This document shows, piece by piece, positions 1 to 64,000 of a DNA stretch of 64,000 nt. The translations under genes and the position numbers were made by a program. Every line of letters begins with the position of its first letter. The first letter of the stretch is position 1. This DNA is from a virus: the IMG/VR virus record IMGVR_UViG_3300037475_000071, positions 36,156 to 100,155 of that record. One strand, given 5' to 3'. The notes under the pieces were generated by a model. The model was given only the letters and a program-made list of their open reading frames with translations. It made no database searches and was not told the DNA's origin.

Positions 1-17
1 TACTAAAGGAGACAAAC

Positions 18-359
18 GTGGTAACAGTAGAGATTAACGTCACTAAGAAAGACATTGCTCAAGGCGTGTGCTCTGACGGCACTAATTGCCCCATAGCGCG
101 TGCTGCTATTCGGGCAGGATTCGACGAAGTAGGTGTTGACAGTTTGGGACTGGTCTTCGGGTACGGGAACCTTGTACGCACAACATTTGGTAGCTATTTT
201 GAGGATGGTGGTTGGGCGAATCTGCCTAAAGTAGCTAAAACCTTTGTTGAAACTTTCGACGGACAAGGCGAAGTTAAACCATTCAAATTTCGAGTCAAAC
301 TTAAGAACTCCGTAGCTAAGCAGTTGAAACTACGCAAATCCGCGATTGTCTCCGCCTAA
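18..359 (+). CDS. hypothetical phage protein
   Basis: 113 aa ORF, AAGGAG RBS before GTG. Confidence 0.75.
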   Translation: MVTVEINVTKKDIAQGVCSDGTNCPIARAAIRAGFDEVGVDSLGLVFGYGNLVRTTFGSYFEDGGWANLPKVAKTFVETFDGQGEVKPFKFRVKLKNSVAKQLKLRKSAIVSA

Positions 360-360
360 C

Positions 361-990
361 ATGGACTTCACTTTCAACAACATCGCCGCCGAGGTTCAGC
401 AACTCAGTCCTCGTGCCGCCGTGGTTAGAGATAGCCTGAAGAAGTTGCAGGGTCGGATGAACGATTCCACCTTCGAACTGGCCGACTTGCTGGCCGAAGC
501 TCTGGAGAACAACTACCCGACCCAGCTTGGCTTCGCTGACCTCAATGCGTGGCTCGAAGACGCGGAACTGGACATTCGGCAGCGGCAGGCCGAACAACTT
601 GTTCAAATCAAGTATAGGAGCGAGGCTCTTGGCATACCACGCGAGACACTGCGCCACCTAGCGACTGGGAAACTCAAGGCCATCTTCTCCCTCGACGTTG
701 ATCGGCATTTTGGCGGGGATAAGGCCAAGTACGAAGCCGCCGTACGCGGACTGGTAGAAGAAGCCCCGAATACCAAGCTGGATGCGCTGGAATCCAAAGT
801 CCGGCAACAGAAAGGCATCGAGGAGGAAGGCACCGTTCTTCGCTCATACCGTATGAGCGAGGAAGGCTACGAGAACGAAGTCAAGCCAGCCATTGAAAGA
901 GTTAAAGGTTTGGCGGGGCAAGAGATGTCCGACGGGGCGGCACTGATTGAGATTTGCTCAGACTTCAACGCTGGGCCTGACAGTATTTAA
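361..990 (+). CDS. hypothetical protein (DUF3102-like helical, possibly DNA-binding)
   Basis: ATG at 361 directly after previous stop; FELADLLAEA...GFADLNAWLE pattern. Confidence 0.6.
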   Translation: MDFTFNNIAAEVQQLSPRAAVVRDSLKKLQGRMNDSTFELADLLAEALENNYPTQLGFADLNAWLEDAELDIRQRQAEQLVQIKYRSEALGIPRETLRHLATGKLKAIFSLDVDRHFGGDKAKYEAAVRGLVEEAPNTKLDALESKVRQQKGIEEEGTVLRSYRMSEEGYENEVKPAIERVKGLAGQEMSDGAALIEICSDFNAGPDSI

Positions 991-1056
991 GGTCAACTAT
1001 ATGGTACCTTAAGCCACATAAGCACAATTATAAGACACTTTAAAAGTAAATAAAAA

Positions 1057-1344
1057 ATGGGAATAACCTTCAAAATAGTTGCTTCTGAACGCAAACTGGT
1101 TGACAAGATTGAATGTGACCACTGCGGTAAAGAAATCAAGAAACATTCCGAGGGCAACTGGAATCCCTACGGAGAGCCATACAGCAAATTCCACAAGCCG
1201 TTGTTCGACGACTATTTTCTGCTGCAACACAGTTGGGGGTACAGTTCCCGCAAGGATTTAGAGACTCACGAAGCTGTAATCTGCGAGGACTGCTACGACG
1301 TTATTTTCAAGAACGTAAAGATTCATATTAAGCATTACGCATAA
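1057..1344 (+). CDS. hypothetical Zn-binding protein
   Basis: CDHC...CEDC pairs. Confidence 0.7.
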   Translation: MGITFKIVASERKLVDKIECDHCGKEIKKHSEGNWNPYGEPYSKFHKPLFDDYFLLQHSWGYSSRKDLETHEAVICEDCYDVIFKNVKIHIKHYA

Positions 1345-1354
1345 GGAGAACCCA

Positions 1355-1654
1355 TTGTTTATCTTCAATTCATGCCCCGACCACACGCACATCATCCTCG
1401 AAGGTGACGAACGGGACATCGTTCAGTCACTTCTGGAAGCCTCTGTATTTGGCGGCGATGGTGCTGTTGACTCTGAGCAACTATCCCACTACGTAGCGGA
1501 CGAGACTGGAGCTACGCCGCTAGGGGTTATGGTGACTACTTCAGAGTTGGCCGACCAGCTCATGTACGCACTCTGTAACCCTGACTACAACAACGACGAA
1601 GAGACGGAAGCTAAGCCTTTGACGACGGCTAGCAACACGACGACCATCAACTAA
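1355..1654 (+). CDS. hypothetical acidic protein
   Basis: AAGGAG RBS, ORF tiles with neighbours. Confidence 0.65.
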   Translation: MFIFNSCPDHTHIILEGDERDIVQSLLEASVFGGDGAVDSEQLSHYVADETGATPLGVMVTTSELADQLMYALCNPDYNNDEETEAKPLTTASNTTTIN

Positions 1655-1936
1655 GTGACGGACGATGAGTACAAGGCACTATGTCGTCGGGTACTTAAAC
1701 GCGACCATTACAAATGTGTGGTTCCTCTCTGTGGCGCACGGTCTGCGCTGCATTGCCACCCCGTACGTTATAGGTCGGCAGGCGGCCCAGACGAAAGCTC
1801 AAACCTGCTGACGGTGTGTAGTCGGTGTCACGACCGCATCCACGTCACTGGCGAAGTTCAAATCGTTGCACTCTGGGAAGGCACGGAGATAAACGCCGAC
1901 CTGAAGCACTACAAATTTGTTATTAGGAGGAAGTGA
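1655..1936 (+). CDS. HNH endonuclease
   Basis: VLKRDHYKC..C...H...GG....NL..CSRCH..IH. Confidence 0.85.
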   Translation: MTDDEYKALCRRVLKRDHYKCVVPLCGARSALHCHPVRYRSAGGPDESSNLLTVCSRCHDRIHVTGEVQIVALWEGTEINADLKHYKFVIRRK

Positions 1937-2245
1937 TTGTACGAGTTCTTAAAGCCTAGAAACGGCCCAGTAGTTGATGGGATGGAGTCGGAGGAAGTTG
2001 TGTACGCGGAAGACCAGCCTCAGTACATTCCACTGCGTACGCTAGTAAGTTCAGCCCCAGATGGACGTGTGGTATCCCGCTGGACGCCGACGGATGAGCA
2101 GCGAAAGCTAATCGCCGACGGCGCAGACATTTTCTTAGAGTTGCTAACTTTTCACCAACCATTAAACCCCATCCGAGTAGCTGTTTCTGACGGAAAGCTG
2201 GATAACGGGTGGGTACGGGTTTGCTTGCTAGGACGACACGCATAA
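1937..2245 (+). CDS. hypothetical phage protein
   Basis: AGGAGG RBS; YAEDQPQYIPL and SRWTPT motifs typical of a small phage family. Confidence 0.7.
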   Translation: MYEFLKPRNGPVVDGMESEEVVYAEDQPQYIPLRTLVSSAPDGRVVSRWTPTDEQRKLIADGADIFLELLTFHQPLNPIRVAVSDGKLDNGWVRVCLLGRHA

Positions 2246-2932
2246 ATGAGTAAATATGATAATTCAACTTGCAATTGGTGTGGTGCAATTATACCTAAAC
2301 CAAACAAGACGCAGCGGGCAGGATTACACAGGGCAGGCCATGCTTACTGCTCCACTGAATGCTCATCGGCCAACGCTTCTCATATAAGTTCAATAAGGAT
2401 GGCCGAGACTAACCGCAAGCACTGCTCAGCGCGTATGAAACGTAACAATCCTATGAAGCGCGAGGATGTTAGGCAGAAACAGTTAGCTAGTATACTTAGG
2501 GCTGGCGTAAAACCTCCGATACAGGGAGGTAACGGAAGAGGGCCGACCAAATGGGAAGCTATGTTGGCTGCTGCCACGGGTCTAGCCGTTAATGTAGTGG
2601 TTCCGACTAAAGTACCGCGAGGTACGGGATACCCTACGTGTTACAAGATAGACCTCGGCGATGAGTTTTACAAAGTTGGCGTAGAAGTTGACGGCAACTC
2701 ACATTACGGCGTTCGCAAAGTACAAGACAACAAGAAGGATTTGTTTTTACAGGAGCGAGGTTGGACTATTCTTCGCTTCAAGAATAAAGAAGTGGAAAAT
2801 AACCTACGAGCGTGTGTCGATAGCATAAATAGCACACTGGAGAAAAAACGTGAAGCTGAGACCCTATCAGGAATCTGCCTTGGAAGCAATCAAGCTCCAG
2901 TACCAGAATGGAGTCAATCGGCTACTCCTTAA
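2246..2932 (+). CDS. DUF559/Vsr-like endonuclease with N-terminal Zn finger (probable homing endonuclease)
   Basis: CNWC..YCSTEC; IDL...VEVDGNSH...D..KD.FL..RGW.ILRF.N. Confidence 0.8.
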   Translation: MSKYDNSTCNWCGAIIPKPNKTQRAGLHRAGHAYCSTECSSANASHISSIRMAETNRKHCSARMKRNNPMKREDVRQKQLASILRAGVKPPIQGGNGRGPTKWEAMLAAATGLAVNVVVPTKVPRGTGYPTCYKIDLGDEFYKVGVEVDGNSHYGVRKVQDNKKDLFLQERGWTILRFKNKEVENNLRACVDSINSTLEKKREAETLSGICLGSNQAPVPEWSQSATP

Positions 2933-4538
2933 TCTTCCCTGCGGAACCGGAAAAACTTGCTGCTTTAGTATGTTGCCACAACGCATGGAGTTGCCCGGAA
3001 AGTGGCTAATCTTGGTGCATCGCACCGAACTAGCGCAGCAGGCGTTCGACAAAATCAGCAAATGGAATCCCGACCTTAAAGTTGAAATTGAAATGGGTAG
3101 CGACCACGCCTGCGCCTCTTCTGACGTTGTTATAGCTTCCGTTCAGACTCTCGGTATGGAAGGCGGCACGCGGATTAACAAGTGGAATCCAGAAGAGTTT
3201 GCTGGCGTCGTAATAGATGAGTGTCATAGAAGTACGGCTGCTACGTACACCCGCGTGCTTGAGCATTTCGGCCTAGATAAACCAGGTGGTAAGCGATTAT
3301 TGCTGGGAGTAACTGCCACAGTCAATCGTGCAGACGGACAGGGGCTGGATAAGGTCTACGACGCCATTGCTTATGAACTGTCGCTTCTGGACGCTGTAAG
3401 GCAGGGCTGGCTGGTGGATTTAAAGGGTATTCGCGTGGTTACGGGCGTTAGCTTGGATGGAGTCAAAATTACGGCCGGGGACTTTAACCCAAAGCAGCTT
3501 GAGGATGCCATTAATACGCCAGCACGTAATAAAGTAATCGTTCAAGAATGGCTGAAACACGCTGAACGTAGACGTACGGTAGCGTTCACCGTTGACATCC
3601 AGCACGCGAAGGACTTGGCAGCAATGTTCCGTGAGCATGACGTTAAGGCGGAAGCAGTATGGGGAACCGACCCTAACCGTAAAGAAAAATTAGCACAGTA
3701 TGCTGCTGGCCAATTCGAAGTGCTGACCAACAGTTTTTTGTTGGTTGAAGGTTGGGACGACCCAGAGACAGCCTGTGTATTACAGGCAAAGCCCACCAGA
3801 AGCCTAGTAATGTATCAACAGCAGATTGGGCGAGGAGATCGTCTCCAAGCAAGTGTAGACAACCTCCTAGAAGCCAGAAAACTTGGCCAGAAACTGGAGA
3901 AGGAAGATTGCCTGATTATCGACGTAGTGGACAACACGACGAAGCACTCGCTCGTGACGGTTCCCTCGTTGATGGGCCTCAATCCTGACCTAGACCTTAA
4001 AGGCGAGAGCGTTGTTTTCGCCAAGGATAGGGCCGACGCACTACAGGCCGCCAATCCGCTGGCCGACATGTCCAAGGTTACGGACATTGAGCAACTACGT
4101 GGCGACACTATTCCGGTGGATTTGTGGAAGGTAGAGTTCGCGCCGGAGGTACTGAAGGAGACGAGGCTACAGTGGCACAAGACTGGAGAGAGCAGCTACC
4201 TGCTGTCTATGAAATCCGGCCAAGGTGCAGTGGTATGGCAGGACTCGCTGAATAAGTGGCATGTAAAAGCCGTGTATGGGCAGAACAAGTTCGACGAGAC
4301 CTTCGATACCCGCAAAGCTACGTTCGGGTTCGCTGAGAGAATGGCGGGTCTATGCAATGGGGACGACGCCAGATGGTTGACCCGTAATAATTCGTGGGGA
4401 GCCAAGCCAGCAACTAAGAACCAACTGGACTACTTACGTCGTCGTGGCGTGGCCGTCAAGGAAGATATTACTTCTGGACAGGCTAATCAAATTATTAACC
4501 GTTTGCAAGCAATTAACAGCGTAGGAGCAGCGCAATGA
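2850..4538 (+). CDS. SF2 DEAD/DEAH-box helicase
   Basis: LRPYQ, PCGTGKT, DECH, TAT, LVEGWD, QQIGRGDR. Confidence 0.93.
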   Translation: MKLRPYQESALEAIKLQYQNGVNRLLLNLPCGTGKTCCFSMLPQRMELPGKWLILVHRTELAQQAFDKISKWNPDLKVEIEMGSDHACASSDVVIASVQTLGMEGGTRINKWNPEEFAGVVIDECHRSTAATYTRVLEHFGLDKPGGKRLLLGVTATVNRADGQGLDKVYDAIAYELSLLDAVRQGWLVDLKGIRVVTGVSLDGVKITAGDFNPKQLEDAINTPARNKVIVQEWLKHAERRRTVAFTVDIQHAKDLAAMFREHDVKAEAVWGTDPNRKEKLAQYAAGQFEVLTNSFLLVEGWDDPETACVLQAKPTRSLVMYQQQIGRGDRLQASVDNLLEARKLGQKLEKEDCLIIDVVDNTTKHSLVTVPSLMGLNPDLDLKGESVVFAKDRADALQAANPLADMSKVTDIEQLRGDTIPVDLWKVEFAPEVLKETRLQWHKTGESSYLLSMKSGQGAVVWQDSLNKWHVKAVYGQNKFDETFDTRKATFGFAERMAGLCNGDDARWLTRNNSWGAKPATKNQLDYLRRRGVAVKEDITSGQANQIINRLQAINSVGAAQ

Positions 4539-4780
4539 AGATAGACAAATTCGAAGGGGACATATTCTGGAACGCTGAAGACAGGGAGATGGACGTAGAG
4601 CCCGAAGAGTATATGAACGAGGTTGGCTGCGGCATAGTAATTCAGTTTTCTCAAGCCAAGAGCTTACCTGACTTCTACGGTGTTCAATACTACGAGTCCG
4701 ACAAGGATGAATACGTTGATGTATTCTTCACAACGCTCGAAGAGGCAGAAGACTGGGTTAATGCACACCCAGAGAAATAA
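4535..4780 (+). CDS. hypothetical acidic protein
   Basis: ATGA overlap with helicase stop, AGGAG RBS. Confidence 0.7.
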   Translation: MKIDKFEGDIFWNAEDREMDVEPEEYMNEVGCGIVIQFSQAKSLPDFYGVQYYESDKDEYVDVFFTTLEEAEDWVNAHPEK

Positions 4781-4785
4781 CCTAT

Positions 4786-5910
4786 ATGCCGTTTAAGATT
4801 GTTACCCTGTCCAAACGGCCTGAAAACCTCATCCCGTTCGTGGAATCCATCTATCGGCAAGACCCCACCATACCCCGCGAGAACATCGTGGTGGTCAATG
4901 ATGGTGCCCGTGCTGAGGCGGAGATAGCCCTGCCTGGTATTACTTGGGTTGAGGGCGAGAAGCCGTTCGTGTTCTCCCGCAATGCCAACATCGGTATCCT
5001 TGCGGCGGATTCAGATGTAGTAATCCTGTGCAACGACGACATAACCCTGCAAACTCAGGGCGGATTCACCAAGCTGGCTACAGTCTCGGGTAGATTTGGT
5101 CTCACCTCGGCTGCGATACACGGCCCAGTAGGTAATCCAACACAGAGTTGGGTGCGCGGGGATAAGGAGCACGGCCTCCGCGAAGAACATATCCTGCTGT
5201 GCTTTGTCTGCGTGGCTATTCCCCGCTTCGTGTGGGACACTGTTGGCCCTCTGGACGAAAGGTTTGTCGGGTACGGCTATGAGGATGACGACTACAGCAA
5301 GCGGGTACAGGACGCCGGCCAGAAGCTGTACATCTACGATGGCTGCGTAGTCCAACACGGCGGGATACAGAAGTCCACGTTCCGAGACCAATACGATGAG
5401 AGTTTTGTTTCTCTCATGGCTCAAAGCAAGAAAGCATTCAAAGAAAAATGGGGAGAATCCTTGTCACTACGATTAAATCTGGGGTGCTCCGACGCGCATG
5501 TGTCGGGCTATACCAACGTAGATTTAGCTGAACCCGCCGATGTCATTGCCGACCTGTCGAAGCCGTGGCCGTGGGCCGACTCAAGCATAGAGGCTATCCG
5601 CGCTCACGACATCATTGAACACTTGCCTAACAAGATTCAAACCATGAACGAGATGTGGCGGGTGCTGAAGCCAGAGGGTAGGGCGGAAATAGTTGTGCCC
5701 ACCACTGGAGGTACGGGAGCATTCCAAGACCCCACCCATGTGAGTTTCTGGAACCGCCGTAGCTTCCTGTATTACGAGAGCGGCTGCCTGTATCGGGAGC
5801 GTTTCGCCAAAGCCTACGGCATTACGGCGGCGTTCAAGATGGTAGAAGATAGCGAGACACAGACTATGGACGGGCCGAAGCTGCGCATCGTGTTGCAGGC
5901 GGTGAAATAG
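4786..5910 (+). CDS. GT2 glycosyltransferase fused to C-terminal class I SAM methyltransferase
   Basis: VVVNDG, FSRNANIG, LCNDD, LDERF.GYG.EDDDY; then LNLGCS, AHDIIEHL, E..RVLKPEG, DPTH. Confidence 0.88.
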   Translation: MPFKIVTLSKRPENLIPFVESIYRQDPTIPRENIVVVNDGARAEAEIALPGITWVEGEKPFVFSRNANIGILAADSDVVILCNDDITLQTQGGFTKLATVSGRFGLTSAAIHGPVGNPTQSWVRGDKEHGLREEHILLCFVCVAIPRFVWDTVGPLDERFVGYGYEDDDYSKRVQDAGQKLYIYDGCVVQHGGIQKSTFRDQYDESFVSLMAQSKKAFKEKWGESLSLRLNLGCSDAHVSGYTNVDLAEPADVIADLSKPWPWADSSIEAIRAHDIIEHLPNKIQTMNEMWRVLKPEGRAEIVVPTTGGTGAFQDPTHVSFWNRRSFLYYESGCLYRERFAKAYGITAAFKMVEDSETQTMDGPKLRIVLQAVK

Positions 5911-6632
5911 TGCAGCTAATCGCAGCCATGCGTATCAAGGATGAATCGCGTTGGATAGTGGAAGTGCTGGAGTCCATCCTTCCCGTCTGCGAGAAGGTGT
6001 TTATTCTCGACGATCATTCCACGGACGGCACCGTGGAACTCTGTCGGTCATTCAATCGTGTGACGGTGTTGGAGTCTCCGTTTGAAGGGGTGGACGAGGC
6101 CAGAGACAAAACGTGGCTCATGGCACAAGTGCTATCCGTTCACGACGCGGAATGGGTCTTAATGATAGACGGTGACGAGGTTCTGGAATCAGCAGGCCCA
6201 CAGAAGATACGGCGGCTATTGCAATACCCACTCTACGAGTATTACTCATTCAACATCCTGTATCTGTGGAACGACGCGCACACTGTGCGTAGAGATGGGG
6301 TGTACGGCAGCTTCAAGCGCCCTTCGCTGTTTCGGGTGCAGCCTAATCAGTTGCCGATATGGAAGAGTACCAACTACGGCGGCAACTTTCATTGCAGCAA
6401 TATACCCAGCTACTTGATGAACCTGCCCTACGCCGCGTCAGAGATAAACCTATACCACTACGGCTACATCGACGCCTCCCTACGAGAGCGAAAGTATCGC
6501 TGGTACAACCAAATCGATCCCAACAACCTTGCTGAAGATTGCTACCGCCATACCGTACAAGGTGACCCGTGTGGCCCGCCAGCAGACATGAAGCTATTGC
6601 ACGCTGGGCCACTGAGATTGGAACGCATATGA
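5910..6632 (+). CDS. GT2 family glycosyltransferase
   Basis: IKDE, LDDHSTDGT, WVLMIDGDE, HYGY. Confidence 0.88.
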   Translation: MQLIAAMRIKDESRWIVEVLESILPVCEKVFILDDHSTDGTVELCRSFNRVTVLESPFEGVDEARDKTWLMAQVLSVHDAEWVLMIDGDEVLESAGPQKIRRLLQYPLYEYYSFNILYLWNDAHTVRRDGVYGSFKRPSLFRVQPNQLPIWKSTNYGGNFHCSNIPSYLMNLPYAASEINLYHYGYIDASLRERKYRWYNQIDPNNLAEDCYRHTVQGDPCGPPADMKLLHAGPLRLERI

Positions 6633-8557
6633 GCATCGAGTCTAAAGCAGTTCAATACTTCGAGAGCAAAGGGTGGATGGAAACAGCTAAGTTCTCTGAC
6701 GACCATGTAATGCTAGAACTCTGCCCCATCTGCGGCAAGGATGGCTGGCATTTCTACGTCAACATTTCTCCTGAGAAGGACGGCCTGTACTCCTGTAAGG
6801 TGGGAGGGTGCGAAGGAAACCTCACAAAACTCCGCCAAGAACTGGGAGACACCCAACAGAAAACGGAAGCACACACAGAGTTAACCTCGACTTCAGACTG
6901 GGCCAAGGACAAGAAGCCGGACGTGTTGCCCAACGTTGCTGCCTGCTACAGCCGACTCATCAACGACGTAGACGCGCTTGACTACCTCATGAATACACGG
7001 GGATGGTCACGTCGTGTTATCGACGAGTTGCAACTGGGTCTCATGGCCCAGCATGGCAAGAAGTACCTCGTCATACCCTACCTAGACCAGACTGGTCAGA
7101 TTGTTTTTTCTAAGTACCGCAGTTTGCCTCCCGCTGAGAAGGCGTTCTTCATTTCCAAAGGCCACCCGACGCGGCTCTACAACGAGACCTGCATTCAGCC
7201 TGAGATGGAAGAGCTCACCCTCCTAGAAGGTGAGGGAGATACTATAACGATGCTCGACTGGGGCATCACGTCGGTGGTCGGAGTTCCCGGTGCTGGAAAC
7301 AAGAAGACAGAATGGATAACCAAGATAGACAAGGCCCGACCGAAGAAAATCTATATCCTCTTCGATAATGACAAAGCTGGCCAACAAGGGGCGGCGGAGT
7401 TAGCCAAGAAGTTGATGCTGAACACGGAGTTGCCTACCCCGCTCAGTATAGTTCTTCCTCCGTTTGAAACCCATGATGGCGACGAAGGCAAGGATATAAG
7501 CGACTTCAAACGCGCTGGACACACTCGTGAAGAGTTTGAAGCACTGAAAGAGAAGGCACTCCCATTTGAAGTCAAGGGAGTGGCTACACTGGGAGACGCG
7601 CTCGATCGGCTGGAACAGGAACTGTTGGGTAAAGAGTTGCTGGCACCGCGGTACGCTACTCAGTTTGCTTCCCTGAATACCAAGCTGGGCGGGTTCGAAC
7701 GAGGAGACATCGTTGATATTATCGCAGGTGAAAAACAGGGTAAGAGCTCCTTCGCGCTTAACCTGATAGAGCACCTCGTATCGACGTACAACGAGTCGGG
7801 CTTATTCGAGTGCCTTGAAATGCCTGACACGCGGCTTGCTAGGAAATGGGTCAGCATGGTCACCAAGACTGACGACTCTCCTGCGAAGACACCAGAAGAA
7901 GCTAGGGCACGTATGCTGGTGATGCGGGAGGCCATTGTTACGGCTAAACAAATTGCAGGCTCACGCGAAGCCGACCTGTTGTTTGGTTTCACGCGGGTCA
8001 AAGACCCCGAAGAGATTTATGACACCATCAGACAGGCTGTGCGCCGATACGGAGTGCGCTTCGTAGTGGTGGACAACATTCAATTACTGGCTGACCAGAC
8101 CCTTAAGAATCAAAACCATCGTACAACCCACCTGAGCCAAATCAGTAAGAAGCTCAAGGCGTTGGCTCTGGAGCTAGAGATTGTGATGTTCCGCATCGTT
8201 CAGCCTAATCGCATCCGTGAAGGTGAAGTTGCCAGCCATTTGAACGCCGATGGAAGCAGTCAGTTGGCCAAGGACTGCGATGCAACCATAGCTCTACACC
8301 GTAACACGAAGATGAAGCTGAGTGCCGACGACCTCAAGCAGATTGGATTCATGGATGAAGACCAATCGTTCGAGCCTCAACTGTACACACGGGTCTCAAT
8401 CACCCGCTACGCTGCTGGCGGGATGTGCACGCTGAAGTTCCAAGGCGAATACAGCTTAGTTTCAGAGTGGACTTCCGACGAGGCCGCAGGGCTAACCAAC
8501 CCAGTGCAAGCAGGGCTGGACATGAAGACCATCGCCGTTCCTGTTGGCGGTTACTAA
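6629..8557 (+). CDS. primase-helicase (Zn finger + TOPRIM + DnaB-like helicase; T7 gp4/Twinkle type)
   Basis: CPIC..H..C; LEGEGD, FDNDKAG, KDISD; AGEKQGKS, LEM, VVDNIQ, GSSQLAKDCD; start moved to ATG 6629. Confidence 0.92.
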   Translation: MSIESKAVQYFESKGWMETAKFSDDHVMLELCPICGKDGWHFYVNISPEKDGLYSCKVGGCEGNLTKLRQELGDTQQKTEAHTELTSTSDWAKDKKPDVLPNVAACYSRLINDVDALDYLMNTRGWSRRVIDELQLGLMAQHGKKYLVIPYLDQTGQIVFSKYRSLPPAEKAFFISKGHPTRLYNETCIQPEMEELTLLEGEGDTITMLDWGITSVVGVPGAGNKKTEWITKIDKARPKKIYILFDNDKAGQQGAAELAKKLMLNTELPTPLSIVLPPFETHDGDEGKDISDFKRAGHTREEFEALKEKALPFEVKGVATLGDALDRLEQELLGKELLAPRYATQFASLNTKLGGFERGDIVDIIAGEKQGKSSFALNLIEHLVSTYNESGLFECLEMPDTRLARKWVSMVTKTDDSPAKTPEEARARMLVMREAIVTAKQIAGSREADLLFGFTRVKDPEEIYDTIRQAVRRYGVRFVVVDNIQLLADQTLKNQNHRTTHLSQISKKLKALALELEIVMFRIVQPNRIREGEVASHLNADGSSQLAKDCDATIALHRNTKMKLSADDLKQIGFMDEDQSFEPQLYTRVSITRYAAGGMCTLKFQGEYSLVSEWTSDEAAGLTNPVQAGLDMKTIAVPVGGY

Positions 8558-8572
8558 TCACACATGTTTTAG

Positions 8573-8601
8573 TTGACATTACACTCCGTTTCGTGTAGTG
8601 T
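8573..8601 (+). promoter_or_regulatory. sigma70-like promoter P1 with dyad in spacer
   Basis: TTGACA-17-TAGTGT; inverted repeat ATTACACT (8578-85)/AGTGTAAT (8597-8604). Confidence 0.7.
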
Positions 8602-8645
8602 AATAGCAGATGGGGAGAGCGGTATTTGGTCACTGCTCCAACCAA

Positions 8646-8795
8646 TTGTGCGGCGACCGTGGAAGGACACGCACGGCTTGGGAAGTAGCTTATCTGCAAC
8701 GTGTCAGTCTCAGCAGAATCAAGCATCCCTAGACAGCCGGAGTAGTGGAGGGACTGACAAACCCACTGAGTAGGAATCAAGCCCTACCCGCACAA
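8646..8795 (+). ncRNA. tRNA-like structured RNA with expanded central arm
   Basis: Terminal stem TTGTGCGG/CCGCACAA, D-like hairpin CGTG-GAAGGA-CACG, T-like arm GTAGG-AATCAAGC-CCTAC abutting the terminal stem, internal stem TGTCAGTCTC/GGGACTGACA; downstream of P1. Confidence 0.6.
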
Positions 8796-8806
8796 ACAAA
8801 ATTCAT

Positions 8807-9235
8807 ATGTTCGAAAACATACGCCGCGCTACACCCAAGGAACGCTCCGACCCACGGCAAACCAGCCTCTATGGTAGCCGACACGAGCAGGAGCTTCAAC
8901 ACTTTTATACAACCACGAGACAACCACAAGGGAGCGGAGACTTGTCAACTGAGTCATTTGCTATACCAGTTCCACTACAGCACGCCGAAGAGTACGACGT
9001 AATAAACGGCATCACCATCCGAGAAGCCAACCGCGCCACACGGTTTGAATACTACGCTTCTGAGATTGTCATCCTAGCGAAAATAGCCAAAGAAAACTAC
9101 CTGGACAAGGGCGTCAACGCGGTTCTCGTCAAGGTTCCCACCAAGCACAGGCCGTTCCACAAGGTTGCTGTCTACGTGGAAGAGGGCTTCCTTGTGCCAG
9201 TCTCACGCAGCTTCTCAGAACGGGACAGCGACTAA
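8807..9235 (+). CDS. hypothetical protein
   Basis: 142 aa ORF tiling the operon. Confidence 0.7.
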   Translation: MFENIRRATPKERSDPRQTSLYGSRHEQELQHFYTTTRQPQGSGDLSTESFAIPVPLQHAEEYDVINGITIREANRATRFEYYASEIVILAKIAKENYLDKGVNAVLVKVPTKHRPFHKVAVYVEEGFLVPVSRSFSERDSD

Positions 9236-9405
9236 TGGGCTGCGGACTGTGTACTGACGGGGTAAAGAAGATTGTGGGCGACAGGGGCTGGGAAGAAATA
9301 CCGTGCTGGTGTCCTGCTGGCCGGGCTATAGCGGAAGCACAACGTCAAGAGAAAGCTACCAACATTGCGGCGGAGCGGGAAATACTTCGCCAATCAAACA
9401 AGTGA
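9235..9405 (+). CDS. small Zn-finger protein (56 aa, not in ORF track)
   Basis: MGCGLCTDG...IPCWCPAG; TAATG and GTGA overlaps with neighbours. Confidence 0.6.
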   Translation: MGCGLCTDGVKKIVGDRGWEEIPCWCPAGRAIAEAQRQEKATNIAAEREILRQSNK

Positions 9406-9815
9406 CAAAGCAGAGTTCTAAGGACAGGGCAAGGGCAAGAAACCTCTGGTTATTTTACCGGATAACACCCGAAGAACACGCACTCATAAAGAAGTATCAG
9501 CAAGACCATTCAATTTACCGCCTACTGCTGGGTAAACGAAACTCCTGTGACCACGACCACACTAGCGGGGAAATCCGGGGCTTACTCGAATGGCGATTGA
9601 ATAAAGCATACGGCCTGTTTGAGAAGGTAGCTGGCGACAACCTACCAGACGTACTAAGAGCGTTGGCAACATATCACGAACACCCTCCAGCAGAACTCGC
9701 CTTGGGTGAAAAGAAATTCGGACTCATCGGCCTCGCTAAAAGGAAAAAAGTAATGACGTACGGCCCACCAGTCATAAAGAAAGGGAAAGAACCACGCACT
9801 AATAAACCTCAATGA
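9402..9815 (+). CDS. endonuclease VII-like (Holliday junction resolvase or homing endonuclease)
   Basis: Y.IT.EE, DHDHTSGEIRGLL...N...G; start moved to GTG 9402. Confidence 0.78.
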   Translation: MTKQSSKDRARARNLWLFYRITPEEHALIKKYQQDHSIYRLLLGKRNSCDHDHTSGEIRGLLEWRLNKAYGLFEKVAGDNLPDVLRALATYHEHPPAELALGEKKFGLIGLAKRKKVMTYGPPVIKKGKEPRTNKPQ

Positions 9816-10216
9816 CCGATTCGGTTTCACAGATGTCAGAAAAGAAATCAGTAGAGTTTAGAACGGCGTTCTCCCGGGTAATGGAGACGTACGAGGAGGC
9901 CAGATCAGCACAGGTCAGCCATCCCCGCCGCGTCCTCATGAGCGACTCCGGCCCTGGTCGGGTGGCTCCATCCACGGTGGACTTCATTTGCGACGTTGAG
10001 CTCGCCGCCCTGCGTACCTTGAACTCAGAAGACTTCCGTGTATTCAAGACTGTCTACTGCGACCAAGAAGAAATATCCATGTTCCTACGGCGTACAGAAG
10101 TGTTCAAGCACATCGAGGACAGGATTATGAGAACCGTAGGGCGGGCTTTCAAACAACGTGGCATATCGTCCGCTAACTATTTCAAACCAGTCTATATCAC
10201 AAGGAAAAAGAAATGA
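9812..10216 (+). CDS. hypothetical protein
   Basis: ATGA-coupled ORF. Confidence 0.7.
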   Translation: MTDSVSQMSEKKSVEFRTAFSRVMETYEEARSAQVSHPRRVLMSDSGPGRVAPSTVDFICDVELAALRTLNSEDFRVFKTVYCDQEEISMFLRRTEVFKHIEDRIMRTVGRAFKQRGISSANYFKPVYITRKKK

Positions 10217-10545
10217 TCGAATTACCCGATAACGACAAAGTACAACAAGCACCTCCGCCCCCGAAGCATATTAAAGACGTGCGCTTCGTTGTTGTTCACT
10301 CAGACGGCCAAGTCGAAGCTCATTGGAAGATTGGCTACAACGAACTGCCGCAGTTACATGGAAAGGTTCAGCAGCTTCTTCAGCAGTTCTCCATCACGGG
10401 CATTACAGACATGAGCGGACTTGAAAGCAAGAGCGAGATTTCACACATCCCCGCTCACCGCATCAAGCGCATCCACGCCCACATCGACACCAACGTTATT
10501 GAGGTTGTATCGCCGGCACAGATACAAGGAAAGCTCCATGTCTAA
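10213..10545 (+). CDS. hypothetical protein
   Basis: ATGA-coupled ORF. Confidence 0.7.
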   Translation: MIELPDNDKVQQAPPPPKHIKDVRFVVVHSDGQVEAHWKIGYNELPQLHGKVQQLLQQFSITGITDMSGLESKSEISHIPAHRIKRIHAHIDTNVIEVVSPAQIQGKLHV

Positions 10546-10729
10546 GATTCACTTCGCCGTTCGTACGATTAACGGCAAGCTGGTAGCGCGGGAGGGCAAG
10601 TTCGGAACTGGTAAGCGGCTGCATTTCTACTGCGGCTTCTGCAAGGGGTGGTTTGTGTCTCGTCGGCAGCGCAACGACCACGTTAGCGGCTGCGTGGAAT
10701 ACCAGCCACGCCAGAGGAGAACACGTTGA
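10538..10729 (+). CDS. small basic Zn-finger protein
   Basis: MSKIHF...CGFC...H...C. Confidence 0.6.
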   Translation: MSKIHFAVRTINGKLVAREGKFGTGKRLHFYCGFCKGWFVSRRQRNDHVSGCVEYQPRQRRTR

Positions 10730-12570
10730 GCACAAAGAAAGAGAAGCTGAAAGCCTTGGAGAACGCCGCCGAAGCACTGGAGAAGACCCACGGAGAAGGT
10801 TCAATCATGCGAGTTGGTTCGCGCAAGATTGTCCCCATCGACGTTATCCCTACCCAGATATTCGAGCTTGACCACTACGTCATCGGGGCTGGTGGGTTTC
10901 CACGGGGGCGCATCGTGGAGGTGTACGGCCCAGAAGCGTGCTTGGACGGGGATTCGTTCATACAATACAGTATAAGAACCAAGGAAGGACGCCGCCAGAA
11001 TCAAAAGGGGGGAACAATACGGCGGCTGTTCCAACGCTTCAATAGTATTCCCACCAAGGGAAAAGGCTATTACCAGAGAGCTTGCACAAAAGACGCAGTA
11101 TTTTTCGCTACCTCTATAAATGAAGAAGGCAGGGTCTTTCAGAACAGGGTATTGGGTGTATTTTATGCTGGCGACAAGCCTTGTTTTAAGTTAACAACAC
11201 AATCAGGCAGGGCAATATTAGCGAGTGCAGATCACAAATTCTTTGTGGGGAACAAATACGTTGAACTAGGGTCGCTGCAAGTGGGAGACACACTATACAT
11301 ACACAACAACACTCGCTTTAAGTGTGGCGACAATACAGAACGCCCCTATAGAAAAGACTTACTCGTTAAACATCACCCCGTTGCTGGTACCAAAGTAATT
11401 GAAGGTAAGTACACTTACCATCGTATAGCTCAGTCCAGAGCCACAGTTGAAGCAGAAATGAATGGCATGTCCCTAGATGCCTACGTCGCTCTGCTCAATG
11501 CAGGAGACATCGAGGGAATACGGGTGCTCTCCCGTGAAGACCATGTACATCACATTGATGAGAACCCCTCAAATGATGCGTTGTCTAATCTGGTTGTAAT
11601 TATAGGAGAGGAACATAATAGGTTACACGCTACATTAAATCACAACTATTTGCGTTTCACAGCCGTACCCGATTCCGTTGCCTCCGTGGAATATGCGGGC
11701 GTTCGGGACACATATGACATCCGTATGGCTGCCCCCTTTAACAATTACGTAGCTAACGAATTCATAGTTCACAACTCAGGAAAAACCACCATCGCCCTTC
11801 AAGTGGTTGCCAACGTTCAACAGGGCGGAGGCACGGCTGCCTACATCGACGCTGAACACGCTCTCGACCTCAACTACGCACAGTCTCTCGGGGTAGAGAC
11901 CAACGATGTCTTCCTAAGCCAGCCTGATAACGGCGAACAGGCTCTGGAGATCGCAGACGGTCTCATCGAGACAGGAATGGTAGACATTGTTGTAGTTGAC
12001 TCCGTTGCTGCGCTGATTCCAGCGGCGGAATTGAATGGAGAAATGACCGACCAATTCATGGGACTGCAAGCACGTCTCATGGGTAAAGCCATGCGCAAGC
12101 TGGCTGGCAAGGTGCGCAGAACTGGTACCTGTCTCGTGTTCATTAACCAGATACGCGAGAAGATTGGCGTTCAATTTGGCTCACCAGAAACGACACCCGG
12201 TGGACGTGCACTGAAGTTTGCAGCGTCGTTGCGACTGGATGTACGCCGTACTGAGCAAGTGAAAGATGGAGAAGCTATTGTCGGAGCTAAGACCAAGTTC
12301 AAAGCCGCGAAGAACAAAATAGCTGCACCACTAAGGGAGTGCTCGGTTGACCTGCTGTATGGAACTGGGTTCGATAAGGCTGGCAGCCTGGTTGCGGCGG
12401 GGTTGAAGTACGGCGTAGTAGAGAAGTCAGGCTCTTGGTACAACGTATTCGGAGACCGTATCGGACAGGGAGCACTCAATGCAGCGCAGACTGTGCGTAG
12501 TAGTCCGGAGTTGTTCACCAAGATTGCGGCGGCGATTCTAAAGATTAAGGAAGAGGAGACTAAGAAATGA
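10726..12570 (+). CDS. recA: RecA recombinase, intein-containing
   Basis: GGFPRGRIVEVYGPEA/SGKTT, IDAEHALD, VVDSVAAL, GLQARLM, FINQIREKIG, ETTPGGRALKF. Confidence 0.96.
   Translation: MSTKKEKLKALENAAEALEKTHGEGSIMRVGSRKIVPIDVIPTQIFELDHYVIGAGGFPRGRIVEVYGPEACLDGDSFIQYSIRTKEGRRQNQKGGTIRRLFQRFNSIPTKGKGYYQRACTKDAVFFATSINEEGRVFQNRVLGVFYAGDKPCFKLTTQSGRAILASADHKFFVGNKYVELGSLQVGDTLYIHNNTRFKCGDNTERPYRKDLLVKHHPVAGTKVIEGKYTYHRIAQSRATVEAEMNGMSLDAYVALLNAGDIEGIRVLSREDHVHHIDENPSNDALSNLVVIIGEEHNRLHATLNHNYLRFTAVPDSVASVEYAGVRDTYDIRMAAPFNNYVANEFIVHNSGKTTIALQVVANVQQGGGTAAYIDAEHALDLNYAQSLGVETNDVFLSQPDNGEQALEIADGLIETGMVDIVVVDSVAALIPAAELNGEMTDQFMGLQARLMGKAMRKLAGKVRRTGTCLVFINQIREKIGVQFGSPETTPGGRALKFAASLRLDVRRTEQVKDGEAIVGAKTKFKAAKNKIAAPLRECSVDLLYGTGFDKAGSLVAAGLKYGVVEKSGSWYNVFGDRIGQGALNAAQTVRSSPELFTKIAAAILKIKEEETKK
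10939..11775 (+). mobile_element. 279 aa intein with HNH homing endonuclease, inserted in the RecA Walker A
   Basis: Starts CLDGDS, block B ASADHKF, HVHHIDENPSND..NL...HNRLH, ends TYDI...HN followed by Ser(+1) of SGKTT. Confidence 0.93.
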
Positions 12571-12761
12571 CCTCACAACAATTTTTGAAGTCTGTTTACG
12601 CAGAGTTGCAGGCTGACGGCCATTGCGCAGCAGGGTACGTGGAGCAAGACAATGGCTTAGATGTTTATTACGAGAAGTACAACTATAAGACGTTTAGTTC
12701 TTGTCCATTTGGTAAGGCTATTACCAAAGCGTTCAACAAGCTAAACAGGGCTAAAAAGTAA
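12567..12761 (+). CDS. hypothetical protein
   Basis: ATGA/TAATG coupling on both sides. Confidence 0.6.
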   Translation: MTSQQFLKSVYAELQADGHCAAGYVEQDNGLDVYYEKYNYKTFSSCPFGKAITKAFNKLNRAKK

Positions 12762-13210
12762 TGCCCTTATTCGTTAAGAAGCTAGACCCGCGAGCAACGG
12801 TGCCCACCTGCGCTCATCCCGGCGAAGACCTTGCGTATGACCTCTATGCGTTGGAGGACATTAGGATTGGCGGCCCAGCCACTAAGGTGCGAACCGGAAT
12901 CGCCATGCAGCATGACCGTCAGTACGAATGCCTCACGCGCTTAGGGTTCCTGTTAAGAGACCGCTCTTCCATGGCGGCCAAGGGAGTGTTTGTTACAGGC
13001 GGAGTTATAGACGCAGGATACACTGGGGAAATAATAGTGTTGATGTCAACTATCTTAACTTCATACCAAATAAAGGCCGGAGATAAGATAGTACAAGCAG
13101 TTCCCTTCCCCGTTTTAACCGCCGAAATTGGCCCTATCACGTTGGTGGAAGGCGGCCAAGAGCTTATAGGCACCCGCGGCGACAAAGGCTTTGGTAGTTC
13201 CGGTAGATAA
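12761..13210 (+). CDS. dut: trimeric dUTPase
   Basis: AYDLYA, DRSSMA, GVIDAGYTGEI, GDKIVQ, RGDKGFGSSG. Confidence 0.95.
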   Translation: MPLFVKKLDPRATVPTCAHPGEDLAYDLYALEDIRIGGPATKVRTGIAMQHDRQYECLTRLGFLLRDRSSMAAKGVFVTGGVIDAGYTGEIIVLMSTILTSYQIKAGDKIVQAVPFPVLTAEIGPITLVEGGQELIGTRGDKGFGSSGR

Positions 13211-13251
13211 CCCTTAACAATTTAATACAGATTAGGAAAACTCATAAAGCA

Positions 13252-14922
13252 ATGGGTCAGGACGTAGTTACGCAATCATCGCAAGAAATGTCGGTATTCG
13301 CCCAAACAATCTTAGCTCAGAAGTACGCACATGATTTGAAAGATGGAGGTAAAGAGACGTGGCACGATGTAGCCACGAGAGTGGGGCGCACGGTGTTGCG
13401 TTCAGTGAACGCGCCGAAGTCTCTCATCGACCAAGCCGTTGAATTCATAGCTCTGCGTAAGTTCATTCCCGGTGGTCGCTACTTGTATGCAACTGGTCGC
13501 CCGTTCCACCAAGTTCAGAACTGTCTGCTCCTCAAAGCAGAGGACAGCCGCGAGGGTTGGTCTGAACTGATGCAAAAAATAACAATGGCTTTGATGACTG
13601 GGGCTGGTATCGGAGTGGACTACTCTGACATTCGCGCCGAGGGTAAAGCCATCCGTAAGACAGGAGGAGTAGCTACTGGGCCGATCGCCCTGGCTTGCAT
13701 GATTAACGAGGCGGGTAGGGGAATCATGCAAGGAGGCTCACGTCGCTCAGCAATATGGGCCGGGTTGTCTTGGAGCCACCCCGACGTAATGAAGTTTATT
13801 GCCATCAAGAACTGGATTCCGGAAGTCCGCTCATTAAAAGAACGTGACTTCAATTTCCCTGCAACTCTGGACGGCACCAACATCAGCGTCCAGTTGAACG
13901 ACGAGTTCTTCCGCGCCTACAACAATGAGAAGCATTCGCTACACGGCCATGCACACGCAGTTTACTGGGCTGTAGTCGGGCAGATGCTTAAGACCGCAGA
14001 GCCGGGCTTCAGTATTGACACTGGTGAAAACTCGAAAGAGACCCTACGCAATGCCTGTACCGAAGTGACCAGCGCAGATGATAGCGACATTTGCAATCTC
14101 GGCTCCATCAACATGGCGCGGGTCACTAGCCTCGAAGAAATGAAAGCACTGGTAGAAGTTGCCACAGCATTTCTTTTAGCTGGCACCGTGTATAGCGACG
14201 TTCCCTACGCCAAGGTGGACATGGTTCGCACGAAGAACCGCCGTCTCGGGCTGGGTTTAATGGGTGTGCACGAGTGGCTGCTGCTCAACGGCAAACGCTA
14301 CGGAGCGGATGCTGACCTCGATAAATACCTTGAGATATACGCCACTAGCACCGACGTTGCAGCGCAGTACGCAAACAAGTGGGACTTGTCTAAGCCAGTG
14401 AAAACAAGGGCGATAGCTCCTACAGGAACCATCGGAATTTTAGCAGAAACTTCAACCGGCCTTGAGCCCCTGTTCTGCGCGGCGTTCAAACGTCGGTATG
14501 CCAAGGGCAGCGTATGGAATTACCAATACGTATTAGACCCTACTGCTAAACGCTTAATTGAAGAGCAAGGCGTAGCTCCCGAGAGTATCGAAGATGCCTA
14601 CGTTCTGGCGGAAGATGTGGAACGCAGGGTAGCGTTTCAGGCTCACGTTCAGAAGTACGTAGACCATGCTATCTCCTCCACCATAAACCTGCCGCAATGG
14701 GGCAGCGAGCTAAACAATAGCGACACCGTGCAGAAGTTCGGAAAGATGCTTATCAAATATCTTCCACAGCTTCGCGGGATTACTACCTATCCTGATGGAG
14801 CCAGAAACGGGCAGCCACTAACTCCCGTCAAATGGGCCACCGCAATTAAGCACGTTGGGCAGACATTTATTGAATCTACTGACGTGTGCGACTTGACCCG
14901 TGGGGGAAGTTGTGGCTCTTGA
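13252..14922 (+). CDS. nrdJ: class II (B12-dependent) ribonucleotide reductase
   Basis: PGGRYL, NC, RRSA, NACTE, CNLGSIN, IAPTGT, GITTYPDG (no class I YY), C-terminal Cys pair; no small-subunit gene adjacent. Confidence 0.9.
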   Translation: MGQDVVTQSSQEMSVFAQTILAQKYAHDLKDGGKETWHDVATRVGRTVLRSVNAPKSLIDQAVEFIALRKFIPGGRYLYATGRPFHQVQNCLLLKAEDSREGWSELMQKITMALMTGAGIGVDYSDIRAEGKAIRKTGGVATGPIALACMINEAGRGIMQGGSRRSAIWAGLSWSHPDVMKFIAIKNWIPEVRSLKERDFNFPATLDGTNISVQLNDEFFRAYNNEKHSLHGHAHAVYWAVVGQMLKTAEPGFSIDTGENSKETLRNACTEVTSADDSDICNLGSINMARVTSLEEMKALVEVATAFLLAGTVYSDVPYAKVDMVRTKNRRLGLGLMGVHEWLLLNGKRYGADADLDKYLEIYATSTDVAAQYANKWDLSKPVKTRAIAPTGTIGILAETSTGLEPLFCAAFKRRYAKGSVWNYQYVLDPTAKRLIEEQGVAPESIEDAYVLAEDVERRVAFQAHVQKYVDHAISSTINLPQWGSELNNSDTVQKFGKMLIKYLPQLRGITTYPDGARNGQPLTPVKWATAIKHVGQTFIESTDVCDLTRGGSCGS

Positions 14923-15462
14923 GGAGAGTAATGCTATCAGGGTTGAATTAAGACAACGCGGCACACAGAAAGGGGGAAAATATAAGAGGAGAGAATCTTT
15001 TTATGTCTATCTCTGCTCTGCGTGTGGCAAAGAGATTGCTTTCACATACAGCGAACTGCGTCGTGTATCAGGCAGGTGCAAAACATGCTCGAATAAGGAA
15101 ACTGGAAAGAAAACATCAATTAGGGAGCGCCTTGAACCATACAAGGCGCTCTTCAATAAGTTTATGTATGACCGCGCAAGAGATAATCACGATGTCGATT
15201 TAACGTTTTTAGACTTTTTAGAGTTCACCGCGATAAGGTATGTCATTATTGTGGCAATACCGTTACTTGGGCGACTCACAATCTTCAGAAAAATGGTTAC
15301 CGCTATAATCTCGATCGCAAAGACAACGATGTTGGCTACCTAAAATACAACGTTGTTGTCTGCTGTTGGCGTTGCAACGAAACAAAAGCTGACCGATTTA
15401 CGTACGAGCAGTTCGTTCAGATAGGAGCCGTCATTCGTTCGTGGTCGTTAAATACCAGTTGA
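14900..15462 (+). pseudogene. HNH-type endonuclease broken by a frameshift near 15239
   Basis: ORF 14900 reads ...LTFLDFLEFTAIR; the -1 frame from 15241 reads CHYCG...NLDRKDNDVGY...NVVVCCWRCNETK to TGA at 15460-62. Confidence 0.8.
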
Positions 15463-15488
15463 CATCACACATGTCCTTGGTGTATCTT
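15459..15488 (+). promoter_or_regulatory. sigma70-like promoter P2
   Basis: TTGACA-18-TATCTT with ACAC...GTGT dyad. Confidence 0.6.
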
Positions 15489-15492
15489 CACT

Positions 15493-15580
15493 GAAGTGGG
15501 GCCACAGTAGTCATATTCATTTCCCTGCTACGCAGTAGGAAATAACACAAGCGACGTAATCCTGTGGCCATCCCGCTTCC
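15493..15580 (+). ncRNA. rod-like structured RNA or 5' leader
   Basis: Nested stems GAAGTGGG/CCCGCTTC, GCCACAG/CTGTGGC, ATTTCC/GGAAAT, CTGC/GCAG immediately after P2. Confidence 0.5.
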
Positions 15581-15600
15581 CACCTTGAAGGAGACCTTAT

Positions 15601-15759
15601 TTGTCAGCGAGTGAACACTACAACCGAGTCAACGAACTACTCAAAGAAATCTTCACGGACAAGAAAGAAGATTCAGGCCAGCCGGGGCCACACTACGTCC
15701 CCAACTCAGTAGTCGTCGTTCCACCCAGCCCACGGCCATCTCAGGGCGAGAAATACTAG
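15601..15759 (+). CDS. small hypothetical protein (52 aa, not in ORF track)
   Basis: GAAGGAG RBS, TTG start, MSASEHYNRVNELLKEIF... Confidence 0.55.
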   Translation: MSASEHYNRVNELLKEIFTDKKEDSGQPGPHYVPNSVVVVPPSPRPSQGEKY

Positions 15760-15777
15760 AAAGGCTCAGACAACCAC

Positions 15778-16188
15778 ATGGATTTGTTAGTACAGAGAAA
15801 GATATTTTCAGACAACAGCACCATCGGCGACCTGCTCATCAATGGCGAGAAATTCTGCAACACGCTGGAGCCGCGCAAAGACCAGTCCAAAGGCAAACCA
15901 TACCTCACGCCTGCGGGAACCTACGAAGTCAAAATCTTCTTCTCACCAAAGTTTAATCGCAAGATGCCGCACGTCATGGATGTGCCGGGGTTTGACGCCA
16001 TAGAAATTCATAATGGTTCGCTACCGGCAAATACTCACGGATGCACGATGGTAGGAGTTTATCACCCAGGTACTCCCGACTTCATTAACCACAGCGTGGA
16101 CACCTTCGACAAGTTCTACGACCTGTTGGTTAAGGAAGAGTCCGGCAACAAGAATACATTCATCACCTACGTGGAGGTGACGGCGTGA
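15778..16188 (+). CDS. DUF5675-like protein (L,D-transpeptidase-like fold, candidate endolysin)
   Basis: STIGDL..NG..FC.TLE, PAGTY, SPKF, VPGF..I.IH.G......GC..VG. Confidence 0.8.
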   Translation: MDLLVQRKIFSDNSTIGDLLINGEKFCNTLEPRKDQSKGKPYLTPAGTYEVKIFFSPKFNRKMPHVMDVPGFDAIEIHNGSLPANTHGCTMVGVYHPGTPDFINHSVDTFDKFYDLLVKEESGNKNTFITYVEVTA

Positions 16189-16409
16189 TAGATGATTACG
16201 CTAACGAGTACCGTCAGGACTATTGCCGAGTCATGGTATGGAGCAATGAACCGATACCTGACGATGAAATGAAGAAACTTCAATATGCTCTGGGAGAAAC
16301 CTTAAAGCAATTCCCTTGGGCTAACTTCGGTATAGAAGGATCATCCTCCACGGCTGTAAAGACTACCAAACCCGCAATGCATTGGGCTACAGCAAAGGAC
16401 GACCAATGA
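16185..16409 (+). CDS. hypothetical protein
   Basis: GGAGG RBS, GTGA overlap. Confidence 0.6.
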   Translation: MIDDYANEYRQDYCRVMVWSNEPIPDDEMKKLQYALGETLKQFPWANFGIEGSSSTAVKTTKPAMHWATAKDDQ

Positions 16410-16648
16410 GACTCCGCACAATAGACCCAGAAGCAGAACGCGAACGCCGTCGCCTACTGGCCATCAACAAGGGAGACGAGGTTACCTACGAAGGCGTCAC
16501 CTACATCGTCACCCAGGTCGGCAGCAAGTGGGTGCACATGTACCGCAAGGTTGACCCACAGCGGCGGGACTCGGTGGCCTTCAAGTCAACGTTGAGCAAG
16601 GCCATCCCTATGCCGGTTCAGGAAGCATTGCCGGGACTGCCTAAATAG
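16406..16648 (+). CDS. hypothetical protein (SH3-like)
   Basis: ATGA overlap; KGDEVTYEGVTYIV. Confidence 0.6.
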   Translation: MRLRTIDPEAERERRRLLAINKGDEVTYEGVTYIVTQVGSKWVHMYRKVDPQRRDSVAFKSTLSKAIPMPVQEALPGLPK

Positions 16649-16650
16649 CT

Positions 16651-17007
16651 ATGGAATACGAAGATTTTCCTAGGAGTAACAAAGCACTTCTTTCAGAAAC
16701 ATCCACGCGAGAGCAGTTTCTAATTGAGTTGCTAGACCTACTGAAAGAGCACCACCAAGTCGCGCTAGCTTCTCTGAAGTACAAAGAGGGACTAGCAATG
16801 ACTGAAGTGGAGATCAAATTGAGGCACGCCATTGACATTCTCAATAACGTTTATGACAAGTATGGCGTTGAGGCTTCTGGATCGTTTGGATTTTATCGTG
16901 ATGAGGTGGATGCCTCACACAGGTACCGTACTAGCGATATGGATAGGGAGCGTATTGCTGGGGATACTGACAAGCCATCTGTGGACGATGCTACGGGGCA
17001 ATCGTGA
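16651..17007 (+). CDS. hypothetical protein
   Basis: ORF tiles the operon. Confidence 0.6.
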   Translation: MEYEDFPRSNKALLSETSTREQFLIELLDLLKEHHQVALASLKYKEGLAMTEVEIKLRHAIDILNNVYDKYGVEASGSFGFYRDEVDASHRYRTSDMDRERIAGDTDKPSVDDATGQS

Positions 17008-17450
17008 GTGAACTGTGGGATAGGCGGTTTTTAGCTATGGCCAAGCTTGTGTCCACGTTCAGCAAAGACCCCTCGACGCAAACAGGGGCAGTCATTGTTC
17101 GCCCCGACAAATCCGTGGCGTCTGTTGGGTACAACGGGTTCCCTCGTGGTATGTCTGATTATCCAGAGTTGCTAGAAAACCGTGAGGAAAAGTATTCACG
17201 CATCGTGCACTGCGAAATCAACGCATTGATACACGCGAACGAACGTGTCGTAGGACACACCCTATATACGGTTCCTTTTCTCTCATGCGAGCGGTGCTGT
17301 GTTCAGATGCTTCAAGCTGGTATTGCCAGATTCGTAGCTCCCAAGGCAACACCAGAGCAGTTAACTAGGTGGGGAGCTGCCTTCGATAGGACAAAACGCT
17401 ACTGCCAAGAAGTCGGCGTACCCGTAGAGGAGATTGATGCAAACCTATAA
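17004..17450 (+). CDS. dCMP deaminase
   Basis: WDRRFL, SKDPSTQTGAVIV, GYNGFP, HCEINA, CERC. Confidence 0.93.
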   Translation: MSELWDRRFLAMAKLVSTFSKDPSTQTGAVIVRPDKSVASVGYNGFPRGMSDYPELLENREEKYSRIVHCEINALIHANERVVGHTLYTVPFLSCERCCVQMLQAGIARFVAPKATPEQLTRWGAAFDRTKRYCQEVGVPVEEIDANL

Positions 17451-17664
17451 CCCCGCAACAAAGTGCCCCAAGTGCGGCCACGACAAAGTTGAAACGTCAT
17501 ACCGCGACACACTTGACCTCTTACGGCGTACTTGTGAGAGGTGCAGCTACAACTGGCAGGAGTTGCCGCTGGACAGCGTAGGGCAGGTACTGCCTATCAG
17601 TCCGGTGCCGGTAATTGCCCTGAACGACCCTGTTACGGACAAAAATAATGACCTGCCGTTCTAA
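17434..17664 (+). CDS. Zn-ribbon protein with DLPF C-terminus
   Basis: CPKC...CERC; ends NNDLPF. Confidence 0.65.
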   Translation: MMQTYNPATKCPKCGHDKVETSYRDTLDLLRRTCERCSYNWQELPLDSVGQVLPISPVPVIALNDPVTDKNNDLPF

Positions 17665-18049
17665 AAACAAATGGTTCATTCAGGAATGGGGAACGCTTCC
17701 CAACGAGACCTTGGTTATCGTCGGCATGACGCAGAAGCAAATCGTTGCGCGGATGAAGCGCAGCAAGTTCCACAAGGATGTAGTAGATGCGTTCAAGCGT
17801 AGTGAACCACTGGAAGACGCCAGCGCATGGGTGTGGTTGAGGCAGGGCAGAACTGTGTTGTGGTTTCCAGACTGGAAGGACGATTGGAGTCACTACAACA
17901 CCCTGCTCCACGAGACCAACCATCTGGTCTACCACATCATCCGCGACAAGGGCATGACGGACGAGATAGAAGCGCAGGCATACCAGCACGAGTACCTGTT
18001 CGACAACATCCGGCGCAGACTGTGCGCCAAACCAAAGAGGAAAAAGTAA
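17648..18049 (+). CDS. HExxH-motif protein (putative metallopeptidase)
   Basis: LLHETNH...EAQAY. Confidence 0.7.
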   Translation: MTCRSKNKWFIQEWGTLPNETLVIVGMTQKQIVARMKRSKFHKDVVDAFKRSEPLEDASAWVWLRQGRTVLWFPDWKDDWSHYNTLLHETNHLVYHIIRDKGMTDEIEAQAYQHEYLFDNIRRRLCAKPKRKK

Positions 18050-18552
18050 TGGTCACAGTAATCTTCAGCACTGAGAAAGATTTAGTCAGCGGCACCATCC
18101 GCGCTTTTACTTGGTCGTCAGTGTCGCACGTCGATATTCGCCTTCCGGCCGGATTGAAGTACGGCAATGGCCGCGTCACCGAGAATGGAGACCTCGTTGG
18201 AGCGCGGTTCGCCCAAGACAAAGGGCTCAACAAGGGCGTCAGCGTCCGGCCTTGGAACTACCACAAGACCTCGAAGGAAATCTGGACGGTTAGCGACACC
18301 ACGCCAGAGACCGACGCCAAGATTTACGAAGCGGCTCTGTCGCAGGTGGGGAAGCCATACGACTTGAGCGGCATTGCAAACTTCGCTTTACACCGCGATT
18401 GGCGCGAGGAAGATAGCTTTTTTTGCAGCGAGCTGGTTGCGTGGGCGTTTGAACAGGCTGGAGCACCTCTGCTTAACGGCAACTGCAATCGCATTACACC
18501 GGGAATGCTGCTGATGTCTCCCCTCTTAAAGGTAGTCGCAGAAAAGCGGTAG
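18049..18552 (+). CDS. permuted papain-like NlpC/P60 enzyme (YiiX/YebB-like)
   Basis: TWSSVSHV, A.SQVGKPYD, FCSELVAWAF, ITPG.L; His precedes Cys; start moved to ATG 18049. Confidence 0.85.
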   Translation: MVTVIFSTEKDLVSGTIRAFTWSSVSHVDIRLPAGLKYGNGRVTENGDLVGARFAQDKGLNKGVSVRPWNYHKTSKEIWTVSDTTPETDAKIYEAALSQVGKPYDLSGIANFALHRDWREEDSFFCSELVAWAFEQAGAPLLNGNCNRITPGMLLMSPLLKVVAEKR

Positions 18553-18558
18553 AACTCA

Positions 18559-19146
18559 ATGACAAAACAGTGCTCCATGTGCAGAGAGGTGAAACCTGTC
18601 TCTGAGTTTAATAAAACCAATTCCAAGCACCCTAGCCATAGGTATTGTCGTTACTGTAGAGAATGTCAGAAATTCGCCTACTCTGAATGGGTAGCCAAGA
18701 ACAAAGAAAGAAAACTCAAAGCCGTTAAAGAGTATCAAAGAGCCAATGTATCTTGGATAGCCATCCAGGACAAACGCCGATACGACAACGGGGGAAAGGA
18801 AAGACAACAAGCACATATCAGTGCAAACAGAGACCAATACAACAGTTACAACAACGCGGCCAGAGCACGCAAGAAAAATGCTGAAGGAGCCTATACCGCC
18901 GAAGATGTTCAACGTATGCTGCTCGCCCAATCAGGTCTCTGTAACGGCTGCGGAAAACCCATGATGCCCTACTGCGTAGACCACATAATCCCTCTCAACG
19001 ACCACGGCACCAACTGGCCGGACAATCTCCAGTTGCTGTGCCGGAGTTGCAACTGCAAGAAGAGCGACTTGGACTGGGAAGAATTCCTCTCACGATTGTC
19101 AGCGGAAAAAATTTTGCTTGACGCTACACATGAGTTGTGTGTATAG
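18559..19146 (+). CDS. HNH endonuclease
   Basis: N-terminal CSMC..CREC; CNGC, VDHIIPL..HG.N...NLQLLCRSCN..K. Confidence 0.9.
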   Translation: MTKQCSMCREVKPVSEFNKTNSKHPSHRYCRYCRECQKFAYSEWVAKNKERKLKAVKEYQRANVSWIAIQDKRRYDNGGKERQQAHISANRDQYNSYNNAARARKKNAEGAYTAEDVQRMLLAQSGLCNGCGKPMMPYCVDHIIPLNDHGTNWPDNLQLLCRSCNCKKSDLDWEEFLSRLSAEKILLDATHELCV

Positions 19147-19147
19147 T
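19118..19147 (+). promoter_or_regulatory. sigma70-like promoter P3
   Basis: TTGACG-18-TATAGT with ACAC...GTGT dyad. Confidence 0.65.
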
Positions 19148-19172
19148 CACATCATCAGGTCAGGAGGTTTGT

Positions 19173-19418
19173 ACGCCAATAATACAGTTCACTTGCTCAT
19201 GCGGAAACGAGTTTGAAAAGATACTGCCCTTCCGCAAAGTCCACGACAAAATGAAACACGCTTGCCCTTCCTGTGGCAAGAGCGCACCCAGAATCTTATT
19301 CTCCCGTGTGCTAGAGCCCCATTTTTATGGGAGTCCAGAAGGCTATCACAAGCCAAGCGCAGCGCGTAGATACAGCTACAAACTTGCAGCGGCCAACGGA
19401 AATGGAAACGCTATATGA
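19173..19418 (+). CDS. FmdB-type Zn-ribbon protein, probable ACG start
   Basis: (M)PIIQFTCSCGNEFE...CPSCG; AGGAGG 5 nt before ACG. Confidence 0.7.
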   Translation, partial: TPIIQFTCSCGNEFEKILPFRKVHDKMKHACPSCGKSAPRILFSRVLEPHFYGSPEGYHKPSAARRYSYKLAAANGNGNAI

Positions 19419-19600
19419 GACTACTAAGAATTTGGTTATGGACGTTAGGACTTGCCGGCATTCTGTCATTCCTATTCTCGGTGTGCATGGTAATCGGCAA
19501 CATCATCTACGACGCGGCCCCGTTTACCTCGGTGGCCGTTGCTTTCGTCAGCTTCACGCTGTTAATAGCCTACCTCATCAAGGAAGCTACAACACTGTAA
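19415..19600 (+). CDS. small two-TM membrane protein
   Basis: Two hydrophobic segments; ATGA and TAATG coupling. Confidence 0.65.
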   Translation: MRLLRIWLWTLGLAGILSFLFSVCMVIGNIIYDAAPFTSVAVAFVSFTLLIAYLIKEATTL

Positions 19601-20199
19601 TGACTATACACGCTCCTAAGATCGTACCTGAAATCTCAGTACCAAATGCTGAGTGCCCCTTCCCCCAGCGTTACAGCATGTATGAGGGCATGAGCAGTGA
19701 ACTGGAAGTTTTGGAATTCCTCCATTCGTTGGTGCGCCTACTCAAACCTGAAGTAGCTATAGAGACGGGTACCTACGTCGGCTGGTCGGCGTTGAACATG
19801 GTTCAGGCCATGCACAAGAACGGCTTCGGCGTTCTCCACACAGCAGAACCCTGCCGGGAACTATGGGAGGCCGCCGCCCAGCGCCTAGTAGGATACGAAG
19901 ACCACGTACAGTTTCACCATTGCACGGGAGAAGAAATGATTGACCGCATTCCCGACATCATTGACTTCGCGTTCTTGGATTCCAACATCGACACACGCAT
20001 TAGAGAGATGCGAGCTCTGATGCCGCGGCTAAAGGAGAACGGCGTCGTTGCGGTGCACGATTGTAGTAGTTTCCACCAGCAGAATAGCAATGGGCCGAGA
20101 AAAACCTTCATGGCCTTTGCCGCCACCCACAGAATGCAGATCATAAATCTAGATTCACCAAGAGGCGTTGCAGTTCTAAGGAGATGGCCTACCGTATGA
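19600..20199 (+). CDS. class I SAM-dependent methyltransferase (O-methyltransferase/Methyltransf_24-like)
   Basis: IETGTYVGWSA, DFAFLDS, L..NGVVAVHD; start moved to ATG 19600. Confidence 0.85.
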   Translation: MTIHAPKIVPEISVPNAECPFPQRYSMYEGMSSELEVLEFLHSLVRLLKPEVAIETGTYVGWSALNMVQAMHKNGFGVLHTAEPCRELWEAAAQRLVGYEDHVQFHHCTGEEMIDRIPDIIDFAFLDSNIDTRIREMRALMPRLKENGVVAVHDCSSFHQQNSNGPRKTFMAFAATHRMQIINLDSPRGVAVLRRWPTV

Positions 20200-20321
20200 C
20201 CGCAGCAATGCTTTACGAGGACTGGGAGAGCACTGGCCCTGGTCAGGAAGGCCCAGACGTAATTCTAATTCTACTTGTCTTGCTGCTGGTGGGACTTCTG
20301 GCAAAGGCGGTGTTCGGATGA
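20196..20321 (+). CDS. small single-TM protein (41 aa, not in ORF track)
   Basis: ATGA overlaps at both ends; VILILLVLLLVGLLA. Confidence 0.5.
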   Translation: MTAAMLYEDWESTGPGQEGPDVILILLVLLLVGLLAKAVFG

Positions 20322-20668
20322 AGGGTAAACGCGGCAGTCCAACCCAGTTAGAACTCAATCAAAAGCTGAAGGACAAGGTTGCAAAGCTGGAAGAGGAAGT
20401 CAAGACACTCCGGCGCAAGCTGAAGTCAAGCGAGTTCTGGTCGAAGTTCGTTTACCCAGAAGGGGCCAAGGCTACCGACATCCAGAACGAATTGATGGAT
20501 TACCACGAGATGTTGGGCGAGGTGGACAAGGTTTACGACCACATTACGTGCGGCCGGATTTCAAAGCCCAACACCAAAGCATCGTCGGTAATAGCTGTAG
20601 CCAATGAAGTGGCGCAACGGGACATACAGAACGCTATAGAAGATCACCACGAGGTCTATTCAGAGTAA
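20318..20668 (+). CDS. hypothetical coiled-coil protein
   Basis: VYDHITCGRISKPNT motif seen in small phage proteins. Confidence 0.7.
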   Translation: MKGKRGSPTQLELNQKLKDKVAKLEEEVKTLRRKLKSSEFWSKFVYPEGAKATDIQNELMDYHEMLGEVDKVYDHITCGRISKPNTKASSVIAVANEVAQRDIQNAIEDHHEVYSE

Positions 20669-21103
20669 ATGCCAACCAAATACTCATTGGGTCTATCGTT
20701 CAACAAGACTGGCAGCCGAGTGGTGCTCATTCGTAAAAAGCGTCCCAAGTGGCAGCTAGGCAGGTTGAACGGCGTCGGAGGCCATGTGGAACCCAGCGAG
20801 AGCTTCCGTCAGTGCATGGTGAGGGAGTTCAAGGAAGAGACTGGGGTAGCGACTGACCCTTATTCGTGGCAGGACTTTGGTCACTTGAAGAACCCCGCCG
20901 CGACCGTAGCCATGTTCATGCGCTTTGACGACGACGTGTACGACGTTCAAACCATGACCGACGAAGCTGTGGAGTTATGGGAGGTGAGTGATCTGCATAA
21001 AGAGCCGGACTCTGGACTCATGACAAACCTGCGATGGATTATTCCGTCAGCCGTGGACAAGTGGGAGCACAACAGTGGGTTGTACATTGAGGCTACGCTG
21101 TGA
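20669..21103 (+). CDS. Nudix (MutT-like) hydrolase
   Basis: GGHVEPSESFRQCMVREFKEETG Nudix box. Confidence 0.92.
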   Translation: MPTKYSLGLSFNKTGSRVVLIRKKRPKWQLGRLNGVGGHVEPSESFRQCMVREFKEETGVATDPYSWQDFGHLKNPAATVAMFMRFDDDVYDVQTMTDEAVELWEVSDLHKEPDSGLMTNLRWIIPSAVDKWEHNSGLYIEATL

Positions 21104-21121
21104 GCGACATGGAGAGAACTG

Positions 21122-21496
21122 GTGACAATCGAAGAACTGGCTAAGACCTACAAGCTCAAAACCAAGAAGGTCTGCGAGGGTGAGTACGTCATTCCCGGCA
21201 AGCTGGGGGAAATCTACATGTACGACGAGGACGAAGGTCTGGTCGGGGCGATGTTCCTGTCAGAGACTCCGACTAAAGGATGGGCGTTCCGCAAGAAAGA
21301 GTTCACTAAGGCGGGGGCCAGCATCGTTCAAAACGGTGAATACGAAGGAGCGGTATCATTCCCCGCCACCGACAAGGCACTAATGAAGCTAGCCATCAAG
21401 CTACTCGGCGTTAGAACCAAGAGAACGGTGTCGGAAACAGAGCGCAAGAAGCTGACAGACAGGCTTACTAAGGCGCGGCAGGCTAAAGGACGATAG
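21122..21496 (+). CDS. hypothetical protein
   Basis: GGAG RBS, 124 aa. Confidence 0.7.
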   Translation: MTIEELAKTYKLKTKKVCEGEYVIPGKLGEIYMYDEDEGLVGAMFLSETPTKGWAFRKKEFTKAGASIVQNGEYEGAVSFPATDKALMKLAIKLLGVRTKRTVSETERKKLTDRLTKARQAKGR

Positions 21497-21647
21497 CAAC
21501 CTCTGCGACGTTTTTAAAAGGGTACAGAAAACAGGGGGAATTCGTCCTAGAAACGATTGATACTGTACTGCCCACGTCGTACTGTCTAGCGATAAATTGT
21601 CATTACGGTTCATTAACCACGTAACCTATTAAGACACAAGGAGATAC

Positions 21648-21740
21648 ATGGCAAACGCAAAGATACTTAACAAAACTAACCTTAAACTTAGCACCAAAGA
21701 ACTAAAACTCCTTGTGGCTTTGCTTTGGAAAGGAATATAA
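21648..21740 (+). CDS. small basic peptide (30 aa, not in ORF track)
   Basis: AAGGAG RBS; MANAKILNKTNLKLSTKELKLLVALLWKGI; stop abuts next start. Confidence 0.5.
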   Translation: MANAKILNKTNLKLSTKELKLLVALLWKGI

Positions 21741-22106
21741 GTGAGCACAGCAGCCATCGCAGTTACCAACGCCAGCATCCAGCAATCCGGCGACAACGCA
21801 TCCGATGAACTCAAACGTCAACTGGCGGGTGCCATACTGGGCGTTGCCAAAACCAAGAGCGAGTTCACGACCGACGATGTTTGGACGGAGTTTGAACGTC
21901 GTGGAGGTACGTCCTACCTGTCCGCGGCTGAGCGATCAGTGCTTGGTTACGTCGTTAGGCAGGGTGTGCGGCTGGGCTATATCAATGCCAGCCAGAAGTC
22001 GCGGCGGTCAAAGCGGCCCTCATCACACAGTCGGCTTCTAACCGTGTTCGTATCCAACCAGAACAAGCTGAGTGACATTCAGGAAGGGCGGAACTATGTC
22101 TCCTAA
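21741..22106 (+). CDS. hypothetical protein (possible winged helix)
   Basis: FTTDDVW...LG.V...G.I....RS.RP.SH. Confidence 0.65.
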   Translation: MSTAAIAVTNASIQQSGDNASDELKRQLAGAILGVAKTKSEFTTDDVWTEFERRGGTSYLSAAERSVLGYVVRQGVRLGYINASQKSRRSKRPSSHSRLLTVFVSNQNKLSDIQEGRNYVS

Positions 22107-22335
22107 GAAGAGAGCAAAGCGCAAGGCGGCCGCAGCAAAGCCAATGAGGTTTAGATTTGTGAAAGATAATGATGGGCATACCTATCTTATAGAAGCAGAC
22201 CAGATAGGGCAGTTCGAAACATGGTTGGAAGCTGGGCCATACTGGGACTGGAATGGATACGAGGGAGAAGACTTCAACATCTACCGAGTAGACGGCACAG
22301 GGCAATACACCTTCACCGACCCACAGCAAGACTAG
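22096..22335 (+). CDS. hypothetical protein
   Basis: DNDGHTYLI motif. Confidence 0.65.
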   Translation: MSPKKRAKRKAAAAKPMRFRFVKDNDGHTYLIEADQIGQFETWLEAGPYWDWNGYEGEDFNIYRVDGTGQYTFTDPQQD

Positions 22336-22354
22336 CTCCTTTACAAACACAAAT

Positions 22355-22406
22355 AGACCCAAAGCCGCCTACCTGTACCTTGGTAGATGACTTTGGGTCT
22401 TTTTTA
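22355..22406 (+). terminator. intrinsic terminator
   Basis: AGACCCAAAG...CTTTGGGTCT followed by T-tract. Confidence 0.75.
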
Positions 22407-22435
22407 TTGTATGCTATAAAGCCTTGGAGGTAGCA

Positions 22436-22648
22436 ATGAACCTTGAACCAATCAAGCAACAACTGAAGGCGGAATTAGAGCGGATACAAACTGCACTGAC
22501 TGCGCTCGATGAACTAGACGGCGCAAAGCCAGCACAAGAGTACCGTTCAGTCAAAACAAACAAACGCCACATGAGCGAAGCAGCGCGTAAGCGCATTTCT
22601 ATGGCACAGAAAGCACGCTGGGCCAAACAACGTAAGGAAGCCGCATAA
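22436..22648 (+). CDS. small coiled-coil + basic tail protein (putative nucleoid/DNA-binding)
   Basis: GGAGG RBS; LKAELERIQTALTAL...KRHMSEAARKRISMAQKARWAK. Confidence 0.8.
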   Translation: MNLEPIKQQLKAELERIQTALTALDELDGAKPAQEYRSVKTNKRHMSEAARKRISMAQKARWAKQRKEAA

Positions 22649-22654
22649 CGAATC

Positions 22655-22686
22655 GGGCCGCGGAAGGAGACAGCAACCGCGGCCCA
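22655..22686. terminator. GC-rich hairpin at convergence of the two arms
   Basis: GGGCCGCGG...CCGCGGCCC. Confidence 0.6.
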
Positions 22687-22703
22687 ACCTCGTTCCCTCA
22701 ACT

Positions 22704-23528
22704 CTAAAAAATCTTCTGCACCGGAATCGGATACGGCCCTGTCAGCGTGTTTATCTTGTTGGTAGCACTCTGGCTTGTAGGGGTCGCGGGGTACACGCCG
22801 TTCACCGCATCGTATTCAAACCAAGCAATCGGCCCATAGCCACGCCGGAACTGCTTGGTCTCTTTGGCTGTGTATTGAACCACACCATTAACCAGCGCCC
22901 CACCGCGCTCGTAATCCGCAAACCAGTCCTCACCTGCCGGAAGGTCGCCAATCGCAGCCGAGTTCAGGTACGGCCCACGAACCGTGCAACGGCACAGCTT
23001 ATTGGAGTATCTAACCGCGTCTGGAACCCCACCCGTTTCGTAGGTAAGGTAGTCGGTTTCTGGAGGGGCTAAAGTAAACGACCACGAACCAGGTTCTGGC
23101 AATAATGTCACTGTCGGCATCACTGGATCAGGGGCGGCCATATACGCCACAGCCACGCCGGGGATGTCCGACGACGCACTGCCGGCCGTGTAGACCGGAG
23201 GTGGAACTACCAACGTTGAAGGAGTGTAGTCTAAATAACGTGGGAAACGACGTGCGCCGTTTTGGAAGAACATCTTCCCTGTTGACGGGTCTGTCCATAC
23301 CTTTTCCGTCAGGAGCTGGCGAATCCACGGGCCAGAGGCTCTGCACCAGTCCCACGGATACGTAGTGTTGTTCGTGGTGTTTATCCCTTTGGAGAACACA
23401 ACATCAATCGAACCATCTGCTGCGGCTGGGAAAGCGTAGACGTAGCTGGGCGTGCTGCCTGACAAGTATTTACCAGCCATCAGCGTCGGCGACGGCATCA
23501 TAATGTCGTTCAAAAAATCTATCCGCAT
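22704..23528 (-). CDS. hypothetical protein
   Basis: 274 aa, GGAG RBS. Confidence 0.75.
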   Translation of the reverse strand: MRIDFLNDIMMPSPTLMAGKYLSGSTPSYVYAFPAAADGSIDVVFSKGINTTNNTTYPWDWCRASGPWIRQLLTEKVWTDPSTGKMFFQNGARRFPRYLDYTPSTLVVPPPVYTAGSASSDIPGVAVAYMAAPDPVMPTVTLLPEPGSWSFTLAPPETDYLTYETGGVPDAVRYSNKLCRCTVRGPYLNSAAIGDLPAGEDWFADYERGGALVNGVVQYTAKETKQFRRGYGPIAWFEYDAVNGVYPATPTSQSATNKINTLTGPYPIPVQKIF

Positions 23529-23552
23529 TGGTACTCCATACTTAAAATTTGA

Positions 23553-23813
23553 CTAGCAGGGGCGCATGTTGGAATCGAAGTGGCTGCCGCCCCACGCGGC
23601 TATATAACGATAGTCGGCGTACAGGCATGAAGCGCAGAGGAGCACCTCGCCGGGATTAGCGAACTGCCCCCAGTAAATAGAAGACATCTCGAACGTCGCT
23701 GGCGCAGGCGGTAAGAACACGAATTTATCACACCGACTACACGCAGAGACAATCTCATCCGTGGCCATGCTACTGGTAACGTTTAGGCCAATTGAGGCAT
23801 CGTAGTCAGCCAT
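23553..23813 (-). CDS. hypothetical Zn-binding protein
   Basis: CSRC...CASC. Confidence 0.55.
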   Translation of the reverse strand: MADYDASIGLNVTSSMATDEIVSACSRCDKFVFLPPAPATFEMSSIYWGQFANPGEVLLCASCLYADYRYIAAWGGSHFDSNMRPC

Positions 23814-24169
23814 TAGCTAGGATCGGGGAGGCCCTCTCGGTCACCCTGCTTCCCGTCTCCTGCTTTGGTGAAGTATCTGCCTATAGAATTACCAACGCCG
23901 TTGGCTCCCAGAACGGTGAGCATAGTAGGAAAGTCCGTTCGGTCTTTAGCAAACATGAATGCCACAGTTACGGCTATAATTCCGAACGCCGTCGCAATTC
24001 CGTGGAGCAGGTAAACCATTCTCGACATTTCCTCTGGTTTCTCAAGACACCCGGTAAGGATGGTTTTCAGGAAATCAATCACCCTAGAGCGCATCTTAAC
24101 CCCAGCAATGAACGCCAGAGACGATGACGATAAAACAATAATGAGAACTTTCAGTACAGTGATAATCAT
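23813..24169 (-). CDS. holin-like membrane protein
   Basis: 2-3 hydrophobic segments, charged C-tail, distal end of late arm. Confidence 0.55.
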   Translation of the reverse strand: MIITVLKVLIIVLSSSSLAFIAGVKMRSRVIDFLKTILTGCLEKPEEMSRMVYLLHGIATAFGIIAVTVAFMFAKDRTDFPTMLTVLGANGVGNSIGRYFTKAGDGKQGDREGLPDPS

Positions 24170-24918
24170 AGATGCCCTATCTCATAACCGACAGCAGCGC
24201 CGAGAGCGATCTCTCCAACCTTTGTCACGCCGTCGAAGATGCGCCGTATCTTGGATTTCTTAGCAACCTTCTCGAAGGCGGCAACGGTGTCATTGCACTT
24301 GTCTAGTGTCTTGGTCACCGTCAGCAGTTCCCCAGTCAATGCCTGCGTCTTTCCCTGCTCGATCTGGTAGAGATTGGTCGTATCTTTCAGGTCGGATACA
24401 GCGGTGTCGCCCTTAATCTTGTCCTGAATGGCTCCTTGCACCTGTGCCGGCGTGAAGGCCAGCTTCTGGTCTGGGGTAATCTGTGCTTGCGCGTCGTAAT
24501 ACTGCTTTACGGCCTTGGCAACATCGTCTGGAGTGACCAGTGCTTGAACCGCCTGCGTCTGTTGCGCAGACTGTGCGTCACGTTGTACGACCGTGCGCGT
24601 TACTACTTGCTGCTGGGCCGTAGCGTTCTTTAGTTGCTGCTCAACCTGCGCCTTCTCGACCTGCATCTGCTTTAACTGCGCTTGATACCCAGCCTGAACC
24701 TGCTCGGCTGCGGCGAGTGCCTTATCATACCCAGTAATCTCGTGTTTCACCACGAAACCCAGTACGAGCAAAGCAGCCAGCAACACTGCTACGAGCAGTC
24801 CACTGACTTGGAGGTGCTTATTGCTTAGGATTTTGGCTTGGTTCTCGAAGCTGGTGAGGATTAACGAAAGGTCACTTTCTATCTTTTGTCCGGTCGTTGG
24901 TAAAGTCGGGGAAGCCAT
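24166..24918 (-). CDS. spanin-like membrane-anchored coiled-coil protein
   Basis: TM VSGLLVAVLLAALLVLGFVV, Gln/Ala coiled coil, hydrophobic Gly-rich C-terminus. Confidence 0.55.
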   Translation of the reverse strand: MASPTLPTTGQKIESDLSLILTSFENQAKILSNKHLQVSGLLVAVLLAALLVLGFVVKHEITGYDKALAAAEQVQAGYQAQLKQMQVEKAQVEQQLKNATAQQQVVTRTVVQRDAQSAQQTQAVQALVTPDDVAKAVKQYYDAQAQITPDQKLAFTPAQVQGAIQDKIKGDTAVSDLKDTTNLYQIEQGKTQALTGELLTVTKTLDKCNDTVAAFEKVAKKSKIRRIFDGVTKVGEIALGAAVGYEIGHL

Positions 24919-25615
24919 CGAAGTCCTCCTTCTTTTGTTCCTCTTTCGGCGTAGGTGGAACGAAGGTCTTGGCGCGTTTCCACTGAAACTCAGTCAGCTC
25001 TACCGGCAAAGATTCCATGTATTTATTGTTAATCGCTGCATGGACTTGGTTGCTAACGAAGCTGAGAACACCTACAATCTTTCCTTTATCGTTGAAAACC
25101 CCTGACCCAGAATCGCCGAAGAACCCGTTGAGGTCATACATCGTTATGCTCTCGGAGTCGGTATCCTCGTCGTCTTTTTTATCGAAGCTGGGACTGTCAT
25201 CGTCGTCAGTTGTTTCGTAGCCGCTAACGTATCCGCGGCGAAACACATCGTTGTTAGCGCCAGGATTACCGAAGATAAAAACCCCGTCACCTTGTTCTGG
25301 GGGCTTTACACTCATCTCTGCTATGTCGGTGAACGTAATACCATCCAGCAAATAGATGGCGTGGTCTAGCCCGTCTTCCATCACTTCGACAACTTTGACA
25401 GACTCCCCGTCTATCTCTATCGTGCGCGTGATTCCCACACAGTGGGCCGCCGTCAATAAAGCATTGGGGCCGACCGCCGTGCCGGAGCATTTCCCTCTAC
25501 CCTCGTTGATGCTACTAACGCGCAAGCGGTGAGTGGACTTGTGGGCGGTGCTCACAACCGAGTCCGCACCGAAGCCGAGGACGGAGCACATCAATATCAT
25601 TAAAAACGTTTTCAC
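24872..25615 (-). CDS. trypsin-like (S1) serine protease with signal peptide
   Basis: CSGT, LTAAHC, DHA, GDSGSG; N-terminus MKTFLMILMCSVLGFGA. Confidence 0.92.
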   Translation of the reverse strand: MKTFLMILMCSVLGFGADSVVSTAHKSTHRLRVSSINEGRGKCSGTAVGPNALLTAAHCVGITRTIEIDGESVKVVEVMEDGLDHAIYLLDGITFTDIAEMSVKPPEQGDGVFIFGNPGANNDVFRRGYVSGYETTDDDDSPSFDKKDDEDTDSESITMYDLNGFFGDSGSGVFNDKGKIVGVLSFVSNQVHAAINNKYMESLPVELTEFQWKRAKTFVPPTPKEEQKKEDFDGFPDFTNDRTKDRK

Positions 25616-25738
25616 TTCTGGTTCTCCTTGTCCTTCTTGGCGGCATCTAGTTTGTCTTTTACAGCTTGGCGGTATCGCGGATCGCGTTTATATCTATCGC
25701 GGGAATATTGCCACAGGATTTCTCGGAAGGTGCCTTCC

Positions 25739-25984
25739 TTATACGTTGGCGGTTTCGGCATTGTCTAACCTCTCCTCAACAACTCTGACCGCCGAGCGAA
25801 TGGTGACTTCGGCATCTTTCATTTCGTACCCAGTGGACTGAATATCCATATGTGGAACGCTGGCAGGAGCCAGTCCCCTCTTGGCTAGGTCTTTTTTGTA
25901 CTCGTCAAACAACGCCTTAATGTCGATGTTCAGTGAGCCAACGGTCTTTGGTTTGGAGCAGTGGAAATAGAGAACTTCACCCAT
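25739..25984 (-). CDS. hypothetical protein
   Basis: Overlaps kinase stop, 81 aa. Confidence 0.55.
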   Translation of the reverse strand: MGEVLYFHCSKPKTVGSLNIDIKALFDEYKKDLAKRGLAPASVPHMDIQSTGYEMKDAEVTIRSAVRVVEERLDNAETANV

Positions 25985-26711
25985 TCACTTCCTCCGTGGA
26001 AAGCAGCACAGTGTGCGCCCAGCTATTCAACTCTTCGGCGGTAGGGCCGGGAACGGAGTCAGCAACAATGGTGTCGAACAAAACTACTGCGTCTTTTTTA
26101 AGTTCTTCAAGACTGTTGTCGGGGCATACTATCTCATAATCGAATTTGTATCCGTCTAGCTTTGATTCGGAAGGATGAGTCAAACCGTTGTCGAAGCCGT
26201 AACGTTCAACCTTAACGGTAACGCCGTCCATGCGATTACGAATGAACCAGTACTCGTTAGGAAATCTTAAATCTGTCACGAGTGCTACTTGAGGCCGTTC
26301 TTTGTCCACCGTTGCCTGTAGGCGTCCTATCCAATAAAAGGGATTTTGAAACCTACGGTACTCAGTTCCCCAAAATTGTAAAAGCAGCCGTTGCTTACCG
26401 TAAGGGCAAAGGGGGTCAGCCATGTCTGGTGCTGGGTCGTAAGAGATACGAAGAGGTTGCCCTACGGCATCCTTGTACCCGTTCTGCACACAGAGCTTAT
26501 CCGCCCAATGGCAAAGGTGAGCAACAGCGTCTTGCGCAGACAAGTTGTGCTGCACCATCGTAAACTCTATGGCTTGGGTGTACTCTTTTTTCAATTCGTC
26601 AGCGAAGGCGTACTTGCGTATGTCGTACTGCCCACCGCGAGCCTTGATGATCTCAGCGGCAACCGTGTCCTTCCCGTTTCTTGCGCGAAACCCAATTCCT
26701 ATAAGCAACAT
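25977..26711 (-). CDS. deoxynucleoside monophosphate kinase
   Basis: IGIGFRARNGKDT, FADELK, RLLLQFWGTE, VTDLRFPNE, HPSE. Confidence 0.92.
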   Translation of the reverse strand: MLLIGIGFRARNGKDTVAAEIIKARGGQYDIRKYAFADELKKEYTQAIEFTMVQHNLSAQDAVAHLCHWADKLCVQNGYKDAVGQPLRISYDPAPDMADPLCPYGKQRLLLQFWGTEYRRFQNPFYWIGRLQATVDKERPQVALVTDLRFPNEYWFIRNRMDGVTVKVERYGFDNGLTHPSESKLDGYKFDYEIVCPDNSLEELKKDAVVLFDTIVADSVPGPTAEELNSWAHTVLLSTEEVNG

Positions 26712-27040
26712 TATCCCCTCCTCAGTTTGTCGAACTCTTGTACAAAGACATGGCGGACTGCTCGCTGTAGAACAACGAGAGCAACCTCGACTGCCATAGC
26801 CAAAAGGTAGGTTCGAACAACGCCGAGCACAGGGACGTGCAGTGCGAAATGAAGTAGAACATTAACGACGAACACTGCAACCGCAGTCAGAACATTTCCT
26901 AGTCCAAACAACAAAGCAATCACAGGGACTGCTACCGCATACCGTGCGGTGATCGTCTTTAGGGTTGTGTCTTCCTTCTTGATGGGCACGAGCAACTTAC
27001 CCAACCAAGCGTTTAATTTCTGCGATAGTCTCACCAACAT
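26711..27040 (-). CDS. membrane protein
   Basis: AAGGAG RBS; three hydrophobic segments. Confidence 0.65.
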   Translation of the reverse strand: MLVRLSQKLNAWLGKLLVPIKKEDTTLKTITARYAVAVPVIALLFGLGNVLTAVAVFVVNVLLHFALHVPVLGVVRTYLLAMAVEVALVVLQRAVRHVFVQEFDKLRRG

Positions 27041-27080
27041 CAGTTGGTTGTCTCCTTGTTTATGGGGTTAGAGGTTGACC

Positions 27081-27113
27081 ACAAGGTCTGCCAGTTTCCC
27101 CAGCAGACCTTGT
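27081..27113 (-). terminator. hairpin after the 1138 aa gene
   Basis: ACAAGGTCTGC/GCAGACCTTGT inverted repeat. Confidence 0.55.
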
Positions 27114-27121
27114 AGCGAAGT

Positions 27122-30100
27122 TTACGGGGTTCTTGTTCCTACGAGTACAGCAGAAACTGCGGCATTAACCGTGGTTACATCAGCACCTAAGTCAGTTCCG
27201 TCACTAGCTTGGTCGGCCTGTCCAGCAGCAAACACGCTATTAGTAGCGCATCCCCTAACTGTAGTGCACAACCTGTAGTCGCCACCGCTAGCATTGTTGT
27301 AGTTAACAAACCCTACCGCCGTATGCGATAACTGCCAGATTGGTGAACTCGAAAACACGGTAGGACTAGCCGTAGAGTCCATTAAGTTGTTGTGATCGAA
27401 TACGTACGGAGAGACAAGAACAAATCCGGGAGGAGTTGCCACGGGAGCATATGCTCCTCCGTTGCTTGATAGCTCCCACCCCGTACCAGACACGTTGCAG
27501 TAGAAGGTGTTGCCTGATGCCGGATGTTTGCAACTAGCTAGCGCGACTGCATTCCAGCCTGTGCCTTGGAAAGCCAGCGCCTCGGTATCTGTTGCACCTG
27601 TGCCCTGCGCTTGGTCGGCATCATTGTTCTCCCCGTTCGCATTGATAAACGTAGAAGACCCTGCTGCTGCAATGATGTTGTCCTGAATCTTGAAGTTTAT
27701 AAGCTGGTACTGAGCGATATAGTTATTCAGCCAGAACGGATTGACAGCATCGCCTATCAGAGTGTTGTGGGTAACAAAGATGTTGGCGGCCAGCGGCGTA
27801 GTCGGCGATGTCCAGCTTAGGACATTTATACTGGCCGTTCCACCCAACTGGAACTGCGCTGTAAGTTTTGCAAACCCATTACTCCATCGGTTAAAGCTGC
27901 AATCATCACACACGTTGTTAGTAAACAACACATTGTGAGTGCCTTTAGCGACGTTCAAAGGAACAATAGCAAATCCGGCACCAAAATGCCTGAACATGTT
28001 ATAACGAAGAGTAAAGTCTTGATTATAAGAAGGCCCATACCCAACGGTCACACCATTTCCGTCGGTGACCTGACTGGCTTGGTTAATCGCTTGTACAAGA
28101 CCTGCACTTCCCGTCTGTCCGCCGCCGTTACCCTGCGATCCCCACGCTAACTCAATGAGGTTTTTCTCCAAGAGCAGACGGTTACCGCATTTAGCTTCCC
28201 AGCCATTCTTACTGGTGAACGGCTTGAAATCATAAGCAACAATCGGGGCTGAGGTGCTAACATTGATAGCACTGGAGCCCGTTGTAGTTCCGTCCGTCGC
28301 AAACACAGTGTGTGTGCCGACGCCGGTACCTGAACAATAGATAGCCTCGCCAGCCGCAACGCCTGTAGGGGTAGTGACTGTACCGATAGTGCTATTGCCG
28401 CTGCCATTTCCGGGTGCATCTACGTACCACGTAATACTGCTTGGGGTAAAGTTAGCAAACTCAAATATCGTGTAGCAGAATTGCCGGATGTTCCCCCGAG
28501 CATCTGAATACGATGGCTGTATTTGTAAATCAGATGCCTTGGGACTAACCGCAATCACGTGTGTGGGGCTTGAGCTAACAACCGTCACGGTAGAAGATGC
28601 AGACAGTGTTCGGTTATTCCCTAAATTACCTGCCCTAGAATCGCTAGTTAGAGCGTTCGCTGTAACCACATGGTCACCTAACGTCGTTGCCACGGTGCAC
28701 ACAATGAGTGGAGCCCCTGAGCCAGTACAAACCGTATAGGTGTAGGTTATTTGGTTTGCACTAGCGTAAGGCGTAGTGCCCACATTGTGCTCTCCGTTTT
28801 TAGTTATCACCCCTAGACTAGAACTACCGCCCACCATGCAGGTAAGACTTGTAAATACACAGGTACTTCCGTCAATCGAGAATGATCCCCCTCCAATGGT
28901 GTTGGCATTGCTCATGCGGTTTAAGCCGCCAAAAGAGTCATTGCCCCAATACAATTGCAACTGAAGAGACTGTCCGGGAGTCAACTGCACAGCCGTCGGC
29001 GTTATCGTTAATTCTTGGTCATTAGCTGGCGGGTACGTAGCACCTTCTATTGTTTCTGATTCAAGCAGCGTCTGGCCGTTCTGCGTATTCCAGAGCGGGT
29101 TCTTAAAGAAATGATTTTGCGCCCACCACACATCGTGGGGAACTCCGTCGAACCCTGTTACTGGATTTAATGCTTCGGTGAAAGCACCGCAGAACAGAGA
29201 ACCCATCGTAGAAGACACGGTAAAATTGTTTACAAACTTACCGAAGCCGACGTTGGTATAACCATGACCGCCTCCCCAGAAATAAAACTGTGCGTCTCCT
29301 GAGCCGCCTGCCGCAGTTAAACCAATATCATCCCCGTAGCTATCAAGCAGCGCGACATGTCGTATGCCCGCAAAGTTAAAAGCTCTGCTGGTTTGTCGCT
29401 GAGCATCGCCATGCACGTACACTTGGTCGAAAATAATGTCATTTGGCTGCACATTCATACACGCTGTGGGAGTAACCATAAGCGCGGTGTCCCCTACCGT
29501 CTGGTTGGGATACGGAGCCAATGGATTAGTGGCGCAGTCCTGACCCACAGCAGCAGGTGAGTAGGTCAAATCAACCACCACCGTCAACAAATCGGTCGTC
29601 TGGTCTCGGGTTAATTCAAGCCCAATAAATCGCCAGAATGAAGGCGCAGTTATGCCTGTGCCGCTGCTTGGTACCTTGAGAGAAATAGTAGGAGTGCCTA
29701 ACGATGCTTTGCCAATTAGCACGGGCATGTGCCGTGTTGTGGCGTTAGGCGAGGTGTTCCACGTCGGGTATGGATACTCCGTCAACACCGAATGAGGCAG
29801 GCCAGCAAAAGATGGATCAACCCTTTGTCCCTCGGCCGGAAACGTGGTATCGGTAAAGTCTCGCGTCACCCAAATCCAATTAGAATTGGTGCATACTACG
29901 TCAGGAATAGTGAGATTAGTTTGGCTATATACAGTGTTCTGCATCACCAAAATGTTGCCGCAGACAAGACTGTTGATTGCAGTTTGTAATTGGGCCGTAG
30001 TAAACGAAGCGGAACAGCCCCCAGACAACGCAGCTACGTTAGCCAACGTACCGACACAGACGTAAGGCCCACTGGCAGGAGTCGCAGACCGTGCGGTATT

Positions 30101-30538
30101 CCACGCCAATAAAGTTGAATCAGGAAGAAGGGGAGCCCCTCCTGTGGGAGCCGCCACAATACTAAGGCCGGCATCAAAGATGTCTGTATTAAAAAGACTG
30201 TCCACTACACCAACACGGAATGAACTAGTTCCTGAACTTGTAGGAGTTCCGGTGATTGCACCAGTCGTAGCGTTAAGCGAGAGACCAGCAGGCAACGCCC
30301 CAGAAGTAACAGACCACGTTAGAGTCCCTATGCAATTTACCTGCGCAAGCGTAGCTGAGTAAGCAACACCTTGAGTGCCGGAAGGCAGAGTAGAAGTAGT
30401 GATGTTGCACGTAGCCCCTTGCGAGGCCACGCTGCTACCCACGGACGTACTGGAACCTACGGATGAAGATTGTGCGTAAACACTCGCTGGGCAAAGAATG
30501 CCAATAGCTAGCCCCAGAAGCAAACAAAGTTTTCTCAT
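27122..30538 (-). CDS. large signal-peptide protein with putative Ig (He_PIG) domain and beta-helix (adhesin/depolymerase-like)
   Basis: Signal ...PASVYA/Q; ITTSTLPSGTQGVAYSATL...LPAGLSL..TGAITGTPT; beta-helix-like repeats; C-terminal DGTDLGAD. Confidence 0.8.
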   Translation of the reverse strand: MRKLCLLLGLAIGILCPASVYAQSSSVGSSTSVGSSVASQGATCNITTSTLPSGTQGVAYSATLAQVNCIGTLTWSVTSGALPAGLSLNATTGAITGTPTSSGTSSFRVGVVDSLFNTDIFDAGLSIVAAPTGGAPLLPDSTLLAWNTARSATPASGPYVCVGTLANVAALSGGCSASFTTAQLQTAINSLVCGNILVMQNTVYSQTNLTIPDVVCTNSNWIWVTRDFTDTTFPAEGQRVDPSFAGLPHSVLTEYPYPTWNTSPNATTRHMPVLIGKASLGTPTISLKVPSSGTGITAPSFWRFIGLELTRDQTTDLLTVVVDLTYSPAAVGQDCATNPLAPYPNQTVGDTALMVTPTACMNVQPNDIIFDQVYVHGDAQRQTSRAFNFAGIRHVALLDSYGDDIGLTAAGGSGDAQFYFWGGGHGYTNVGFGKFVNNFTVSSTMGSLFCGAFTEALNPVTGFDGVPHDVWWAQNHFFKNPLWNTQNGQTLLESETIEGATYPPANDQELTITPTAVQLTPGQSLQLQLYWGNDSFGGLNRMSNANTIGGGSFSIDGSTCVFTSLTCMVGGSSSLGVITKNGEHNVGTTPYASANQITYTYTVCTGSGAPLIVCTVATTLGDHVVTANALTSDSRAGNLGNNRTLSASSTVTVVSSSPTHVIAVSPKASDLQIQPSYSDARGNIRQFCYTIFEFANFTPSSITWYVDAPGNGSGNSTIGTVTTPTGVAAGEAIYCSGTGVGTHTVFATDGTTTGSSAINVSTSAPIVAYDFKPFTSKNGWEAKCGNRLLLEKNLIELAWGSQGNGGGQTGSAGLVQAINQASQVTDGNGVTVGYGPSYNQDFTLRYNMFRHFGAGFAIVPLNVAKGTHNVLFTNNVCDDCSFNRWSNGFAKLTAQFQLGGTASINVLSWTSPTTPLAANIFVTHNTLIGDAVNPFWLNNYIAQYQLINFKIQDNIIAAAGSSTFINANGENNDADQAQGTGATDTEALAFQGTGWNAVALASCKHPASGNTFYCNVSGTGWELSSNGGAYAPVATPPGFVLVSPYVFDHNNLMDSTASPTVFSSSPIWQLSHTAVGFVNYNNASGGDYRLCTTVRGCATNSVFAAGQADQASDGTDLGADVTTVNAAVSAVLVGTRTP

Positions 30539-30595
30539 TTTAGAATAAAGTCCCTAATAGAATTGATTGCGCAGCGATACGCACGACTTGGTTGT

Positions 30596-30625
30596 CTCGT
30601 CCTTCTACGTGGGTAAAAGGACGAG
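30596..30625 (-). terminator. intergenic hairpin
   Basis: CTCGTCCTT...AAGGACGAG. Confidence 0.5.
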
Positions 30626-30633
30626 CACCTGTT

Positions 30634-32319
30634 TTATGTCAGTTGAAGGTTGTAAATTAAACCGGTTGTACCCGTGGTTCCATTACTACCTGCGGTGCCG
30701 TTAGCACCAGTTCCAACGCCGCTTCCAGCAGCACCACCTGTGCCGCCTGTGCCACCACTAACATTGTCAGTGCCGCTGTTAGTAAGGGTGTTATAGATGC
30801 GCACGATGATTCCAGCATTTCCGCCATCACCGCCAGCACCGCCTCCGCCACCACCACAACTACCTGCAGTGGGAGTCCCGCCAGCACCGCCAGCACCGCC
30901 TCCGCCTCCGGAAACGTTGATAACTGAGCCAGTATTGAAAGTCATGGCCGGCGAAATTAAAACTATGAATCCGCCTTGACCGCCTCCGCCGCCAGAACCG
31001 CCGCCACCGCCACCTGTGTTAGTTAAATCACCCGCACCAGCCGCTCCTGAACCTCCAGAGCCATTACCACCTGTAACTTGAAAGCCATTGGCTGAAGTGT
31101 CGAACAGCTTGGAAGCTAAAGCCACCTCATGGGGAGAGGCTTTGTCCAATGTAGTGGGGCCGGCACTTCCACCTGCTCCACCAGTGGCACCAGCCTGACT
31201 ACCGCCTGATGCTCCAGAGCCGCCGCCATTGCCCCCTGCGGTGCCAGCATTGGCTCCGAATATAAGATTGAAGGCTACAGAGCCGCCTGTGCTACCCGCC
31301 GTACCAGATACGCCCACCCCAGTAGTACCCGTGGCTCCGGTTTTACCGGCCAACGACACAATCGGGGCGGCCAACGAACCCGAAGCTAAAACACTGCTAT
31401 TACCGCCGTTCGTACCTCCAGTAGACTTATTGGTGCCTGTAGCCGCTCCACCGACTCCACCACCAGTGCCGGCGTTCTGAATGGTGCCGGAATTGGTGAT
31501 GCTGGTAGAAGCTAAAATGCGGTTTGAAACTGTCTTGATAGTTACGCCAGTATTGTTTATGAACGTGGTGAAATAGCAATCCCGCGTCATGGTGTAGACG
31601 CTGGCCACAGGTGCACCTAAGCACGCAACAGTGCTCGTACCGTCCGCAGTAACCGCACCGTCTGAGCCGTCTCCTGCCCAGCTTTCTACGGGCGCACTGC
31701 CGCCAGATGCACTGATAACATTGTTAGACTGAGCAGTAGCCCGGCCCTTAGCGTCGAATGTTATAGAACAAGAGTGTGTTGCGTCTCCGCATGAACCAGG
31801 AGTGACTCCACTCGCGGCTAGGGTGGGAGCGGGGTAGTTTCCAGCTAAATCACCTAAAGCTGGCCCGTTTGGGGCCGGGTCGCAATTGATGCCAAATCCG
31901 CGGCATCGCATACGACCAACTGTGCTGTCACCCCACCACCTAAAATTACCGCTTGATGGGTCTGCCGGAGCAGCTTGAGACTGGAAGGTAAAAGTATAGC
32001 CGGTACCAATAGTCGTGATGCTGCTGAATGTCGCCCCGGTACCCGTGATGTTTACTAGGTTAAGGCTGCCGTCAGAACTCCAGGTTGCGTTTTGGTTGCA
32101 AAAATTCAATGATCCATTAAAGTAAATTACTGCGGGAGTTCCCGCTGCGCACGGCGACAAACCTTTAAGAAGGCTGTCCAGAGTATTGAAGTTGTTGTTT
32201 ACATTTGAGTCCCAATTGGATAATCCATGTGGAGGCAAGTCAAGACCCACGTTCGGCGTCTTAGGTACCTGTGCACCAGCAAGGCAACACGCCAGCAGTA
32301 CAAATAATATTTTCTTCAT
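30634..32319 (-). CDS. Gly-rich tail-fibre-like protein with signal peptide
   Basis: MKKILFVLLACCLAGA/Q then TPNVGLDLPPHG..NW...NNNFNTLD; ITFDAKGRAT; GDGSDG + Gly-rich C-domain. Confidence 0.8.
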   Translation of the reverse strand: MKKILFVLLACCLAGAQVPKTPNVGLDLPPHGLSNWDSNVNNNFNTLDSLLKGLSPCAAGTPAVIYFNGSLNFCNQNATWSSDGSLNLVNITGTGATFSSITTIGTGYTFTFQSQAAPADPSSGNFRWWGDSTVGRMRCRGFGINCDPAPNGPALGDLAGNYPAPTLAASGVTPGSCGDATHSCSITFDAKGRATAQSNNVISASGGSAPVESWAGDGSDGAVTADGTSTVACLGAPVASVYTMTRDCYFTTFINNTGVTIKTVSNRILASTSITNSGTIQNAGTGGGVGGAATGTNKSTGGTNGGNSSVLASGSLAAPIVSLAGKTGATGTTGVGVSGTAGSTGGSVAFNLIFGANAGTAGGNGGGSGASGGSQAGATGGAGGSAGPTTLDKASPHEVALASKLFDTSANGFQVTGGNGSGGSGAAGAGDLTNTGGGGGGSGGGGGQGGFIVLISPAMTFNTGSVINVSGGGGGAGGAGGTPTAGSCGGGGGGAGGDGGNAGIIVRIYNTLTNSGTDNVSGGTGGTGGAAGSGVGTGANGTAGSNGTTGTTGLIYNLQLT

Positions 32320-32999
32320 TACACATCCTTTATCTGGTTGTCTTGTTGTTCTCGATGAGGACAGACACCATAAATAAATTTCGCCATATTGCAGTTATGG
32401 CACAGCACTTGAAAACCTTCAGGGAAGTTGTGAGTTTTTAGCCACTGGTACATAGATGGAAACTTTCCCTCACGTCTATGTTTGCTACCGCCGCCGTTTA
32501 TATGGTCGATGCAAAGAAAATGCAACATACTTTCCCCGCAACACGCACATTGTGGTGTACCGTTGCTATAGTGTGTCAATACACTGAGACGTAGTTTTCT
32601 TCGTCTTGACCGTTTGGCTTCCGCAAGCTCAACGGAGTACACTTTATGCCTGCGATTACAGTTTTTCCTATGAGCTTGTCTGCATTTAACACACATCGTA
32701 GCTCCCTCATCCGGAGGAAACTTACCACACGTCTGACATAAGCCCTTGCTTTTCCACTCAGAACGCTGCTGTTTGCTTTTATCGTTCTTACAGCGCTTGC
32801 ACTTACCTCTTTTGTCTCTGTTTTCTTCTGTGAGCGCGTGACCCCGCTTGCAGTGCGTCTTCTTGTGGTATGTCTTAGGTGTGAACTTATTATGATGGCC
32901 TTTAAGGAACCGTTTGGGTTGACCCTTCACCATCCCTCGCGGTCGATTAGTGCTGCCGTACACACCTGCATCCTGCCCACAACCGCACTCACAGAGCAT
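32319..32999 (-). CDS. HNH-type endonuclease with multiple Zn fingers
   Basis: CECGCG, KTHCKRGH, CACCGE...IDHINGGG...FQVLCHNCN. Confidence 0.85.
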   Translation of the reverse strand: MLCECGCGQDAGVYGSTNRPRGMVKGQPKRFLKGHHNKFTPKTYHKKTHCKRGHALTEENRDKRGKCKRCKNDKSKQQRSEWKSKGLCQTCGKFPPDEGATMCVKCRQAHRKNCNRRHKVYSVELAEAKRSRRRKLRLSVLTHYSNGTPQCACCGESMLHFLCIDHINGGGSKHRREGKFPSMYQWLKTHNFPEGFQVLCHNCNMAKFIYGVCPHREQQDNQIKDV

Positions 33000-34443
33000 T
33001 TGCCAACACTCGCTTGGTTATAATTGGCTCAAACGCTTGATCGGTATAGGTAAACTGTGCAATCAGTCCCTCGGTTTTAGACCAAACAAAGGACTCAGCC
33101 GTACGCAGATTTCCTACGTAACCGTGGGCCGCGTGATACTCGTCGGCAGTGCTAAGAGAGCTGAGAATACGTACACGTACGCCGTGGAACTCCTGAGTAC
33201 GAGTGGAATGATTATGTCCAGTGTGAATCTCCCTAAACTTTGTTGCACCAAATAGGCTAGGGTTCTCAGTTGCAAAGAGCAAGGGCATATCTTCACGATT
33301 ACCTAAGTCGCCGTGAACAAAGAGCAAGCCAACTTCTCCCCACTGACAATACTTTCTCAACGTCGGACTGTTATCTACCTGCACCAGTGGGTCATTGTGG
33401 AAGAAGCACTCCAGTGAATCTCCAAGAGCCCAGCTTGAGAAGCGATCATGGTTACCCACGCATACAATTACCTTCACTGGAGCAATCTCTTTCAACATCT
33501 CTATCGCCGCACACATCGCCTTACGCGCTGTCCAGAATGCCTTTTGAAAGCGCCCATCTGAGTCCACAACTGTGTCGTTGGCCGTGCGGGATTCAAGGTC
33601 ATTGCTGTGAAGCAAGTCGTTGCCAACGATGAACACCACCTGCTCATATTCAAATCCACGCGAACGCTCAATGAGACGTTCCAGAGCGCGGAAAAACATA
33701 GCCTCCGTAATCTTTACATCGTACGGGCGGTCACCTGTCTCGTTAGGCCACGCATTCTTGCCGAAGTGTAGGTCGAACAGGTCTACTTCCAACATCAGGC
33801 CCGTCTGCTTTACAGGTTTGTTCTTAAGGAGGGGGCGCTTGATTACCGTCTTCGCGTGCTGCTTGAGGTCATCAATTTCCTCTAGCACTTCGCGGGTACG
33901 ATCTAATTTATCGGTTTCATCTTTGCGTTTCAGCTTGGTTATGCGTCTCTGGAGACGTACATTCTCGCGGAGCACATGGGAAATCAGAGACCCAGACGTA
34001 TCACCTAGCGCGTACTGCACAGTGGCTTTGGTCTCAGCACGCACAGGCTGCGCTTCTAAACTATTAGCAATCTTAGCCACGTCATTGCTGACTACGTACT
34101 TGAGAATGTTTTGAGCGGTATCCTTACTACATTCCAGTAGGCGTGTAAGTGTTTCAACTGAGGGGTATTCGTAGGTCTCTGATTTGGTTTCTTGGATTGT
34201 CGGGAGGGCCAGTTTCAATAACTCCATCTCCACAGGGGAGAGAGTCACTTTACCCAACCCAGCCGCGGCCAGGAAGTCATTGAATTTGGGGAAGAATTTT
34301 TGCCAGTCGGCTTCGGAATACTGACTGTTCTCGCGGTAGAAATTGCGGGTAACGCTGGAATTGGATTTCGACGCTAGTTCCTGTAGTTCTTTCAGCACGG
34401 CCGATTTAGTCGGCGAGGCTTGTTTTTTTGATGATGAAGCCAA
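32989..34443 (-). CDS. calcineurin-like metallophosphoesterase with N-terminal helical domain
   Basis: DLHFG, GNDLLH, GNHD, HGD, HTGHNH; start moved to TTG 34443 because a promoter overlaps the track start. Confidence 0.85.
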   Translation of the reverse strand: MASSSKKQASPTKSAVLKELQELASKSNSSVTRNFYRENSQYSEADWQKFFPKFNDFLAAAGLGKVTLSPVEMELLKLALPTIQETKSETYEYPSVETLTRLLECSKDTAQNILKYVVSNDVAKIANSLEAQPVRAETKATVQYALGDTSGSLISHVLRENVRLQRRITKLKRKDETDKLDRTREVLEEIDDLKQHAKTVIKRPLLKNKPVKQTGLMLEVDLFDLHFGKNAWPNETGDRPYDVKITEAMFFRALERLIERSRGFEYEQVVFIVGNDLLHSNDLESRTANDTVVDSDGRFQKAFWTARKAMCAAIEMLKEIAPVKVIVCVGNHDRFSSWALGDSLECFFHNDPLVQVDNSPTLRKYCQWGEVGLLFVHGDLGNREDMPLLFATENPSLFGATKFREIHTGHNHSTRTQEFHGVRVRILSSLSTADEYHAAHGYVGNLRTAESFVWSKTEGLIAQFTYTDQAFEPIITKRVLANAL

Positions 34444-34545
34444 GTGTATAGCCCTTTCTGAACTGAAATGAAAATTAAGGGATGCAGCCAAGGTAGGAAA
34501 TGAAAAAGCCGCATCCCTAAGCAGAACGAACTGCGGGATGATTTG

Positions 34546-34574
34546 ATTGTTGCACACTTCCAGTGCGTTGTCAA
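34546..34574 (-). promoter_or_regulatory. sigma70-like promoter P4
   Basis: TTGACA-17-AACAAT with GCAC...GTGC dyad. Confidence 0.5.
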
Positions 34575-34579
34575 CTGCT

Positions 34580-34987
34580 TTATGTGTGTTTGCCGTTGCT
34601 GTCGGTGCTTTGAAAATTAGGGGTTAAAAACCGGCTGATGTCAGTACGCAATTGAGCGATGTCCGACCTCAGTTCCCCCTTCATGGAATTGACCAATGAC
34701 GTTACGCGATCTACCATCTCGGTACGACGCCGCTCTTCATGCTCGAACATCGTCTTAACCTCGGTGTGATGGGCTAATGATTGAGCCTCGGCTTTTTCTA
34801 TCTTTCGTTCCAACTCCATCTTGTTTTCCTTGGCGGCATTCTCGGCTTTTTCAACCCGCGTTTCCATCTCCGATTTGTTCTGTTTCAGAGTCTGGTAAGC
34901 ATCCTTGATGAAGTACCCTACGATGGCAAAAATGCCAGCGATTATAGCACCTACTACTTTAAGAATTTCAACTATGAGTTGTTCCAT
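34580..34987 (-). CDS. single-TM coiled-coil protein (holin/XhlA-like)
   Basis: N-terminal TM then charged coiled coil. Confidence 0.6.
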   Translation of the reverse strand: MEQLIVEILKVVGAIIAGIFAIVGYFIKDAYQTLKQNKSEMETRVEKAENAAKENKMELERKIEKAEAQSLAHHTEVKTMFEHEERRRTEMVDRVTSLVNSMKGELRSDIAQLRTDISRFLTPNFQSTDSNGKHT

Positions 34988-35013
34988 TGCTCTCGCGTTC
35001 TTGACCCCAGTAT

Positions 35014-37440
35014 TTATGCCGAATACAACCCAACGCAGTACACCTTGACATGAGTGCTGTCTGAAACGTTTCCATTGGTGTCTACGCCTTCTATATAAAT
35101 CTCGTGGGTTGCTTTAGTGCTCAGTGGTACATACTTGTCTATCGCGTACGTGCTTACATTTTCAGGAACATCGAACACGATCGCACCATCTACGAAAATC
35201 CGCACATGGGCGAATGTTGCCGTGGTTCCGGTAACAAGCGTGCCTTGAATACGTATAGGAGAGTAAACGTACGCTCCATCAAACAGCGACAAAACAGAGC
35301 CGCCAAAGAAGTCTCCGCCGCCGTAGCCATCAGTCCCATAACCAACAGTTCCGTAGCCGGTCTGACCTCCTGTGACTGTAACCAAGCCTGCCGTCATAGC
35401 CTGAAGGCCAGTGGTATCGGAAACCGCCAAACTAACGGTAAATTGTCCTGCCGTTCCAAAGATATGACTGCTCGTCCAAGGCGGAGACAACGCTACTGGC
35501 GAACTTCCATCTCCCCACGTTAACTGCTGGGAAGATATAGTACCGTTGGAAGAACTGCTCCCTGAAGCATCAGCAGATACCGTGAGCGGAGCAGTGCCGG
35601 ATGTAGGCGTGAGCACAAGAGAGGCTACGGGAGGATTTGAAATCAACGCATATTTCTGGGCCGTTGATATGGAGTTCTTCATCGACGACTTAGCAACCAT
35701 TTGTACGTACAGGTAGTACGTTCCCGAGCCCAAATTGTAATTTGCCAAATTGAGGCTACTTGAACCAGCCGCGATGTTGTCTTGCAGCACAGCCAGATTA
35801 TTCTGGTCTGTGCTGATATAAACGGTGAAATGGTCGATATTATTCGCAGACCCTGCGCCGGAGGTTGACCAGCTCAATACCGCCGAAGCCAGAGACGACG
35901 ATATGGTAAGGCAACTGTCGATTCCGGATTCAATCTCAGTACCCTCTTCGTAGTCGCTCCACGTCACAGGCTGCAAGTATGGAAGCTGATGGCCAGAACT
36001 GAAATACCCGCTCACACCCCACTCAGAGAAGGTGTCCAACCAGGTTTTACCGCACTGCTGTGCTATGAGCCTGCCGGAGCCCCAACTGGCTATAGAGTCG
36101 TTGAAACCTTTCCAAGAACCCGCCCAAGGAATAAGGGTCGCATGGTTTTTGGCGGCATTGACGAAGGCATCAATAACCAATAGCCCTTCGTCCGTAGAGA
36201 AAGAAGCACTCATGGAATGCGAATTACCTGCCCACTGATAGGCACCCGCCGTATCCGACTTAGTGAATCCGGGGCTGTTCTCGAAGATCAGTTCAATATG
36301 AGTGGCGTAAGTATTGGTGTGCGCGATTACCGCGTCCCACACTGTCTGCCAGCAAGTCTGCGAAGTCGTAGTACAGCCAGCGTTGAACTCAGGGGCCGTG
36401 CTGGTAATGAACGGTACCACTGGAATCTTGCTGGTCGCTGGGTTGATATACTGCGCTGCCCCACCGAAGTAGTGAGTATGAAGATAATCCAAATCGGCGT
36501 TGATTTCACCTGTCATACAGGCAGTCATGCTCGCGTAGCCCATCGTTGTCCAGCCGGGCGTACCACTAGAGCCGGGAGCGTTGTTCACGCCGCAGGTGTA
36601 CGAATAGGAGTGGTCTAACATCCACGTGTATTTCAACGGAGTGCCACTACGACCGTTCATGTCATTAACGAAGTTAGCCGCGTGTGAATCTTGATTGGCG
36701 AAGTTGGCAATCGTGTTGCCACGGCCATACCAGTCCAACAGCATACCGTCTATGTGCCGCCCGATTGCATCGGTATCGACGCGAGCAATGTCGTTAACGT
36801 CGTCGTAGTTATTTGCGTTCTCAACGTGGCTGCGGCAGGCAGTGAACGAAGTAGACACGACGTGCTTGCCGATGCCTCCAGCTTGGCACCACCACAGAAT
36901 TACGGTTGGAAATATCTTGGTGGTGTTCCCGCTGTACAGTAGATTGTGCATGTCCACGTGGCTGATGTTGGTAGCCGCGAGGTCGCCATTTGAGAAACCA
37001 GTGAAGAACGGAGACGCGCCGGAGTTGTTTCCCTGCTGCAAGGCCAACGTAGTAGTAGGATTGATGGTGAATGTTCCGCCCCCACCCGTACCGCCTGTAC
37101 AAGAAGAACTAACAGTGACCGGATTGACAGCCGTGCTATTACTAAACCCACCGGAGTCGAACGCTTTAACGATTAAGTTATACGTCCCCACCGCTAGCGT
37201 CAGATTTTGCGACAGCGTAGCGGAATTGGTAGTAGCGTTCCACAAAAGAGTGTTGCCGTTATTGATTTGCCATCCCGTAACTGTGGCACCTAACGTAGTA
37301 GTCGTTGCAGACGCATTGACAGTCAGCGGTGAGCACACTGTGCTGCTCGCAACTGGCGAGGATACCGTGACCGTCACTCCTGCGGATGCGACCATAGACG
37401 ATAGCAACAGAATCGCCAATGCGTAAAAACGTTTAAGCAT
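35014..37440 (-). CDS. signal-peptide glycoside hydrolase (GH99/GH71-like) with Ig-like and PKD domains
   Basis: Signal ...VASA; LLDWYG, WKGFND, VTWSDYEEGTEIE; PKD PTSGTAPLTV..DAS..S...WGDG...H; YGTVGYGTDGYG. Confidence 0.7.
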   Translation of the reverse strand: MLKRFYALAILLLSSMVASAGVTVTVSSPVASSTVCSPLTVNASATTTTLGATVTGWQINNGNTLLWNATTNSATLSQNLTLAVGTYNLIVKAFDSGGFSNSTAVNPVTVSSSCTGGTGGGGTFTINPTTTLALQQGNNSGASPFFTGFSNGDLAATNISHVDMHNLLYSGNTTKIFPTVILWWCQAGGIGKHVVSTSFTACRSHVENANNYDDVNDIARVDTDAIGRHIDGMLLDWYGRGNTIANFANQDSHAANFVNDMNGRSGTPLKYTWMLDHSYSYTCGVNNAPGSSGTPGWTTMGYASMTACMTGEINADLDYLHTHYFGGAAQYINPATSKIPVVPFITSTAPEFNAGCTTTSQTCWQTVWDAVIAHTNTYATHIELIFENSPGFTKSDTAGAYQWAGNSHSMSASFSTDEGLLVIDAFVNAAKNHATLIPWAGSWKGFNDSIASWGSGRLIAQQCGKTWLDTFSEWGVSGYFSSGHQLPYLQPVTWSDYEEGTEIESGIDSCLTISSSLASAVLSWSTSGAGSANNIDHFTVYISTDQNNLAVLQDNIAAGSSSLNLANYNLGSGTYYLYVQMVAKSSMKNSISTAQKYALISNPPVASLVLTPTSGTAPLTVSADASGSSSSNGTISSQQLTWGDGSSPVALSPPWTSSHIFGTAGQFTVSLAVSDTTGLQAMTAGLVTVTGGQTGYGTVGYGTDGYGGGDFFGGSVLSLFDGAYVYSPIRIQGTLVTGTTATFAHVRIFVDGAIVFDVPENVSTYAIDKYVPLSTKATHEIYIEGVDTNGNVSDSTHVKVYCVGLYSA

Positions 37441-37462
37441 TTGATACTCCGAAAGGTTTTAA

Positions 37463-37807
37463 TTACAGTACGGTCGGGCGGAAGGATGGCCGACTCTTAC
37501 CGACCTTCAACATGAAGGTGAAAACAGGTTCGCGCTCTACATGGCCGTAGCGACGCTTCATAATGTCTAAGTGCTGCTGGGTTAACCCGTGTTCCAGATG
37601 CAGTGATGGGCCATTGGTCAGTAAATGGGGATAAGCCAACACACCCGGCGTATTTTCCGACCATTTTAATTCGTGTACTTCGTGGGCAAACCTAGCCACA
37701 AGCAACACATGGTCTAGGTCGTCTTCCAGATGCTCAGCGTGCCAATCGGCAAAATTCTGGGCGAACGAATGCACAAGTTTTTTAGGAGCTAAGTAATATA
37801 GTTTCAT
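37463..37807 (-). CDS. hypothetical His-rich protein
   Basis: 114 aa ORF in late operon. Confidence 0.65.
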   Translation of the reverse strand: MKLYYLAPKKLVHSFAQNFADWHAEHLEDDLDHVLLVARFAHEVHELKWSENTPGVLAYPHLLTNGPSLHLEHGLTQQHLDIMKRRYGHVEREPVFTFMLKVGKSRPSFRPTVL

Positions 37808-37808
37808 A

Positions 37809-39413
37809 TCAGCACGGTAGAATAACGTTGTGGGCCAAGATTAGCGGTGCCTTCTCCCCGGCCCAAAACTCGTGCTCTGGCTCGCAGGTGATTTTAGCTT
37901 TGTAATCCGCAATGGGATTGCCCTCACTGTTACACGCAATAGCTAATGAAGTTATTTGGTCTAGTTTGTTTACCGCGTGCTGCACAAACAAACAGTCCGA
38001 TAAAGTTAAGTCGGCGCATTGTTTTGTACCTTCACCTTGGGAAGAAGGCACTGTGAATGGGTGTGTTGGAGTTGCTTGGATATACCCTGACTCGCGCAGC
38101 CCTATACGAACAAATCCGTTCGTCCACCATATAAGGTCTAGCGCAATTATTTGCGTCCAGTCCGTACGCCCCATAATCCATTCACCGACTTTACAAGACC
38201 CTAACTGAACGATGCCGCGCTCCAAGGAGCGTACATACATCGTATAACGCAAACAATTACCTAAGCCACCGCCCCCACCCCCACCACCCCCAGAACCAGT
38301 GGAAGAAGGTGCAGGGGTAGATATAGTTATGCTTCCGTTAGTCAAAGGAATATGCGATTTAAGCCCTTGCTCCTGAGCGGCAGGGTAATTTGGGGCAGGA
38401 TAAGCAAACGGGCCTATAGGCAATCCGCTGCCTAGCCCTGTACCCCCAGCCGTTGAGAACCACACATTTTGTAGAACCTCTTGAAAATACGGGTAAAAAT
38501 AGTAAGGCTTAGATGCAACAAGAGAAAAGCATTGAATATAAGCAGGTACAACCGCCGTAGTTGTCCCGTCGTTGCGGTAAATTGTGAGTGGCGTAGAACC
38601 AGCATCACCGTTCCAGTGAAAAGTAATAGTCGCTACCCCATTAGCGTCCGTACTAGCGGAGTATGTCATGTTCCCCGGATTTTGCCACATAGGGCCAATT
38701 GAGCCCTTTTGCAACACCCCCTGCTGCATCAAGTCCACGTTGCCGCTTGTTATAGCGGTACCGAGAACTTTGCTATACGTAGGCCCATCAGCTACGTTGT
38801 CAAGCGTTCCTCCCGTCATCGGGCCGCCCGTTAGGAGAAGCCACGACGATGCTTGCTGAGCCCCGTTGACAGTGCGTACATACACCCACACTTGCTGCCC
38901 TGAAGCAGTCGGAACCGTCACCCAGATATTGTTGTTGGAGTCAGCTTGCCCCTTCCACATCGGGATCGAAGAATCACTTGGTGCCGAACCATCATACGTC
39001 CAGCTTACCTCGTAGTGGTCATTGTCCAGCCCAACGTTTGTGGGCTGTAGAGGCAGTATTATTCCCGCCGCCGTAAACCCAATAATCAACCCCGGAGTAA
39101 ACTGCCAAGTGTTGGTAGGAGGGGAATCCGTCCCAGCGATTTCAGCAAAAGGCGTAGACCAATCTATCTGCCCCGTGATGGGTGTTACCGCTCCAGCACG
39201 AAGGTAATATGTATTTCCGAGAACCAACCCACCGAACACAATCAAATCGTGCTGCACACTGTACGCTGTGCCGTCCCACACCGCAGAAGAGGTACCGCGG
39301 CTGACCAAAGTAGTCAGGGCTTGATCGGCGTAGCATTCAACCACGAAGTGGTCTAACCACTTGGTAGCCACTTGTAATCCCGCAACAATGATGCTCGCTA
39401 CCTTAGTTGACAT
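37809..39413 (-). CDS. tail protein with C-terminal Hint domain
   Basis: FN3-like segments, TLDNVADGPTY, Gly linker, then CLRY...TPTHPF...AHN. Confidence 0.8.
   Translation of the reverse strand: MSTKVASIIVAGLQVATKWLDHFVVECYADQALTTLVSRGTSSAVWDGTAYSVQHDLIVFGGLVLGNTYYLRAGAVTPITGQIDWSTPFAEIAGTDSPPTNTWQFTPGLIIGFTAAGIILPLQPTNVGLDNDHYEVSWTYDGSAPSDSSIPMWKGQADSNNNIWVTVPTASGQQVWVYVRTVNGAQQASSWLLLTGGPMTGGTLDNVADGPTYSKVLGTAITSGNVDLMQQGVLQKGSIGPMWQNPGNMTYSASTDANGVATITFHWNGDAGSTPLTIYRNDGTTTAVVPAYIQCFSLVASKPYYFYPYFQEVLQNVWFSTAGGTGLGSGLPIGPFAYPAPNYPAAQEQGLKSHIPLTNGSITISTPAPSSTGSGGGGGGGGGLGNCLRYTMYVRSLERGIVQLGSCKVGEWIMGRTDWTQIIALDLIWWTNGFVRIGLRESGYIQATPTHPFTVPSSQGEGTKQCADLTLSDCLFVQHAVNKLDQITSLAIACNSEGNPIADYKAKITCEPEHEFWAGEKAPLILAHNVILPC
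37827..38255 (-). other. Hint (intein-like) autoprocessing domain, 143 aa
   Basis: Cys1 after GGGGGGGGLGN, block B TxxH, terminal HN followed by Val. Confidence 0.8.
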
Positions 39414-39419
39414 GAAACC

Positions 39420-40379
39420 TCACCCGTATCGGCCATTGTTGCTGGCGTAATTTTTCCAACTCTCGGCTATAATCTCTGACGAGAACTGAGCAAAGAAAGA
39501 CCCTGTTGGTATGGTCGGGTCGGTTTTACCATTGAGCGGAGCCGGAACATCCTGACACTCATTGGCCCCGAACTCTAGCAGACTCGGAGCTTCGAACTGA
39601 TGACTTGTTTGGCCAGATAGACCAGAACCAATGTCGTCAATCGCTGTCACCCTGATGTACCGAGTTGGAAAGAAATCAGAATCATCCAGCACGTAGAAGT
39701 TGTCCGGCGTGTTAACGGAGCGAATGATGTTCGCCATGTTTGCACTGGTGGCGTCGATTTCCACCAAGTACATAGAGGAGTTAACTCCCGTCCAGGTCAG
39801 CTTCTTGGTGCTATCATCCACAGCCAAGTTTGAAATCTGAGGCGTCGGGATAACAGTTGCGTTAGTGGTCGTGTCCCACGCCGTGCTGAACTCACCTAGC
39901 AAGTTATAGGTGTACACGAAGTACGCTGGGTTCCTTGCGGAATTTCCGTTGTTCGTGAACTGGTACTGGCCTGCAATGATGTCCGTCGATTGCCCGTCAA
40001 TGATGTCCTGATGCAGTAGCACTGTCTTATTGTCAGCAGCCCTAATTTCGTAGCCCCACACATTGTCCTGCACAGCAGGCAGCGTGACCGTAATCACTGG
40101 CGCGGTGATGGTAGTGGTGTCCACGGTCGCTGTGGGAGCATTGGGAATTAGAGGCAGCGCAATGTGGAGTCCAGCGGCGTAGCGGGACAACGCTCCGTAA
40201 GGAACACTGGCTGTCTTCGCATACAGAGTTTCTGTCAGTGTGCCCACCTCCAGGGAGGCTCGCGTTATTTTTACCCCGATGTTCAAAGACAGGTCATAGT
40301 TTTCAAGAAGTATGAAACTAGACCCGTCTTCTTCAACGAGGAAATCTACGCCGTTTTCCAACAGAAATGCGGTATCCAT
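39420..40379 (-). CDS. tail protein (FN3-like) with N-terminal acidic-hydrophobic LLE.G motif
   Basis: FLLENGVDFLVEEDGSSFILLEN; GYEIR, Y.VY.YN..G..S. Confidence 0.7.
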   Translation of the reverse strand: MDTAFLLENGVDFLVEEDGSSFILLENYDLSLNIGVKITRASLEVGTLTETLYAKTASVPYGALSRYAAGLHIALPLIPNAPTATVDTTTITAPVITVTLPAVQDNVWGYEIRAADNKTVLLHQDIIDGQSTDIIAGQYQFTNNGNSARNPAYFVYTYNLLGEFSTAWDTTTNATVIPTPQISNLAVDDSTKKLTWTGVNSSMYLVEIDATSANMANIIRSVNTPDNFYVLDDSDFFPTRYIRVTAIDDIGSGLSGQTSHQFEAPSLLEFGANECQDVPAPLNGKTDPTIPTGSFFAQFSSEIIAESWKNYASNNGRYG

Positions 40380-40398
40380 GTATGCCCCTTAACTGTGG

Positions 40399-42519
40399 TT
40401 ACTGCATTTTGTATTGCACAATTACATTGAGGTTAGTTGGAGGGGTGCCCCCAACAGATGCGGTATTTAATCTTATAAGCAGAGTTGCCCCAGCAGCAAT
40501 GTTGAGTGAAATTGCTCCGGAATCAAAGTTACCGGTGGAGTTGGCAATAGTTGTGTCTTGGTTATTTGTACCGTCTCCTACTCTCACGATTGCCGCGGTA
40601 GTCTGCCCAGTTGCACTAGACCCTGCTACAATTTGCACACGAGTTATCGTGATAGCTTTGTCAAGAGTAGTATTAGCCCATGTTCCTACTCCAGTAGTTG
40701 ATGGAATAAATCCCGAAAGATACGAACGCGGGTTGGCACTCATAGCCGTATCTCCACCAACACTTAATGACTTAGGAACTTGTACGGCTGTTGTGCCCCC
40801 AAATGATACCGTTCCGGAACCATCGCTTTTACCTCCAATCACTAAAGCGTGAGTCCCATCACCGAATACATCAGGAAATGCAGTATTGCCGGCCGACCGT
40901 ACGAATGCCGCGTCATATAGTGTTACTGGGAGGTATGTATTCGTAGGCATACTCGTCACGGAGCCTGAGTCGAATACTGATACGTTTGGACTGGTAAAAC
41001 TACCTCCCGCAAAGCTTACCCCCACTGTGCTCTTTACCCTGTTGTTCCTAATGGACACCACTGCGGCCGACACAGCAGCGGTAGTTGAAAAAAGAATACC
41101 GGAATCAGAACCCCCACCACTAGTAATGAAATTATTGCTGATATGAATTTCATCAGTGTAAGTAGCGGTACCGGACGTTTCATTAAGTGCGTTTATATAG
41201 ATATTGCCAGATACCGACGTTGTGCAACTAAGATGATTTCCTCTTATGGAAATCTGCTTTCCCCATTGAATACCTATCAATGCGTTTGCAGATGAAATTG
41301 ACGCCATCAGAATTGAGTTATTGGCTATAATCAAACCAGTAACCACGTTGGTAGGAGGGGTCGCATCTGACGACACGTCTATGCAGTTCCATCCAGCTTG
41401 CTGCCCAAATATTACGTTGTTAGAGACTACAATATTCTGCGTTAACGCAAATGCAAGGGTGGTGGTATCCGCAGAAAACACCTGAATGGATACGTTTTTT
41501 GCACCATCAATTATATTTCCTATGATAACTGAATCAGAACCCCTCCCATACTCAATGGCAGCACCGCCAGCGGAAGTTTGCGTTCCTCCGTGATTACGGA
41601 TATAATTTCCTGCGCAGTAATAACCTCCGCCTGTAGCCATATAAATGCTATGCCGTTGGCAATCTTCAATGTGGTTATTTACTATCTTGGTGCCGGAAGG
41701 GCCACTAGCGTTCAGTGCCATACCATAGCCACTACCGGGAGCAGTTCCCGTAATACCGCTTATCCAGTTATTCTCAATAGTGTTATTAAACGACGGATCA
41801 GTGAAATCAGTGCCTATGTATATTCCCGCACCAAACATGTTAGACAACTTGCATCGTCTAATGGTTACATGAGTAATATGATCTTCCAGTTCTATTCCAA
41901 ACTGGTTTGCACTATTTGTGGTTAAAGAGTCTCCATTAATAGTTACGTCGTCAAGCAGTACATTGTTAATCGGGGTACCACTATTGTTAATAAAAATTCC
42001 GATACAGTTGATACCATTCATTTGCAGGCTTCCACCATTGATTACCACATTGCTGGACTTAACCTGAATTGCATGGAGACTGCTAAACGTGAAAGTAGCT
42101 GCGGAGGGGGCTGGCAAAAGCAGCACGCACGGCTTGGTGATAACAATGGCTGCTGAGAAAGACTGGCTGCCAACCAAACCTTTTGCGTTTATAACTCCTC
42201 CCGTGGAAGGCAAAGCAGCAAGAGCCGCATTAATCTTAGCGTCTGCTGTAGCTCCCGGAAAAGCGTCCGCAAATAGCGTGGTGTTGCAAGAATATAGCTC
42301 GGCTATCCAAGGTGCAGAAACACTGCCTAGGGATTGCGTGGTATTCCCGCTAGCAGGAAGAATATGGTGGGCACTAACACTCTGGTCTGCTCCGGGAGCT
42401 TTAAGAAGAAAATCCGAAACAGGCAACTTGACGTTACTTCCAGAACGCGCCGCTGGGATAGCGTCTGTAGGTTGCGCGGGTGACCCAGAAGGTAGTGTTG
42501 AAATCGTGGAATTACTCAT
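40399..42519 (-). CDS. tailspike with pectin-lyase-like beta-helix (no signal peptide)
   Basis: N-terminal ISTLPSG...DAIP anchor; ADAKINAALAAL; I.NN.I repeats. Confidence 0.82.
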   Translation of the reverse strand: MSNSTISTLPSGSPAQPTDAIPAARSGSNVKLPVSDFLLKAPGADQSVSAHHILPASGNTTQSLGSVSAPWIAELYSCNTTLFADAFPGATADAKINAALAALPSTGGVINAKGLVGSQSFSAAIVITKPCVLLLPAPSAATFTFSSLHAIQVKSSNVVINGGSLQMNGINCIGIFINNSGTPINNVLLDDVTINGDSLTTNSANQFGIELEDHITHVTIRRCKLSNMFGAGIYIGTDFTDPSFNNTIENNWISGITGTAPGSGYGMALNASGPSGTKIVNNHIEDCQRHSIYMATGGGYYCAGNYIRNHGGTQTSAGGAAIEYGRGSDSVIIGNIIDGAKNVSIQVFSADTTTLAFALTQNIVVSNNVIFGQQAGWNCIDVSSDATPPTNVVTGLIIANNSILMASISSANALIGIQWGKQISIRGNHLSCTTSVSGNIYINALNETSGTATYTDEIHISNNFITSGGGSDSGILFSTTAAVSAAVVSIRNNRVKSTVGVSFAGGSFTSPNVSVFDSGSVTSMPTNTYLPVTLYDAAFVRSAGNTAFPDVFGDGTHALVIGGKSDGSGTVSFGGTTAVQVPKSLSVGGDTAMSANPRSYLSGFIPSTTGVGTWANTTLDKAITITRVQIVAGSSATGQTTAAIVRVGDGTNNQDTTIANSTGNFDSGAISLNIAAGATLLIRLNTASVGGTPPTNLNVIVQYKMQ

Positions 42520-42535
42520 TACGGGTTATCCTCAA

Positions 42536-45517
42536 TTAGGTGCCTGAAATAAATACAGCGTAATCTGAGCCATTAACCGTGCTCGCGGCTGTGTAAGAAA
42601 CCGATACACGTTGCCAGTCCGTTGTCAGCACCACGCTTTGGCTAGCGTACACAGTGTTCGTTGACGAACTGCGTATGCCCACCACTACGGTCTTACCTAT
42701 GTCGGTGAGTGTATCCGCCTTGACATCCACGGAGTAGGTCAACAGCGTACCCACGACTTCCGGAACCGCTGTCGTCTGGAAACACTTGCCTGACGGCACT
42801 ATCGTCACCTTACTGATTAGCGACTTGGTTCCGTCGGGGTTTATATCCATCTTGTTGACTGTCGGCGTTATGCCTCCAGTAAGCAGTTGCCACGCGGAAG
42901 CAGTGAAGTCTTCCGAAAACAGCACTTGGTTTCTACCATCCTGCGCTTTGACCCACACGGCTTGGCCGCGTAATGTGCGAGGAACTTGGAAGGCTCTACC
43001 AAGCGAGCGCATCACAAGGTTCTTAGCGTCGTCACATCCCCATGACTCGTTGGTGTAGCGGATTTCAAATCCACCACCACCGGGCGGGTCTTGGTTGGTG
43101 GTAAGGTAGTAGTTGCCACTGTCCCACGAGAGCAACGAAGGCCCGATTACGTCATCTGCAAACGTAGTGCCTACGGTACTGATGCTGATTGCATTAGGAA
43201 TTTCGGCATCGTCTTGCGGCTGCCACGGAGTATTAGGCTTGGTGAACTTAGCGAGGAACTTCTGTTCCATGCTCTGCCGGCCAAACGTAATCTGTAGGTC
43301 AAACACTTCCTTGGGGATCAAGGAACTAAACGTAGTTGCCACCTGTGTAATAGACTCGGCTGTGAGCGTTGGCGGAAACTGCGTAGGCATGTTCTGAAAC
43401 TTCAGAACCGTACCCGACAGAATTTCCCCAGTAGCCTCGAACAGATTAGTCAGGGAATATGTCCCGTCCCAGTGCTGTCTGCCTTGGTCTCCCACTATTG
43501 CTTGGGCGGCCACCTCGCACTCGCCAGATGTTCTCGGCAAAGGCGACAGGTTGGAAGTCACTGCCGAACGCAGGCCGTTATCCCCCCACGCCGCCGACTC
43601 CGTAGCAACAGAGCCCTTATCCTGAACACGTCCAATAGACGCTCCGGCTCGTCGGTAGGTAAACCAAATAAGGTCACCCACATTCGGCATAGTCTGCGTT
43701 TGATTCACCGTGTCAACGAAAAACTCCAGAGCAGCGTTGCCGGGGTTGTACTGAATTCTGCCCAGCAGAGACGACCGCGTAGTAGCGCCTTGGTTAGAAT
43801 CCACCACAGTGGCTACAGGAGTGTTGCCGTCATAAGAATCAATCTCATTAGGCCCAATCAGCTTGGTACTAAACACCGTGCTGCCCTTTGGCCTAACCTT
43901 CAAGCCAGCGTGCAGCGGGGTTGATATGGTCAGCCCTGTAAAGCTACAATGCAGATCATTCAAAACCACAGGGATGTAAAAAGCGAAACCCAAATCTGCA
44001 CTTATAGGCACAGTGTTGGTGCATTCCATGAATGCTGTCGAACCGTTAGCCTGTGTAATAACCGTGCCCGTCTCTGGGTCGATGGCTATAATCTTTGTCT
44101 CTGCCGTCATCGTGTCGGGCAGCATTGGCTGGCCAACAGTTTGCACGGCACCGTTCGCGTCAAGGTACGAATAGTTCTGGGTAAAACGCTTGCTGCGTTG
44201 GAATGTATAATTGGTACGAACCACGTAGCGAAGATTGTAGTTACCCAGCAACACGCCTTGAGTGGTGTCCACAAGCCCGTTAACAATCGGGTTAACCAGC
44301 ATGGCCGCTACGCCATTTTGTATAGTCGTAGTCTTAGTGAGCTTCAGTCCGTAAAGAACTTTGGCCAGAGTATTCGTCGGCTCCCCAGTCCAAAGACCAC
44401 AAATCACTCCGTCTGAGGATTGAACAAAGTCATACTCCCCGTGGGTGATTCGCATACTGCCTTCCAGCGGAAACTGGAACTGGGTCTGCATCCACACGTC
44501 GTACTGGCCGTTGTTGTTGCCCCCAAGGGCATTACAAAATCCGTTGGAGACCTGGATGAACTGAGTGGGAGTGTCGAACACATCCCACTTCTGCTGGGTG
44601 TCTATCGAAGAGCCAGAGAAGGTCTCGTCGAATAGTAAATTTGTATCAGCTCCGTAGCACGAAGCAATAAGCGGGAATTTACCGTTCCAGCCATCGCCAA
44701 CGAAATATTCGCTCATGTAGTCCTGCGGCTCAATGTCACCGAGAACAACAGCGTCGTTTACGATAGGGTCGTTGCTAGGAGTAAGGCTAAGGTTCGCAGG
44801 CGTAAAATCCACAACTTCGCCGTCGATGATGAGCGGAGCGATGCGGCTGTCGATTGGCTCGAAATACAGCTTGCCCTGCCGTGCCGCAAAACGGTAATTG
44901 GCCGCCTTGCAAAAAGCGTCAACCACGTCCTTCCACTTTTGCGTGGGGTCAACGATGTACCGCGCCATCATCAGGCCGTCCTGAATGTTGGAAACATCGA
45001 AGTTCCACTCAGGTGCCATCACCCCAGCCAAGGTCTTGAGTATCTGGCCTTGGGTAATGTTCATGAACGGAGACAGCAGAGGCAGCGGGTTGAGATTGAG
45101 AAGATAATCTTCCCCAGATGCCTCGTACACATAACCGAAGACAGGCTGGCCGCTTCTCGAACCTAAATAAGTAAGGTTTGGATCGCTGGTAATGAAACCC
45201 GTGAACCAAGGGCCGTATGAAGCTGTATCTAGCTGAATGTACGCCCCGCGCTGTAGCTTTACGAACGCAGAGTCTGCGGGGAATACTGAGAAATCCAACA
45301 CATCGGGTGTATTGAGTACGTCCTTCTTTATCGGCGCATTAAAAAGATAAGGCAAATAATCATAGCTAGAACCGGCCAAGGTGCTCCACAACCTAGCAAC
45401 CATCGGCGATACAGCAGGCTGGGTATTAGGCCATGCAGTATTGGGCCAGAACATGCCTCCCGCCGCTCTAGGGGCAGGAGACGGAGTAGGAGAAACATCT
45501 TGCCCTAAAATACTCAT
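42536..45517 (-). CDS. large tail tip/hub protein
   Basis: 993 aa downstream of tape measure; FVGDG, D..S...ES..WG.G; C-terminal partial beta-sandwich. Confidence 0.7.
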   Translation of the reverse strand: MSILGQDVSPTPSPAPRAAGGMFWPNTAWPNTQPAVSPMVARLWSTLAGSSYDYLPYLFNAPIKKDVLNTPDVLDFSVFPADSAFVKLQRGAYIQLDTASYGPWFTGFITSDPNLTYLGSRSGQPVFGYVYEASGEDYLLNLNPLPLLSPFMNITQGQILKTLAGVMAPEWNFDVSNIQDGLMMARYIVDPTQKWKDVVDAFCKAANYRFAARQGKLYFEPIDSRIAPLIIDGEVVDFTPANLSLTPSNDPIVNDAVVLGDIEPQDYMSEYFVGDGWNGKFPLIASCYGADTNLLFDETFSGSSIDTQQKWDVFDTPTQFIQVSNGFCNALGGNNNGQYDVWMQTQFQFPLEGSMRITHGEYDFVQSSDGVICGLWTGEPTNTLAKVLYGLKLTKTTTIQNGVAAMLVNPIVNGLVDTTQGVLLGNYNLRYVVRTNYTFQRSKRFTQNYSYLDANGAVQTVGQPMLPDTMTAETKIIAIDPETGTVITQANGSTAFMECTNTVPISADLGFAFYIPVVLNDLHCSFTGLTISTPLHAGLKVRPKGSTVFSTKLIGPNEIDSYDGNTPVATVVDSNQGATTRSSLLGRIQYNPGNAALEFFVDTVNQTQTMPNVGDLIWFTYRRAGASIGRVQDKGSVATESAAWGDNGLRSAVTSNLSPLPRTSGECEVAAQAIVGDQGRQHWDGTYSLTNLFEATGEILSGTVLKFQNMPTQFPPTLTAESITQVATTFSSLIPKEVFDLQITFGRQSMEQKFLAKFTKPNTPWQPQDDAEIPNAISISTVGTTFADDVIGPSLLSWDSGNYYLTTNQDPPGGGGFEIRYTNESWGCDDAKNLVMRSLGRAFQVPRTLRGQAVWVKAQDGRNQVLFSEDFTASAWQLLTGGITPTVNKMDINPDGTKSLISKVTIVPSGKCFQTTAVPEVVGTLLTYSVDVKADTLTDIGKTVVVGIRSSSTNTVYASQSVVLTTDWQRVSVSYTAASTVNGSDYAVFISGT

Positions 45518-45771
45518 TCCATGTGCCCCTGTAAGCGATTAGTTACCAAGTCAATTAACGACTGCACAGTGGTGAGAGCGGCGACATCTTTACCGCCGAG
45601 ACTAGCTTTCGTTCCCAGTGCGTCTTCTAAATCAACGCTGACAAGTAGTAAGTCCAAAGAGTCTAGTTCCAGAGATTCAAACGTATCCCACGGATGAACA
45701 CAAGTAGGGTCTACCTCTTGTACACGAGCTATTGATGCGGTTACTACTTCTTCTACGCTTGGGGAGCTCAT
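45514..45771 (-). CDS. acyl carrier protein
   Basis: Small acidic protein, DTFESLELDSLDLLLVSVDLEDALG...LTTVQSLIDLV; phosphopantetheine Ser codon at 45658-60; GAGG RBS favours ATG 45771. Confidence 0.85.
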   Translation of the reverse strand: MSSPSVEEVVTASIARVQEVDPTCVHPWDTFESLELDSLDLLLVSVDLEDALGTKASLGGKDVAALTTVQSLIDLVTNRLQGHME

Positions 45772-45779
45772 GATTTTCC

Positions 45780-46175
45780 TCACTCATTTCCGGGATAGTA
45801 AGCATTCAATAAATCTGATACTCGACGTTTGCCACCCAGTGCATCTATTAGCTTCAGGCGTTTATTAGTATTGCCTTTGCTTCTAATCAAGAGAAGGGTA
45901 AGGTAATCAAACACCTGCTCAGATAGCTCAACATTGGCAAAGCTAGCGCAGTCCAGCGTCATTGTGAATCCAAGCATCTCTTCGATATTAGTAATGTCAA
46001 ACTTGGAATCGGTGAGGCAGCAGTTTATGAGAGTTGCGCCACTACACTTGGTAATGACGCACTCCCTAAACAGTGCATCCCTGTATATGCGGGGTTCGAG
46101 CTTCACATTATTTTCGCGGATGTGAATCTCAGTCCACGAACGCAATGAGGGTCTTCCGTTGGCTAATACAGGCAT
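45780..46175 (-). CDS. hypothetical protein with pentapeptide-like segment
   Basis: RDALFRECVI..SGATLINCCLTDSKF. Confidence 0.65.
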   Translation of the reverse strand: MPVLANGRPSLRSWTEIHIRENNVKLEPRIYRDALFRECVITKCSGATLINCCLTDSKFDITNIEEMLGFTMTLDCASFANVELSEQVFDYLTLLLIRSKGNTNKRLKLIDALGGKRRVSDLLNAYYPGNE

Positions 46176-46186
46176 GGCTTTTATTC

Positions 46187-49100
46187 CTATAAAGTGACGC
46201 CGAATCTGCGCCAGTTGTCTAACTCGTTAGCAATCCCGCGTGCCACATCGGAACCGCCTTTCATTCCCGGCAAGTTAACATGGATAGGCCCATTGATAAC
46301 AATCGAAGACGGGGGCGGAGTAGATGAACCCGTAGCACCGAATCCTGGCAAACCTCCGGGCAACTGTGCAGGATTAAACGGAGATGTGCCGTTAAAATAG
46401 CCAGTATTAGGGTTGGCCTGCAACCCGCTTATGGCTTGTATAATGGCATACATCTCTTTGTAATTTGCCAACTGCTCGTTCAAAGAATAAGCCTGTAAAG
46501 CAGCGTCTTCTTTGTGCAAAGCATTGATGTCGGTAGTCAACCCAAATAGTGCATTCTCTTGGCTGACCTTGTTCTGTTCAATGCTTATCTGGTTGTCGGT
46601 GTCACTCAACTGTTGCTTCAACTGCTCTAGTTGCAGCTTGGTCTGTTGCGCGGCCAACCCCATAGCAGGAGCCTGTCGGCGCTCGATTGAGTCTGACATC
46701 TGATTCTCAAGCTGAAGAATAGACAACTGAATAGACTGTCTACTCAACATCAAGCCGTTCAACGTGTAGTTGTCCTGAACTGCCTGCTGAAGCCCTTGGT
46801 TATATTGGTCTTGTAGCTTCCTAGCTTGGTCAGCTAACTCAACGTCTTGATAGCGTGTGGCAAGAGCGGTATTGCCTCCGTCTTTATCAATGTACTGCTT
46901 AACTTGTTGCTCAATTGTCGCCCAAGTCTGCATCCACTGTTGCCCAACCTGAGTAGATTGAGTCATCGTAGCCGCTAGAATGCCCATCTGGTCACGGCCA
47001 GCTAATGCCTGAGCATTTAACGCATCCTCAGTTTGTTTAACCTGTAACAGAATTTGGCTGAGATAGCCTTCCCCACCTTTTACACCGGAGAGTTGCGAAA
47101 TCGCCAGTTGCTGCTCTTGTTGCAAAGCCGCCATTGTTTGCGCGAACGTAGCAGTGTTGTTCTGGAAGTTCTGAAGAATACCGTCAAACTTCTTTTGAAT
47201 ATCATCAGCTATGTTTTTTGCTTGTTTAGCAAACATGCCGCCTATCATTCCGATGATAGAACCAACTGCTCCAACGGCTGCGCCAATTCCAGGAAGAGCT
47301 GAGCCGATGGAACCCATCATGCCGCCCATCTTAGATAAAACATCCCCACCCTGCTGCGCGACACCGCTAATACCCCCCGCTACTGCACCTATCTGCTCAT
47401 AGCGATTGCCTTGGGCTTGCAGCAATTTCTGAGTAGTTTGCTCTAGGAGGGCGAACGCTTGAGATACTTTGTCAGAACCTTGTTTAAGGTCGTCAAAGAA
47501 CCCAGCACTCTGCATAGTGCCGCTGCTATCCAACTGCTTTTGGAATACGTGAGACGAATTGTATTCAGACAACTGTGCTTGCTGATCTTGCGTTACATTA
47601 GATTGAGCGGCTCTCTTCTGCTCCATAGTAGAAGAGGCGTTCGCATTGACGGCTGCCAGATATTCTTGGTCGGCCTTCAAACGCTGAGCCAGCAACGCAT
47701 TTAATTGCTGCTGCTTCTCTGCCCCGTCCTTTACGGTTGAGGCATAAGCAATCTGCGCGTTGATGAGAGCGGTATCGTTTTCGTGTTTTTCAGAAGAGTC
47801 CTTAAGACTGCCAGTAGCCAGCGTATGTGAATCCTGTGAGCGTTGACCAGCCTGACTGGAATCCAGCACACTTAGTTTATCCGTGTACCCTTGGTATTCT
47901 TTCGTACCGGGAACCGCTCCAGAGGCATCTCGTTGCTTGACTATAGCCGCTCGTGCTTCGTTGTAGAGGCTAATCTGCAGGGCAATCTCTGCTTTAGCCG
48001 CATCCTCATACGACATCAAACCTTCCTGTGCGGAACGTTTGAATAGCATGTTCATAATGCTATAATGCTCCTCAGCCATTTTCTGCTGAGTCTGGTACTT
48101 CATTTGGTCGATGCTGACCGTGGTTTTGAAATCTTCGGTGGAGTCGGCAGTACCCTGCTTTTTGGCATCCGCTTTTAGCTTGTCTACGGTGTCGCCCATC
48201 CCGCTGAGTTTGTCAGGAGCACCCTTTATGCTGCCATACTTGGCCCGCATTTGGTCTAGCAGTTGCTGAGCTTCAACCAACTCCCCGCGGCGCAAAGCCA
48301 TGCGGTGTTCGGTACCAGCGTGGACGGTCTCCGTTGATTCAGCTTCCATCTGCTTCTGAGAATCTAGGAGTTCTCCGTATTTGGATTTAATCTCCTCCAA
48401 ACCGTGAGACCACTCTTCGCGCATTTTAGCGATGGCGTCTTTGCTCTTGTCGGTCGGGAGAGGAACTCGTCCTCCACTGAATGCGTTATTCTTGCCGCCG
48501 CTCTCTGCGTCGGTTGCTTTGCTAGCAAACCTGTCAGCATCTACGCTCTCAACCATAAGAGCAAGGCGCTGGCGTTCTGCCTCAAGCTCCGCTGACTGCT
48601 TCTCTTGCGAAGCCTTAACAGCCGCTGAAGCAGACTCCATCGCGGCTTTGACGTTTCCGCCTAGCGGGGTCTTTAGTACGTTCCACAACTGTCGTGCCGC
48701 TTCCGCCGTAGTAGCGAGAGTGCCTCGGAACGTCTCCACTATCAGCGTTACTTGCGCGAAACCTTCCGCCAAGAACGCTAGAACAGGATGGCCCTCTCCG
48801 CCTGCGGCGGTGAGTGCCGGGCCAAGTTTCAATATCTCAGCAACTAACTGCCCCGCGGCATTAGCCAGCAACTCAATGCTGTTTTTATTTGAATTGATAT
48901 AATCCAGAGTTCCCTTGATAATCTCGGAGAACTCTTTTACTACTGGAGCAGCAAAAGCACTTTCAATCTTTTCTTTTTGACGGCCCAGTTGCTTTTCTAA
49001 CACTTCTTGGTTATCTTGCGCCGTTTTAACCTGAGCATTGTAGGGAGCAAAGGCGGGAGCCAAAAGCTCCAGCAAGTTCTTGTGCTCTAATGCCTCTTGC

Positions 49101-50107
49101 CTAATGGCTTCCCATTGTACTTTAGTGAGATTTAAGGTCTGAAGTAGTTTCGAGCTAGGAGCTTCTGTGCCTTCCAATAACTTAGGAATTTCGCTCACCA
49201 AAGCGCGGGTGCCTTCGCTGCTTTTGCCAGCAGCTTTCATTGCCAGCGCGAACTCCGTGGTCAACTGAACAAGCTGATCCACGTCTTTGGTCATAGCTCC
49301 GCCACCGCTGTCAACGATGGACTTGAAAGAATTCTCCAATTGCTTTGGGTCTAGGTTAGCTGCGGCGGCGTTATCACGGAGATGCGACACCGCATACTGT
49401 GCGCTCTCGCCAGCCATCTTGAAGTTGGTAGCAAAGTCGCTGCTGAACTTCAGATTGGAAGCCATCACGCCTTGTAGGTCGGAGGCTTCCTGCTGAAACT
49501 TTTCCATGTAAGTAATGCCGTCCATAAGCGCGTGCGGAATCGCCATGAACAATTCAGTAATACCGTTAATAACCGCATACAATGCGGTACCAACTGTTGC
49601 CATAGTGGTAAGATAGCCCGCCATAGCCGCAATACCAGCCGCACCTTGGCCCCCCATCGTAAGGCCACTCATGAAGTTGCTAACCACGCCTGCTTCTGGG
49701 TCTACGCCAAACATTGAGGCGCGTTTGCCACCACGCTTGGTAGGAGCGAAGCCTCCGCCTGCCCCAGCTTGTGTTTCTTTTAACTTAGTTAAGTTCTCCT
49801 CAGTGCGTGCAACTGCGGAATCAATCTGGCTGAGTTCTTTAACAACAGCGTTGCCCATCAGCGTGAAGTCTTCCTTCACCTGTGAACTAAGGCCATCTAC
49901 TTGAGCACCCAGTTCGGCCAATGTGTCTTGAAGACCTTGCGTAGATATAATCTGGGAAGGGTCAATCCCGGCCTTTTTAGCGGACTCTGACATGCGCCCC
50001 AAGGACTCATTCCACATCTTTTCTATCGACGATAAATCCGCAGCAAACGCATCGGTGTCGATACAAAGTGAGAGTACATCCTTAAACGCGGACTGATCTT
50101 CTGCCAT
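46187..50107 (-). CDS. tape measure protein
   Basis: 1306 aa Ala/Gln-rich helical protein after tail chaperones; C-terminal IVINGPIHVN. Confidence 0.88.
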   Translation of the reverse strand: MAEDQSAFKDVLSLCIDTDAFAADLSSIEKMWNESLGRMSESAKKAGIDPSQIISTQGLQDTLAELGAQVDGLSSQVKEDFTLMGNAVVKELSQIDSAVARTEENLTKLKETQAGAGGGFAPTKRGGKRASMFGVDPEAGVVSNFMSGLTMGGQGAAGIAAMAGYLTTMATVGTALYAVINGITELFMAIPHALMDGITYMEKFQQEASDLQGVMASNLKFSSDFATNFKMAGESAQYAVSHLRDNAAAANLDPKQLENSFKSIVDSGGGAMTKDVDQLVQLTTEFALAMKAAGKSSEGTRALVSEIPKLLEGTEAPSSKLLQTLNLTKVQWEAIRQEALEHKNLLELLAPAFAPYNAQVKTAQDNQEVLEKQLGRQKEKIESAFAAPVVKEFSEIIKGTLDYINSNKNSIELLANAAGQLVAEILKLGPALTAAGGEGHPVLAFLAEGFAQVTLIVETFRGTLATTAEAARQLWNVLKTPLGGNVKAAMESASAAVKASQEKQSAELEAERQRLALMVESVDADRFASKATDAESGGKNNAFSGGRVPLPTDKSKDAIAKMREEWSHGLEEIKSKYGELLDSQKQMEAESTETVHAGTEHRMALRRGELVEAQQLLDQMRAKYGSIKGAPDKLSGMGDTVDKLKADAKKQGTADSTEDFKTTVSIDQMKYQTQQKMAEEHYSIMNMLFKRSAQEGLMSYEDAAKAEIALQISLYNEARAAIVKQRDASGAVPGTKEYQGYTDKLSVLDSSQAGQRSQDSHTLATGSLKDSSEKHENDTALINAQIAYASTVKDGAEKQQQLNALLAQRLKADQEYLAAVNANASSTMEQKRAAQSNVTQDQQAQLSEYNSSHVFQKQLDSSGTMQSAGFFDDLKQGSDKVSQAFALLEQTTQKLLQAQGNRYEQIGAVAGGISGVAQQGGDVLSKMGGMMGSIGSALPGIGAAVGAVGSIIGMIGGMFAKQAKNIADDIQKKFDGILQNFQNNTATFAQTMAALQQEQQLAISQLSGVKGGEGYLSQILLQVKQTEDALNAQALAGRDQMGILAATMTQSTQVGQQWMQTWATIEQQVKQYIDKDGGNTALATRYQDVELADQARKLQDQYNQGLQQAVQDNYTLNGLMLSRQSIQLSILQLENQMSDSIERRQAPAMGLAAQQTKLQLEQLKQQLSDTDNQISIEQNKVSQENALFGLTTDINALHKEDAALQAYSLNEQLANYKEMYAIIQAISGLQANPNTGYFNGTSPFNPAQLPGGLPGFGATGSSTPPPSSIVINGPIHVNLPGMKGGSDVARGIANELDNWRRFGVTL

Positions 50108-50133
50108 TGAGTTTATTCCTTGGGTAAATGAGG

Positions 50134-50658
50134 CTAGAGTTCTTCTATGCGAACGTTGGCGGCAAACGCTTCAGCGGCGGATTCGCCCTGAAGTCTGCCC
50201 TCGACACTAGTTCCGGGAAGTTGCTCTGCAAAACTAGTGGTAATGCGGTCTACAGCGTAAGGCAGCACATTAGACATGAGAGCTTCGTGCGCAGCCTCTG
50301 GGTCTAGGTTGCCTTGAAGAGCTATGCCTATTGTCTGTGCCGCGTATTTAAGTATGTCATCTACTACTTTACCAACCATGTGACGAGCAGCGATGGGCGG
50401 GTGCATCTCGGTGTATGGAGGGCCGACTCTAGGTACGTATGTGGCCTCTGGGAATTGGGCGGTTTCAGGCAGCCTAAGGTCTTTGGCAAAAACTACGTCG
50501 ATAGGGTATGCCGTGGCCGTTCCGAACTCGTGGTAATACCACCAACGAAGTTCATCGGGCACCGTCAGCTTTCCAGCTATCTTGGTGCCTTGGAACTTAC
50601 TACGCATACTCTGCAACTTGCTGGCGAGGGCTCCATTGGACTTCAATTCGAAACCCAT
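50134..50658 (-). CDS. tail completion/neck protein (HK97 gp10-like)
   Basis: YHEFGT...HP.I.ARH; GAGGAG RBS before ATG 50658. Confidence 0.65.
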   Translation of the reverse strand: MGFELKSNGALASKLQSMRSKFQGTKIAGKLTVPDELRWWYYHEFGTATAYPIDVVFAKDLRLPETAQFPEATYVPRVGPPYTEMHPPIAARHMVGKVVDDILKYAAQTIGIALQGNLDPEAAHEALMSNVLPYAVDRITTSFAEQLPGTSVEGRLQGESAAEAFAANVRIEEL

Positions 50659-50669
50659 TGGAAAGCTCC

Positions 50670-51020
50670 TCAGTTCAGAAAGTCCTTGTAATAATGCTTC
50701 CACTGCTTAGAGTCCATATTCTTCAACTCAGGTGAACCAGCATCCTGCACCGATTTAGGCGTAGGCTCTTGGCCCTCTTCCTGTTTCTCCCGCTCACGCT
50801 TTGCGTCGAATCGGCGTTGACTCCGCTCACGATTGACCCACGCAGCATGGTTCAAAAGAACAAGCTGAGGAACGGTGAGCTTCATGGCATCTGCGTACGA
50901 CCAGTGATAAGCCTCACACAGGGACGCGACTACCAAAAGCGGGTTCCCTTTGTCCTCTATTCCGAAGGTTGGGTCTTCAATCCAAGCATCTTCATCAGCG
51001 GAAGAATCTGTCCGAAAAAA
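50670..51020 (-). CDS. tail assembly chaperone GT extension, reached by -1 frameshift
   Basis: -1 frame open from slippery site to stop at 50670; LCEAYHWSY...LT.PQL. Confidence 0.8.
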   Translation of the reverse strand, partial: FFRTDSSADEDAWIEDPTFGIEDKGNPLLVVASLCEAYHWSYADAMKLTVPQLVLLNHAAWVNRERSQRRFDAKREREKQEEGQEPTPKSVQDAGSPELKNMDSKQWKHYYKDFLN

Positions 51021-51463
51021 CTTGTAAACTGTGCCACTACGTTGTTCCGCACCAGTTGTTTAACCACAATGGCGGCGAGCACAAACGGGGTTTTACCGTT
51101 GGTCTTAACTTCCTCAACAGTGATGTCGGGAACGGTCTGAGCACAAATTAGGCGCACCATCTCTGGCAAGTCGGCGATGCAAAAGTCAATCAGGCGAGTT
51201 GCGGAGAGGGAACTTTCAGGCAGTTCAATGCTGGGGATGGAGATGCCTTGGCGTTGAGCCATGCCGGAGGCAACTGCATTGATGAGGGGCCTGAGATACG
51301 CGAAGAAACGAATGTAGGAATCATAGTCAAGGTCAATCACCTTGAACACACGGTCACCGAGTTTGAACTCGTCCGTAGCTAATTGAGGGTTATTAGTAGC
51401 AGCCTGTACGATGGCTTCGGGGGTTGGAGGAGTGACGGGGGTGGTTTGTTTTCTCTTGGGCAT
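50957..51463 (-). CDS. tail assembly chaperone G
   Basis: Position between tail tube and tape measure; slippery site near 3' end. Confidence 0.8.
   Translation of the reverse strand: MPKRKQTTPVTPPTPEAIVQAATNNPQLATDEFKLGDRVFKVIDLDYDSYIRFFAYLRPLINAVASGMAQRQGISIPSIELPESSLSATRLIDFCIADLPEMVRLICAQTVPDITVEEVKTNGKTPFVLAAIVVKQLVRNNVVAQFTSFFGQILPLMKMLGLKTQPSE
51014..51020 (-). promoter_or_regulatory. -1 ribosomal frameshift heptamer T TTT TTC
   Basis: In-frame AGT TTT TTC in chaperone gene. Confidence 0.8.
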
Positions 51464-51473
51464 AATTTAATAA

Positions 51474-51507
51474 AATGACGGGCCCAGGCTAAACCCTGAC
51501 CCGTCAT
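51474..51507 (-). terminator. hairpin/terminator after major tail gene
   Basis: ATGACGGG...CCCGTCAT followed by T-rich run on - strand. Confidence 0.6.
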
Positions 51508-51524
51508 AGTTGTGTGTCTTATCC

Positions 51525-52184
51525 TTATTCGAACAAGGTGGCGCGAAGAACTTCTTGGTTGCTCTGTCCAGAGCAGGTGAACCACGGACAGGTAGCGGTC
51601 AGCTTCAGGTTAATCTGGTCGGACTTCTGTTCCAGTTCAAAGTTAACGTAGGCAGCAGGGTTGATGAACTGCCATTCCACGCCGTCCAGTTTGTTCTGGG
51701 TAACGAACAGCAATCCGACGATGTTCAAATCTTCCTGACCAAAGCCGTAGCTGATAATCGAACCAGACTGCAACACTGAAGCGGTAAGACCAGTTGCCTT
51801 TTCCAGAACGTAGTCACTGAACTGAGTGAACGAACCTTCGAGGACGCAGGTCTTTTCGTTGACGTACTGCGCACGCAGAACCTGGTCAATTCCAGTGCGT
51901 ACGTCTTTGGTTTTCTTCTGATAGGTAATCTTAAGCTGGCCGTCGATTATACCTAGGTCTAGCCAAGTATTACCATTTCCCGGCGTGGGAGTAGTTCCGT
52001 TTGATTTCGTAGCGTACATCGACACCGGAAATGCCGTCAATGACTCCGCAATCGTCACTCCGGTATTGTTAGCCAGAATGTACACACGAGGTGCCTCAAT
52101 ATGCTTAATCGACTGCTGGGCGATTCTGCCCACACCCGCTGCTAACGGGGTTTGTTGAGTATTCCTATTATTTTGGATTGCCAC
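51525..52184 (-). CDS. major tail tube protein
   Basis: WLDLGIIDG...ITY; size and position. Confidence 0.72.
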   Translation of the reverse strand: MAIQNNRNTQQTPLAAGVGRIAQQSIKHIEAPRVYILANNTGVTIAESLTAFPVSMYATKSNGTTPTPGNGNTWLDLGIIDGQLKITYQKKTKDVRTGIDQVLRAQYVNEKTCVLEGSFTQFSDYVLEKATGLTASVLQSGSIISYGFGQEDLNIVGLLFVTQNKLDGVEWQFINPAAYVNFELEQKSDQINLKLTATCPWFTCSGQSNQEVLRATLFE

Positions 52185-52234
52185 TTAGTTATGATTCCTT
52201 TCCTTCTAACGAAGGTATGATTATTGCGAGAGGA

Positions 52235-52687
52235 CTACAAATTACTGGTATGGAGGGTTATCTTGCAGGTGTAGTGAGCGTAGAAGTCGCTGTGCACCTT
52301 GAGGAACTTTACAGACTTGTTCCAAAATATGTTAGAGCTTTGATACACGGGAGTGCCCGTTTTGTACGACTCTTTAGGGGTCATCAACGCGGCGTTAAGC
52401 AATCCCCAAATCTGATCTACCCAGTCCACCGCGGAGAGTTCATCATCATTCACCACGTCCAACGACAACTGCAATATACTTACGTGGATGTCGGGGTCTA
52501 ACGCCATTATAGAAACGTTGAATGCGTTCATTTCCAGACGGTCGGCATTGGCATCGGTGGATTGCCGGCGCACTGGGTGCACTGGGATACCGACTAGGTT
52601 GTCAGCTAAGAAATGGAGGAAGGTGTCGTAGCAATTCCTGATCGAGCCGCCATCCGAAGGAGAAGGTAGTTGCCCGAGGATGCCCAT
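52235..52687 (-). CDS. tail terminator-like protein
   Basis: 150 aa directly upstream of tail tube; position-based. Confidence 0.55.
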   Translation of the reverse strand: MGILGQLPSPSDGGSIRNCYDTFLHFLADNLVGIPVHPVRRQSTDANADRLEMNAFNVSIMALDPDIHVSILQLSLDVVNDDELSAVDWVDQIWGLLNAALMTPKESYKTGTPVYQSSNIFWNKSVKFLKVHSDFYAHYTCKITLHTSNL

Positions 52688-52705
52688 ATTTTCAAATCTC
52701 CATTT

Positions 52706-54508
52706 CTAATGCACAAACCTTGAGACAAACCATTTGGTCAGCATCACTGAGGGAGCAATAGCTGGCGTGACACCGGAAGAAAACTGATAAGCGCCGATGT
52801 CCCATGCTGTGCTTCCCGTTGGCCGTGAATTAGAAGTTCTCTGCGAACACACGGACTGAACTACTCCGCTGACGGTTTGCTCGGTACACGCATAAGTCGT
52901 ATCGCTGGTCGAGAATCCGCCGCCGGGCAGCCATGCGGAAGTCAGATTCGTGCCCGTACCGACCGTAGCCGCCGATCCGTTAGGCGGGAAATATACATAG
53001 GGACTCTGGGCACTGGTATATCCCTGCGATGTGCCTGTAGCCTGACTTTCCACTAAATTATTGGAGAAGGTGATGGTGGTTGCGCCCGTGATGGATGCGC
53101 CTCCCGACAACAGGTTTCCACTCTGCGCTGTGCCGCTTGGCGTACCGCTGGTTAGGCACATATTGTTTTGGAAGATGGCGAAGCTGGTCCAGTTAGCCCC
53201 AGAGCATCCGCTATAGGACAGGCATGAATTGCGGCCATCGACGTTCGTATTGTTCACATACCAAATGCCAGTTACGCCGGTCGAGCAACTTTGCGGGATG
53301 TTTGGGCCGTTTGTGCCATTGTCGTTATAGAAAAGGTTGTTCCATACATAGTCGGTTTCGCTGGGATTTCCGACCTGCAAACTCTCGCAGGTTACATTGT
53401 CGTGAATGCGGTTGTCGTGAATATAGTACGGGGTAGCGGTTCCCCCAAGTGTCTCGATGCAGTTGGCATGTACCCCGGCTATACCTTGGCCTAACTGAGT
53501 GATGTCATTGTACGCATACTCTCCGCCAGTTGCGGGCTTGATGCAGTTCGAAAGATAAGAACAGATCGAATGTTGCAAAGGGAACTGTATCCCACCTGCG
53601 GTGAAATGTGTACCGTCGGAGTTGTCGATTACGCTGAACGTTACCGCGCAGTTCGGGCAGGTGTTCGCACCTTCGGCGGAAATCATGCCATCATTGTCGA
53701 GAGACGATGCGCCATTCACTGTAGAGTGGATGTAAAAATCATTGAATGTCTGGTGATCCCCGGTTGTGCCAGGAATGATCCAACCGTCGCGAGTAAAGCA
53801 TCCTGTCCCTGAGCCGTTATTGCTGAAGTAATTTGCAAGCTCAATCCAGTTCCAATCGACAAAGCTGGTTGAGCCGGTGCGGATAAAGATATTATGATTC
53901 GATGTTCCGCATTCAGGTGGGTTGATTACTGAGCCTCCACCATCGAATATCGGTCGGTTCCACGTTAATAAGCCGGAGTTGTACCATGTGCAATTATTGT
54001 CGGTGGTTGTCCCGCCTATGGTTTGATTCCATGTTGCTGGCTGGGTTCCGCCGCTGGTACAGGACGCATGTGTCGGAATCTGCGGACTGTAGGCAAATCC
54101 CCCGGCATTGCCGGTGGTCGGGATGATGACTGTATTAGTGAAGTAACTGGTAGCCGCCGCCCATGCTGGCGCTGTGCAGGTGGAAGACCATGTTTGATCT
54201 ACCCCGATAGTAATGTGCGATCCGCTCGTTCCACTCCATGCCCACGTAATCGGGAAATTCGCGTTCCCCCAATCATCGCAGCCCTTTAGGACGAAGGTAT
54301 CTCCCGCGACCGGAGTGTAAGCGGCAACGTTTCCCGATGCAGACAACATTCCGGGAAGATGCGCCCAGGGCGTCGTCTTTGACTGCGCCTGCGTCGAGGT
54401 ATTTGTATCTGACCCAGAAGTGGAGATGAAATAGGTATGCTGCGCAAACGCAGGCGAAAAGCATACCGCGACAAATATCCACAACGCATATCGTCGTAAG
54501 TGGTTCAT
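52706..54508 (-). CDS. signal-peptide beta-helix protein with inserted carbohydrate-binding-like module
   Basis: MNHLRRYALWIFVAVCFSPAFA/Q; YFISTSGSD.N...PW.H, GDT..LK.G, WDIGAYQF; insert WAAATSY...SGGTQP.W...TTDNNCTW. Confidence 0.78.
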   Translation of the reverse strand: MNHLRRYALWIFVAVCFSPAFAQHTYFISTSGSDTNTSTQAQSKTTPWAHLPGMLSASGNVAAYTPVAGDTFVLKGCDDWGNANFPITWAWSGTSGSHITIGVDQTWSSTCTAPAWAAATSYFTNTVIIPTTGNAGGFAYSPQIPTHASCTSGGTQPATWNQTIGGTTTDNNCTWYNSGLLTWNRPIFDGGGSVINPPECGTSNHNIFIRTGSTSFVDWNWIELANYFSNNGSGTGCFTRDGWIIPGTTGDHQTFNDFYIHSTVNGASSLDNDGMISAEGANTCPNCAVTFSVIDNSDGTHFTAGGIQFPLQHSICSYLSNCIKPATGGEYAYNDITQLGQGIAGVHANCIETLGGTATPYYIHDNRIHDNVTCESLQVGNPSETDYVWNNLFYNDNGTNGPNIPQSCSTGVTGIWYVNNTNVDGRNSCLSYSGCSGANWTSFAIFQNNMCLTSGTPSGTAQSGNLLSGGASITGATTITFSNNLVESQATGTSQGYTSAQSPYVYFPPNGSAATVGTGTNLTSAWLPGGGFSTSDTTYACTEQTVSGVVQSVCSQRTSNSRPTGSTAWDIGAYQFSSGVTPAIAPSVMLTKWFVSRFVH

Positions 54509-54643
54509 AATTTTATGGGTACTCGAAGGTGTAGACCCCAGCTTCCTGAGAAGCTGCGGCGGTAGTTGTCGTAAGTGGTTCATAATTTTATGGGTACTCG
54601 AAGGTGTAGACCCCAGCTTCCTGAGAAGCTGCGGCGGTAGTTG
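54493..54643. repeat. perfect 75 bp tandem duplication spanning a gene junction
   Basis: 54493-54567 identical to 54568-54642. Confidence 0.95.
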
Positions 54644-55343
54644 CTGTACCGGAGACTGTGTAACTACCAACGGATGTTTCAACTGCATAGCATCCAATCA
54701 GGGCCGACGAAGTTCCGTTGCCTAGAACGGCTTGCGTAAATCCGCCGCCGCAGGAATATCCGGGATTCGCAGTGAACTGCGAAATCCATCCAAAGACGAG
54801 TTCGTGGCCTTGGGCTGTGGTTCCACTTGCATTCGTGGCCCAAGTGGTCGTGTTTTGGGCCAGCATTGCAGGGTTTTTGTCTAAGCAAGCACTGGTATTG
54901 ACGCCGGAAAATTCTAAGACCGCATCATTTTGCGAGAAGCCGCCAAAATCAATCGCAGTGAAGGCTACCGATGAGCACGTGTACCATGCCTGATCCTGTA
55001 CGCCAGCGCCAGACAACTGCGTCCAGGTCGCTGAAGGAGTTGAGACTGGGCCAGTAGACACGCAATTGTCGTTTGAATCCGCTCCGCACAAGGCAATGAC
55101 CAGGTGCCCGGTTCCAGTCGTGGCCAATGTTGGAGTGTTGTTGCACTGCGGACTTCCTGAGGTATTGATTACGCAGTGCGTGGCTGTGTTTTTGCAGTCG
55201 CAGTTGAGGTTTTGGATTAGGGCGACGCTCCCGCCGCCCCCACCCGTCACTTGGAAATCCCCGGTACCGGGATCGCCAGCCACCCCTTGGCCAAAGCAAA
55301 CAACGGAGCATAACAACATTACACTAAGAATTATTGATCGCAT
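54588..55343 (-). CDS. Cys-rich signal-peptide beta-sandwich protein
   Basis: MRSIILSVMLLCSVVCFG/Q; Gly linker; LEFSGVNT..LD. Confidence 0.75.
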   Translation of the reverse strand: MRSIILSVMLLCSVVCFGQGVAGDPGTGDFQVTGGGGGSVALIQNLNCDCKNTATHCVINTSGSPQCNNTPTLATTGTGHLVIALCGADSNDNCVSTGPVSTPSATWTQLSGAGVQDQAWYTCSSVAFTAIDFGGFSQNDAVLEFSGVNTSACLDKNPAMLAQNTTTWATNASGTTAQGHELVFGWISQFTANPGYSCGGGFTQAVLGNGTSSALIGCYAVETSVGSYTVSGTATTAAASQEAGVYTFEYP

Positions 55344-57346
55344 TCGAGTTGTACCTGTACCATTTTGGAGGTTGCAACAGCGGTGATGTTTGCCGCCACA
55401 ATATCATTCGGCGTCACCGTCGTAGTAGTGAAATCCGTAAGCGTAGTTGAATGGAGTGCCGTACCTGTTGCCAAAGAAACGCCACTGGTAGAAATTGAGT
55501 TAGATACAGTGGGAATTGCCGTACCGCTGGCAATCTTCCAGAACTTTACAGTGAACGTTCCAGCGTCAGCTAGTAGATTGTAGGCCGACACTGTACAGCC
55601 GAACGGAACTGTCACATACCGAGTAATGCTGCTTGATAGTGCCGAGCCTTCCGCCGCGCCAAATGTAAAGGTAATGGTGCGAATCTTGATGCGGTCTACA
55701 TAGGCGGTCGTTGCCACTTTGGTGGAATTGTCATCCGCGGACTGCGTAGTTGCCGTTATGCCACTCGGCAAAGCCGTGGCTGGAGTAACTCCTCCATTAG
55801 CATCACCAACAGCTATTTTCGTGGCATCGAAGGTTCCCGTACCTGTCTGCACATTAGCGTCGGTGCCGTTCAGGGCCTTAGAGGACGTAATTGTCGTTGC
55901 ACTGCCGGCCACTGCAACCTGTCCTACAGTCATCCCAGAAAGAGAACCGGAAGATGGCGCAACAAGCCTTGCATTCCAAATAGTGCTTTCGCCGTTACTG
56001 ACGGTCGCGCTGCCAGAATCAACGATTGTGAAGCTAGTCTGTGCAGTAGCTTTAGCCACCGTGCCAGTGAGGTTGATTGTGTCGCTTCCACCGCGATTGA
56101 CTGTGAGGGTAGAACCACTCTCATTGATGAGAGCGAATACCATACTGCTACCGCAGCCAGTTGCCGTGTGATCTGGTAGAGTCACTACGCTGGCACCGGA
56201 ATCAAATACAATCGTCGTATTGCGGTCTATAAGTGCCGTTGAACTATCGCACTGAACTACATAAGGCGTGGTAGTAACGTGTGCTCCGCTGTTCCCATCC
56301 TTTAAGCCGGGAGAAGCAAACGCCATCGCTGAGCCATTGGTCGCGGTTGGAACCTGGCCAGTCTTCGCAGCGGTATCATTGATAGGGGTATCCCAAGATG
56401 TATTGGAGCCAGTGTGATGAGCAATTCCAGTGCCGGATGGCCAAGTCATTGAACCAGCACCGGTAGCCAGAGCCGTCCATGTATTAGTCGCCGAGCAAAA
56501 CTTCATCGCTACACCGACCGAGTTAAACTCAATCTGCCCAGCCGTACAAGTAGCGGGGTCAGACGAATGAATCGGCTGCAACACATCCATAGCGCTGAAG
56601 TCCTGTAACCCCCCGCCTGAATAGGTGTTTGCCTGGTTCTTAAAAATAATGTTCGCAACGTCAGACAAATCCGCAGACGCAGGCTGTGCTTTTGTGAACG
56701 CGCCTGTTGTACTGTTATACGCACTAAAGAACTGGTGCGTAGTAGCAGTGGTATTAGCAGCAAGAGTCGGCGTACCAGTCAGACTGGAATAGGCCGTACC
56801 ATTGCAAAATGCACTAGCGTCTGATAGGTCAGCGCAGGCCGGGCGGAAATATGCAGGCGTTCCTAATACCCCAGTGTTATTACCAAAGAAAGTATGTGCC
56901 GCCGCTTGCGACAGAGAAAAAGCAGGTGTAGTAGTTGGATTAGCTACAGTAAATAACGGAGCCAAGCCGCTCACAGTGGTTACGGTTCCTGAGCCACCAC
57001 CGACACCTGTAGTGGCGCTTATCTGGCACCGAGTAATGGATGTTGCAAACCCTACTGCCGATTCCTGACACCAGTAAATGCCGGGTGTAGCGAAGAATAT
57101 ATAATTAGCATTCAAATCTGCTACGGTGGTGGTTCCTAAAGATTGGGTGAGGGCTGCATCGCTGTACAGAGTAATAGGACTGGCGCACGCTTGGTCAGTG
57201 CATACCTTAATAGTTGCGCCGGGAATAGCAATCAATGCGTTGCTGTTTATCAGCTTACCTTCGGCCTTGTCTTTATACAGACCACCTTGGGCAAACGCAC
57301 CACACGAGGACAGAAGCAAAAATACAACAAAATGTCTCAATGACAC
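55331..57346 (-). CDS. fibre/spike-like protein with signal peptide
   Basis: MSLRHFVVFLLLSSCGAFA/Q; IPGATI.V...LYSD.........AD...Y.FFA.PG.Y anchor-like domain; TQSADDNSTKVATTAYV fibre repeat. Confidence 0.8.
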   Translation of the reverse strand: MSLRHFVVFLLLSSCGAFAQGGLYKDKAEGKLINSNALIAIPGATIKVCTDQACASPITLYSDAALTQSLGTTTVADLNANYIFFATPGIYWCQESAVGFATSITRCQISATTGVGGGSGTVTTVSGLAPLFTVANPTTTPAFSLSQAAAHTFFGNNTGVLGTPAYFRPACADLSDASAFCNGTAYSSLTGTPTLAANTTATTHQFFSAYNSTTGAFTKAQPASADLSDVANIIFKNQANTYSGGGLQDFSAMDVLQPIHSSDPATCTAGQIEFNSVGVAMKFCSATNTWTALATGAGSMTWPSGTGIAHHTGSNTSWDTPINDTAAKTGQVPTATNGSAMAFASPGLKDGNSGAHVTTTPYVVQCDSSTALIDRNTTIVFDSGASVVTLPDHTATGCGSSMVFALINESGSTLTVNRGGSDTINLTGTVAKATAQTSFTIVDSGSATVSNGESTIWNARLVAPSSGSLSGMTVGQVAVAGSATTITSSKALNGTDANVQTGTGTFDATKIAVGDANGGVTPATALPSGITATTQSADDNSTKVATTAYVDRIKIRTITFTFGAAEGSALSSSITRYVTVPFGCTVSAYNLLADAGTFTVKFWKIASGTAIPTVSNSISTSGVSLATGTALHSTTLTDFTTTTVTPNDIVAANITAVATSKMVQVQLECDQ

Positions 57347-57375
57347 AGTGATTCCTTCTTTGTGTAGGAGTTTAC

Positions 57376-57819
57376 TTACGGGCGGGAAATGCTTTTCGCA
57401 TAGACCATGAACATGATGTCCACACCACCCATTGCCACGGGGTCGTAATCCGTTATCTCAAATATCTCTTTGTTGCTTGAAGCATCAACGAGGACAAGAT
57501 ATGTTAAGCCACCATCTAACTCAGCCAGAGACATAGCCGTGGGCGAGCAGATAAAGGCATACATGTTTGCCACTTCCTGCTTTGACCCTTGGGCGAGCAT
57601 TTCTGAACGCGAACCAGGCCCAACATCGTATCTAGCCAAGCGCGTATATGTCGGTTGTGGGCTGAGAATAGTATCCACAGTGCTAGAAGTCGCACGTCCT
57701 ATAAGGGCGTCCCCACTTCCGGTCGTCACTGCTCTCTTGTAAACTATGCGGTCTCCGGGGCCGAACTTCTTAAGCGCATTGTCGAGTCTGTTGCGAATAC
57801 TGAGGGCTCTGCTGGCCAT
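57376..57819 (-). CDS. head closure/head-tail joining protein
   Basis: 147 aa after adaptor; position-based. Confidence 0.55.
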   Translation of the reverse strand: MASRALSIRNRLDNALKKFGPGDRIVYKRAVTTGSGDALIGRATSSTVDTILSPQPTYTRLARYDVGPGSRSEMLAQGSKQEVANMYAFICSPTAMSLAELDGGLTYLVLVDASSNKEIFEITDYDPVAMGGVDIMFMVYAKSISRP

Positions 57820-58418
57820 TAACCCCTCCGCAACTTAGGCCCGCGCATCAGATAAGGCTTAACCATTTCATAAGCCACTGGCGCGAACATGCTTCCTTCG
57901 AATCCATACTGCTGGCTGACGTGAATCTGGCCGCGGCCAATGGACACGGAGTCAGTCACAATGCCTTGCATACGATTGGCGAGGGCCGTCTGGTCGAACG
58001 TCAGCATATAGACGGCCTGCTCACACTGCGCCATCATGATAGGTTCAGGAATAAAGTTGGCACCGGTAACGGGGTCGATGTCCAGATTGCGAGGAAACTG
58101 AAGAAACTGGTAGTAATAGAACTTAACCGGCTCCCGCAGAAGCTGGAAGTTCATAATCAACCCAGTTTGGCGGTTGTAGTAACTCTTCCAAACTGACGCA
58201 TCCCGTATTATCGGCGTCGTGAACCGCGCCGACTCTATCGTCCGGCACGCGCTTATCAGCAACAGCGGCTTAGCCGCCACAGAAACCGCAGACCATGCGG
58301 AACTGAGAGACGCGCTCCAGTGATTGGCGAAGTAGTTGTCCGCGTATGGCACGTCAACGTAGCTATTGGTACCGTCATCGACAGTACCCATTATCGTGTT
58401 GTCTAACGCGATTGCCAT
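57819..58418 (-). CDS. head-tail adaptor (DnaT-like annotated family)
   Basis: NSYVDV.YADNYF, L.FPR, IP..I..AQCEQA; start moved to ATG 58418. Confidence 0.75.
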   Translation of the reverse strand: MAIALDNTIMGTVDDGTNSYVDVPYADNYFANHWSASLSSAWSAVSVAAKPLLLISACRTIESARFTTPIIRDASVWKSYYNRQTGLIMNFQLLREPVKFYYYQFLQFPRNLDIDPVTGANFIPEPIMMAQCEQAVYMLTFDQTALANRMQGIVTDSVSIGRGQIHVSQQYGFEGSMFAPVAYEMVKPYLMRGPKLRRG

Positions 58419-58768
58419 CAGAACTCCTCTAACTCCACGGTCTTGCCGGCCAACTCGTGCGTGCAATCAGCTAGGTAAATAATTTTGCCGTCGTTAACGT
58501 GTGAATGACAGCGGTAGCAGACAAATGGCGCAGGGTCTGCGGGATGTTCCTTGTTATAGGTACACCAACAGTAGTCGCCGGGCTTGTGTTGTGGGCAGTA
58601 GTGACCTGACGTAACGAGAACGGAAGGCATAAACGTAGGCCGTTCCCTGTCACCGTTCCAAGTCCATTTACCGATTGTTACCGCGTGGGCTTCTTTACAG
58701 CCCGGACACCAAAACGCTATGCGCCCGTCATCTGTTGTCCGCGTCTTCTTGCCGACATGCGGCTCCAA
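58418..58768 (-). CDS. DUF6527-like Cys/His protein
   Basis: CPGC..H, WTWNG....PTF.PSV, CHS....G.I....DCTH.LAG.TV.L. Confidence 0.8.
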   Translation of the reverse strand: MEPHVGKKTRTTDDGRIAFWCPGCKEAHAVTIGKWTWNGDRERPTFMPSVLVTSGHYCPQHKPGDYCWCTYNKEHPADPAPFVCYRCHSHVNDGKIIYLADCTHELAGKTVELEEF

Positions 58769-58773
58769 ATGAG

Positions 58774-58986
58774 TTACTGCTTTCCCTTTTCAGCTTCTTC
58801 TGCGAGCCTGAGTTCTTCTTGGTAGGCGGCTTCGAACTTGGGGTCTTTTCTCAAGTCGGCGAGCAAACTGGAAGTAACGTTAGTTGGCGGAACGGACTCA
58901 GTTGATGGTGTAGCCGGCTTCGGAGCTTCCGGAGTTGGCGTATTCTGGCGAAGGTGGTAATGACGGCGAAGCGCTCCTAATCCCAT
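58774..58986 (-). CDS. hypothetical protein
   Basis: AAGGAG RBS; MGLGALRRHY. Confidence 0.65.
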   Translation of the reverse strand: MGLGALRRHYHLRQNTPTPEAPKPATPSTESVPPTNVTSSLLADLRKDPKFEAAYQEELRLAEEAEKGKQ

Positions 58987-59617
58987 CTTGGTTGGTCTCC
59001 TTTAATTCTGCGGGAAGTTCTATTCCCATGTCGTTACAACGTTGTTGCAGTCGTTCTAAATCAATTTTGCGTTCTCGTCGGCGGTGGCAGTTTGAGCACA
59101 ACAAGGTACACTTCTTTAACTCTGAAAGTATTTTGTCCCACCCCGATCTGAGAAGGTCTCCTACTCCATTTTCTTTAATAGTAGGATCAGTGTGGTGGAA
59201 ATCATACACATCAATGTCTTCGGTGCGTAAACCGCAATCAACACACTCACCACCGCAGAACTTTACCGCAGTTCTTTTGTTTTCCCTGTTTCTAACGGCA
59301 ATATTGAGCCTCAGTTTCAAAGCACACGTAGGGCAGCGTTTCTGGCCGCTATCTCTCGGGCCTCCACACGACATACAACTATTGTCCGCGTCTCTCTTTA
59401 CGCGCTGCTCTTTAGCCAGCACAGCAGTGCAGTCCGAACAGTAAGAAGAAACGTAGGGCTTACCCGACTTCCTCTTGCCCTGTTCTCTGGGGTTAATATT
59501 GCAGCGTTTACACAACGAATACACCATGTAATCAGTATACCTTAACGTGGGCGACTTCACAACTGTTTTATGTGGCTTCGGGTACATGCTAAAGTCGGGA
59601 GAACCCGCGAACAACAA
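58898..59617 (-). CDS. HNH endonuclease with Zn fingers (true start uncertain, possibly near 59527)
   Basis: GGECVDCG...YDFHH.DP..K...ELKKC.LLCSNCHR. Confidence 0.85.
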   Translation of the reverse strand: MLFAGSPDFSMYPKPHKTVVKSPTLRYTDYMVYSLCKRCNINPREQGKRKSGKPYVSSYCSDCTAVLAKEQRVKRDADNSCMSCGGPRDSGQKRCPTCALKLRLNIAVRNRENKRTAVKFCGGECVDCGLRTEDIDVYDFHHTDPTIKENGVGDLLRSGWDKILSELKKCTLLCSNCHRRRERKIDLERLQQRCNDMGIELPAELKETNQDGIRSASPSLPPSPEYANSGSSEAGYTIN

Positions 59618-59683
59618 GGTATTCTCCCGACCCAGCGTTTAAATTGCTCTAATCTGTCAGAAATGTTTCTGACACCGTTGTCA

Positions 59684-60598
59684 TTAGTAGCTTGTGACCT
59701 TCACAACGTGAATTGATTTTGCCTGCTCAGCGACAACTGCGGTCGTCTGATCGTCGTATCCCCACAAATGTGGCGCAAAATGTACGTTGCTGGAAACAAT
59801 GTCAGCCAACAGCAAAATATCACGGTCGAACTCAACCATGACCTGTCTCTGATAGAACAGAGCCAGTGCCGCAGGCCCAACGATGTACGAGGTGTACAAA
59901 GTCTTAGCAGACTGAGTGGCAGTGGTCACCAAGTCCGAAATCATGATAGGCAAGCCCATCACGGTCGGAATGACGCCTTTCTGCAACACGTCGCCGCCGA
60001 ACTGGTATTGGTTCTGGATAGCCGCGGTCTGGAGTAAGTCTCCATAGACCTTGGAGTGGCAGATTAGTGCGCCGCCACCTTGCATCAGCTTACCGAAGTT
60101 GTCTCCGAGAGTTGAAGTGCACGCTACTGGAATCACGTTCTGATCCCACGTACCGTTAGCGTTGGTCTTGGTGGCACCGATTGACTGGTCGAACGTATTC
60201 GGAGTCAGGTTAGCCTTCAGAACCAATTTACCGTCGATGTATTCAGCCGCACGCCGTGCGATCTGGTCAGCGATTTCGCCAACCGGATCAGCCTTGGACA
60301 CCAACTCGGCGGTATCCAAAACTTCGAAAGCCGCTCCGCCGCGTAGGACGGTAGCGAATTCCGAACCAGAAGTGATTTTGCCGGGGGTCATCGCGGTGCC
60401 TTCAGTTAAGTCGGCGAACGCTCCAACGCGCTTCCAGAACGGCATTTTGAACTGCGTGCCGGGCGCACCCAGCGGAAAATCTCCGTCGAGCTGTACCAAG
60501 CTGGAGTTCCCGAAAACCAACATATCGGGAAACTTCGCAGCGATCTGATCCCCGAGCACTTCTGGATTGATAATGTCTGCAATTGCTGTATTAGCCAT
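59684..60598 (-). CDS. major capsid protein
   Basis: T.IADIINPEV, G.PG....MPFW..., EG, VE.DRDIL; follows scaffold. Confidence 0.9.
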   Translation of the reverse strand: MANTAIADIINPEVLGDQIAAKFPDMLVFGNSSLVQLDGDFPLGAPGTQFKMPFWKRVGAFADLTEGTAMTPGKITSGSEFATVLRGGAAFEVLDTAELVSKADPVGEIADQIARRAAEYIDGKLVLKANLTPNTFDQSIGATKTNANGTWDQNVIPVACTSTLGDNFGKLMQGGGALICHSKVYGDLLQTAAIQNQYQFGGDVLQKGVIPTVMGLPIMISDLVTTATQSAKTLYTSYIVGPAALALFYQRQVMVEFDRDILLLADIVSSNVHFAPHLWGYDDQTTAVVAEQAKSIHVVKVTSY

Positions 60599-60669
60599 TT
60601 ATTTCTAAATACTCCTTATGAGTGCCGTGCCGGTTTTAAGGGCACAGTATGAAAATCTGTTCCACAGAG

Positions 60670-61524
60670 CTAGCCGATTAGTCGCCTCTGCTTAGCTTCC
60701 GTTTTGAGGCGTTTGTACTCGTCAGGACTCTTTTTCATCAAGTCGTTGGCGAGTCTAGGATTTGAACCTTTGCCAAAAATTTCCTCAACCTTATAGACCT
60801 GTCGGCCAGTAGAAAGACCTGTTCGCGTAGAACCCTCAGAGCCAGAACCAGTACGAGCATCGCTCTTGACCATGTAAGGCTTCTTTGTGGCGAAGTCTTT
60901 GAAGAATTCTTCCGGACTCATTGGATCGTAAGACGCATTGAGCTTCGGAGTTCCGTCATCGTTAACCACGACGAAACGTCCTTCTTCGTCTTTCCACTTA
61001 AAGTTCTTATCAGTCAAGGCAGCAATCGCGTCTGTATCGACGAACTGCTCCTGTGCCGCCACGCTGGTAATCAAGTTACGTTTGCGTTCAGCAATAAGCT
61101 GTTCCTGGATAGCCTTGGTGCTTTTTTCTTGGTCGGTCAGCTTCCGCTTTACGTTCTCAAAGTCAGTATCCTTGTTGACGCGAGCTCTCTGCATTTCAGC
61201 AATCTCGGCCTTCAACTTTTCAACGTCGTCTTTGGCGTCTTTCTTGTCGCCGGGAGTGGCCGTTTTAAGAGCTTCCTGAGCAGCCTTTAGGTCGGCTTCA
61301 AGCTGGGTAGCTCTCTGCCTATCCGCTTCAGCCTGTGTTTTAGCTTCAGCACCTGCGCGACCCATCGCTTTCTTAACGATGTCGTCAATTTTGGCTTGCT
61401 GTTCCGGGGTAAACGTTACTTCCTTGTCGTCGGCGGCTTGGTCACCACCAGAAACGGTGCGACCTTCAGCGATGTACTTGTCAACGGTTTCCGACCACTT
61501 TTGATTGAGGTAATTCTTAGACAT
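60670..61524 (-). CDS. capsid scaffolding protein
   Basis: FTPEQQ..ID.IV, coiled coil, KPY.VK...GSGS. Confidence 0.82.
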   Translation of the reverse strand: MSKNYLNQKWSETVDKYIAEGRTVSGGDQAADDKEVTFTPEQQAKIDDIVKKAMGRAGAEAKTQAEADRQRATQLEADLKAAQEALKTATPGDKKDAKDDVEKLKAEIAEMQRARVNKDTDFENVKRKLTDQEKSTKAIQEQLIAERKRNLITSVAAQEQFVDTDAIAALTDKNFKWKDEEGRFVVVNDDGTPKLNASYDPMSPEEFFKDFATKKPYMVKSDARTGSGSEGSTRTGLSTGRQVYKVEEIFGKGSNPRLANDLMKKSPDEYKRLKTEAKQRRLIG

Positions 61525-61544
61525 TTGTTTCTTTCTGCGTCCAA

Positions 61545-61585
61545 TAAAAAAGACCCGTTCAGCGGTGGACTAAGCCGCAGGGTCT
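61545..61585 (-). terminator. intrinsic terminator directly upstream of scaffold gene
   Basis: - strand AGACCC...GGGTCT followed by TTTTTATT. Confidence 0.6.
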
Positions 61586-61648
61586 GCCTCACGATGTCTG
61601 CCCCCGATTGGTGAGTTCTCTCGGGTGTAGGTTTCTTACAAACTTGGT

Positions 61649-62023
61649 TTAGAGCGAGCCGCCCGTAGGTGGGCGTCGGCCAGGAGCCTTGTTGACTCCA
61701 CTGCGATTCTTGATTGGATCGGGGTTCTGAACAGCCGGATAAATCTTTGAACGATAAGCATTCAAAGGGTCTTTCAGGTCAGAAGTTCCCTTTTCGTTTT
61801 TGGCGAGTTGCACTTGGTTACCAGATTCACGGGTAACATCGGTATAGCGCTTTCCAAGGCCACCTGAAGTAGAAGGAGCAACGGTGCGCGTACCTTTTCC
61901 AGTAAATTGCTCCTGGTTAGATTCTTTCCCGCTTACCTTCGCGTCGGACTGCAAATCACTTTTCGGATTAGTCAGGTCGGCAAGGCTGTCGCGGCCGGGA
62001 GCTTTCTTCGATGAATATGCCAT
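61649..62023 (-). CDS. hypothetical basic, hydrophilic protein
   Basis: AGGAG RBS; low-complexity, likely disordered. Confidence 0.7.
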   Translation of the reverse strand: MAYSSKKAPGRDSLADLTNPKSDLQSDAKVSGKESNQEQFTGKGTRTVAPSTSGGLGKRYTDVTRESGNQVQLAKNEKGTSDLKDPLNAYRSKIYPAVQNPDPIKNRSGVNKAPGRRPPTGGSL

Positions 62024-62177
62024 TGTTTATTAGTTCTCCTAAAATATTGCGATATGAAATGTTGAGCAGGGGCCGGTTATGTTTCCCGGCGCACTTCGGG
62101 GATGCGATTCAGGAACCGGCCCCCTGCCTATCCCGGTCTTTGTAGGTAGCGAGTTACTTGGACAGGCATATCTTTTT

Positions 62178-63860
62178 CTACGACTTTACTTTCTTCGTTG
62201 CGGCGGTACTGCTAGTGCCTGACTCAGCGGCAGCTTCTGCCATCGTGCCACTGCTCTTTGGCTTCTGCTGGGCACCGGGAGAACTGCCTTCCGGCTTGTT
62301 CTGGCCTATCAGAGCCTGCTTCTGTACGTCCTGCCACTCAGCGAACTTGGCCGGAGCATCGAAGAAGTTGCCGATTTCCTTGAGAACGGTTTCCCGTTGC
62401 TCAGTCGTCAGCTTTCCGTCGTATTGCGCAACTAACTGTTCCAACTCAATCTTCACGAACGTCGGTGAAGGCATTTGCAGGTCTCTTGCGAGAGTCAGCA
62501 ACTGCGTCATAGCGTCGGTAAGATTTGTAAGTTCGTAACGGTCTTTGTATTTAACGGTTCCGTCCCATTTTTTATTCATGAACTTCATCGTAAGCACCAT
62601 CAACCGATACTCTGTTCTTTGCAGAACGTCGGCGCGGGAAGCGATGAATGGAACCGTTTTAGAAAAAGATTGTGCCTGACTAAAACCACTAGCCTTTTCG
62701 CCATTGAAGAGTTCGTTCAGCGTGTCTTGTGCGGCACGTCGGAACATCTCCTGCTTGATCCTCTCGCGTTCATCCTGAATGAACTTAGCTGGGTCTGCTG
62801 GCGGGGTAATGTAGGAAGGGGGTTTTGCTCCCTTCGGATATTCAAGTACGTTGGCCGTACCAATCACGCCGTCTTCTTGGCTATTGGTTGGTATGGACAT
62901 CTCAGTCTCTTTGGCAAGAATGTTAAACGCCTGTCGATACAGGAACTCTTGCAGGAGACTGGTTAAATTCATAATCTCGCGGTTGTTGTACGCGAGGTCT
63001 CGCAGGAAGCTGTTACCCATATAAGAGTAACGCTTGCTGCGTTGGAAACGGGTCACTTCCAGAGGAATTAGGCCAAGTGAGTTGCCGACTTTTTCCCGAC
63101 TTTTAATTAGCTTGGGATTACGTGCATCGGTAATATCAACTTCGCTGATCTCATAGTTATCGGCGTAATACTCAGTGAATTTCTCAATGGACTTCTTGCC
63201 CCCATTTTCCATTACGTCGATGAGTTGTCGTCGCTTGGCATAGGTGAACGAATCAAAGCTGTCCACCACCCAGTCCAGAATCTCTTCTGGCGGTATCTGC
63301 ACCCAATAAGGTTGAAGTTTGTAGTCCTTCTCAATTTGCTTGGTCAGAGGGCGGTCTGCTATGTCAGGGCGTTGCGGAGCCGTGACCTCGGTGTAACGCA
63401 TCCCATAAATCTGCATGTCGTCGCAGACTTGTTCCATGAACTCGTCAATGGTTTCCTGCTTACGGTTCACATCTTTAACGAACTCGTCGTAGAAGGCTTT
63501 GTTTGAGCCTCCGTCCCGCTGAATGGTATCCGCGAAAATGAAGTTGGAAAAGAAGTCCACCAAGGGTGCACAATAATTCAAATAGTGCAGCCGCTTTACA
63601 CGCTGGTAATAATCGTCGTCGGTCTCACGCACATGCTTGAATAGGTTGGACGTGTGTGTGAAACTAGGGCCGCCCTCATAAGCGGATAGATACAAAGCCC
63701 ATTCTGGGAGATACTCTTCGTACAGAAGATGTTGGCTTCGTAGGCGCTCTATTTCTTTCTTATCTTTTTCTTCTTGGGACGTGTCTCCGTCGGACAATAC
63801 CATCTGCCCTGGAGCAAAGCCCGGTGCCCCAGTGACGGGTACGCTTGCTACCTTTGCCAT
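62178..63860 (-). CDS. portal protein
   Basis: AYEGG...E....Y..R......NYC, PYW..I.PE.I.DW, YITP; position upstream of scaffold and capsid. Confidence 0.88.
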   Translation of the reverse strand: MAKVASVPVTGAPGFAPGQMVLSDGDTSQEEKDKKEIERLRSQHLLYEEYLPEWALYLSAYEGGPSFTHTSNLFKHVRETDDDYYQRVKRLHYLNYCAPLVDFFSNFIFADTIQRDGGSNKAFYDEFVKDVNRKQETIDEFMEQVCDDMQIYGMRYTEVTAPQRPDIADRPLTKQIEKDYKLQPYWVQIPPEEILDWVVDSFDSFTYAKRRQLIDVMENGGKKSIEKFTEYYADNYEISEVDITDARNPKLIKSREKVGNSLGLIPLEVTRFQRSKRYSYMGNSFLRDLAYNNREIMNLTSLLQEFLYRQAFNILAKETEMSIPTNSQEDGVIGTANVLEYPKGAKPPSYITPPADPAKFIQDERERIKQEMFRRAAQDTLNELFNGEKASGFSQAQSFSKTVPFIASRADVLQRTEYRLMVLTMKFMNKKWDGTVKYKDRYELTNLTDAMTQLLTLARDLQMPSPTFVKIELEQLVAQYDGKLTTEQRETVLKEIGNFFDAPAKFAEWQDVQKQALIGQNKPEGSSPGAQQKPKSSGTMAEAAAESGTSSTAATKKVKS

Positions 63861-63873
63861 GTCAAGCCCTTCT

Positions 63874-63999
63874 TCAGTCCCATGCAACCTGCTGCGTAAC
63901 AAACAGCTTTAGTTGCTCGTCCAATGTTCTCTTGCGGATTAAGGCCAATTCAGCGGCGTGGTCTTTACTGCGATCGAACGCCTCCGTCATGAGCTCGTA
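63874..63999 (-). CDS. 3' end of a gene running off the window
   Basis: Open frame ...YELMTEAFDR...QVAWD stop. Confidence 0.4.
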   Translation of the reverse strand, partial: YELMTEAFDRSKDHAAELALIRKRTLDEQLKLFVTQQVAWD

Positions 64000-64000
64000 C

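Follow-up and report, generated by a model that had tools for sequence, protein, structure and literature searches.

A late-gene cassette for three exported-looking proteins at the head-tail junction of a soil phage

Introduction

Assembly of tailed phages is taken to be an entirely cytoplasmic process, and export signals are not normally present on their fibres and depolymerases. In the phage DNA analysed here, three genes for exported-looking proteins, one of them fibre-like, lie between a head-closure-like and a tail-terminator-like gene, which raises the question of whether their products act on the virus particle or elsewhere. Our literature search for signal peptides on phage fibres returned no paper describing such a case. 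A first-pass annotation had read the three genes as a collar, whisker or head-fibre complex built from exported subunits.

The window, i.e. the whole stretch of DNA that was analysed, comprises 64,000 nt (positions 36,156 to 100,155 of IMG/VR record IMGVR_UViG_3300037475_000071), and all coordinates refer to it. Its source is a 100-kb soil phage whose host probably belongs to the Acidobacteriota.

Genomic organization and insertion of the cassette

The cassette consists of three closely spaced minus-strand genes, here called A, B and C, and a check of the open reading frames at their coordinates confirmed that genes of the sizes first proposed (671, 251 and about 600 aa) are real. Gene A (55331..57346, minus strand; 671 aa) has a GTG start with AGGA 7 nt upstream. 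Gene B (54588..55343, minus strand; 251 aa) overlaps the 3' end of A by 13 nt with its start, and gene C (52706..54508, minus strand) encodes 600 aa from the ATG at 54508. An exact 75-bp tandem duplication (54493..54642) takes in 54 nt from the end of B, the 4-nt spacer and 17 nt from the start of C, thereby supplying a second in-frame ATG at 54583, from which C would have 625 aa with 25 additional residues before the signal peptide. Since the duplication repeats the end of B and the start of C, one of these two ATG codons is the start of C, and a 663-aa frame from TTG 54697 was rejected as over-extended. Spacings across the cassette and its flanks are 29, −13, 4 and 18 nt.

The upstream flanking gene p147 (57376..57819, minus strand) is head-completion-like (head-closure) and the downstream gene p150 (52235..52687, minus strand) tail-terminator-like, and both are conserved in relatives. 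These assignments are leads only: p147 is similar to head-completion proteins (Phage_HCP, TM 0.59/0.74), and the nearest named clusters of p150 are all tail-terminator families (scores 0.92-0.93). Searches of Pfam and NCBIfam returned no family for A, B, C, p147 or p150. In three relatives whose capsid is 69-71% identical (L005, L006 and L007), nothing separates the counterparts of p147 and p150, which directly adjoin or overlap each other; A-B-C is therefore an insertion, as first proposed. The cassette is thus inserted, optional and closely packed inside the late-gene cluster.

Neither an excess of promoters nor of terminators was found around the cassette, as a moron with its own promoter and terminator would have; five promoter-like sites were observed where 9.1 were expected, and none flanks the cassette. 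No direct repeats were found at its borders and no compositional anomaly was seen, the frames are open and codon use resembles that of the core genes. Paralogues of A, B or C are absent from the window, and no match to A or C was obtained in the covered parts of five related or compared virus records or among 50,697 cultured-phage records. In G406, the closest long relative, the tail-tip proteins are all signal-less, and A, B, C and the other large signal-bearing proteins are missing.

Export signals and cysteine content

Export was called with our own heuristic predictor together with conservation in homologues. All three N-termini are signal-peptide-like: a basic n-region precedes a hydrophobic core of 12-15 uncharged residues, and a small-x-small motif stands before Gln. 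The heuristic predicts signal peptides of residues 1-20 in A (57287..57346, minus strand; cleavage AFA/Q), 1-19 in B (CFG/Q) and 1-22 in C (AFA/Q). Signal character is kept despite sequence divergence in 36 of 42 homologues of A, 5 of 7 of B and 107 of 119 of C, and a protein 85% identical to B (P0164) carries a different signal sequence. The mature parts contain even numbers of cysteines (12 in A, 10 in B, 18 in C), and among the late proteins the cysteine content is 2.0% in signal-bearing ones and 0.75% in the others (p 0.0016).

The clustering of the signals alone is weakly beyond chance: given about 8-11 signal or transmembrane N-termini in 122 ORFs, arithmetic on the counts gives a probability of about 0.02-0.07 for a run of three, and shuffling with a looser predictor, which flagged 18 ORFs, gives 0.26. 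It is the conservation in homologues that provides strong sequence evidence, so that the exported-looking character of A, B and C, which the first-pass annotation had recognized, is well supported by prediction. With secretion signals on all three, the proteins most likely mature outside the cytoplasm, the compartment where phage particles are built.

The signal peptide of A also contains a lipobox-like LSSC at residues 12-15 (Cys15), and both LSSC and the AFA/Q site, pointed out earlier as possibly competing, are present. In the closest homologue (P0002) the motif is conserved in the form LSAC and in another (P0023) it appears as AVTC, and the h-region preceding it is short. B and C have no canonical lipobox by the pattern used ([LVI][ASTVI][GAS]C at the end of the h-region).

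Gene A and its pairing with gene B

From its sequence, A is a mosaic fibre-type protein. Behind the signal, a β-rich N-domain of about 95 aa contains the motifs PGATIKV...LYSD...PGIYW (about residues 42-91) and is followed by Gly-rich and ~45-aa fibre-type repeats (110-300), a β-sandwich (~345-460), the element DNSTKVATTAYV (~545-556) and a C-terminal knob (560-671; phrog_35197); both quoted motifs had been noted before. Matches are partial and mosaic across homologues, which in turn match PHROG tail-fibre, collar-fibre and baseplate families and Peptidase_S74. Between residues 361 and 669, A matches an 855-aa phage fibre that has no signal (L002), and in a search of viral sequences with A only the C-terminal knob was found, in this same contig; the corresponding search with P0002 gave no match. 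These relationships agree with the fibre-like nature originally assigned to A.

Structure prediction was less informative for A. The AF2 model is poor (pLDDT 50.2; about 40 in the N-domain) and returned nothing in Foldseek, and VIA-align gave weak matches for the central domain (Z 5-6.4 at best), mostly to phage fibre or spike domains. No sequence relatives in the PDB were found for A, B or C, nor for profiles of B and the A knob. A proposed correspondence of the A N-domain to that of a 684-aa tail protein of a relative via the LYSD motif is not supported by BLASTP (E 3.4), and the earlier spike-anchor-like reading of this domain gained no support from the model or from this comparison.

Protein B comprises its signal, a Gly-rich linker and a Cys-rich β domain with 10 Cys. 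It is a near-orphan belonging to a small family of exported-looking proteins of about 245 aa, and metagenome and viral searches with B gave no match. Still, the A-like/B-like pairing recurs: in an acidobacterial prophage-like element, a 1428-aa A-like protein adjoins one of 630 aa whose N-terminal domain belongs to the B family (E 2e-15). Both have signal-like N-termini, and their genes, accompanied by one for a lipoprotein, lie in the interval from the repressor region to the terminase gene. Beside C-like genes in other phage contigs a B-like partner was looked for and not found. The idea of B as a chaperone (cf. GH136 LnbY) was dropped, there being no B match beside cellular C homologues.

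Gene C and its cellular relatives

For C, the model (pLDDT 84.5, pTM 0.84) is that of a right-handed parallel β-helix glycanase- or lyase-like protein, in which the β-helix begins at about residue 22, i.e. directly behind the signal, and only a helix (2-16) stands ahead of the fold. The fold matches (Z 23.4 to 5mqp, 22.2 to 5olq, 21.8 to 9ozd, 21.4 to 1ru4) span Z 20-23.4 and include the glycoside hydrolase BT_1002, PL9 lyases, the VPS lyase RbmB and PL6 lyases; Foldseek gave E 2.7e-7 to GH136. At sequence level, the searches placed C in no Pfam, NCBIfam or CAZy-linked family. Invariant residues of the family are E223, H261, H347, E352, E384, R185 and R562, and a 65-aa insert at about 115-180 is common to only 4 of 70 aligned homologues.

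The family is mostly cellular. There are at least 195 full-length homologues, and 67 genome loci were found, nearly all from Acidobacteriota and often several per genome, with phage C nested within an Acidoferrales-type clade. The cellular genes sit in polysaccharide-synthesis clusters of the kind that make exopolysaccharide, capsule or O-antigen, with GT2/GT4 transferases, Wzx-type flippases, epimerases and deacetylases, and none of the 25 most frequent of their 54 neighbour families is a phage family. A TYYV/TYFI β-helix cap directly follows the signal in C and its aligned homologues, except in P0045 and P0047-P0049, where a short Cys-rich stretch comes first. Neither the model nor the homologue alignment shows an N-terminal particle-binding or adaptor domain before the β-helix, as a tailspike would have. 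In other soil-phage contigs, C-like genes are found in runs of 3-5 large signal-bearing proteins resembling whole fibre sets; one phage C-like protein (L097) has no signal.

Possible roles of the cassette

We tentatively prefer, with a probability falling somewhat short of even, to read A-B-C as an optional late cassette whose three products, Sec-exported and disulfide-bonded, would target the surface polysaccharide of the host and act off the particle. The cassette would be co-transcribed with the late genes and its products exported in the infected cell. C would be a glycanase or lyase that, as with its cellular relatives, ends up in the periplasm or at the cell surface, because the phage copy keeps the cellular layout of a signal followed directly by the β-helix. 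A would be a modular, probably trimeric fibre-type adhesin with a signal/lipobox, a β-rich N-domain, a mosaic shaft and a glycan-binding tip; the tip is of a kind common to true phage fibres, and the overall build would be that of exported Bdellovibrio MAT fibres. B would be the small exported partner of A. As free or cell-bound factors, the three proteins may cut or mask the polysaccharide at about the time of lysis, so that progeny would escape more easily and not stick to debris. The neck position would then represent a permissive gene junction in the late operon, with no neck function.

Three observations count against action off the particle. Signal-bearing proteins can reach particle preparations, because the records of Cellulophaga phages phi10:1 and phi19:1 call such proteins virion proteins from MS/MS; the runs of signal-bearing proteins with C-like genes in soil phages point the same way; and virion-bound depolymerases are far commoner than free ones. 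The alternative, corresponding to the first-pass idea, is that A, with B and C docked to it, is exported, oxidised and trimerised in the periplasm and binds finished particles at the neck or head upon envelope breach, forming disulfide-stabilised whiskers with a depolymerase. We regard this as possible, if rather doubtful. The cassette does occupy the neck slot, A has fibre-type modules and shares its receptor-binding half with a real fibre, and its weak central-domain matches are mostly to fibre or spike domains. It is the annotation of the Cellulophaga proteins that keeps virion association of A, B and C possible, by analogy, although MS/MS of particle preparations can include co-purifying envelope proteins. 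Comparison of the A, B and C domains with known neck, collar and capsid-binding modules in Pfam, PHROG, PDB and NCBIfam gave no match, assembly after lysis would be diluted, and the relatives without the cassette have a complete signal-less adsorption apparatus. Of the original collar, whisker or head-fibre proposal, the exported-looking subunits thus stand, whereas no tie to collar, neck or head was found and the cassette is absent from the closest relatives. For C in particular, the outcome is the one that the first-pass annotation had named as refuting its proposal, because its architecture is exactly that of cellular acidobacterial polysaccharide-cluster enzymes and it has no particle-binding domain.

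It is improbable, in our view, that the cassette serves receptor masking or superinfection exclusion, with A, in the form of an anchored lipoprotein, and B occupying or covering the receptor of the phage on infected cells or lysogens, in the manner of T5 Llp or Cor, while C trims it. The LSSC/LSAC motifs, the receptor-binding-type tip of A and the position of the pair in the prophage-like element, next to a repressor region and with a lipoprotein, would fit such a function. However, A-B-C are part of the late structural operon and lack a separate promoter, while exclusion genes are as a rule active early or during lysogeny. An exclusion lipoprotein of 650 aa would also be unusually big, and neither an integrase nor a repressor came to notice in this phage. 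That the hydrophobic N-termini are unused for export, the proteins folding in the cytoplasm as ordinary fibre or spike parts or the cassette being useless passenger DNA, is very improbable, for although the signal is missing in the L097 C-like protein and in the L002 fibre with the A-like tip, signal character is conserved across three unrelated families, B differs in its signal from P0164, cellular relatives of C carry the same signal, cysteines are even in number and enriched, and the frames are open with phage-like codon use.

Judged from sequence, fibre-type and depolymerase-type genes clearly carry conserved predicted secretion signals at this locus, and they do so as members of a structural operon. 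Should the products remain off the particle, as we prefer, they would form a matrix-clearing or receptor-masking module that soil phages express late, with a bearing on how viruses spread in soil biofilms rich in exopolysaccharide and on what is claimed about carbohydrate-active genes of viruses. Should they become part of the particle, virion assembly would take place partly outside the cytoplasm. It is conceivable, though we would not count on it, that tailed phages of at least two host phyla (Acidobacteriota and Bacteroidota) send part of their host-recognition gear through Sec, with periplasmic folding, disulfides and docking at envelope breach, here at the neck.

Comparison with known systems

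T4 fibritin and the neck passage structure of the lactococcal 936 group are likewise encoded by accessory head-tail-joining genes present in some relatives and absent from others, and their products are cytoplasmic and signal-less. Their gene location is similar to that of A-B-C, and no sequence or fold link was found. Tailspike depolymerases (HK620, CBA120 TSP2/3, KP32gp38, 9NA) share the β-helix fold with C (Z 15-19), and like C are phage-encoded and presumably aimed at surface polysaccharide, but their N-terminus holds a particle-binding domain instead of a signal peptide, while C shows the reverse.

The closer counterparts of C are cellular. RbmB of Vibrio cholerae (9ozd) is a secreted right-handed β-helix (Z 21.8, rmsd 2.9, 300 aligned), and a PL9 lyase (Z 22.2), PL6 lyases (Z 20.3) and AlgG (4nk8) belong to the same exopolysaccharide-processing group. 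RbmB-type enzymes are encoded in polysaccharide/biofilm clusters, as cellular members of the C family are in polysaccharide-synthesis clusters.

The architecture of A resembles that of the mosaic adhesive trimer (MAT) fibres of Bdellovibrio bacteriovorus. These resemble phage fibres and are exported, their presence on the cell surface has been demonstrated, and they consist of a signal peptide, a conserved ~130-aa β-rich N-domain, a long mosaic trimeric shaft and swappable tips (PMC10769870). The N-domains are matched by layout only, and one A homologue has the S74 chaperone domain found in many MATs. MAT fibres are products of cellular genes of a predator, whereas A is phage-encoded in a late operon.

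Among phages, Cellulophaga phi10:1 (gp091-gp095; NC_021802) and phi19:1 (gp101-gp104; NC_021799) encode proteins with textbook signal peptides ending in A/G-Q, of which gp091-094 and gp101-104 are annotated in the records as virion proteins from MS/MS. These proteins have no sequence similarity to A, B or C, their genes are located at the distal end of the tail module and not in the neck slot, and the hosts are Bacteroidota. In the Cellulophaga phages, the signal-bearing set also looks like the only fibre set, whereas the phage studied here has signal-less tail-tip and spike proteins in addition. Nevertheless, these cultured phages show the same signature as A-B-C, namely consecutive late genes for signal-bearing fibre-like and β-helix 'pectate lyase' proteins within the structural module.

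Organization of the late-gene module

The 100,155-bp IMG/VR virus record, of which the window forms bases 36156-100155, is rated complete. The late genes on its minus strand start with portal (63902-62178), followed by scaffold, major capsid protein (phrog_247), HNH endonuclease, DUF6527 protein, Ad1 head-tail adaptor (phrog_477) and p147. Next come gene A (57346-55331, minus strand, 671 aa), gene B (55343-54588, minus strand, 251 aa) and gene C (54508-52706, minus strand, 600 aa), and then p150, p219, two chaperone-like genes, p189 and the 1306-aa tape-measure protein, all in the same orientation. The gaps p147/A, A/B, B/C and C/p150 amount to 29, -13, 4 and 18 nt. Based on its Atlas structure, which matches Phage_HCP (TM 0.59/0.74), p147 looks like a head-completion protein, while the nearest named clusters of p150 all represent tail-terminator families (scores 0.92-0.93). 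Taken as leads, these matches are consistent with the flank labels head-closure and tail-terminator in the first-pass annotation. The position of p189 (50134-50703) between chaperone-like and tape-measure genes is unusual; the gene is kept in all relatives and no family match was found for it.

At the B/C junction, a 75-bp exact tandem duplication (54493-54642) takes in the last part of B, the spacer and 17 nt from the start of C. The repeat supplies C with a second in-frame ATG further upstream and with two identical start contexts; starting at the upstream ATG would possibly lengthen the protein by 25 residues, basic in character, before its signal peptide. Recent slippage could have produced the duplication, or it may be an artefact of assembly. 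A 663-aa frame listed earlier for C was rejected as over-extended, and C was taken as 600 aa. In the public annotation, B is cut down to a 142-aa C-terminal fragment (P0165); the 251-aa frame, including its signal, is backed by the 85% identical homologue P0164.

Comparison with relatives

For comparison, five IMG/VR contigs with a capsid protein 61-71% identical to that of the window were used, three of which (L005, L006, L007) extend far enough to cover the p147-p150 region. In all three, the homologues of p147 and p150 directly adjoin each other, abutting or overlapping, and the order from portal to tape measure is otherwise colinear with the window, which bears out the earlier statement that A, B and C are inserted. 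No match to A or C was found in the searched parts of the records of capsid-sharing relatives. In the longest relative (G406, 35 kb), the tail-tip proteins are all signal-less, and it shares just one of the window phage's seven late proteins with signals, the small protease-like p247. Neither a promoter or terminator private to the cassette nor flanking repeats were found, and its codon use is phage-like; the cassette is thus an optional component, well integrated into the late operon, and not a classical moron.

Two further differences were observed. HNH endonuclease and DUF6527 zinc-ribbon genes (58418-59617), located in the capsid-adaptor interval, are absent from L004-L007 and so mark a second site of insertion among the structural genes. 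At the tail tip, one 1442-aa protein of G406 (L098:3346-7674) matches both p993 (residues 29-1159) and p319 (residues 1168-1438), and in the window (39420-45517) the beta-helix gene p706 (40399-42519) lies between these two, which looks like a tail-tip gene interrupted or split by the arrival of a spike gene.

Predicted export signals and cysteine content

At the N-termini of A, B and C, a basic stretch leads into a hydrophobic core free of charged residues, and a small-x-small site stands before Gln. With our own heuristic, which was used for all signal calls, signal-like N-termini were detected in 36 of 42 homologues of A, 5 of 7 of B and 107 of 119 of C. The signal sequences themselves differ, and that of P0164 is unrelated to the signal of B. 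As judged by this heuristic, the description of the three proteins as exported-looking thus holds for the window as well as for homologues. The LSSC of A fits a lipobox, with LSAC in the closest homologue (P0002). The chance of a run of three signal-bearing genes is about 0.02-0.07 by our arithmetic (8-11 such N-termini among 122 ORFs), which is weakly improbable alone, and 0.26 by shuffling with a loose predictor. Mature A, B and C contain 12, 10 and 18 cysteines, respectively. With zinc-finger proteins left out, cysteine makes up 2.0% of the seven signal-bearing late proteins versus 0.75% of the other late proteins (Mann-Whitney p 0.0016). From signals and cysteines, we are fairly confident that A, B and C would be exported and fold in the periplasm.

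The other four signal-bearing late proteins are p808 (with PKD domains), p561, p1138 and the trypsin-like p247 (24872-37440). Outside the window, in the early region, a 196-aa ORF (G000:C1:16111-16701) has a textbook signal start (MKTILMILACFSSLATA/Q).

Gene C and its cellular relatives

Full-length homologues of gene C number at least 195. When one genome per species was scanned, 67 C loci were found, nearly all in Acidobacteriota (Acidoferrales, Sulfotelmatobacter, Acidobacteriaceae, Bryobacteraceae) and often several per genome. Among 132 ORFs neighboring cellular C genes, common Pfam families were GT2/GT4 glycosyltransferases, Wzx-type flippases, UDP-GlcNAc 2-epimerase, polysaccharide deacetylase and sugar-nucleotide enzymes; of the 54 families present there, the 25 commonest include none from phages. 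In a quick, unrooted maximum-likelihood tree, the phage C groups within an acidobacterial clade that includes Candidatus Acidoferrum (SH-aLRT 99). Since cellular copies are many and phage copies few, transfer from host to phage is the simpler reading.

The AlphaFold model of C is of good quality (pLDDT 84.5, pTM 0.84) and consists of a signal helix followed by a right-handed beta-helix from residue ~22. With VIA-align, the best agreement was obtained with the glycoside hydrolase BT_1002 (Z 23.4, rmsd 3.0, 309 aligned), a PL9 rhamnogalacturonan lyase (Z 22.2), the Vibrio polysaccharide lyase RbmB (Z 21.8), Pel9A (Z 21.4), and PL6 and alginate enzymes (Z ~20); Foldseek agreed. In the aligned members nothing separates the beta-helix cap from the signal, save a short Cys-rich stretch in P0045 and P0047-P0049; C therefore lacks a particle-binding domain. 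A 65-aa insert in C is common to only 4 of 70 aligned homologues. Ten IMG/VR contigs also have C-like genes, usually in runs of 3-5 large signal-bearing proteins and sometimes as fusions of 1418 or 1729 aa; one C-like gene (L097) is signal-less. On four contigs (L093-L096), 3-5 consecutive large signal-bearing proteins of up to 1729 aa, some with a C-like beta-helix, adjoin holin-like genes.

Genes A and B

The 42 homologues of A are each partial, covering residues 1-230, a ~45-aa repeat at 186-229, 321-490 or 531-671. A scattering of these homologues gives hits to PHROG families of tail fibres, collar fibres and baseplates and to the S74 chaperone domain. A signal-less 855-aa fibre, encoded after the head genes on a podovirus-like contig, matches residues 361-669 of A with its C-terminal part. 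The DNSTKVATTAYV motif noted in the first-pass annotation is present in A, precedes the C-terminal knob and is retained in P0017. For the putative spike-anchor role of the N-domain, BLASTP against a motif-sharing tail protein of a relative gave no significant match (E 3.4). AlphaFold modelled A poorly (pLDDT 50.2); the exception is a beta-sandwich at ~345-460, whose best matches are weak (Z 5-6.4) and mostly phage fibre and spike domains. Besides two closer homologues, the near-orphan B has a few distant relatives of ~245 aa; most of these proteins carry signals.

A-type modules occur in only 2 of 401 sampled Acidobacteriota genomes. One of these carries a prophage-like element (L080:8807-14985; L082, G244:C19) with the order S24 repressor, A-like gene, B-family gene and lipoprotein gene, then terminase and head genes. 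Its 1428-aa A-like protein directly precedes a 630-aa protein with a B-family N-terminal domain (hmmsearch E 2e-15), and both, as well as the lipoprotein, have exported-looking N-termini. Because of this adjacency, A and B look like a functional pair.

Proposed role and comparison with known systems

Once exported, A, B and C would work at about the time of lysis, either free or bound to the cell, with the neck site serving as a permissive junction. We tentatively favor this reading, to which we give not quite an even chance, on the basis of the relatives without the cassette, a backbone with a full signal-less adsorption apparatus, and the lack of an adaptor domain in C. The main rival, to which we give a somewhat lower chance, is the original proposal, in which exported subunits join the particle later; the Cellulophaga phages weigh in its favor. 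In phi10:1 (L085, 11848-18879), five consecutive tail-module proteins (gp091-gp095) and in phi19:1 (L087, 14017-20154) four (gp101-gp104) have textbook signals, and for eight of these nine (gp091-gp094 and gp101-gp104) the records give structural status "based on experimental MS/MS proteomics". Particle preparations of cultured phages thus do contain fibre and lyase proteins that bear signals.

The cassette is made of known kinds of parts, with a depolymerase of the beta-helix type, a mosaic fibre and Sec signals. What is new is their combination: fibre-type and depolymerase-type genes whose export signals are conserved lie amid the head-tail joining genes, and one enzyme comes from a mainly cellular family; no published description of such a combination was found in a limited literature search. 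Compared with Bdellovibrio-type MAT fibres (PMC10769870), A together with B can be read as an exported adhesin of the MAT-fibre kind. Phage tailspikes match the fold of C with Z 15-19 (VIA-align). The most likely substrate of C is the surface polysaccharide of the host itself, which it would cut or modify in the manner of RbmB and other cluster-encoded enzymes.
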